24,000 bases of DNA from assembly GCA_050632415.1 (NCBI GenBank), contig CP192602.1:324641-348640 (forward strand), in the 5' to 3' direction. The notes beneath the pieces are model-generated. The model was not told where the DNA came from. It was given only the letters and a program-made list of their open reading frames with translations, and made no database searches. Positions 1 through 24,000 of this stretch are shown here, in pieces; the first letter of the stretch is position 1, and every line of letters begins with the position of its first letter. The DNA comes from Lysobacter sp. BL-A-41-H3. GTDB taxonomy: Bacteria; Pseudomonadota; Gammaproteobacteria; Xanthomonadales; Xanthomonadaceae. Both the position numbers and the translations under genes were made by a program.

Positions 1-1
1 G

Positions 2-637
2 CTGTATCCGCGCCCGATGCCGCACCGCTTCGTGAGCGATCGCGAACGCGGGGCCGAACTCACCTGCGCACGTCTGGGCTTCGAAGGCGGCGCCTCGAAC
101 CCGATCGCCAACGCGCTGCCGCCGTACATGGCGATGCCGCTGTCGTCGCTGGGCTGGACCGCGTCGCTGCTCGACGCCCTGTTCAACGAAGCAGCGCACG
201 ACTACTGCGGCCGGCAGGTGGTGCTGGACCGGTTGTTCGAAGTGCTGTTCGTGCAGGTGCTGCGCACGTTGATGCACCAGGGCGACGTGCAGGCGGGGCT
301 GATGGCCGGGCTTGCGCATCCGAAGCTGCGTCATGCGCTGGTGGCCATGCACGAACAGCCGGCGGAAGACTGGTCGATCGATGCGCTCGCGCAGCGCGCG
401 GGGATGTCGCGCAGCGTGTTCGCGAACGTGTTCCGCGATGCCGTCGGCGAAACGCCGGCCGCCTATCTGCAGCGCTGGCGGGTCGGACTTGCCCAGCAGG
501 CGTTGCGCGAAGGACAGGCGCTGAAGCGCGTGGCAGACCTGGTCGGCTACAGCGGCGAGGCCGCCCTGTCGCGCGCGTTCAAGGCGCAGACCGGACTGTC
601 GCCGCGCGAGTGGCGGACAGCGATACGGGCAGTTTGA
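2..637 (+). CDS. AraC/XylS-family transcriptional regulator, 5' end probably outside the window
   Basis: The reading frame is open from base 2, with no stop before the first ATG at 17. The C-terminal ~100 aa carry the double helix-turn-helix AraC signature (WSIDALAQRAGMSRSVFANVFRDAVGETPAAYLQRWRV ... VADLVGYSGEAALSRAFKAQTGLSPREWR). The region before it (GAELTCARLGF...LDRLFEVLFVQVLR) resembles the distal half of an AraC-type cupin sensor domain, which implies missing N-terminal residues. Stop TGA at 635-637. Confidence 0.85.
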   Translation: MYPRPMPHRFVSDRERGAELTCARLGFEGGASNPIANALPPYMAMPLSSLGWTASLLDALFNEAAHDYCGRQVVLDRLFEVLFVQVLRTLMHQGDVQAGLMAGLAHPKLRHALVAMHEQPAEDWSIDALAQRAGMSRSVFANVFRDAVGETPAAYLQRWRVGLAQQALREGQALKRVADLVGYSGEAALSRAFKAQTGLSPREWRTAIRAV

Positions 638-686
638 TCACGCAGAACGGTTCGACCTGCGATGATCGACGGAGACGCGGCATGGG

Positions 687-1322
687 CTAGCGGGTCGGGC
701 TGGTCTCGACCGGCAGCATCACTTCATTGCGTCGCAGCGGCCCGAGCGTCCAAGGTGGATTGTATTGCGCCAATACCGCAGGGCCCGTGGCCTTGAGGTT
801 CCGCTGCGCCATCCATCGCGCCAGCTCGACGCGCTTTCGTTCGAAGTCGCGATTGTTCGCCCATCCGGTGAACCGGATCACGGCGAAGCGCGCGGCCGGC
901 GTCACGCGCAGCTCCACCCGTGGATCGTTCGGCGTCGGCAGCGTATCGAGCGTGTATCCGGCCGGCATCGTGAACCGGACGATCCATGCCCCGGCGACTC
1001 CGGTCTGGCTCACGGGCGCGGTCATCGCGATCTTCTCGCCCGTCGGCGGCGACTGCGAGACCGGTGCCGTCATCGCGATGCGCTCGCGTCGCGTGTTCTT
1101 GCCGAAGATGTAGTCGGCTAGGATGCGAAATCCTGCGCTGGATGCGTCGTCGCGGGTTCCCTTCACTTCCGTCTCGGCGACCACCAGAGGCGGATATTGC
1201 CTGACCTGGAACGCGTCCTCGTCGATGATGAGGGTGAACGGCGGCTCTTCGGTGGCCATGGCGACGTTGCTCGTGAGCAGGAGGAGGAGCGACGCTGCAG
1301 AGGCGAATGCGTACGTTTTCAC
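687..1322 (-). CDS. Secreted SOUL/HEBP-family heme-binding-like protein
   Basis: 211-aa ORF with a GTG start at 1320-1322; the next in-frame Met would delete the signal peptide. The signal peptide is MKTYAFASAASLLLLLTSNVAMA. Family blocks are present: IAMTAPVSQ twice, and AQYNPPWTLGPLRRNEV near the C-terminus. Confidence 0.75.
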   Translation of the reverse strand: MKTYAFASAASLLLLLTSNVAMATEEPPFTLIIDEDAFQVRQYPPLVVAETEVKGTRDDASSAGFRILADYIFGKNTRRERIAMTAPVSQSPPTGEKIAMTAPVSQTGVAGAWIVRFTMPAGYTLDTLPTPNDPRVELRVTPAARFAVIRFTGWANNRDFERKRVELARWMAQRNLKATGPAVLAQYNPPWTLGPLRRNEVMLPVETSPTR

Positions 1323-1466
1323 TGGGCGGATCCGCAGGCGGCTGGCGATGCCTTCGAGTATGCGCCCGATCGATCAGGGCTGTGGCATCTCCGCGCATCC
1401 ACGATGCTGTCGTGCAGAAAGCGCGACCGCTGGAGGGCGTCTGCCCCAAGCGGCGACCTGTCCGTT

Positions 1467-2609
1467 TCAGGCGGTCTCGCGGAGCGGACGGGCGGCGAGA
1501 CGCCGCGCCCAGTAGGACGCCTCGGGCCAGCGCCTCTCCATCGCATGGAACCCGCGCAGCTGTTCGCGATAGACGCGATGGATGTCGAGCATGTGGCGCG
1601 CGTAGGCGTCGATGGCGGTGATATCGCCCGATGCATGGCGCAGCAGGGCATCGGCGCCGCGCAGGCCGGTGTACATCGCGTTCGAGATGCCTTTGGACGA
1701 CAGCGGGTCGAAGGCGAGGGCGGCATCGCCCACGGCGAGCCAGCGGTCACAGGCGGCGCGGTCCAGGTGGCAGCCCGAGGCGTCGGCACCGCGGGTCTGC
1801 GAGGCCGGTGAATACCCGTGCGCGGTGCACAGCGCATGCAGGTGCGGTGCGTCGGCCAGCGCGCGCCAGAGGCCGTTGTCGTCGAGCAATTGGCGGTGGT
1901 CGCACAGGTCGGCATCAGTGAGGAAGGCGACCAGCCGTTCCCGTGACGGCAGCAGCACGCTGTACCACCAGCCGTTCTCGACGGCTTCGACCCAGGTGCG
2001 GCCGTCGCGGTCGTCGTCGCGCGCGGTGCGCAGGCGCTGGTGGAAGGCGATCTGCCCGTCGTGCGCGACCTTGCGTGCGCCGAGCGTGCGGGCGAGCGAT
2101 GCACTGCGGCCGGTGGCATCGATCAGCCAGTCGGCGTCGATGGATTCGGCCTCCGCGTGCGTCTGCGCATCGACGGGTCGCAGCGCGAGCCGGTGCGGTC
2201 TCGTCGCGTCGCCGGGTGCCACGATGCGCACGCGTGCGCCCTGCAGGATGTCCGCGCCGGCCTGCATCGCCGCGTCGCGCAGCATCGCGTCGAAACGCGT
2301 CCGGTCGAGCTGCAGGCCATGGCCATGCAGCTGGAAGAGGAAGTCGTTGGCGTGCGCCGTGGCATCGCCCCAGAACGCGTTGGTGCCGGGGCTGGCGCGA
2401 TGCCCGTCGGCGAGCGTGCGTTCGAGCACGCCGAGATCGCGCAGCAGCGAACGCGCATTCGGCGGCAGGCCCTCGCCGACCTTGAATGCCGTGTCGTCGC
2501 CACCCGCGACCAGCAGGACGTCGCGACCGGCGCGGGCGAGGACGATCGCGGCGGCGGCACCCGCAGGGCCGCCACCGGCGATGACGACGTCGCGACGCCG
2601 CATCGACAC
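1467..2609 (-). CDS. LodB/GoxB-like FAD-dependent flavoprotein (putative cofactor-maturation monooxygenase for the upstream oxidase)
   Basis: 380-aa ORF. It has an N-terminal Rossmann dinucleotide motif (DVVIAGGGPAGAAAAIVLARAG), a DATG motif (LIDATGRSA) and a GD motif (WLAVGDAALAFDPLSSKGI), typical of the flavin monooxygenase/halogenase-like fold. The GTG at 2607-2609 lies 4 nt after the stop of the upstream oxidase gene, suggesting translational coupling. The ATG at 2601-2603 is an equally plausible start and would give MRRRDVVIAGGG. Confidence 0.8.
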   Translation of the reverse strand: MSMRRRDVVIAGGGPAGAAAAIVLARAGRDVLLVAGGDDTAFKVGEGLPPNARSLLRDLGVLERTLADGHRASPGTNAFWGDATAHANDFLFQLHGHGLQLDRTRFDAMLRDAAMQAGADILQGARVRIVAPGDATRPHRLALRPVDAQTHAEAESIDADWLIDATGRSASLARTLGARKVAHDGQIAFHQRLRTARDDDRDGRTWVEAVENGWWYSVLLPSRERLVAFLTDADLCDHRQLLDDNGLWRALADAPHLHALCTAHGYSPASQTRGADASGCHLDRAACDRWLAVGDAALAFDPLSSKGISNAMYTGLRGADALLRHASGDITAIDAYARHMLDIHRVYREQLRGFHAMERRWPEASYWARRLAARPLRETA

Positions 2610-2613
2610 CCGG

Positions 2614-4620
2614 TCAGTCCGGTGTACGCGTGCGTCGTACCGGGAGCGGTGCGGCGTCCGCTTCGGACTGCGACGCGAAGTTCACGCCGCTGAGCCGCAG
2701 CGTGGCCATCGGATGCGCCTTGAGCGCGGCTTCCGCGTCGGAGGCTTTCGCCACGGCGCGCGGCGGTGCGGCGACGGCGGCATCGCTGGTGGTCGCGGCA
2801 TCGGCCGGCGCCACGTCGGGGCCGTACGAGGCGACCATCATCAAGGCCGGGAAGTCCGGCGCCACGCTGGCATCGAAGCGCGGTTCGACCAGGCCCATCG
2901 AACCGAAGATGTGCGTCATCTGCACCATCTGCTGCGCGGTGGTGCCATGCAGCGGCTTGTTCCAGCTGGTGCGGTTGCTGAAGGCGTCGATGCGTTTCGA
3001 CATCGGCTGGGTCTTGTCGACCACGATCGCGTAGTCGTCGGCGGTCAGCACGTGGTTCGGCACGCGCGCGGGCCAGAACGTCGGCGCGTACGGGTCGTAG
3101 GCGGTGTCGTAGCCGGCGCGGCAGAAGGCCGTGTCCGCCTGCCAGGGCAGGCCCATCCAGCGGTTGATGTCGCCGGGGCTTTGCGCGTGCAGCGGGCCAT
3201 CGGGCGCGAGTGCCTGCGCCTGGTCGAGCGTCGGGCCGTAGTCCGGTTCGGGCTGGCCCGGCGGACGTTCGAGGATGCGGAACGGCGCGCGGTACAGCGT
3301 GATGTGGCGCATCGGCCAGGTCATCTCGCAGCCGGGATGGAAGGCGTCGGCGAGACAGAATTCCATCGCCGCGCGATCGATCGTCGCCGGCTGCGCAGCC
3401 AGCGGTACCTGGTCGATGTCCGACGGGCCTGCGGCCGGCAGGCCGCCGACGCGGTCGTCGACGAAATCGCCGTTCACCCAGCGCTGCAGGATCGTGTACT
3501 GGGTCTGGCTGATCGCCGCGTTCTGGCGCGGGCTCGGCCCGGCGGGTACTTCCATTGCGTCGCCGTAGATCCACGGCCACGGCAGCTGGTTGCCGTCGGG
3601 CGGATTCGGCGGACGGAAGCTGTTGAAGACCTGGCGGCGCAGTTCTGCATTCGGGTCGTACTGACCCGCCGGTGCTTTCGAGGCGAGCCGCGCGACGAAG
3701 GCCGGATCCTCGAACGGATGCGGCCCGTCTTCGCCGTACTGCGTGGCGAAGCCCTGGTTGACCCACTGCAGGCCGGACAGCCGCTGCAGGATCGGGTAGA
3801 TGTCGTGGCTGAAGGACAGCGTGCCCGGCGCCTGCATCCAGCCGGCCTGGATGTACAGGTCGTAGAGCAGGTCGTAGAGCGTGCGCTCGGACTTGAGCTG
3901 CGGCGCGTAGTTCGGCGGCGCGGTGACCACCCAGGCCGAATCGACCGGGATGCTCTGGCCGCCGATCGCCACCGTGGCCGAGATCGGCCCGTCGCAGGTG
4001 TCGTCGTACCAGCCGTCGGCGTTGATGAAGGAATTCGGGTCGGTGGGGATGTAGATCGGCGTGTTGTTCGGCGAGGCCGAGACGCCATGGCCGCCGAGGA
4101 ACAGCAGCCGGCCGCGTTCGTCGGTGCGCAGCTCGCCGATCTTCACCGGCACTCCGGTGTAGGCGCCGCTGCAGTCGACCGGCGTCGCGTTCCTGCCGGA
4201 GATCGACTGCGGGCCGGCATCGATGGTGAGCGAGGCGCGGTCGGCGACGGTCGCGTTGCGCAGCGGCAGCACGGTGCCGGCGGCTTCCGGGATGTCCATC
4301 GCGATCTGCCACTGGTACCAGGACGCCTTGCGGTTCGCGACGTGCGCGGTCCAGGTGATGTCGGCGTTGTCTGCAGTGAGTTCGGCGACGACCTCGCCGG
4401 CCGCGTTGTAGCCGTAGATGCGGAACTGCGCGGCTTCGCGTTTCAGCGCACCGGTGGCGTCGCGGTAGAAGCCCTGGGGCTTCGGTGCGGGGTCGGGCAC
4501 CAGCGGGCCGATGTAGATGTCGTCGACGCTGTTGCCCACCCGGGCCAGGCCGATGCCCGGGTGGATGGCGGCGCGGACGATGGTGCTGTCCGAAGGGGTG
4601 CTGTCCGAGGGCGTGGTCAT
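2614..4620 (-). CDS. LodA/GoxA-like quinoprotein amino-acid oxidase (putative cysteine tryptophylquinone enzyme), 668 aa
   Basis: The track ORF runs 2614-4755. I moved the start to the ATG at 4618-4620 because a perfect AAGGAG RBS (complement of 4630-4635) sits 9 nt upstream. Blocks I recognise from the LodA family: N-terminal AAIHPGIGLARVGNS, ADAFHPGCEMTW (Cys431, codon 3328-3330) and GDINRWMGLPWQADTAFC (Trp488 at 3157-3159, Trp493 at 3142-3144). No signal peptide. A flavoprotein gene follows immediately downstream, as in lodAB and goxAB. Confidence 0.8.
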   Translation of the reverse strand: MTTPSDSTPSDSTIVRAAIHPGIGLARVGNSVDDIYIGPLVPDPAPKPQGFYRDATGALKREAAQFRIYGYNAAGEVVAELTADNADITWTAHVANRKASWYQWQIAMDIPEAAGTVLPLRNATVADRASLTIDAGPQSISGRNATPVDCSGAYTGVPVKIGELRTDERGRLLFLGGHGVSASPNNTPIYIPTDPNSFINADGWYDDTCDGPISATVAIGGQSIPVDSAWVVTAPPNYAPQLKSERTLYDLLYDLYIQAGWMQAPGTLSFSHDIYPILQRLSGLQWVNQGFATQYGEDGPHPFEDPAFVARLASKAPAGQYDPNAELRRQVFNSFRPPNPPDGNQLPWPWIYGDAMEVPAGPSPRQNAAISQTQYTILQRWVNGDFVDDRVGGLPAAGPSDIDQVPLAAQPATIDRAAMEFCLADAFHPGCEMTWPMRHITLYRAPFRILERPPGQPEPDYGPTLDQAQALAPDGPLHAQSPGDINRWMGLPWQADTAFCRAGYDTAYDPYAPTFWPARVPNHVLTADDYAIVVDKTQPMSKRIDAFSNRTSWNKPLHGTTAQQMVQMTHIFGSMGLVEPRFDASVAPDFPALMMVASYGPDVAPADAATTSDAAVAAPPRAVAKASDAEAALKAHPMATLRLSGVNFASQSEADAAPLPVRRTRTPD

Positions 4621-4737
4621 GGTGGTGCGCTCCTTGTCGTTCGATGCGGTCCGATGCGGGATGGCCGTCGTGGCCCCGTCGTGAAGTATCGCGATCCGCG
4701 CGATCGCGGCCAGCTGCAATATCGCACAGCCCCGTGA

Positions 4738-5361
<624 letters not shown>

Positions 5362-5392
5362 TCGAGCCGCAGGCCGGGGCGAGGGCGACTCC

Positions 5393-5425
5393 GTGGGAGC
5401 GACCCTCTGCAGCGCATGCAGGGTC
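5393..5425 (+). repeat. REP-like element: GTGGGAG head plus imperfect hairpin, possible tadA 3' stabiliser or terminator
   Basis: GTGGGAGC is followed by GACCCTCTGCA-GCGCA-TGCAGGGTC, a 9-bp stem with a 2-nt bulge. It lies 32 nt after the tadA stop. The head resembles the GTAGGAGGGCC arms at 19207 and 19300. There is no U-tract. Confidence 0.35.
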
Positions 5426-5457
5426 CGGGATGTGACGAGAATCGCAAGCTGCGATTT

Positions 5458-5476
5458 GGTGATGACAATCATTCGC
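5458..5476 (+). promoter_or_regulatory. Fur-box-like 19-mer upstream of the TonB-dependent receptor
   Basis: GGTGATGACAATCATTCGC matches the canonical GATAATGATAATCATTATC at 14 of 19 positions by hand alignment. It lies about 200 nt upstream of the receptor ATG. A weak hairpin plus T5 (5492-5510) sits between the box and the gene, which weakens the call. Confidence 0.25.
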
Positions 5477-5586
5477 GTTCATGCGTGACGGAAGCCCGCT
5501 CTCGCGGTTTTTCATCATCCTGCCTTAATGTTCGGACGCTCTGATCGGGCGCCTTCACGGCGATGGCCATGGGCCTGGTCCTGCAT

Positions 5587-5604
5587 GTAGTCGCCGGGGG
5601 CGAC
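5587..5604 (+). repeat. GTAG-prefixed short palindrome (REP-like)
   Basis: GTAG is followed by the stem GTCGCC-GGG-GGCGAC (6 bp, sharing the G of GTAG). It lies in the leader region of the receptor gene. Confidence 0.3.
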
Positions 5605-5672
5605 GCTCATGCGCGTCCTGGCCCGGGCCTGCCGTGCTCTTCCCCGACGCATCCATCAGGCTCCGTTCCGAC

Positions 5673-7742
5673 ATGAAGCCCCGTCTTGCCCGCTGCATCC
5701 TCCTGGCCCTGGGCGCCCCCGCGCTCGCAAGCGCCACCGATCCCGGCACCCTCGACACCGTCCAGGTCACCGCCTTCAAGGAAGCCGTGCTCGTGCGCGA
5801 AGGCGCCGAGTCGGTCTCCATCGTCACCGGCAAGGCGCTGCGCGATCGCGGCGCCACCGACCTGCGCACCGCGCTTTCGCTGGTCTCGGGCGTGGATGTC
5901 GCGCCGGGCGGCGATGGCGGCCCGGCCGCCTCTGTCCCGGCCATGCGCGGCCTGCGCGAGTTCGACGCCTTCCTGCTGCTGATCGACGGCGTGCCCGGCG
6001 GCGGCGCATTCACGCCGGCCCTGTCGACGATGAGCCTGGTCAACGTCGAGCGCATCGAGGTGCTCAAGGGCGCGGCCCCGGTCAGCTACGGTGCCACCAG
6101 CTTCGTCGGCGTGATCCACGTGATCCATTACGCGGCGGGCGAAGGTCCGCGCGAGGTGGAAGTCGGCGTCGGCAGCCATGGCAGCGCGCGGTTCGCCCTG
6201 TCCCTGCCGATGACCACCGACGGCCCGTGGAAGCAGTCGCTGCTGTTCGACGGCGAACGCCAGGGCACCGGCGCGGATCGCACCGCCTGGCGTCGCGGAC
6301 ACGCTTTCTATCGCGGTGCCGGCGATCTGTTCGGCGGCCGTTTCACGCTGGATGTCGAACTCACCAAGGTCGGGCAGGACCCGGCCAGTCCGCGCGTCCG
6401 CGAGGGCCGCTTCCTCACCACCCGCGTGCCGATCGACGCCAACCACAATCCGGGCGACGCCACCATCGACGAGACCCGCAGCCAGCTGTCCACGTCCTAC
6501 GTCCGCGAGACCGGCCTGGGCGAGTGGGATACGCGCCTGGCGTTCGCGCACACCGACGGCACCATCATCCGCGGCTTCCTGCGCGGCGGCTTCGCCACCA
6601 ACGGCACGACGACCAATGCCGACGGCTACGCCCAGGAGCGCGATACGGACGAGCTGTATTTCGACAGCCATGTCACCACCGCCATCAACGACAAGGCCCG
6701 GCTGATCTGGGGCACCGACTACATGCGCGGCACCGGTCGCCAGCACAGCCGGCGCTTCGAGTACGCCGTGCGCGGCGATGGCGCCAATGCGCCGGTGTCC
6801 GGCAGCCGCCCGACGCTGCAGCGCACCTTCCTCGGCGACACGCGCAACTTCCACGGCCTGTATGCCGACCTGCAGCTGACCCCGACCGAACGTTGGCGCG
6901 TCGAAGCGGGCCTGCGCTACAACTACGTCGACGAAACCCGTCGCACCCGCATCGACAACGGCCCGATCCGCGAGGACAGCCGCAGCGAAGGACGCTGGTC
7001 CGGCGCGCTGGGCAGCAGCATCCGGATCTGGGGCGGCGACACCGACTACGTCACTGCCTACGGCAGCGTGCGCCGCACCTTCAAGCCGGCCGTGGTGGAC
7101 TTCGGGCCGGGTGCCGAGCGCGACATCCTCAAGCCGGAAACCGCGAACAGCTACGAACTCGGCCTGCGCGGCGCGCTGTTCGACGGCCGCCTCGAATGGG
7201 ATCTGTCGGCGTTCCGCATGGACTTCGAGAACCTGGTCGTCACCCAGAGCATCAACGGCTCGCCGGGTCTGACCAATGCCGGTGCGCAGCGTTTCGACGG
7301 CGCGGAGATCGAAGCCGACTGGCGCATCGCCGACGACCTCACCCTGACCGGCACGTACGCCTGGCACGATGCGCGCTTCGGTGATTACCTGCAGTTGTTC
7401 GGCAGCACACCGACCCAGCTGGAAGGCAAGGTGCCGGAGATGTCGCCGGGCCACCTGGCCAGCCTCGTACTGCAGTACGCGCCGGCGAACGGTTTCGTCG
7501 CGTACGCGGTGCAGAGCTATGCCGACGCGCGCTGGCTCAACAAGCGCAATACCGCATCGGTGCCGGCCTACCGCACGGTCGATGCCGGCATCGGCTACCG
7601 CAGCGATCGCTGGGAGCTGCGTCTCGACGGCACCAACCTGAGCGACCGCCGCGATGCCGTGGCCGAAAGCGAACTCGGCGATGCGCAGTACTACCTGCTG
7701 CCGGGTCGCGCGACGCGCCTGACGTATCGTCGTCGCTTCTGA
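5673..7742 (+). CDS. TonB-dependent outer-membrane receptor
   Basis: The start was moved from 5634 to the ATG at 5673, which gives a clean signal peptide (MKPRLARCILLALGAPALASA). A TonB-box-like TLDTVQVTA is present. The plug domain shows VSIVTGKALRDRGATDLRTAL and IEVLKGAAPVSYGATSFVGVIHVI. The beta-barrel body is long and Y/G/D/T/R-rich, and the protein ends in a terminal aromatic (TYRRRF). Confidence 0.9.
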   Translation: MKPRLARCILLALGAPALASATDPGTLDTVQVTAFKEAVLVREGAESVSIVTGKALRDRGATDLRTALSLVSGVDVAPGGDGGPAASVPAMRGLREFDAFLLLIDGVPGGGAFTPALSTMSLVNVERIEVLKGAAPVSYGATSFVGVIHVIHYAAGEGPREVEVGVGSHGSARFALSLPMTTDGPWKQSLLFDGERQGTGADRTAWRRGHAFYRGAGDLFGGRFTLDVELTKVGQDPASPRVREGRFLTTRVPIDANHNPGDATIDETRSQLSTSYVRETGLGEWDTRLAFAHTDGTIIRGFLRGGFATNGTTTNADGYAQERDTDELYFDSHVTTAINDKARLIWGTDYMRGTGRQHSRRFEYAVRGDGANAPVSGSRPTLQRTFLGDTRNFHGLYADLQLTPTERWRVEAGLRYNYVDETRRTRIDNGPIREDSRSEGRWSGALGSSIRIWGGDTDYVTAYGSVRRTFKPAVVDFGPGAERDILKPETANSYELGLRGALFDGRLEWDLSAFRMDFENLVVTQSINGSPGLTNAGAQRFDGAEIEADWRIADDLTLTGTYAWHDARFGDYLQLFGSTPTQLEGKVPEMSPGHLASLVLQYAPANGFVAYAVQSYADARWLNKRNTASVPAYRTVDAGIGYRSDRWELRLDGTNLSDRRDAVAESELGDAQYYLLPGRATRLTYRRRF

Positions 7743-7758
7743 TCGCGCATCCGGTCAT

Positions 7759-7793
7759 GCCGGGCGACGTGGTCACGTGCTGCATCGCCCGGC
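7759..7793. terminator. GC-rich hairpin between convergent genes (possible bidirectional terminator)
   Basis: GCCGGGCGA (7759-7767) and TCGCCCGGC (7785-7793) form perfect 9-bp arms around a 17-nt loop that contains CACGTG. It lies between the receptor stop (7742) and the DUF2721 stop (7806). There is no U-tract on either strand. Confidence 0.3.
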
Positions 7794-7805
7794 GCCGCGC
7801 ACTCC

Positions 7806-8267
7806 TCAATTCCGCCGTCGCGCCATTTCCTGGTCGAGCTCTTCATCGAAGCTCTTCACCGACAGCCCGACTTCGCGGCCCATGTAGATGCTGGCCAGGA
7901 GCAGGCAGAGCATGCCGGCGACGGCGATGACGGTCGGCACGGCGCCGACGATGGGAAAGCCGAGCAGGGCATCGGCGGCGAGGGCGAGGCTGGTGCCGAT
8001 GAAGGCGCCCAGCGCGGCATAGAGCAGGCGGCAGGCGCGCAGCACCATGGCGGCGCGGGTGCGGTGGCGCTGGATCTGCAGGTCGCGTTCGCTGCGGTCG
8101 GGCGCGTCCTTTTCCCAGGCCACGATCAGGGCGCGGAGGCGATCCACCACGCGGGCGAGCCGGGCGTTCGCCGAGACCAGCAGCGAGCCGGTGGCGGCCA
8201 TCAGCAGGGCCGGCGCCAGCATCGCACCGAGGATCGAATGGTGGTCGATGGGGGCGGGCAGGGACAT
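7806..8267 (-). CDS. DUF2721-like small membrane protein (153 aa)
   Basis: Only the distal 153 codons of track ORF 7806-8945 look coding. The rest is antisense to orn. The start ATG is at 8265-8267. There are hydrophobic segments at both ends, with a charged amphipathic middle ([21 protein letters not shown]...[12 protein letters not shown]), matching my recollection of DUF2721. Confidence 0.6.
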
Positions 8268-8330
8268 GGCGTGTACCGGGGGAGGGGGCCTGCGTATCAT
8301 GCGGTATTCCCGCAACCGCACGCGAGTCGC

Positions 8331-8918
8331 ATGGCTGTCACCTCCGCTCCCGAACCCCTGCCGTCCGAAGGCCGCCTGATCTGGATCGATCTGGAAATGA
8401 CCGGCCTCGATACCGACCGCGATTCGATCATCGAGATCGCCACGGTCGTGACCGATGCCCAGCTCAACGTGCTTGCCGAGGGACCGGAATTCGCGATCAC
8501 GCACGACCTCGCCACGCTGGAGGCCATGGACGACTGGAACCGCAACCAGCATCGCAAGTCCGGGCTGTGGCAGCGCGTGCTGGAGCAGGGCGTGTCGATG
8601 GCGGAAGCCGAGCAGCGCACGCTCGAATTCCTCCAGGCCTGGGTCGGCCCGCGCGCCTCGCCGATCTGCGGCAACTCGATCTGCCAGGATCGCCGCTTCC
8701 TGCATCGCTGCATGCCGACGCTGGAAAAGTATTTCCACTACCGCAACCTCGACGTCAGCACGATCAAGGAACTCGCCAGGCGCTGGGCACCGGACGTGCT
8801 CGCCGGGGTGCACAAGGAATCCGCGCACACTGCGCTCAGCGACGTGCGCGATTCCATCGCCGAACTGCGCCATTACCGCAGCCGCATCGCCGAACTCGCC
8901 ACCCCGACCCCGGAGTGA
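8331..8918 (+). CDS. orn: Oligoribonuclease
   Basis: The protein is nearly collinear with E. coli Orn: [74 protein letters not shown]. The start was moved to the ATG at 8331, because the upstream part of the track ORF has no homology and is shadow sequence. Confidence 0.95.
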
Positions 8919-8923
8919 TCGCC

Positions 8924-9364
8924 ATGATCCGCTTCCCGCTCGCACTCGCGCTGTCGCTTGTCGTCGTACCTGCCCTCGCGCAGTCGTCCACGCCCGCCGA
9001 GGCCGTGAAACCCGCGAGCGAGGCCGCGCCTGCCGCGCCCGCAGCCCCCGCGCTGCCGCCGGGCATGAAGCAGTACTGGTTCGTGATGCTCAAGCGTGGT
9101 CCCAAGCGCGACCAGCCGCCCGAGGAAGTAAAACAGCTGCAGGCAGGGCACATGGCCAACATCCAGGCCTACGCCACGATGGGCAAATTGCAGATCGCCG
9201 GTCCGTTCATGGACGACGGCGACTGGCGCGGCATCTTCATCCTCGACGTGCCCGACCGCGCCGCCGCCGAAGCCATGTGCAACGACGACCCGGCGGTGAA
9301 GGCCGGGCGACTGGCCTGCGAGATCCATCCTTGGCTCTCGCAGAAGGGTGCGACCCTCAAGTAG
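8924..9364 (+). CDS. YciI-family (DGPF-type) protein with signal peptide
   Basis: The ATG at 8924 lies 5 nt after the orn stop. The signal peptide is MIRFPLALALSLVVVPALA, followed by an Ala/Pro-rich linker. The YciI-like core follows (YWFVMLKRGP...HMANIQAYATMGKLQIAGPF...GIFIL...DPAVKAGRLACEIHPW). Confidence 0.75.
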   Translation: MIRFPLALALSLVVVPALAQSSTPAEAVKPASEAAPAAPAAPALPPGMKQYWFVMLKRGPKRDQPPEEVKQLQAGHMANIQAYATMGKLQIAGPFMDDGDWRGIFILDVPDRAAAEAMCNDDPAVKAGRLACEIHPWLSQKGATLK

Positions 9365-9394
9365 TCCGGATAGAGCGCGTAGCGCGAATCCGGG
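9361..9394 (+). repeat. Composite palindrome between convergent genes (terminator or REP-like)
   Basis: The outer stem pairs TCCGGAT (9365-9371) with ATCCGGG (9388-9394; 6 Watson-Crick pairs plus one G-U). The inner stem is CGCG/CGCG around a TAG loop. It is preceded by GTAG (9361-9364), which includes the yciI-like stop codon. Confidence 0.35.
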
Positions 9395-9463
9395 ATTGCC
9401 TGCCTGCGAAAGGTTCTTGCTCTACCCGGGCCACGTCACTGAGCGACAGCGGCGAGGGTCGCG

Positions 9464-12400
9464 TCAGCCCGATGCAGGCTGGCTGCCGCGTTCGCACAGG
9501 ATCCTGTCCAGGCGATCGAGCAGGAACTCCGCATCCTGCATGGTGAAGCACAGCGGTGGGCGGATCTTGAGCACGTTGTCGTGCGGGCCTTCCGAACCGA
9601 TCAGGATGCGCTCCTCGCGCAGGCGATTGACCACATGGGCGGTCTGCCGGGTCGCGGGCGCGCGCATTGCCCGATCGTCGACGAGTTCGGCGCCGATGAA
9701 CAGGCCCATGCCGCGCACGTCGCCGATGATCGCGTGCCGCTCGGCCAGTGTACGCAGGCCGTCGAGCACGACATCGCCCACGCGCCGGGCGTTCTCCTGC
9801 AGCCCTTCCTCCTCCACGATGCGCAGCACTTCGCGACCGACCACGCACGACACGGTGCTGCCGCCGAAGGTGCTGAAGAACTCCATGCCGTTGGCGAAGC
9901 TGTCGGCGATGTCGCGGCGGGTGACGACCGCGCCGATCGGATGTCCGTTGCCCATCGGCTTGCCGAGCACGACGATGTCGGGAATCACGCCCTGGGTGTC
10001 GAAGGCCCAGAACGATTCGCCGATGCGGCCCAGCCCCGTCTGGACTTCGTCGGCGATGCACACGCCGCCGGCGGCGCGGACGGCGGCGTAGGCGTGGCGG
10101 TAGTAGTCGGGCGGCGGAATGATCTGTCCGCCGACGCTGGGGAAGACTTCGCTGATGAAGGCGGCCGGGCTGCGCCCGCAGGCATGGATGCGCGCGATCG
10201 CCTCATCGACGCACGCGGCATAGGCCCGGCCCGTGGCGGCTGTGTGCTCGCGCCATGGCCCGCGATAGCTGTCCGCGAGCGGGACGACCTGGACCCAGTC
10301 GGGCGCACCCTGTCCGCCCGGGCCCGCGTGCTTGTACGGACTGAGATCGATCATCGTGCTGGAATTGCCGTGATAGGCGGTGTCCATGACGATCACGTCG
10401 CGCTGCCTGGTATGCGTGCGCGCGAGGCGCAGGGCCAGCTCGTTGGCCTCGGTGCCGGAGTTGACGAAGAAGCAGACGCTGAGCGGATCCGGCATGCGCG
10501 CGAGCAGGGCTTCGGCGTATTCGGCGTAGGACGGATGGACGTAGCGGGTGTTGGTGTTGAGCAGGCGCATCTGCCTGGATGCGGCCTCGATCACGCGGGG
10601 ATGCGCGTGCCCGACATGGGGCACATTGTTGTAGGCATCGAGGTAGGCGCGGCCCTCGTTGTCCAGCAGGAACTGTTTCCAGCCGCGGACCATCGCCAGC
10701 GGAGCGCGATAGGACAGACGCAGGTTGGCGCTGCTGCAGGCCCTGCGCCGTTCGAGCCACTGCGCCCGCAGCTCCGCTTCGGCGACGACCTCGTCGCGTG
10801 GCCATCCGAGCATCGACATGCAGCCCCGGTTGCGCGCGAGCCAGGCAGATGAGGCATCGGGATCGCAGGCGTCGGGCAGGTCGCCGTCGCCGTCCATCGC
10901 CGTCCAGACGCCCGGTGACGGATCGAGGCGCAGGTACAGCCTGCCGAGGTCATCGGTGAGATCCGGCGTCGATGCAATGACGCCCAGCTGCATGCCGACG
11001 TCGACCTGCGTACCGGGCTGGAAGCCCTGCGGGATCTCGGTAATGCCGCCGACATGTGTGTAGAACGGCGTTCCATCCGGCATGGCATGCGCAAGCACCA
11101 GCGCGTGCCCGAGTGAAGCCTGCGTCGTGATGCGATGCACCGTGCCTGCAAGCGGTGCACGCACGGCAGTGCCGGCGGGCGCGTACACGGTATGGCCCAG
11201 GCGGACCGCCTGCCGGGAGGACGCCGGATGCGAGGCATCATCGTCTCCGCAGGGCCAGAGCAGATCGCCCTCGCAGGCCAGCAGCGCCTCGGCGCAATGT
11301 GCCTGGCGAAGTTCCGCGAGCAGCGTCGACCAGGCAGCGGCCAGTGCGGTGGCGCTGGCTCTAACCGGATTGCCCGCCAGCGCCAGTTGTTCCGTCACGC
11401 TGCCGATGCGGTGCGCGGCGCGCAGTGCGTCGGGCAGCGGCCACGCGCGCGCCCCCGGGGGCAGTGCGGCCAGCCATTCGCCGATCCTGCGGTCGTCGGG
11501 ATGCGCCTCGCGCCCGCAGGCCAGGCGGATGCGCGCCTCCACCCATTCCGCCGGCGTGCGCGACAGCGTGTGGAGCAGCGCCCATGCAGGGCGTTCCGAG
11601 ATCGTCACGTAGGGGTCGTCGGGATGCTCGCGCTTGCGGATCGCCGAGTTGGTCACGCTCACGGCCAGGCGGGTCAGCATCAGCGGGAAGAGCAGGGCGA
11701 GGCTTTCGTCGCACAGCTGCTGCTGCCGGTCGTAGCCCGCCGCGAGCCTGCACAGGGCGTCGACCGGATCGGATTCGCCCATCAGCGCATAGGCGGCGGC
11801 GATGGCGAGATTGGCGACCACGGGCGCATGCGCCATGTCGCCGAAGTCGATGATCCCGCTGATCGACCGCGTGCCATCGCGCGTCGCGACCATCAGGTTG
11901 TAGTCGTTCAGATCGTTGTGGATCGCCTGGCGTGGCAGGGCGGCGAGCCGGTCCTGCAGATCTCTGCGATACCTGGACGCGATGTGCGCGACCAGGATCC
12001 GGTCGCATGGCGACTCGATCTGCGCGGCTTCCGTCTCGATCCACTCCGCTGTCAGCAGGTTCCACTTGCAGGGCCTGTGCAGGGCGGGGTGCGCGAAATC
12101 CTGCAAGGCCCGATCCAGTTGCGCCAGCGTCTCGCCCAGCCTGTCGTGCAGGGCATCGCCGGGACGCACGCAGGCGGCATACGGAGCGCCTTCGAGATGC
12201 GAGATCAGCCAGACCAGGCGAGGTATGCCGGCGGGATCGTTCACTTCGAGGAACAGCGCGCCGTCCCCTGCAGGGACGATGTCCGGCACGGGCAGCGAAG
12301 CCGCGCGTGCCCGGACATGGGCATGCGCCTTGCACAGCATGTCGACGAACTCAGGCTGACAGCCCGGACGCATCACCTTCAGCACGTGCGTGCGCAGGCC

Positions 12401-12538
12401 TTCGCGGACCACGGCCAGGTTCAGGTCGTACTCGCCATCCAGGCGCTGCAGTTCGGCGGACAGGCCATAGTGCGCCTGCAGGCAGTCACGCCAGTGGGCG
12501 GGATCGAATTCGGCCGGGGGTGTCATGGGCAGGGCCAT
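9464..12538 (-). CDS. Three-domain fusion: APH-type small-molecule kinase, degenerate M23-like domain, and class-III (AGXT2L/ETNPPL-type) PLP aminotransferase or phospho-lyase
   Basis: 1024 aa. Residues 1-335 form the kinase, with the catalytic loop IHNDLNDYN (H207, D209, N214) and IDFGD (231-234). Residues ~445-540 form an M23/LytM-like fold (GHTVYAPAGTAVRAPLAGTV ... LVLAH ... FYTHV ... GTQVDVGMQLGVIAS) that lacks the HxxxD Asp and the HxH pair; RLYLRL occupies the HLHFE position. Residues ~600-1024 form the class-III aminotransferase (FVNSGTEANELALRLAR, IADEVQTGLGRIGESFWAF, PDIVVLGKPMGNGHP with Lys860, MEFFSTFGGSTVS, NVLKIRPPLCFT). No clear SD precedes either ATG 12538 or ATG 12526. Confidence 0.85.
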   Translation of the reverse strand: MALPMTPPAEFDPAHWRDCLQAHYGLSAELQRLDGEYDLNLAVVREGLRTHVLKVMRPGCQPEFVDMLCKAHAHVRARAASLPVPDIVPAGDGALFLEVNDPAGIPRLVWLISHLEGAPYAACVRPGDALHDRLGETLAQLDRALQDFAHPALHRPCKWNLLTAEWIETEAAQIESPCDRILVAHIASRYRRDLQDRLAALPRQAIHNDLNDYNLMVATRDGTRSISGIIDFGDMAHAPVVANLAIAAAYALMGESDPVDALCRLAAGYDRQQQLCDESLALLFPLMLTRLAVSVTNSAIRKREHPDDPYVTISERPAWALLHTLSRTPAEWVEARIRLACGREAHPDDRRIGEWLAALPPGARAWPLPDALRAAHRIGSVTEQLALAGNPVRASATALAAAWSTLLAELRQAHCAEALLACEGDLLWPCGDDDASHPASSRQAVRLGHTVYAPAGTAVRAPLAGTVHRITTQASLGHALVLAHAMPDGTPFYTHVGGITEIPQGFQPGTQVDVGMQLGVIASTPDLTDDLGRLYLRLDPSPGVWTAMDGDGDLPDACDPDASSAWLARNRGCMSMLGWPRDEVVAEAELRAQWLERRRACSSANLRLSYRAPLAMVRGWKQFLLDNEGRAYLDAYNNVPHVGHAHPRVIEAASRQMRLLNTNTRYVHPSYAEYAEALLARMPDPLSVCFFVNSGTEANELALRLARTHTRQRDVIVMDTAYHGNSSTMIDLSPYKHAGPGGQGAPDWVQVVPLADSYRGPWREHTAATGRAYAACVDEAIARIHACGRSPAAFISEVFPSVGGQIIPPPDYYRHAYAAVRAAGGVCIADEVQTGLGRIGESFWAFDTQGVIPDIVVLGKPMGNGHPIGAVVTRRDIADSFANGMEFFSTFGGSTVSCVVGREVLRIVEEEGLQENARRVGDVVLDGLRTLAERHAIIGDVRGMGLFIGAELVDDRAMRAPATRQTAHVVNRLREERILIGSEGPHDNVLKIRPPLCFTMQDAEFLLDRLDRILCERGSQPASG

Positions 12539-12570
12539 CGGGAGATGCGGGATCGCGGGCTCCGCTCATG

Positions 12571-12595
12571 GTAGCCACGCGGCCGGCAGGCCGCG
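12571..12595 (+). repeat. GTAG-prefixed GC-rich hairpin in the lrp-fusion intergenic region
   Basis: GTAG-CCA is followed by CGCGGCC-GGCA-GGCCGCG (a 7-bp stem at 12578-12595). It is preceded by CATG, as is the 5587 element. Confidence 0.3.
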
Positions 12596-12634
12596 CCGGC
12601 ACATCGCCTGCGGTCGGCGGCATTTCGTCGGCAG

Positions 12635-12653
12635 CACCGGCGCCTTGCCGGTG
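12635..12653 (-). terminator. Hairpin immediately downstream of the Lrp gene (weak terminator or processing signal)
   Basis: CACCGGC-GCCTT-GCCGGTG is a perfect 7-bp stem. It lies 7 nt after the lrp stop on the minus strand and is not followed by a U-tract. Confidence 0.25.
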
Positions 12654-12660
12654 TGCGCGC

Positions 12661-13122
12661 TCAGAGAACGGGCTGTGCGGGGTCCAGATGCGTGGCCAGC
12701 ACCAGGTGCGTCCTGCAGTCGATCACGCCGGGCAGCACGGAGATCGTGTCGCGGAGTCGATTGAGTGCATCGACATCGCCGGCCTCCACGTCGATCGCCA
12801 GATCGATGTCGCCCGCGAGGGAGCGGATTTGCGCGACGCCTGGCAGGACGGCCAGGGATTCGACCAGATCGTAGGCCGGTGTCTTCGCGATGCGGACCAG
12901 CAGCAGCGCGCGGGTCGGCAGTGCGCCGGTGGGGCGCGCATGTCCCCGGCCGGCGACCACGGCGCGATACCCGAGGATGGCGCCGCTGTCTTCGAGACGT
13001 TTCAGGCGCGCGGTGACCGCGCTGCGCGACAGACCGACCAGGGCCGCGAGCCGTTTGAGGGCGATCCGCCCGTCTTTCGCGATGATGTCGAGGATGCGCT
13101 GGTCGATGTCGTCGGGATGCAT
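12661..13122 (-). CDS. Lrp/AsnC-family transcriptional regulator (153 aa)
   Basis: The start was moved to the ATG at 13120-13122. The N-terminal HTH_AsnC motif is DDIDQRILDIIAKDGRIALKRLAALVGLSRSAVTARLKRLEDSGAILGY. The C-terminal RAM/AsnC_trans_reg-like half contains ESLAVLPGVAQIRSLAGDIDLAIDVEA. Confidence 0.85.
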   Translation of the reverse strand: MHPDDIDQRILDIIAKDGRIALKRLAALVGLSRSAVTARLKRLEDSGAILGYRAVVAGRGHARPTGALPTRALLLVRIAKTPAYDLVESLAVLPGVAQIRSLAGDIDLAIDVEAGDVDALNRLRDTISVLPGVIDCRTHLVLATHLDPAQPVL

Positions 13123-13246
13123 GCCGCTGTCCGCCCTGGGGCCCGCCCGTGGAGGGCATGGCCGGGAGGCGACTGGCCGATCCCGGCGTCGTCGGGGCGC
13201 CATGGGCACCCCGTTGTGAGCTCATGCCATCGTTGCGGCCGACGTA

Positions 13247-15619
13247 TCAGCCCGCCTTCGACTTCGCCAGCTTGAGCCAGGTGTCGACCACGGTGTCCGG
13301 ATTGAGCGACACCGACTCGATGCCTTCTTCCATCAGCCACTGGGCGAGGTCCGGGTGGTCGCTGGGGCCCTGGCCGCAGATACCGACGTACTTGCCCTTG
13401 CGCTTCGCGGCCTGGATGGCCATCGAGAGCATCTTCTTCACCGCGGGGTCGCGCTCGTCGAAGAGGTTGGCGACGATCGAGGAATCGCGGTCCAGGCCCA
13501 GGGTGAGCTGGGTCATGTCGTTGGAGCCGATCGAGAAGCCGTCGAAGATGTCGAGGAATTCGTCGGCGAGCAGGGCGTTCGACGGTACTTCGCACATCAT
13601 GATGATCTTCAGGCCGTCTTTTCCTTGTTCAAGACCGTTCTCGCGCAGCACCTCGATCACCTTGCGGCCTTCGTCGAGCGTGCGCACGAACGGGATCATC
13701 ACCCAGCAGTTGTCCAGGCCCATGGTCTCGCGGACCTTGCGCACCGCGCGGCATTCCAGCGCGAAGGCTTCGCGGAACGACGGGTCGATGTAGCGGGATG
13801 CACCACGGAAGCCGATCATCGGGTTCTCTTCATGCGGCTCGTAGCGCGCGCCGCCGATGAGGTTGGCGTATTCGTTGGACTTGAAGTCCGACAGGCGCAC
13901 GATCACAGGATTCGGCGCGGCCGATGCAGTGATGGTGGCGATGCCTTCGGCCAGGCGGTCCACGTAGAAATCGACCGGACTGGCGTAGCCGGCCATCTTC
14001 GCGTCGATCTTGCGCTTCGTGTCGGCGTCCTGGTTGGCGTAGTCGAGCAGCGCCTTGGGATGCACGCCGATGTGGCTGGCGATGATCATTTCCAGGCGCG
14101 CCAGACCGATGCCCGCATTCGGCAGCATCGCGAAATCGAAGGCGCGCTCCGGATTGGCGACGTTCATCATGATCTTCAGAGGCGCCGGCGGCATGTTGTC
14201 GAGATCGGTGACGATGCGCTCGAACGGCAGTTCGGTGTCGTAGATGAAGCCGGTGTCGCCCTCGGCGCAGCTCACGGTCACCGGCTGGCCGTCCTGCACG
14301 GTGTCCAGCGCGTTGCCGGTGCCGACCACGGCCGGCACGCCCAGCTCGCGGGCGATGATCGCGGCGTGGCAGGTGCGACCGCCACGGTTGGTCACGATCG
14401 CGGCGGCGCGCTTCATCACCGGTTCCCAGTCGGGATCGGTCATGTCGGCGACCAGCACGTCGCCGGGCTGGACGCGGTTCATGTCGGCGATCGAGCGCAC
14501 CACGCGGGCGGTGCCGCTGCCGATCTTGTGGCCGATGGCGCGGCCTTCGGCGATCACTTCGCCGCGACGCAGCAGCGAGAAGCGCTCGATCTGCGTGGCG
14601 TGCGCGCGCGACTTCACGGTTTCCGGGCGTGCCTGCACGATGAACAGCTTGCCGGTGACGCCGTCCTTCGCCCACTCGATGTCCATCGGACGGCCGTAGT
14701 GTTCTTCGATGACCAGCGCCTGCTTCGACAGCTCCTGCACGTCTTCGTCGGTGATCGAGAAGCGGTTGCGCAGCTCGGCCGGCGTGTCCTCGTTGCGCAC
14801 GCGCTCGCCGGGCTTGTCCGAATACACCATGCGGATCTGCTTGCTGCCCAGCGCGCGGCGCAGGATCGCCGGCTTGCCCTGGCGCAGCGTCGGCTTGTAG
14901 ACGTAGAACTCGTCGGGATTCACCGCGCCCTGCACGACGTTCTCGCCCAGGCCGTAGCTGGCGGTGACGAACACCACGTCGCGGAAGCCCGATTCGGTGT
15001 CCAGGGTGAACAGCACGCCGGACGAACCGACATCCGAGCGCACCATCAGCTGCACGCCGGCCGACAGGAACACGTCCTCGTGCTTGAAGCCGTGATGCAC
15101 GCGATAGGCGATCGCACGGTCGTTGTAGAGGCTGGCGAACACTTCCTTGACCTTGTGCACCACGTCGTCGGCGCCGGTCACGTTGAGGAAAGTTTCCTGC
15201 TGCCCGGCGAACGAGGCGTCCGGCAGGTCTTCGGCGGTGGCCGAGGAGCGCACCGCGACCGCGATGTCCGTGCCACCATTTTCCGCGCACAGCTGCGCGT
15301 AGGCGGTGCGGATGTCGCGATCCAGCTCAGGCTGCAGCGGGGCATCGGTCACCCAGCCGCGGATCTCGGCGCCGGCGGCGGTGAGCGCGGGCACGTCGTC
15401 CACGTCCAGCGTCGCCAGCTTGTCGTAGATGCGCTGGTGCAGGTTGTTGTGGGCGATGAAGTCCTTGAAGGCCTCGGCGGTGGTCGCGTAGCCGCCCGGC
15501 ACCGACACCCCGAGCTGGGCCAGGTGGCCGATCATTTCGCCGAGGGAGGAGTTCTTGCCGCCGACGCGTGCAAGGTCGGACAGGCGCAGCGCGTGCAGCC
15601 AGAGGATGTTCTCGTTCAA
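13247..15619 (-). CDS. ppsA: Phosphoenolpyruvate synthase (790 aa)
   Basis: The sequence matches PpsA throughout: [33 protein letters not shown], the phosphohistidine loop [23 protein letters not shown], and the C-terminal PEP-utilising domain [15 protein letters not shown]. The track ORF continues to 16657, but homology begins at NENILWL. I place the start at TTG (complement of 15617-15619), with GGAG 7 nt upstream. Confidence 0.95.
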
Positions 15620-15661
15620 GGGACAACTCCAGACGGGCGCGTGGGGGCGCCGGGGCGGGGA

Positions 15662-15680
15662 AAGCGGTATTTTAACAAGA
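15662..15680. promoter_or_regulatory. AT-rich core of the divergent ppsA/ppsR control region with back-to-back -10-like hexamers
   Basis: GGTATTTTAACAAGACC is the only AT-rich patch in the 93-bp intergenic region. It reads TATTTT on the plus strand (towards ppsR) and TAAAAT on the minus strand (complement of 15669-15674, towards ppsA). It is flanked by the inverted GC blocks GGGGCGC and GCGCCCC. I found no convincing -35 hexamers. Confidence 0.3.
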
Positions 15681-15712
15681 CCGCGCCCCGCGCTGTCCCA
15701 CAACGAGTCCTC

Positions 15713-16534
15713 ATGAGCCAGACAAGACCGGTGTTCTACGTCTCCGACGGGACCGGGATCACCGCGGAGACCATCGGCCACAGCCTGCTGACCCAGTTCA
15801 CCGGCCCCCGGTTCCTGACCGACCGCCTGTCCTTTGTCGACACCGTGGAGAAAGCCGACGAGGCCGCCGGGCGGATCCGGGCCGCCGGGGAGGCCCACGG
15901 CACGCGGCCGATCGTGGTCAATTCCTGCGTCGACGCCAACCTGACCGCGCGCCTGGCCGAGAGCGGGGCGCTGATGCTGGACGTCTTCGCGCCGTTCATC
16001 GAGCCGCTGGAGCGGGAACTGGGGGAGCAGCGCCAGCCGAGGGTGGGGCAGGCGCACGGCATGGTCGATTTCGACACCTACCACCGGCGCATCAACGCCA
16101 TGAACTTCGCGCTGACCCATGACGACGGCGTGGCGACGAATTACGACGAGGCCGACGTGATCCTGGTGGCCGTGTCGCGGGCCGGCAAGACGCCGACCTG
16201 CATCTACCTGGCCCTGCACCACGGCGTGAAGGCGGCCAATTACCCGCTCACCGACGAGGACCTGGAGCACGATCGCCTGCCGCCGCGCCTGCGTCCGTAC
16301 CGGAACAAGCTGTTCGGCCTGACCATCGACCCGGTGCGCCTGCAGCAGATCCGCCAGGAGCGACGGGCCAATTCGCGCTATGCGCTGATGGAGACCTGCC
16401 GGCGCGAGGTCGCTGCGGCGGAGGCGATGATGCGCGCCGAGCGCATCCCGATGCTCAGCACCACGCATACCTCGATCGAGGAAATCTCCAGCAAGGTGCT
16501 GACCACCCTGGGCCTGCATCGCGAGATGTATTGA
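15713..16534 (+). CDS. ppsR: PEP synthase regulatory protein (bifunctional kinase/pyrophosphorylase, DUF299), 273 aa
   Basis: The gene is divergent from ppsA, which is the conserved arrangement. It starts [29 protein letters not shown] and has the P-loop-like [18 protein letters not shown]. Everything upstream of 15713 in the track ORF is ppsA antisense shadow. Confidence 0.95.
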
Positions 16535-16631
16535 CGCCGCCAAGTTGCAGGACGTGTCGGTTCCATCTTCCGCGCGGTGGTTCGATCCGTCAATCCTGTT
16601 GCGGCAAGGGCGCGATGTGTAGGATCGCCCC

Positions 16632-17138
16632 ATGTCGAACCTGATCGCCCGCCCCATCAGCGCCGCGAAAATCAGCCGGTTTTCATGGCTGATGGCGCTG
16701 TATGCCGAGAACCACCGCCTGCTGCAGCGGCTGTTCTTGCCTGAACGCCTGGCCGAAGGCCGCTACGTCTCTTCCGTCGGCGACGGCCTCGACCTGCACC
16801 TGGACGTGATGGCGCTGCATGCCTACACCGTCGAGCTGCGCCTGAGTTACGCCATCCTCGATCCGGTGACCGGCGAGCCCGATCCTTCGGCATACCTGCG
16901 GCTGTACCACGACACCGAGCAGGTCGAGGCCACGCATTGCTACATCGGCCGGCGCTGGCAGGACGTGATCGGCCTGTATCCGCCGCCCTCCGAAGTGCTG
17001 GACCACCGCCTGCGCATGAACACCTTCCTCGGCAAGTGGCTGCACTACCTCGCCGAACGCGGGCACGGCACGGGCACGCTGCGCCGGACCGGCGACGTGC
17101 CCCCGATGCGGACCGAGATGCTCGACGCCGCGGTCTGA
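16632..17138 (+). CDS. DUF1249 (YqiB-like) protein
   Basis: The 168-aa protein aligns by eye with E. coli YqiB: [15 protein letters not shown] versus [26 protein letters not shown] versus VRLYHDAMVAEV, and [18 protein letters not shown] versus QINQFLADWLRYCLAHGA. An AGGA RBS lies 7 nt upstream of the ATG. Confidence 0.75.
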
Positions 17139-17176
17139 GCGCAGTTCCGAAGCCCGGAAACGATAGCCCGGAAACG

Positions 17177-17202
17177 ACGAAGCCCGCTTTCGCGGGCTTC
17201 GT
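17177..17202 (-). terminator. Strong hairpin after tRNA unit 1 (also 39 nt after the DUF1249 stop on the other strand)
   Basis: ACGAAGCCCGC-TTTC-GCGGGCTTCGT is a perfect 11-bp stem. On the minus strand only a short CGTTTC run follows it. An identical copy lies at 17562-17587. Confidence 0.5.
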
Positions 17203-17213
17203 GCTTGAAGAAA

Positions 17214-17289
17214 TGGCGTCCCCACGGGGATTCGAACCCCGGTCGCTACCGTGAAAGGGTAATGTCCTAGGCCTCTAGACGATGGGGAC
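17214..17289 (-). tRNA. tRNA-Glu (anticodon UUC), copy 1
   Basis: The reverse complement is GTCCCCATCGTCTAGAGGCCTAGGACATTACCCTTTCACGGTAGCGACCGGGGTTCGAATCCCCGTGGGGACGCCA. The cloverleaf folds by hand: acceptor GTCCCCA/TGGGGAC, anticodon loop CTTTCAC, T-loop GGTTCGAATCC, encoded CCA. It is very close to E. coli tRNA-Glu. Confidence 0.95.
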
Positions 17290-17356
17290 GCTGGTAAAAC
17301 GCTCGTGTGCGATCGGTCTTTCGACCAGGCCTGAACCGCACGCGATTGGTGAAACC

Positions 17357-17432
17357 TGGTGGAGCCAGCCGGGATCGAACCGGCGACCTCCTGCATGCCA
17401 TGCAGGCGCTCTCCCAGCTGAGCTATGGCCCC
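17357..17432 (-). tRNA. tRNA-Ala (anticodon GGC), copy 1
   Basis: The reverse complement is GGGGCCATAGCTCAGCTGGGAGAGCGCCTGCATGGCATGCAGGAGGTCGCCGGTTCGATCCCGGCTGGCTCCACCA. The G3:U70 alanine identity pair is present, the anticodon loop is ATGGCAT and CCA is encoded. Confidence 0.95.
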
Positions 17433-17447
17433 ACATTTGGGACGCGC

Positions 17448-17476
17448 ATCTTAATCAGATGTCCCTGATCCCGCAA
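17448..17476 (-). promoter_or_regulatory. Sigma70-type promoter for tRNA unit 1
   Basis: The minus strand reads TTGCGG (complement of 17471-17476), a 17-nt spacer, then TAAGAT (complement of 17448-17453). The -10 hexamer ends about 15 nt upstream of the tRNA-Ala 5' end. Confidence 0.5.
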
Positions 17477-17561
17477 GCGTTTGCGATGAAAATGTCATGC
17501 GATCGGTGCAGTGTCGGCAACGTCGGGAAAACCTGCCCGCAAATTCACGGCAACGGAAACG

Positions 17562-17587
17562 ACGAAGCCCGCTTTCGCGGGCTTCGT
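17562..17587 (-). terminator. Hairpin after tRNA unit 2 (identical copy of 17177-17202)
   Basis: This is the same perfect 11-bp stem, ACGAAGCCCGC-TTTC-GCGGGCTTCGT, offset by exactly 385 bp. Confidence 0.5.
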
Positions 17588-17598
17588 GTTTGAAGAAG

Positions 17599-17674
17599 TG
17601 GCGTCCCCACGGGGATTCGAACCCCGGTCGCTACCGTGAAAGGGTAATGTCCTAGGCCTCTAGACGATGGGGAC
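17599..17674 (-). tRNA. tRNA-Glu (anticodon UUC), copy 2
   Basis: The sequence is identical to copy 1, offset by 385 bp. Confidence 0.95.
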
Positions 17675-17741
17675 GCTGATGACGCTCTCGTGTGCGATCG
17701 GTCTTTCGACCAGGCCTGAACCGCACGCGATTGGTGAAACT

Positions 17742-17817
17742 TGGTGGAGCCAGCCGGGATCGAACCGGCGACCTCCTGCATGCCATGCAGGCGCTCTCCC
17801 AGCTGAGCTATGGCCCC
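17742..17817 (-). tRNA. tRNA-Ala (anticodon GGC), copy 2
   Basis: The sequence is identical to copy 1, offset by 385 bp. Confidence 0.95.
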
Positions 17818-17835
17818 ACGGGCTGGAAGCTCGAT

Positions 17836-17863
17836 ATCTTAACAGGGCTGGCGAATGCGTCAA
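17836..17863 (-). promoter_or_regulatory. Sigma70-type promoter for tRNA unit 2
   Basis: The minus strand reads TTGACG (complement of 17858-17863), a 16-nt spacer, then TAAGAT (complement of 17836-17841). The -10 hexamer ends about 18 nt upstream of the tRNA-Ala 5' end. Confidence 0.55.
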
Positions 17864-17893
17864 GCATGGTCGGCAGACTTTTTGCGTCGATCC

Positions 17894-19183
17894 TCACCAG
17901 AGCGCATCGCGCAGCTTGTACCAGGCCATCGCCGCGACCAGCAGCGGGGTGCGGAAGGTCCGGCCGCCGGGGAAGTCGCGGTGACGGATGCGTTCGAACA
18001 CGTCGAGCCGCTCCGACTGGCCGCGCACGGCCTCGGCGATCAGCGTGCCGGCCAGGCCGCTGACGTTGACACCGTGCCCGGAGAAACCCTGCGCGAAATA
18101 GACGTTGCGCTGGCCGATCCGGCCCCAGTGCGGCGCGCGGTTGAGGCTGATGTCGATGGTGCCGCCCCAGAGGTATTCGAAGCCGACCTCGGCCAATTGC
18201 GGGAACACCCGGTGCATGCGCCGCGCCATCACCCAGCGCAGGTTCGGCGGTTCGAGGTTCGAGTAGCTGGCGCGGCCGCCGAACAGCAGGCGGCCGTCGC
18301 GGGACAGCCGGAAATAGTCCAGCGCCCAGTTGATGTCGGCCACGGCCATGTCGGTCGGGAGCAGGCGGTGCGCGAGATCGCCCAGTGGCGGGGTGGCGCC
18401 GATGTAGGTGCCGACGGGCATGATCCTGCGATCGAGTTCGGGCGCGACGCCCTTCACCAGTGCGTTGCCGGCGAGTACGGCGATGTCGCAGCGGACGTTG
18501 CCGCGTGCGGTCTTCAGCACGGGGCGCGGGCCGTGTTCGATGGCGGTCACGCGCGTGCCTTCGCAGATGCGCACGCCGCGTTCGAGCGCGGCGCGTGCGA
18601 GGCCGAGCGCGTACTTGAGCGGGTGCAGGTGGCCGGAACGGCCGTCGTAGAGGCCGCCGAGGTAGCGCGGCGAATCGACCCGTTCCCGCAGCGCATCGCG
18701 ATCCAGCCAGGCCAGAGGATAGTCGTAGTGCGTCTGCAGTTCGTCTCGCCAGTCGTGCAGGGCGCGGACCTGGCGCGGCTTGATCGCGACATGGCAGTGC
18801 CCGTCGCGCCAGTCGCAGTCGATGCCGTGGCGCTCGCGGCGCTCATGGATCAGGCGGATGCTTTCCAGCGACCAGTCGAACATCCGTCGCGCATCCTCGC
18901 GGCCGAGCTGCGCTTCGAGCGTGGCTTCGCTGCAGCCCCAGCCGAAGATGACCTGGCCGCCGTTGCGGCCCGACGCGCCCCAGCCGATGCGCTCGGCCTC
19001 CAGGACCACGACGCGGTAACCGGCCTCGGCCAGTGTCAGCGCGGCGGAGAGGCCGACGTAACCAGCGCCAAGGATGCAGACATCGGCATCCAGGTCGCCA
19101 TCGAGCGGCGGTTGCGGCGGCAGCGGCGTGGTGCTCGCGGCGTACCAGCTGGGCGGGTAGGAGGAGGGCATGGCAGGCGTCAT
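17894..19183 (-). CDS. FAD-dependent oxidoreductase, gamma-glutamylputrescine oxidase-like (PuuB/PauB/OrdL family)
   Basis: 429 aa. The N-terminus ([10 protein letters not shown] ... [46 protein letters not shown]) parallels E. coli PuuB (SSYYAAS ... [45 protein letters not shown]). The DAO-family C-terminus contains [10 protein letters not shown]. Confidence 0.85.
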   Translation of the reverse strand: [429 protein letters not shown]

Positions 19184-19206
19184 TGCTGCGGGAAGACCTT
19201 GGCTTT

Positions 19207-19300
19207 GTAGGAGGGCCTTCAGGCCCGAGTTCTTGCCTTGAGAAGCCCAAAAGCTCGGGCCTGGTTTTCAACAGCCGAATGGCTGGTCAGGCCCTCCTAC
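19207..19300. repeat. Pair of inverted GTAG-type REP-like elements enclosing two internal hairpins (94-nt composite structure)
   Basis: The outer arms are GTAGGAGGGCCT (19207-19218) and AGGCCCTCCTAC (19289-19300), perfect 12-nt complements. The inner 10-bp stem pairs CAGGCCCGAG (19220-19229) with CTCGGGCCTG (19254-19263) and is followed by GTTTTC on the plus strand. A second small hairpin is CAGCC-GAAT-GGCTG (19272-19285). The element fills the 123-bp gap between two co-oriented minus-strand genes. Confidence 0.6.
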
Positions 19301-19306
19301 GAAAAA

Positions 19307-20686
19307 CTAGACCGATCGCAGGTACCAGTCGTATTCGAGTGTGCTGACTTCGCGGTAGAAGCTGTGCAGTTCCTTCAGCTTCTGCTGGCCGTAGATGTGC
19401 CGGAACTTCTCGCCGAACTGCGTGGCGATGAAGTCGCTGGCCATGAAGTCGCCGATCGCGTCGCGCCAGTACGGCGTGCGGATCTCGGTCTGCTCGTAGG
19501 CGTTTCCGACGATCGGCGCGCCGGGGTCGTAGCCGTGTTCGATCCCGTCGAGCATGCCGGCCAGCACGGCGGCGGCTGCGAGATAGACGTTGGCGTCGGC
19601 GCCGGCGATGCGGTGCTCGATGCGCGTGTTCTTCTGGTCGCTGTGCGGGATGCGCATCGCGACGGTGCGGTTGTTGAAGCCCCAGACCGCGTTCAGCGGC
19701 ACGAAGGCGTTCAGCACGAAGCGGCGGTAGCTGTTGGCGTTCGGCGCGAACAGCAGCAGGCAGTCCTGTGCGCTGCGCTGCAGGCCGCCGATGGCGTGCT
19801 TCAGCGCGTCGGCGGGCTGGTCGGGCGTGCAGGCGAAGATGTTGTTGCCATCGTTGTCGAGCACGCTGACGTGGATATGCAGGCCGCTGCCCGCCTGTTC
19901 GGCGAGCGGCTTGGCCATGAAGCTGGCCTGCAGGCCCTGCTGCTGGGCCACGGCCTTGATCGCGCGCTTGAGGTAGATGGCGTCGTCGCAGGCGAGCAGG
20001 GCGTCGTCGCGGTGCTTGAGGTTGATCTCGAACTGGCCCGGCGCGTACTCGGCGACGGCGGTGTCGGCCGGGATGCCCTGGGCCTTGCAGGCACTGGACA
20101 CGGCGTCGATGAACGGGCCGAAGTCGTTCAGGTCCTCGATGTAGTAGACCTGCGTGCTGGTGTTGCGCGCGCCGTTGTGCGGGTTGATCGGCGGCTGCGG
20201 GCGGCCGTTGGCGTCGGGCAGGCGGTCGAACAGGTAGAACTCCAGTTCGATCGCGACCACCGGCTTGAGGCCGCGCGCGGCGTAGCGGGCGAGGACGCGT
20301 TTGAGCACTTCGCGGGGATTGGCCTCGAAGGCGCTGCCGTGGGTGTCCTCCATCGACAGCAGCAGCTGCGCCATCGGCTTGTTCGACCACGGCACCGGGC
20401 GCAACGTGCCGGGGACGGGGCGACAGATCCGGTCCTCGTCGCCGATGTCGTAGCCCAGGCCGGTCTCTTCGACAGTGTTGCCGGTGATGTCGGTGGCGAT
20501 CAGGGACATCGGCAGACAGACGCCGGATTCGTAGACCTTCTCCAGCGCGTCGCGGGTGATCCGCTTGCCGCGGAGCAGCCCGTTCATGTCGGGCAGGATG
20601 AGATCCACCAGTTCGCAGTCGCGAATCTGTTCCATGGCGAGGCGGTCTTCGTGGCTGAGGCTTGCGGACATGGGCGGGTGGGTCAT
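19307..20686 (-). CDS. Glutamine synthetase-family gamma-glutamylpolyamine ligase (PuuA/SpuI/PauA-like), 459 aa
   Basis: The GS beta-grasp and catalytic domains are present: VDLILPDMNGLLRGKRI, VVAIELEFYLF, SGLHIHVSVLD, NSYRRF, NRTVAMRIP, RIEHRIAGADANVYL. The start was moved from TTG 20740 to the ATG at 20684-20686, which has GGAG 7 nt upstream. Confidence 0.85.
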   Translation of the reverse strand: MTHPPMSASLSHEDRLAMEQIRDCELVDLILPDMNGLLRGKRITRDALEKVYESGVCLPMSLIATDITGNTVEETGLGYDIGDEDRICRPVPGTLRPVPWSNKPMAQLLLSMEDTHGSAFEANPREVLKRVLARYAARGLKPVVAIELEFYLFDRLPDANGRPQPPINPHNGARNTSTQVYYIEDLNDFGPFIDAVSSACKAQGIPADTAVAEYAPGQFEINLKHRDDALLACDDAIYLKRAIKAVAQQQGLQASFMAKPLAEQAGSGLHIHVSVLDNDGNNIFACTPDQPADALKHAIGGLQRSAQDCLLLFAPNANSYRRFVLNAFVPLNAVWGFNNRTVAMRIPHSDQKNTRIEHRIAGADANVYLAAAAVLAGMLDGIEHGYDPGAPIVGNAYEQTEIRTPYWRDAIGDFMASDFIATQFGEKFRHIYGQQKLKELHSFYREVSTLEYDWYLRSV

Positions 20687-20792
20687 CGAGGGCTCCGCAA
20701 CAGTGTGACAGTTGGCGACGCAGGACGGAAACGGCGTCAAGAATAATTAACAGGCTTTCCGGATTAATTCCAGAAAAATCAGAGACGACAAC

Positions 20793-20807
20793 TGCTGCGC
20801 CGCAGCA
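20793..20807. promoter_or_regulatory. Perfect 15-bp palindrome in the divergent polyamine-cluster control region (candidate operator)
   Basis: TGCTGCG-C-CGCAGCA has 7-bp arms separated by 1 nt, a geometry that suits a dimeric DNA-binding protein rather than an RNA hairpin. It lies 93 nt upstream of the amidohydrolase ATG, next to the only AT-rich stretch of the region (20740-20790, containing AATTAA and TTAATT). Confidence 0.3.
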
Positions 20808-20899
20808 TTTTCGCAACGCCGGGGATCGCAGGACGCGAAGTGTTGCAGAAATCGAACATCGCGGTTAACGTTCGGACGAGGTCTCGTCGAGCGTTCCGC

Positions 20900-21676
20900 A
20901 TGACTCCACCCCCGGCTTCACTCCCGCCAGGCGCACCACGGGTCGGCCTGCCGGCCGACCGCAAGCTCATCGGGCCGCACCCCTTCCACGCGGTCGGCGA
21001 GAAGTACATCCGCGCGGTGGTCGAGGGCGCCGAATGCCTGCCGGTCCTGCTGCCTGCGCTGCAGCCCGCGCTGCCCGCCGACGCCCTGCTGGCCGGGCTG
21101 GACGGCCTGCTGCTCACCGGCTCGGTCAGCAACATCGAGCCGCATCACTATTCCGACGAATCCAGCTGGGACGGCAACCCGCACGACCCGGCCCGCGACG
21201 AGACCAATTTCGCCCTCATTCCCCGCGCCATCGCGCTGGGCCTGCCGATCCTGGCGATCTGCCGGGGGTTCCAGGAAATCAACGTCGTCTTCGGCGGCAG
21301 CCTGCATCAGAAGGTCCACAAGGTGCCCGGCCTGATGGATCACCGCGAGAACCCGGAGGATCCGCTGGACCTGCAGTACGCGCCACGACACGAGATTTCG
21401 CTCACGCCAGACGGCCTGCTCGCCGGCATCGCCGGCGCCGATCGGGCCATGGTCAATTCCGTGCACGGCCAGGGCGTGTCCCGGCTCGGCGAGGGCCTGG
21501 TCGCGGAAGCGACCGCGCCCGACGGGTTGATCGAGGCGTATCGTCGGGATGGCGGCGCCTTCCTGCTCGCGGTGCAGTGGCACCCGGAGTGGAAGGTACG
21601 CGAAACCCCTTTCTATCACGGCATTTTCCGTGCGTTCGGCGACGCCTGTCGCCAGCGTGCGCAGCAACGGATGTGA
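20900..21676 (+). CDS. Gamma-glutamyl-gamma-aminobutyrate hydrolase-like class-I glutamine amidotransferase (PuuD/SpuA family, peptidase C26), 258 aa
   Basis: The catalytic Cys motif is LPILAICRGFQEINVVFGG and the His motif is LAVQWHPEW. I prefer the ATG at 20900 over the track's GTG at 20840, despite an AGGA before the GTG. The 20 intervening codens are rich in A/T-ending rare codons (TTG, AAA, GTT, AGG, TCT, CGT, CGA), unlike the rest of the gene. Confidence 0.85.
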   Translation: MTPPPASLPPGAPRVGLPADRKLIGPHPFHAVGEKYIRAVVEGAECLPVLLPALQPALPADALLAGLDGLLLTGSVSNIEPHHYSDESSWDGNPHDPARDETNFALIPRAIALGLPILAICRGFQEINVVFGGSLHQKVHKVPGLMDHRENPEDPLDLQYAPRHEISLTPDGLLAGIAGADRAMVNSVHGQGVSRLGEGLVAEATAPDGLIEAYRRDGGAFLLAVQWHPEWKVRETPFYHGIFRAFGDACRQRAQQRM

Positions 21677-21682
21677 ATTCCC

Positions 21683-23134
21683 ATGAGCCCGCCGACACCG
21701 CCCAGAAAGAAGAATGGCAAGACCGATTCCCGAAAACGCAGCGCGGCCGCGACCAAGGCGGCCGCCAAACGCGCTGCGCGCGATGGCGCGAGCGAGCCGA
21801 AGCTGCTGCGCTGGCTGAAGCAGCGCCACATCACCGAAGTCGAATGCCTGGTGCCGGACATCACCGGCAATGCGCGCGGCAAGATCATCCCGGCGAGCAA
21901 GTTCTCGCACGACTACGGCACGCGCCTGCCCGAGGGCATCTTCGCGACCACGGTCACCGGCGAGTATCCCGATGACTATTACGACCTGACCACGCCGTCC
22001 GACGCGGACATGCTGCTGCGCCCCGATCCCGATACCGTGCGCCTGGTGCCCTGGGCCACCGATCCGACCGCGCAGATCATTCACGACTGCTACACCAAGT
22101 CCGGCGAGCTGCACGACCTCGCGCCGCGCAACGTGCTCAAGCGCGTGCTCGCCGAATATGAGGCCGAGGGCCTGCGCCCGGTGGTCGCGCCGGAGGTGGA
22201 GTTCTTCCTCGTGCAGAAGAACACCGACCCGGATTTCCCGCTGCAGCCGCCGGCCGGGCGTTCCGGTCGGCCGGAAACCGCGCGCCAGTCGTATTCGATC
22301 GACGCGGTCAACGAGTTCGACCCGATCCTCGACCTCATGTACGACTACTGCGACGCGATGGAGCTGGATGTCGACACCCTCATCCACGAGTCCGGCGCAG
22401 CGCAGCTGGAGGTGAATTTCCTGCATTCGGACGCGATGTCGCGCGCCGACCAGGTGTTCCTGTTCAAGCGCACCATGCGCGAGGCCGCGCTGCGCCATGG
22501 CGTCTACGCGACCTTCCTCGCCAAGCCGATGGAGAACGAGCCGGGCAGCGCGATGCACATCCACCAGAGCCTGGTGGACGCGAAGACCGGCAAGAACGTC
22601 TTCGCCGGGCGCAAACAGGACGAGCACAGCCGCCTGTTCACGCACTATCTCGGTGGCCTGCAGGCCTTCGTGCCTGCAGCGATGGCCTTCTTCGGGCCGA
22701 ACGTGAATTCCTACCGGCGCCTCGCGTTCGGTGAGGTGTCGCCGAAGAACGTGCAGTGGGGCTACGACAACCGCACCTGCGGCCTGCGCGTGCCGCTGGA
22801 CACGCTGGAGAACACCCGCGTGGAAAGCCGTTTCGCCGGCTCCGACGCCAATCCCTACCTGGCGATGGCCGCGACCCTGGCCTGCGGCCTGCTGGGCATC
22901 CGCGGCAAGCTCGACGCCACCCAGCCGCTCTCGACCAGTGCCCACGAGGCCGGCTACGTGCTGCCGCGCTCGCTGGGCGAGGCGCTCGACCGCCTGGAAG
23001 CCTGCACCGAACTGCAGGAGATGCTGGGGCCGCGCTTCGTGCGCGCCTATATCTCGGTCAAGCGCAAGGAATACGAGACCTTCTTCCGCGTCATCAGCTC
23101 CTGGGAACGCGAGTTCCTGCTGCTGAACGTCTGA
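21683..23134 (+). CDS. Second glutamine synthetase-family gamma-glutamylpolyamine ligase (SpuB/PauA-like) with a basic N-terminal extension, 483 aa
   Basis: GS-family blocks are present: ITEVECLVPDITGNARGKIIP, VVAPEVEFFLV, SAMHIHQSLVD, NSYRRL, NRTCGLRVP, RVESRFAGSDANPYL. The ATG lies 6 nt after the preceding stop. No alternative ATG, GTG or TTG exists before the conserved core, so the ~40-aa Lys/Arg/Ala-rich leader is probably translated. Confidence 0.85.
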   Translation: MSPPTPPRKKNGKTDSRKRSAAATKAAAKRAARDGASEPKLLRWLKQRHITEVECLVPDITGNARGKIIPASKFSHDYGTRLPEGIFATTVTGEYPDDYYDLTTPSDADMLLRPDPDTVRLVPWATDPTAQIIHDCYTKSGELHDLAPRNVLKRVLAEYEAEGLRPVVAPEVEFFLVQKNTDPDFPLQPPAGRSGRPETARQSYSIDAVNEFDPILDLMYDYCDAMELDVDTLIHESGAAQLEVNFLHSDAMSRADQVFLFKRTMREAALRHGVYATFLAKPMENEPGSAMHIHQSLVDAKTGKNVFAGRKQDEHSRLFTHYLGGLQAFVPAAMAFFGPNVNSYRRLAFGEVSPKNVQWGYDNRTCGLRVPLDTLENTRVESRFAGSDANPYLAMAATLACGLLGIRGKLDATQPLSTSAHEAGYVLPRSLGEALDRLEACTELQEMLGPRFVRAYISVKRKEYETFFRVISSWEREFLLLNV

Positions 23135-23158
23135 TCCGCCTTCTCATCCGGAACCGCC

Positions 23159-24000
23159 ATGGAACACATCGACATCTCCCGCCTGCAGCATCTCGACGCC
23201 GAACACCATCTGCATCCGTTCAACGACAACGCCGCGCTGGCGAAGAAAGGCACGCGGATCCTGGTGAAGGGCGAGGGCGCCTACGTCTGGGACGCGGAAG
23301 GTCACAAGCTGCTCGACGCCTTCGCCGGGCTGTGGTGCGTGAACCTCGGCTACGGCCGCAGGGAGCTGGGCGAGGCGGCCTCGCGGCAGATGACCCAGCT
23401 GGCCTACTACAACAGCTTCTTCCAGTGCACGGTCGAGCCGACGATCCAGCTCGCCGCCAAGCTCGCAGAGCTGACGCCGGCCGACCTCAACCACGCCTTC
23501 TTCACCAACTCCGGCTCGGAGGCGAACGACACCATCCTGCGCCTGGTCCGCCACTTCTGGGCGGTGCAGGACAAGCCGGAGAAGAACATATTCATCGGCC
23601 GCCGCAACGGCTATCACGGCACCACCATGGCCGGCGCCAGCCTCGGCGGCATGGCCGGCATGCACAAGCAGGGCGGACTGCCGATCCCGGACATCCACCA
23701 CATCGAGCCGCCGTTCTGGTTCGCCGATGGCGGCGACCTGTCGCCCGACGAGTACGGCATCGTCGCCGCGCGCCGCCTGGAGCAGAAGATCCTCGAACTC
23801 GGGCCGGACCGGGTCGCTGCCTTCATCGGCGAGCCGATCATGGGCGCGATCGGCGTGTACATCCCGCCGATGACCTACTGGAAGGAGATCGAGCGCATCT
23901 GCCGCCAGTACGACGTGCTGCTGGTCGCCGACGAGGTGATCTGCGGCTTCGGTCGCACCGGCGAGTGGTTCGGTTCGCAGTACTTCGGCATCACCCCCGA
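23159..24000 (+). CDS. Class-III PLP aminotransferase (SpuC/omega-amino acid:pyruvate type), 3' end outside the window
   Basis: This gene is absent from the ORF track because no stop falls within the window. My translation from the ATG at 23159 gives MEHIDISRLQHLDAEHHLHPFND..GTRILVKGEGAYVWDAEGHKLLDAFAGLWCVNLGYGR...FFTNSGSEANDT...GYHGTT...LLVADEVICGFGRTGEWFG. The frame is uninterrupted to base 24000. Confidence 0.85.
   Translation, partial: MEHIDISRLQHLDAEHHLHPFNDNAALAKKGTRILVKGEGAYVWDAEGHKLLDAFAGLWCVNLGYGRRELGEAASRQMTQLAYYNSFFQCTVEPTIQLAAKLAELTPADLNHAFFTNSGSEANDTILRLVRHFWAVQDKPEKNIFIGRRNGYHGTTMAGASLGGMAGMHKQGGLPIPDIHHIEPPFWFADGGDLSPDEYGIVAARRLEQKILELGPDRVAAFIGEPIMGAIGVYIPPMTYWKEIERICRQYDVLLVADEVICGFGRTGEWFGSQYFGITP

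What the first reader, a model, noticed from the sequence alone, without database searches (positions are those of the whole stretch)
1467..4620. LodA-like quinoprotein oxidase plus LodB-like flavoprotein: a two-gene CTQ oxidase module of unknown substrate
Seen in sequence: a 668-aa protein with AAIHPGIGLARVGNS, FHPGCEMTW and RWMGLPWQAD blocks, and no signal peptide. It is followed after 4 nt by a 380-aa flavoprotein with GGGPAG, DATG and GDAA-DP motifs. Established knowledge: Marinomonas mediterranea LodA (L-lysine epsilon-oxidase) and GoxA (glycine oxidase) carry cysteine tryptophylquinone, made post-translationally from a Cys and a Trp with the help of the flavoprotein LodB/GoxB encoded immediately downstream. 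As I recall, the LodA residues are Cys516 and Trp581. These enzymes release H2O2 and have been linked to antimicrobial activity and biofilm dispersal. Only a few members of the wider family have known substrates. Inference: Cys431 and Trp488 or Trp493 (57 or 62 residues apart, against 65 in LodA) are the CTQ precursors, and the substrate cannot be predicted from sequence. This is a described family, but it is the least housekeeping-like enzyme system in the window.
Basis: partly seen in the sequence, partly recalled or inferred. Interest (0 to 1): 0.65.

Follow-up and report, generated by a model that had tools for sequence, protein, structure and literature searches.

The report
Uncharacterised quinone oxidase with its maturase
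This is an intact two-gene unit for a LodA/GoxA-type oxidase, which builds its quinone cofactor from its own Cys and Trp, plus the flavoprotein that matures it; the family is already described, its substrate is unknown, and this lineage has lost the catalase-like head that relatives carry.

Summary
On the minus strand lie a 668-aa LodA-like gene (2614-4620, AAGGAG ribosome site) and, 4 nt later, a 380-aa LodB/GoxB-like flavoprotein gene (1467-2609).

Pfam LodA_N and LodA_C match at 2e-76 and 4e-39. All 50 significant PDB fold matches are GoxA or LodA.

The module reading is right, but the cofactor residues were mis-assigned. Numbering taken from LodA (3WEU) and P. luteoviolacea GoxA (6BYW) puts the CTQ pair at Cys500 and Trp516, with Asp496 as the conserved Asp. 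All three are invariant in 88 family members. Cys431 aligns with LodA Ile451 and GoxA Val586.

The protein is neither a LodA nor a GoxA equivalog (163 bits against a cut-off of 600; 397 against 750). It is 70% identical to a published Group III member, and I found no paper that characterises any member of that group.

Same-genus relatives carry, at the same tadA-flanked locus, a ~1020-aa fusion with an N-terminal catalase-related domain. The window's clade has lost that domain, yet both genes remain under purifying selection (dN/dS 0.07-0.28).

This is a new member of a known kind. Substrate unknown; interest modest.

The parts
2614..4620 (-). lodA-like gene: 668-aa Group III LodA/GoxA-family CTQ quinoprotein oxidase (stop codon included)
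   Evidence: Pfam LodA_N 2e-76 and LodA_C 4.4e-39. NCBIfam GoxA 397 bits and LodA 163 bits, both below cut-off. Foldseek to GoxA 2.6e-34 and LodA 3e-28. 70% identity to the Group III protein of Cupriavidus sp. UYPR2.512 (PMC4417212).
4630..4635 (-). Shine-Dalgarno AAGGAG, 9 nt before ATG 4620
   Evidence: Read directly. It supports the 668-aa start.
4585..4614 (-). Codons 3-12, tandem TPSDS-TPSDS. The copy number varies among close relatives (1 in L003, 2 here and in L001/L002, 3 in G567).
4027..4029 (-). Phe198 codon, equivalent to GoxA Phe316 and LodA Tyr211 (active-site gate residue)
   Evidence: Alignment to 6byw and 3weu. F in 81/81 group III sequences.
3337..3339 (-). His428 codon, equivalent to GoxA His583 and LodA Cys448
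   Evidence: The PDB entry names H583C/F316A/D678A/Y766F/H767A confirm the numbering.
3328..3330 (-). Cys431 codon. This is not a CTQ residue. It is invariant within group III only and aligns with LodA Ile451 and GoxA Val586.
3133..3135 (-). Asp496 codon, the conserved tryptophylquinone-site Asp (LodA D512, GoxA D678)
   Evidence: Invariant in 88/88 sequences. Alignments.
3121..3123 (-). Cys500 codon, the predicted CTQ cysteine (LodA C516, GoxA C682)
   Evidence: Invariant in 88/88 sequences. Alignments.
3073..3075 (-). Trp516 codon, the predicted CTQ tryptophan (LodA W581, GoxA W697)
   Evidence: Invariant in 88/88 sequences. Alignments.
2617..2823 (-). C-terminal tail (residues 600-668): a variable Ala/Pro-rich linker, then the subgroup-conserved end motif G-x-N-F-x-S-x-x-E-A-x-x-A-P-L-P-V-R-R. 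It is predicted to be disordered.
   Evidence: MSA. pLDDT 34-44. Absent from the LodA orthologue L082.
1467..2609 (-). lodB-like gene: 380-aa FAD-dependent CTQ maturase (alternative ATG start at 2603)
   Evidence: NCBIfam GoxB 227 bits, LodB 219 bits and QhpG 160 bits, each full length. PDB CmlS 1e-25 and QhpG 7ctq 1.8e-12. A copy follows lodA in 73 of the 80 related loci, lies upstream in one (L073), and the six without one stop within ~200 nt of the lodA stop.
687..1322 (-). Same-strand gene for an exported SOUL-family protein, 144 nt after lodB. Possibly co-transcribed; not a constant partner.
   Evidence: Pfam SOUL 2.5e-48. Present after lodB in L001, L038 and G567, nearby in L006, L008 and L016, absent in L002 and L003. 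No terminator-like site in the gap.

Best explanation
This is a two-gene operon for a Group III LodA-like quinoprotein oxidase and its dedicated flavoprotein maturase.

The 668-aa precursor is made without a signal peptide. Trp516 is first hydroxylated, an autocatalytic step in LodA and GoxA that involves the neighbouring conserved Asp, here Asp496. The co-translated LodB-like FAD protein then adds the second oxygen and forms the Cys500-Trp516 thioether, giving cysteine tryptophylquinone.

The mature enzyme oxidatively deaminates a primary amine or amino acid through a Schiff base on the quinone. It releases the carbonyl product and ammonia, and is re-oxidised by O2 to give H2O2.

The substrate is most likely neither L-lysine nor glycine. 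The gene descends from a fusion with an N-terminal catalase-related haem domain that was deleted in this lineage, so the enzyme here should be a net H2O2 producer.

Shown: gene structure, family, fold, cofactor-residue conservation, gene pairing, domain loss and purifying selection. Inferred: cofactor formation, oxidase chemistry, H2O2 release and substrate class.
For: Family and fold. All 50 PDB fold matches with E<=1e-3 are GoxA or LodA, with TM up to 0.68.

Cofactor triad: Asp496, Cys500 and Trp516 align with LodA D512/C516/W581 and GoxA D678/C682/W697, and are invariant in 81 group III plus 7 distant family members.

Maturase: full-length matches to the GoxB, LodB and QhpG models and to CmlS and QhpG structures. 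The 4-nt spacer suggests translational coupling. A lodB-like ORF follows lodA in 73 of 80 related loci across more than 8 phyla; one locus (L073) has it upstream, and the six without one are cut within ~200 nt of the lodA stop.

Group III placement: 70% identity to the Cupriavidus sp. UYPR2.512 protein that PMC4417212 lists among the pfam00199 fusions, all of which it places in Group III.

Not LodA or GoxA: both scores are below the equivalog cut-offs. The LodA residues Tyr211 and Cys448 are Phe and His here. The GoxA loop that carries Tyr766/His767 is 12 residues shorter here, and its His558 is not conserved.

Domain loss: relatives of the same GTDB genus (G489, G597) and other Lysobacteraceae carry the ~1020-aa fusion at the same tadA-flanked locus.

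Still functional: dN/dS within the unfused clade is 0.065-0.11 for lodA and 0.18-0.28 for lodB.

Mechanism of maturation is taken from PMC7876137.
Against: No biochemical data exist for any Group III member in the literature I could search. Cofactor, activity and substrate are therefore inferred by homology at about 22% identity to the solved enzymes.

AlphaFold gives low confidence exactly over residues 498-522, the CTQ loop. The model therefore does not confirm that Cys500 and Trp516 lie close together.

The gene tree leaves the window clade in an unresolved fork with both fused and unfused groups. The direction of change (loss rather than gain) rests on synteny and parsimony.

Confidence: 0.85

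Rival explanations
1. It is a glycine oxidase of the GoxA type: same chemistry, with glycine as the substrate.
For: The GoxA model scores far higher than the LodA model (397 against 163 bits). GoxA is also the closest solved fold. The GoxA-type pair Phe198 and His428 (GoxA F316 and H583) is invariant in the subgroup.
Against: The score is about half the GoxA equivalog cut-off of 750. The loop carrying GoxA Tyr766/His767 is 12 residues shorter here and has no conserved His. As I recall, the H767A variant is nearly inactive; 6vmv is that variant. There is no twin-arginine motif of the kind reported for Group IIA/IIB proteins (PMC4417212). An M. mediterranea mutant lacking lod and gox lost glycine oxidase activity although it keeps its Group III gene Marme_2396 (PMC4417212).
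Confidence: 0.08
2. It is an L-lysine epsilon-oxidase (a true LodA).
For: It is in the same family, and lysine oxidase is the founding activity.
Against: The LodA equivalog score is 163 bits against a cut-off of 600. LodA Tyr211 and Cys448 are replaced here. The LodA insertion that holds Lys530, between the Cys and the Trp, is absent. Group III is a separate clade from Group IA (PMC4417212).
Confidence: 0.03
3. It is a decaying remnant. Deleting the catalase-related domain inactivated the system, and the genes are on their way to becoming pseudogenes.
For: The N-terminal domain found in same-genus relatives is missing. The 5' end carries a slippage-prone repeat of variable copy number.
Against: Both reading frames are intact. 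All family-invariant residues are kept. dN/dS is 0.065-0.11 for lodA and 0.18-0.28 for lodB across four genomes of the unfused clade, with dS up to 0.5-1.0. Many other lineages, such as Pseudomonas and Acidovorax, naturally have unfused forms.
Confidence: 0.04

Closest known systems
Group III LodA-like proteins (Campillo-Brocal et al. 2015, PMC4417212), e.g. Cupriavidus sp. UYPR2.512 A3A5DRAFT_06866 and M. mediterranea Marme_2396; NCBI name 'LodA/GoxA family CTQ-dependent oxidase'
   Same: It is 70% identical over the whole LodA part to the Cupriavidus protein. It has the same lodA-lodB gene order, no signal peptide, the same invariant Asp/Cys/Trp triad, and the same subgroup-specific Cys431 and C-terminal motif.
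   Different: It lacks the ~360-aa N-terminal catalase-related (y4iL-like) domain carried by the Cupriavidus protein and by most of its Lysobacteraceae relatives. The group has no characterised member, so there is no function to compare.
Glycine oxidase GoxA of Pseudoalteromonas luteoviolacea (PDB 6BYW and variants) with GoxB
   Same: It is the best solved fold match (E 2.6e-34, TM 0.68). The Cys-Trp spacing is short (15 against 16). Phe316, His583, Asp678, Cys682 and Trp697 all have identical counterparts here (F198, H428, D496, C500, W516). A flavoprotein maturase is encoded downstream.
   Different: Identity is only about 22-23%. GoxA is 816 aa, with extra N-terminal and internal segments. 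The Tyr766/His767 loop is not present here. The NCBIfam GoxA score is below its cut-off.
L-lysine epsilon-oxidase LodA of Marinomonas mediterranea (PDB 3WEU, 2YMW) with LodB
   Same: It has the same two Pfam domains and the same PWQAD-x3-C motif. The cofactor Trp sits in a W-P-x-x-x-P context. The operon layout is the same.
   Different: LodA has about 50 extra residues, including Lys530, between the Cys and the Trp. It has Tyr211 and Cys448 where this protein has Phe and His. The LodA model score is 163 bits against a cut-off of 600.
QhpG, the flavoprotein Trp dihydroxylase of quinohemoprotein amine dehydrogenase (PDB 7CTQ)
   Same: The lodB-like product matches the QhpG model over its full length (8.7e-47) and the structure at 1.8e-12. 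Both are CmlS-like FAD monooxygenases that make CTQ.
   Different: QhpG acts on a small separate gamma subunit and inserts both oxygens. LodB and GoxB act on a mono-hydroxylated Trp within the large oxidase itself (PMC7876137).

Membership tests
LodA/GoxA family of CTQ quinoprotein oxidases | LodA_N and LodA_C domains over the full length | tested here: met
   PF17990 2e-76 (residues 20-232, profile 1-212/213). PF18417 4.4e-39 (residues 364-516).
LodA/GoxA family of CTQ quinoprotein oxidases | Cys and Trp aligned with LodA Cys516 and Trp581 (the CTQ precursors), reported as conserved in 100% of family members | tested here: met
   Cys500 and Trp516. LodA numbering was derived from 3weu_A and GoxA numbering from 6byw. 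Both columns are invariant in 88/88 sequences.
LodA/GoxA family of CTQ quinoprotein oxidases | Conserved Asp next to the cofactor (LodA D512, GoxA D678) | tested here: met
   Asp496 in PWQAD, invariant in 88/88 sequences.
LodA/GoxA family of CTQ quinoprotein oxidases | LodB-like flavoprotein gene immediately downstream | tested here: met
   A 380-aa ORF 4 nt after the stop. GoxB 3.5e-67 and LodB 8.8e-65, both full length.
LodA/GoxA family of CTQ quinoprotein oxidases | Fold of the solved LodA and GoxA structures | tested here: met
   AF2 model with pTM 0.85. Foldseek gives GoxA 2.6e-34 and LodA 3.3e-28, and no other protein among the 50 significant hits.
LodA/GoxA family of CTQ quinoprotein oxidases | A mature CTQ cofactor, and amine oxidation that releases H2O2 | not testable with these tools
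   Needs expression, quinone staining or MS, and an activity assay.
LodA proper (L-lysine epsilon-oxidase, NCBIfam NF038172 equivalog) | Score above the curated equivalog cut-off (600 bits) | tested here: not met
   162.7 bits. For comparison, a true orthologue (L082) scores 648.5 bits.
LodA proper (L-lysine epsilon-oxidase, NCBIfam NF038172 equivalog) | LodA active-site residues Tyr211, Cys448 and Lys530 | tested here: not met
   Phe198 and His428 stand in their place. The segment that holds Lys530 is absent.
GoxA (CTQ glycine oxidase, NCBIfam NF038173 equivalog) | Score above the curated equivalog cut-off (750 bits) | tested here: not met
   397.1 bits.
GoxA (CTQ glycine oxidase, NCBIfam NF038173 equivalog) | Active-site residues of P. 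luteoviolacea GoxA: Phe316, His583, Tyr766, His767 | tested here: inconclusive
   Equivalents of Phe316 and His583 are present and invariant (F198, H428). The Tyr766/His767 loop (FVGYHAEGGY) has no counterpart: the loop is 12 residues shorter, and His558 is found in only 41/81 sequences. This rests on sequence alignment only.
Group III LodA-like proteins (PMC4417212) | Clusters with the published Group III members, the only group that holds the pfam00199 (catalase-like) fusions | tested here: met
   70% identity to the Cupriavidus sp. UYPR2.512 fusion protein (L030), which is listed in Table 3 of the paper. The window clade sits within a 99%-supported 62-sequence clade of fused and unfused relatives that also holds L030. 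The paper's own reference tree was not rebuilt.

The most novel reading that the evidence does not exclude
Group III enzymes may be built as self-contained oxidase-haem machines, in which the catalase-related head consumes, or uses as co-substrate, the H2O2 made by the CTQ domain. If so, the window's lineage deleted the head in frame at the same locus and turned a 'silent' intracellular oxidase into a net H2O2 generator acting on a substrate that is neither lysine nor glycine. That could serve as an antagonistic weapon, which would fit Lysobacter-type bacteria. The subgroup-specific Cys431 and the conserved C-terminal peptide would then be new functional elements, in substrate choice or maturase docking.
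Probability: 0.15. Interest if true: 0.55.

Novelty: new member of a known kind. Interest (0 to 1): 0.35.

Why it matters
CTQ oxidases of the LodA family are of interest as antimicrobial H2O2 generators, as biofilm-dispersal factors and as biosensor enzymes. Only lysine and glycine oxidases have been characterised, while Group III, a broadly distributed group that holds all the catalase-domain fusions, has no known substrate.

This locus offers a small, intact, unfused Group III pair from a complete genome. Fused versions sit at the same locus in sister species. That makes a natural matched pair for asking what Group III oxidises and what the haem domain is for.

The corrected cofactor residues, Cys500 and Trp516, are the ones a mutagenesis or MS experiment must target.

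Tried and rejected
Rejected by residue-level alignment to 3WEU and 6BYW and by family-wide conservation.
- **Trp553 as the CTQ Trp.** I first suspected it because it lies 53 residues after Cys500, close to LodA's spacing of 65. Rejected: LodA W581 lies in YWWPPQSP, which aligns with Trp516, and column 553 is Tyr in the LodA orthologue.
- **Deletion junction.** A DNA alignment of the tadA-lodA intergenic region between the window and fused relatives showed no clear homology beyond the ribosome-site region.
- **Stand-alone head domain.** I searched this genome for a separate copy of the catalase-related domain and found none. One ordinary catalase lies 1.2 Mb away.
- **Pfam scan of the relatives' N-terminal domain.** No hit even at E=1. 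Its catalase-related nature rests on PDB 3e4w (3.6e-7) and on the 2015 paper.
- **Neighbour-gene clustering across 80 loci, to find substrate clues.** Only lodA and lodB recur universally. The aldehyde dehydrogenase next to lodB in fused Lysobacteraceae is 88-97% conserved, is lineage-specific synteny and is absent from the window.
- **SOUL protein as a replacement for the lost haem domain.** Rejected. It also occurs near fused genes (L006, L008, L016) and is missing from unfused L002 and L003.
- **Promoter and terminator scan.** Nothing useful.
Full report
**1. What is there**

Both genes lie on the minus strand. The LodA-like ORF runs from ATG 4620 to the TGA stop at 2614-2616 and encodes 668 aa. 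A consensus AAGGAG sits 9 nt upstream (4630-4635), which favours this start over the longer GTG 4755 frame. Four nucleotides after the stop (TGA-CCGG-GTG), a 380-aa ORF begins at GTG 2609 and ends at 1467. An ATG two codons in (2603) is an alternative start, because Pseudomonas homologues align from residue 3. The N-terminus has no signal or twin-arginine leader.

**2. Family**

- The large protein matches Pfam LodA_N (2e-76, full profile) and LodA_C (4.4e-39).
- NCBIfam places it between the two characterised enzymes without reaching either equivalog cut-off: GoxA 397 bits (cut-off 750) and LodA 163 bits (cut-off 600).
- PDB sequence searches find only P. luteoviolacea GoxA (1.9e-41; 1.3e-61 with a 52-sequence profile) and M. 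mediterranea LodA (8.6e-35; 4e-53).
- An AlphaFold2 model built on the 52-sequence alignment has pTM 0.85 and mean pLDDT 79.
- That model retrieves GoxA (E 2.6e-34, TM 0.68) and LodA (E 3e-28). Nothing else appears among the 50 significant PDB matches.
- The small protein matches the GoxB (3.5e-67), LodB (8.8e-65) and QhpG (8.7e-47) maturase models end to end, all below their equivalog cut-offs.
- Its nearest solved structures are CmlS (1e-25) and the CTQ Trp dihydroxylase QhpG, 7ctq (1.8e-12). This is the pattern the literature describes for GoxB (PMC7876137).

**3.

I fetched a true LodA orthologue (L082, 648 bits on the LodA equivalog model) and aligned it to the 726-residue chain 3weu_A. 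This gave native LodA numbering:

- ...PWQA-D512-FFN-C516...
- ...YW-W581-PPQSP...
- ...M-C448-PGIEMTW...
- Y211, six residues before W217 of WYDD.

These agree with the published C516/W581 (PMC4417212).

The alignment of the window protein to GoxA chain 6byw gives H583 in FHPG, D678 and C682 in WQSDAASC, W697 in PSWWAANLP, and F316. The PDB entry titles (D678A, H583C, F316A, Y766F, H767A) confirm that numbering.

| Window residue | Context | LodA | GoxA |
|---|---|---|---|
| Asp496 | QAD-TAF-C | D512 | D678 |
| Cys500 | QAD-TAF-C | C516 | C682 |
| Trp516 | PTFW-PARVP | W581 | W697 |
| His428 | FHPG | C448 | H583 |
| Phe198 | six before W204 | Y211 | F316 |
| Cys431 | FHPGC | I451 | V586 |
| Trp493 | PWQAD | W509 | W675 |

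Cys431 and Trp493 are therefore not cofactor residues.

I aligned 81 relatives of this subgroup plus 7 distant LodA-like proteins drawn from a sample of 400 genomes of the same class:

- D496, C500 and W516 are invariant in all 88.
- C431 is invariant only within the subgroup; it is I, M or V in most of the others.
- W488 is not conserved outside the subgroup.

LodA's 65-residue Cys-Trp spacing comes from an insertion of about 50 residues. The spacing is 16 here and 15 in GoxA.

One caveat remains. AlphaFold is unconfident over residues 498-522, so the model itself does not show the two side chains in contact.

**4. Which kind of LodA-like protein**

The genome is a complete 4.64-Mb Lysobacteraceae chromosome with a single LodA_N gene.

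The protein is 70% identical to the Cupriavidus sp. UYPR2.512 protein (L030). Campillo-Brocal et al. list that protein among the pfam00199 fusions, all of which fall in their Group III. They state that no Group III protein had been characterised. They also report that an M. mediterranea lod/gox double mutant lost lysine and glycine oxidase activities although it keeps its Group III gene. My three literature searches found no later characterisation.

The active site is a mix:

- It has the GoxA-type Phe and His.
- The GoxA loop that carries Tyr766 and His767 (FVGYHAEGGY; numbering) is 12 residues shorter here.
- The His in that loop (His558) occurs in only 41 of 81 relatives.

I therefore consider it neither a glycine nor a lysine oxidase. 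The substrate remains unknown.

**5. The catalase-like head was lost in this lineage**

About half of the 80 closest loci encode ~1020-aa proteins with a ~360-aa N-terminal domain. That domain matches the catalase-related protein 3e4w at 3.6e-7. Pfam itself gives no hit, but the 2015 paper calls it pfam00199/cd08152.

The two arrangements in Lysobacteraceae are:

- Fused form: tadA, then divergently [head-lodA] lodB, with a convergent aldehyde dehydrogenase.
- Window clade (L001-L003 and G567, 91-98% identical): tadA, then divergently lodA (668 aa) and lodB, then SOUL in the window, L001 and G567 (absent in L002 and L003) and a convergent AraC gene.

Two other genomes of the same GTDB genus (G489, G597) carry the fused form at the tadA locus. 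LodA identity to them is 72-73% and TadA identity 77%.

The tadA-lodA spacer is of similar length in both forms. The window N-terminus (MTTPSDS...) resembles the first residues of the fused proteins (MSNTTDPSAS...). This points to an in-frame internal deletion, but intergenic DNA is too diverged to show the junction.

The gene tree needs at least 4 and most parsimoniously 11 changes of fusion state. It leaves the window clade in an unresolved fork. The direction of change therefore rests on synteny.

After the loss, both genes stayed under purifying selection. dN/dS is 0.065-0.11 for lodA and 0.18-0.28 for lodB. No stand-alone copy of the head exists in this genome, and one ordinary catalase lies 1.2 Mb away.

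**6. Surroundings**

Across 80 loci from more than 8 phyla, only lodA and lodB recur together. LodA_N genes were found in 19 of 201 sampled Lysobacteraceae genomes and 8 of 64 genera, so this is an accessory trait.

The exported SOUL-family gene sits 144 nt downstream with no terminator-like site. It appears near lodB in some Lysobacteraceae whatever the fusion state and is missing from L002 and L003, so it is not an obligate partner.

**7. Mechanism proposed**

The precursor is made in the cytoplasm. Trp516 is hydroxylated at C7 with help from Asp496. The flavoprotein then completes oxygenation and forms the Cys500-Trp516 cross-link (mechanism from PMC7876137).

The CTQ enzyme oxidises a primary amine to a carbonyl compound, NH3 and H2O2. 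Without the haem head the peroxide is not handled in cis.

Shown here: sequence, fold, conservation, pairing, loss and selection. Inferred: all of the chemistry.

**8. Verdict**

This is a new member of a described but biochemically unexplored subgroup. It is useful as a compact test case, not a surprise.

Noticed in passing
window 2617-2823 (residues 600-668 of the LodA-like protein): A variable Ala/Pro-rich linker is followed by a terminal peptide conserved across the subgroup from many phyla (consensus PRGANFxSxEEAxxAPLPVR[RH]). It is absent from LodA orthologues and predicted to be disordered. It could be a docking or autoregulatory motif.
   Followed up: partly
window 3328-3330 (Cys431): This Cys lies three residues after the active-site His428 and next to the family-invariant Glu432. 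It is invariant in all 81 subgroup members but is Ile, Met or Val in most other LodA-like proteins, so it marks this subgroup and may bear on substrate or redox behaviour.
   Followed up: partly
window 4585-4614: The TPSDS codon repeat at the 5' end varies in copy number among near-identical relatives: one copy in L003, two here and in L001/L002, three in same-genus G567. This is recent slippage at the probable scar of the domain deletion.
   Followed up: partly
window 687-1322 (-): An exported SOUL/HEBP-family protein gene sits on the same strand 144 nt after lodB. It recurs near lodB in several Lysobacteraceae (L001, L006, L008, L016, L038, G567) but not in L002 or L003.
   Followed up: partly
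L004, L006, L015, L019, L022, L058, L091 (about 0.4-0.5 kb past lodB; ~2.9 kb in L018 and L092): In Lysobacteraceae with the fused gene, a highly conserved aldehyde dehydrogenase (88-97% identical between genera) lies convergent to lodB, often with a GAF/sigma-54 activator beyond it. The window lineage has SOUL (in the window, L001 and G567) and AraC there instead, so the downstream flank was also rearranged.
   Followed up: partly
L020 (Montanilutibacter psychrotolerans) and protein P0021: The public annotation gives a 667-aa 'hypothetical protein' starting at MERPPQYAP..., but the open frame continues upstream through a complete catalase-related domain. The deposited gene start is probably called too late.
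   Followed up: no
L061 and L069 (Pseudomonas sp. FEN): The lodB-like gene is split into two ORFs that match the N- and C-terminal halves. The 2015 paper reported the same for Acidovorax avenae and Oceanospirillum. This genome also holds three copies of the lodA-like gene.
   Followed up: no

Follow-up and report, generated by a model that had tools for sequence, protein, structure and literature searches.

The 24,000-nucleotide stretch of the Lysobacter sp. BL-A-41-H3 genome analysed here (the window) carries a gene whose product joins a putative kinase, a peptidase-like module and a PLP enzyme, and which is preceded by the gene of a putative regulator. This raises the question of which reaction such a chain of domains could perform and whether all its parts are still active. 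A sequence-only reading had described one open reading frame made of three parts, and this is confirmed: the ORF list and the translation give an uninterrupted ORF on the minus strand (9464..12538), with an ATG start, which encodes 1024 aa followed by a stop codon. The motifs quoted in that reading, HNDLNDYN, IDFGD, ADEVQTGLGRIG, GKPMGNGHP, MEFFSTFGG and NVLKIRPPLCFT, are all present in the translation. Among the three domains that it led one to expect, Pfam finds APH (aa 35-261, E 7e-17) and Aminotran_3 (aa 614-1014, E 1e-71); Peptidase_M23 (aa 448-525) is also found, though its score (E 4.5e-4, 20.8 bits) lies under the gathering score of 28.7.

The kinase-M23-aminotransferase architecture is an already known one, that of a curated and very widespread family. 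The NCBIfam model NF004799 (PRK06148), whose curated cut-off is 1128 bits, matches the fusion protein with 1149 bits and aligns aa 8-1016 of the 1024, a match far beyond chance. Furthermore, the order of APH, Peptidase_M23 and Aminotran_3 is collinear in an alignment with 24 family members. The fusion protein thus resembles the “tri-functional” proteins of NF004799/PRK06148 (sister model PRK06149) in its domain order, its size of about 1000 aa and its full-length collinearity, and in its kinase and PLP domains it has the same catalytic residues as they do. It differs from them by the loss of all five M23 residues, by the lack of a GxYGEPRLIYT motif and by two small insertions, a set of differences seen in none of the 198 other members that were compared. 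As for conservation, which the sequence-only reading had left to be surveyed, the architecture is present in at least 600 species-level genomes, whereas the pairing with an Lrp gene is confined to one subclade. The protein is 43-53% identical to family members of many phyla; outside the clade that it forms with two close relatives, the closest genome match is Microvirga, with merely 51-52% identity. No signal peptide was recognised by eye at its N-terminus and the product is therefore expected to be cytoplasmic.

To predict the human enzymes, Veiga-da-Cunha et al. reportedly used bacterial homologues of the PRK06148/PRK06149 type in 2012 (J Biol Chem 287:7246), and the bacterial fusion architecture is said to have guided their discovery. 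This account, already present in the sequence-only reading, agrees with the way in which two articles cite that work, since they trace the human enzymes back to gene fusion or comparative genomics (PMC12138971, PMC5714238).

The kinase domain (aa 1-345; 11504..12538, minus strand) was assigned to the HYKK branch of the APH/protein-kinase-like fold by Pfam, AF2, Foldseek and hhalign. The catalytic loop had been read as intact and indeed K54, H207, D209, N214 and D231 are all kept, K54, D209, N214 and D231 being invariant across 198 homologues. The AF2 model of the domain has a mean pLDDT of 92.6 and its top Foldseek matches are the homoserine kinase 2ppq and the aminopropanol kinase 6ef6, so that the nearest solved folds to the predicted one are those of small-molecule hydroxyl kinases. 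Comparison with vertebrate hydroxylysine kinase (HYKK, AGPHD1) gives E 2e-28 by BLASTP and, by hhalign, a probability of 99.9% and E 5e-37 over 320 columns. In one and the same kinase family profile, HYKK scores 138-160 bits versus 30 bits for the best PDB kinase. The domain is therefore a full-length homologue of HYKK. The homology covers the whole 320-aa domain, including its C-terminal helical part, and the motifs HxDLNDxN and DFxD are common to both. However, HYKK is free-standing while the kinase is fused here, and identity is 25%, so that specificity for 5-hydroxy-L-lysine cannot be assumed.

Kinase and phospho-lyase are known to act in succession in other systems. Jones, Faulkner and Turner reportedly described in 1973 the classical pathway of Erwinia and Pseudomonas, made of an amino alcohol kinase and an O-phosphate phospho-lyase. 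In the same way, the aminoacetone-utilisation microcompartment of Mycobacterium uses a kinase and then a PLP phospho-lyase to produce an aldehyde, but these are two separate, encapsulated proteins. Its aminopropanol kinase, 6ef6, is the best PDB sequence-profile match and the second-best structural match to the kinase domain, with a weak similarity (30 bits, 22% identity) that is far under that of HYKK.

The C-terminal class-III PLP domain (aa 606-1024; 9464..10723, minus strand) was placed by Pfam and PDB comparison in the ETNPPL/PHYKPL phospho-lyase branch. ETNPPL (AGXT2L1) and PHYKPL (AGXT2L2) are PLP-dependent ammonia-eliminating phospho-lyases. The domain matches human ETNPPL (6tor) with 469 bits and 51-52% identity and an Arthrobacter phospholyase (5g4i) with 322 bits and 42% identity, versus at most 186 bits for racemases, GABA/ornithine transaminases and the other PDB matches. 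These scores bear out its earlier placement with the AGXT2L branch instead of the classical transaminases and show that its sequence is nearer to those of characterised phospho-lyases than to that of any transaminase, racemase or decarboxylase. The Schiff-base lysine K860, as well as D830 and Q833, is intact, and D830 and K860 are invariant across about 200 homologues, as is Q833 in the alignment. Compared with human ETNPPL and PHYKPL, identity is 51% and 47% over about 405-418 aa, and the Schiff-base Lys, the PLP-binding Asp and the Gln are kept. The human enzymes differ in that they are stand-alone proteins. These two paralogues are 68% identical to each other, with the bacterial domain as an outgroup to the pair. 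As it is equally distant from the two, substrate specificity is not transferable from either.

Between these two enzymes lie a linker and an M23/LytM-fold domain that have diverged in this clade. The linker (aa 346-440; 11219..11503, minus strand), delimited by alignment, AF2 pLDDT and dN/dS, lacks in the clade the conserved GxYGEPRLIYT motif of the family and has instead a longer Cys/His-containing stretch, HCAEALLACEGDLLWPCGDDD; pLDDT is 29-49 over aa ~375-445. The M23-like domain (aa 441-560; 10859..11218, minus strand), recognised by a sub-threshold Pfam match, a profile, AF2 and Foldseek, has a core with pLDDT of 72-96, and all its 41 Foldseek matches at E ≤ 1e-3 are M23/LytM domains. The M23 profile of the family matches ShyA, LytM and lysostaphin, the best E being 9e-10 (ShyA). 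The earlier description of an M23-like module of ~100 aa therefore holds for the fold, with the qualification that the copy is degenerate at its active site: the five zinc-binding or catalytic positions, which are H, D, H, H and H in all 198 other family members (117/117 and 81/81), are occupied here by R446, T450, G498, R533 and Y535. Four of the five are also replaced in the two close relatives, and the Pfam M23 score drops under the threshold in this clade alone. As a separate observation, a metagenomic member of the family (P0030) has its M23 core deleted instead.

Thus, the M23 fold is kept, while the HxxxD/HxH zinc ligands and the catalytic His are lost. The domain appears to be catalytically dead in this protein and should not be classed as an active M23 peptidase. 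The loss of the active site despite a retained fold, reading frame and purifying selection is a new observation. The domain is comparable to the degenerate LytM domains of EnvC, NlpD, DipM, SpoIIQ and Csd2, which serve as non-catalytic partners, share the M23 fold, have also lost their zinc ligands and are found among the Foldseek matches. However, these proteins are periplasmic or belong to the envelope, where they regulate cell-wall hydrolases or build channels, whereas the domain described here is internal to a cytoplasmic metabolic enzyme.

The gene upstream (12661..13122, minus strand) encodes an Lrp/AsnC-family regulator of 153 aa, made of an N-terminal AsnC-type wHTH and a C-terminal RAM (AsnC_trans_reg) ligand-binding domain. 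Both are supported by Pfam (HTH_AsnC-type, HTH_24 and AsnC_trans_reg; PF13404 with E 6e-13 and PF01037 with E 6e-10, both over the cut-offs), and the distance of 122 bp announced by the sequence-only reading is exact (12539..12660, minus strand). An Lrp gene is located upstream of the fusion gene in both close relatives too. The regulator is 48-53% identical to those encoded by Lrp genes flanking the Microvirga orthologues versus 29% to an unrelated Lrp. The Lrp and enzyme genes were thus inherited together, a new finding, and Microvirga alone shares the pairing. The spacer is 122 bp long in the three clade members, with a conservation close to that of neutral divergence; no sigma-70-like, terminator-like or Lrp-type operator site was recognised in it. 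Presumably, it holds a promoter or an operator.

The two genes occupy a lineage-specific insertion (9365..13246, no strand assigned) bounded by the YCII/orn genes and by the ppsA stop codon. The synteny orn-ppsA-ppsR is found in about 20 related metagenome contigs, where the interval from orn to ppsA never contains an Lrp gene or a fusion gene; in each of the three clade members, by contrast, the cassette comes after ppsA. This placement of the gene pair, flanked by orn/YCII and ppsA in a Lysobacter-like genome, is likewise a new finding. Furthermore, 86 loci show no conserved partner next to the gene, be it an aldehyde dehydrogenase, a transporter or another member of a pathway, and genomic context therefore gives no clue to the substrate.

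Taken together, we consider with a probability of about 0.72 that the fusion protein is a cytoplasmic two-step enzyme of 1,2-amino-alcohol catabolism, with a dead M23 scaffold, a co-inherited Lrp control and a cassette origin. With a nucleoside triphosphate as donor, the HYKK-type kinase would phosphorylate the hydroxyl adjacent to a terminal amine. The PLP domain would then form an aldimine with this amine and eliminate the phosphate, after which the resulting enamine or imine would hydrolyse to ammonia and an aldehyde. ETNPPL and PHYKPL eliminate phosphate and ammonia in this same reaction, which yields an aldehyde. The phosphorylate-then-eliminate scheme, proposed from the first inspection of the sequence, is well supported because the PLP domain matches ETNPPL/PHYKPL and the kinase matches HYKK. 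What the analysis shows is the identity of the domains, the conservation of residues, the fold, the selection, the co-inheritance and the insertion; the chemistry, from homology, as well as the class of substrate and the regulation are what we infer. No measured activity of any bacterial member of the fusion family was found in the literature consulted. The substrate could be 5-hydroxylysine, ethanolamine, 1-amino-2-propanol or a related compound, candidates among which the sequence data do not discriminate. The M23/LytM-fold domain would be only a structural spacer or scaffold between the catalytic domains and not a peptidase. The Lrp/AsnC regulator most likely controls expression of the enzyme in response to a small amine or amino acid, for which the co-inheritance of the two genes is indirect support. 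Both genes came into the Lysobacter-like Xanthomonadaceae lineage together, as one cassette that was placed downstream of ppsA.

The gene could instead be a decaying remnant left after horizontal transfer, with function being lost from the entire enzyme in this lineage and the dead M23 domain as its first visible casualty. In addition to the destroyed active site, identity to homologues is ~50% over the whole protein but only 20-29% over the middle 260 aa. Furthermore, dN/dS values are elevated in the kinase (0.26-0.33) and the middle region (0.4-0.45, with 0.45 for the linker and 0.37-0.43 for the M23-like domain), and the clade itself is uncommon, with 4 members in its clusters at 90% identity versus 38-48 in those of neighbouring housekeeping genes. 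However, the gene is intact in both relatives (96% and 89% identity; overall dN/dS 0.19-0.30), the 3075-nt frame with its identical length of 1024 aa having persisted in three lineages at a dS of ~0.2. Moreover, the catalytic residues of kinase and PLP domain are all kept, dN/dS of the latter is 0.09-0.14, and it is well below 1 in every domain. This makes a remnant unlikely, although the value of ~0.3 for the kinase and the rapid evolution of the middle region would be compatible with a partial loss of function in this lineage. It is also improbable, by a little more still, that the C-terminal domain is an ordinary omega-transaminase acting on an amine, whether phosphorylated or not, for instance in biosynthesis or antibiotic modification, and not a phospho-lyase. 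The fold does not reveal the type of reaction, Pfam and NCBIfam use an unspecific name (“aminotransferase class III”) and source annotations read “4-aminobutyrate aminotransferase-like”. The ~280-bit margin, however, favours two phospho-lyases characterised both structurally and biochemically, and none of the 86 loci places the gene inside a biosynthetic cluster. Vertebrate HYKK makes the substrate of PHYKPL, and the fusion of the PLP domain to a homologue of HYKK therefore also counts against a transaminase.

Finally, the protein could be trifunctional, as the rest of the family seemingly is, with a middle domain that hydrolyses a peptide or amide through a non-canonical site. The M23 fold is predicted with high confidence, and the Cys/His-rich insertion of the clade, just upstream, could in principle bind a metal. 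Yet this insertion is predicted to be disordered, the residues that are replaced are those invariant in all 198 relatives, and only in this clade does the M23 domain score below the Pfam threshold; we regard such an activity as very improbable.

Beyond the two-step enzyme proposed for this clade, it can be tentatively envisaged, as a doubtful though not negligible extension, that M23 is a true third activity in the family at large. This amidase or peptidase of the cytoplasm would release the amino alcohol from a conjugate ahead of phosphorylation and elimination, and the clade of the window would be a natural knockout of this first step. If so, a single polypeptide of the family would work as an assembly line of three steps. 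The clade of the window would have become specialised for substrate in free form while retaining the dead domain as a scaffold, comparable to the recruitment seen for EnvC and NlpD. Comparison of the fusion protein with its Microvirga orthologue would then directly reveal the role of a cytoplasmic M23 domain.

The main new finding on this locus is that the M23 site of the fusion protein is dead in the clade formed by the window protein and its only close relatives among the matches listed, P0001 and P0002. Five zinc-binding or catalytic positions are occupied by H, D, H, H and H in every one of 117 database homologues and of 81 homologues encoded in genomes of many phyla. The middle region of 22 diverse homologues shows the textbook M23 motifs RTVHLGVD (HxxxD), YGHL and PHLHFQL (HxH). 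In contrast, these positions are occupied by R, T, G, R and Y in the window protein. In P0001 (96% identical to it) and P0002 (89%), the last His is kept and the other four residues are lost. The clade also carries two insertions and lacks the conserved GxYGEPRLIYT motif, which is replaced by a clade-specific Cys/His-containing stretch, HCAEALLACEGDLLWPCGDDD (about 11237-11299 on the minus strand, aa 414-434 of the fusion), conserved in all three members and predicted to be disordered.

The fold of this middle domain is that of the M23 family. The middle-domain profile of the family matches ShyA, LytM and lysostaphin, with E values down to 9e-10. An AF2 model of aa 346-606 of the window protein gives a beta-core with pLDDT of 72-96, preceded by about 70 residues predicted to be disordered, and all significant Foldseek matches of the middle domain are M23/LytM domains, including the naturally degenerate EnvC, DipM, SpoIIQ and Csd2. 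A metallopeptidase function is excluded for the middle domain of the window protein, and the simplest view is that it serves as a scaffold. Furthermore, in P0030, a JGI metagenome protein of 878 aa, the M23 core (about 145 aa) is deleted and the kinase abuts the DWPGVADPD segment. If this single sequence, from one contig, is not an assembly artefact, the middle domain would have been lost independently in it. Considering the invariant residues elsewhere, the losses in the clade and the deletion in P0030, the M23 site seems to be indispensable in nearly all family members and to have been given up at least twice.

The gene itself is intact. As claimed by the sequence-only reading, it is a single unbroken ORF with an ATG start and 1024 codons (9464..12538, minus strand), and all the motifs quoted there are found in its translation. 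The codon count is identical in all three clade members. The three Pfam domains that were expected are also detected, namely APH (aa 35-261, E 7e-17), Aminotran_3 (aa 614-1014, E 1e-71) and Peptidase_M23 (aa 448-525), the latter below threshold (E 4.5e-4, 20.8 bits for a gathering score of 28.7). Comparisons within this clade of three give dN/dS values that are all below 1. The PLP domain has the lowest (0.09-0.14), the kinase has 0.26-0.33 and the middle region 0.37-0.45.

It should be emphasized that the fusion architecture is not new: it is that of a family which is widespread, has a curated model and has been exploited before. The NCBIfam model NF004799 (PRK06148, 'hypothetical protein') matches the whole fusion end to end (1149 bits for a cut-off of 1128) and the sister model PRK06149 likewise aligns with it. 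Among 5.8 billion proteins searched, 1291 matched, and nearly all of the best 120 are about 1000 aa long, with precomputed Pfam PF01636, PF01551 and PF00202. GTDB species representatives gave at least 600 matches, 80 of whose loci belong to Alpha- and Gammaproteobacteria, Acidobacteriota, Gemmatimonadota, Chloroflexota, Planctomycetota, Bacteroidota and Thorarchaeota MAGs. The whole fusion is 43-53% identical to its homologues, its middle 260 aa only 20-29%. Two Candidatus Thorarchaeota MAGs (L075 and L084) encode full-length members, 38% identical, whose M23, kinase and PLP residues are all intact; the presence of the family in these archaeal MAGs implies either transfer between domains or contamination of the bins. 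'Bi- or tri-functional' bacterial proteins are said, in the abstract of the 2012 study by Veiga-da-Cunha and colleagues, to have been the clue to human HYKK, PHYKPL and ETNPPL. Two later papers, in citing that study, present gene fusion or comparative genomics as the guide to its discovery (PMC12138971, PMC5714238). In the full-text literature that could be searched, neither a biochemical study of a bacterial fusion member or its substrate nor a comment on the role of the M23 domain was found.

The PLP domain is closer to the AGXT2L (ETNPPL/PHYKPL) branch than to transaminases, in agreement with the sequence-only reading. Among all PDB sequences, its best match is the human ethanolamine-phosphate phospho-lyase 6tor (469 bits, 51-52% identity over 403 aa), followed by the Arthrobacter phospholyase 5g4i (322 bits, 42% identity), whereas racemases, GABA-AT, DGD and ornithine or acetylornithine transaminases reach at most 186 bits. 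K860, D830 and Q833 are invariant across homologues. The identity with human PHYKPL, whose sequence was confirmed by exact look-up as Q8IUZ5, is 47%. Human ETNPPL and PHYKPL share 68% identity with each other, and six further family members are equally close to the two (41-49% identity), so that the bacterial PLP domain is an outgroup to both. Similarity to one or the other was thus ruled out as a substrate discriminator, and the substrate cannot be inferred from this comparison.

The kinase domain belongs to the HYKK branch, as shown by direct alignment (25% identity with Papio HYKK over 316 aa, E 2e-28), profile-profile comparison with vertebrate HYKK (99.9% probability, E 4.6e-37, 320 columns) and profile scores. 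A profile of 22 family kinase domains scores 138-160 bits against HYKK proteins, and only 30 and 24 bits, respectively, against the PDB entries 6ef6 and 2ppq. Vertebrate HYKK was retrieved by a search whose matches include proteins named hydroxylysine kinase with as much as 99% identity to the query. In the AF2 model (mean pLDDT 92.6), the closest solved folds found by Foldseek are the Agrobacterium homoserine kinase 2ppq and the 'microcompartment-associated aminopropanol kinase' 6ef6, then antibiotic kinases. K54, D209, N214 and D231 are invariant across homologues.

Homology, conserved catalytic residues, fold and selection support the proposal that the protein phosphorylates and then eliminates, which is the best-supported reading of the fusion, its reaction and substrate being inferred. 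The HYKK-type kinase domain would phosphorylate the hydroxyl of a 1,2-amino alcohol, and the ETNPPL/PHYKPL-type PLP domain would then eliminate ammonia along with phosphate, leaving an aldehyde. The classical amino-alcohol pathway of Erwinia and Pseudomonas follows this two-step logic too, and so does the mycobacterial aminoacetone-utilisation microcompartment, in which the two steps are carried by separate proteins, the kinase being 6ef6.

The Lrp/AsnC regulator of 153 aa (12661..13122, minus strand; HTH_AsnC-type and AsnC_trans_reg Pfam domains) does lie 122 bp upstream of the fusion gene on the same strand. The P0001 and P0002 loci keep the order ppsA - Lrp - 122-123 bp - fusion. Downstream of the cassette, YCII and orn follow in one relative, as they do in the window, and genes for a LytTR response regulator and a histidine kinase follow in the other. 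A promoter, a terminator and a conserved operator were sought in the spacers; nothing rose above background and conservation was about that of neutral divergence. The nearest relatives of the fusion outside the clade, among the matches listed, are Microvirga proteins (51-52% identity). The window Lrp is 48-53% identical to Microvirga Lrps and 29% identical to an unrelated Lrp. The Microvirga relatives also have an adjacent Lrp gene, but it is convergent and located 50 bp downstream. A Microvirga-like regulator beside a Microvirga-like enzyme indicates that the two were inherited together.

The clusters of neighbouring genes in the window are named Lysobacter or Xanthomonadaceae, and at 90% identity the fusion and Lrp clusters have 4 members each, those of ppsR and orn 38-48. 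About 20 related metagenome contigs (Orn 59-80% and PpsA 65-87% identical) show the orn-ppsA-ppsR arrangement. Since no Lrp gene and no fusion gene stands between orn and ppsA in any of them, the Lrp-fusion pair is a lineage-specific insertion. Base composition was rejected as a sign of foreign origin, the GC3 of the cassette (0.83-0.85, for 0.86-0.92 in its neighbours) being too weak alone. In L003, a related locus, the C-terminal 99 aa of PpsA (positions 1-297) are 100% identical to those of the window, and the adjacent Lrp and fusion are 84% and 89% identical. Either the cassette has a much higher rate of evolution than ppsA, a housekeeping gene, or it was exchanged by recombination.

The ppsA gene (13247-15622, minus strand), whose translation reads LNENILWLH around the start, probably starts at a non-ATG codon, as no in-frame ATG occurs until well within the conserved N-terminus. 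The long upstream extension of its 1136-aa ORF and the overlapping 1059-aa antisense ORF were dismissed as GC-rich artefacts (the GC content of the window is about 68%).

Other amine-degrading genes occur in the neighbourhood of the fusion gene. A Puu-like amine-catabolism (gamma-glutamylation) cluster (17894-23134) comprises a DAO-family oxidase (17894-19183, minus strand), a glutamine-synthetase-like gene (19307-20740, minus strand), a Peptidase_C26/PuuD-like amidotransferase (20840-21676, plus strand) and a second glutamine-synthetase-like gene (21683-23134, plus strand). Between it and the fusion gene stand ppsA, ppsR, a DUF1249 gene and tRNA genes. A tRNA-Glu(UUC)/tRNA-Ala(GGC) pair is tandemly duplicated at 17214-17817 (minus strand; four genes in 600 bp). 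On the other side, a LodA-like L-lysine epsilon-oxidase of 713 aa (2614-4755, minus strand; LodA_N and LodA_C) is followed by a LodB-like flavoprotein (1467-2609, minus strand). Lysine epsilon-oxidase, like PHYKPL, yields 2-aminoadipate semialdehyde. This resemblance is probably a coincidence, because the pair is 4.7 kb away from the fusion gene with unrelated genes between.

When 2559 flanking ORFs from 86 family loci were clustered de novo, no conserved neighbour emerged that could serve as a substrate clue, only lineage-specific synteny; the commonest neighbour family, a generic ABC ATPase, occurs at 11 loci. Directly upstream of the fusion gene, a RidA/Ribonuc_L-PSP gene is present in one locus (7589-7975, plus strand, of L006, a Gemmatimonadota MAG, ending 26 bp before it) and an MFS transporter gene in one other, both too few to count. 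RidA proteins are imine/enamine deaminases that act on products of PLP-dependent eliminations, and this proximity would fit the lyase chemistry.

As neither 'GABA aminotransferase' nor 'M23 peptidase' suits the fusion, 'putative amino-alcohol kinase / phospho-lyase' is the name to use. The dead M23 site and the co-transferred Lrp are handles on two questions. The ligand of a co-inherited, dedicated Lrp should point to the substrate of the fusion. Besides, the window protein, in which the M23 active site alone is erased while kinase and lyase are still under selection, is a natural control, and its contrast with an otherwise invariant site offers a handle on why a cytoplasmic M23 domain exists in this family.
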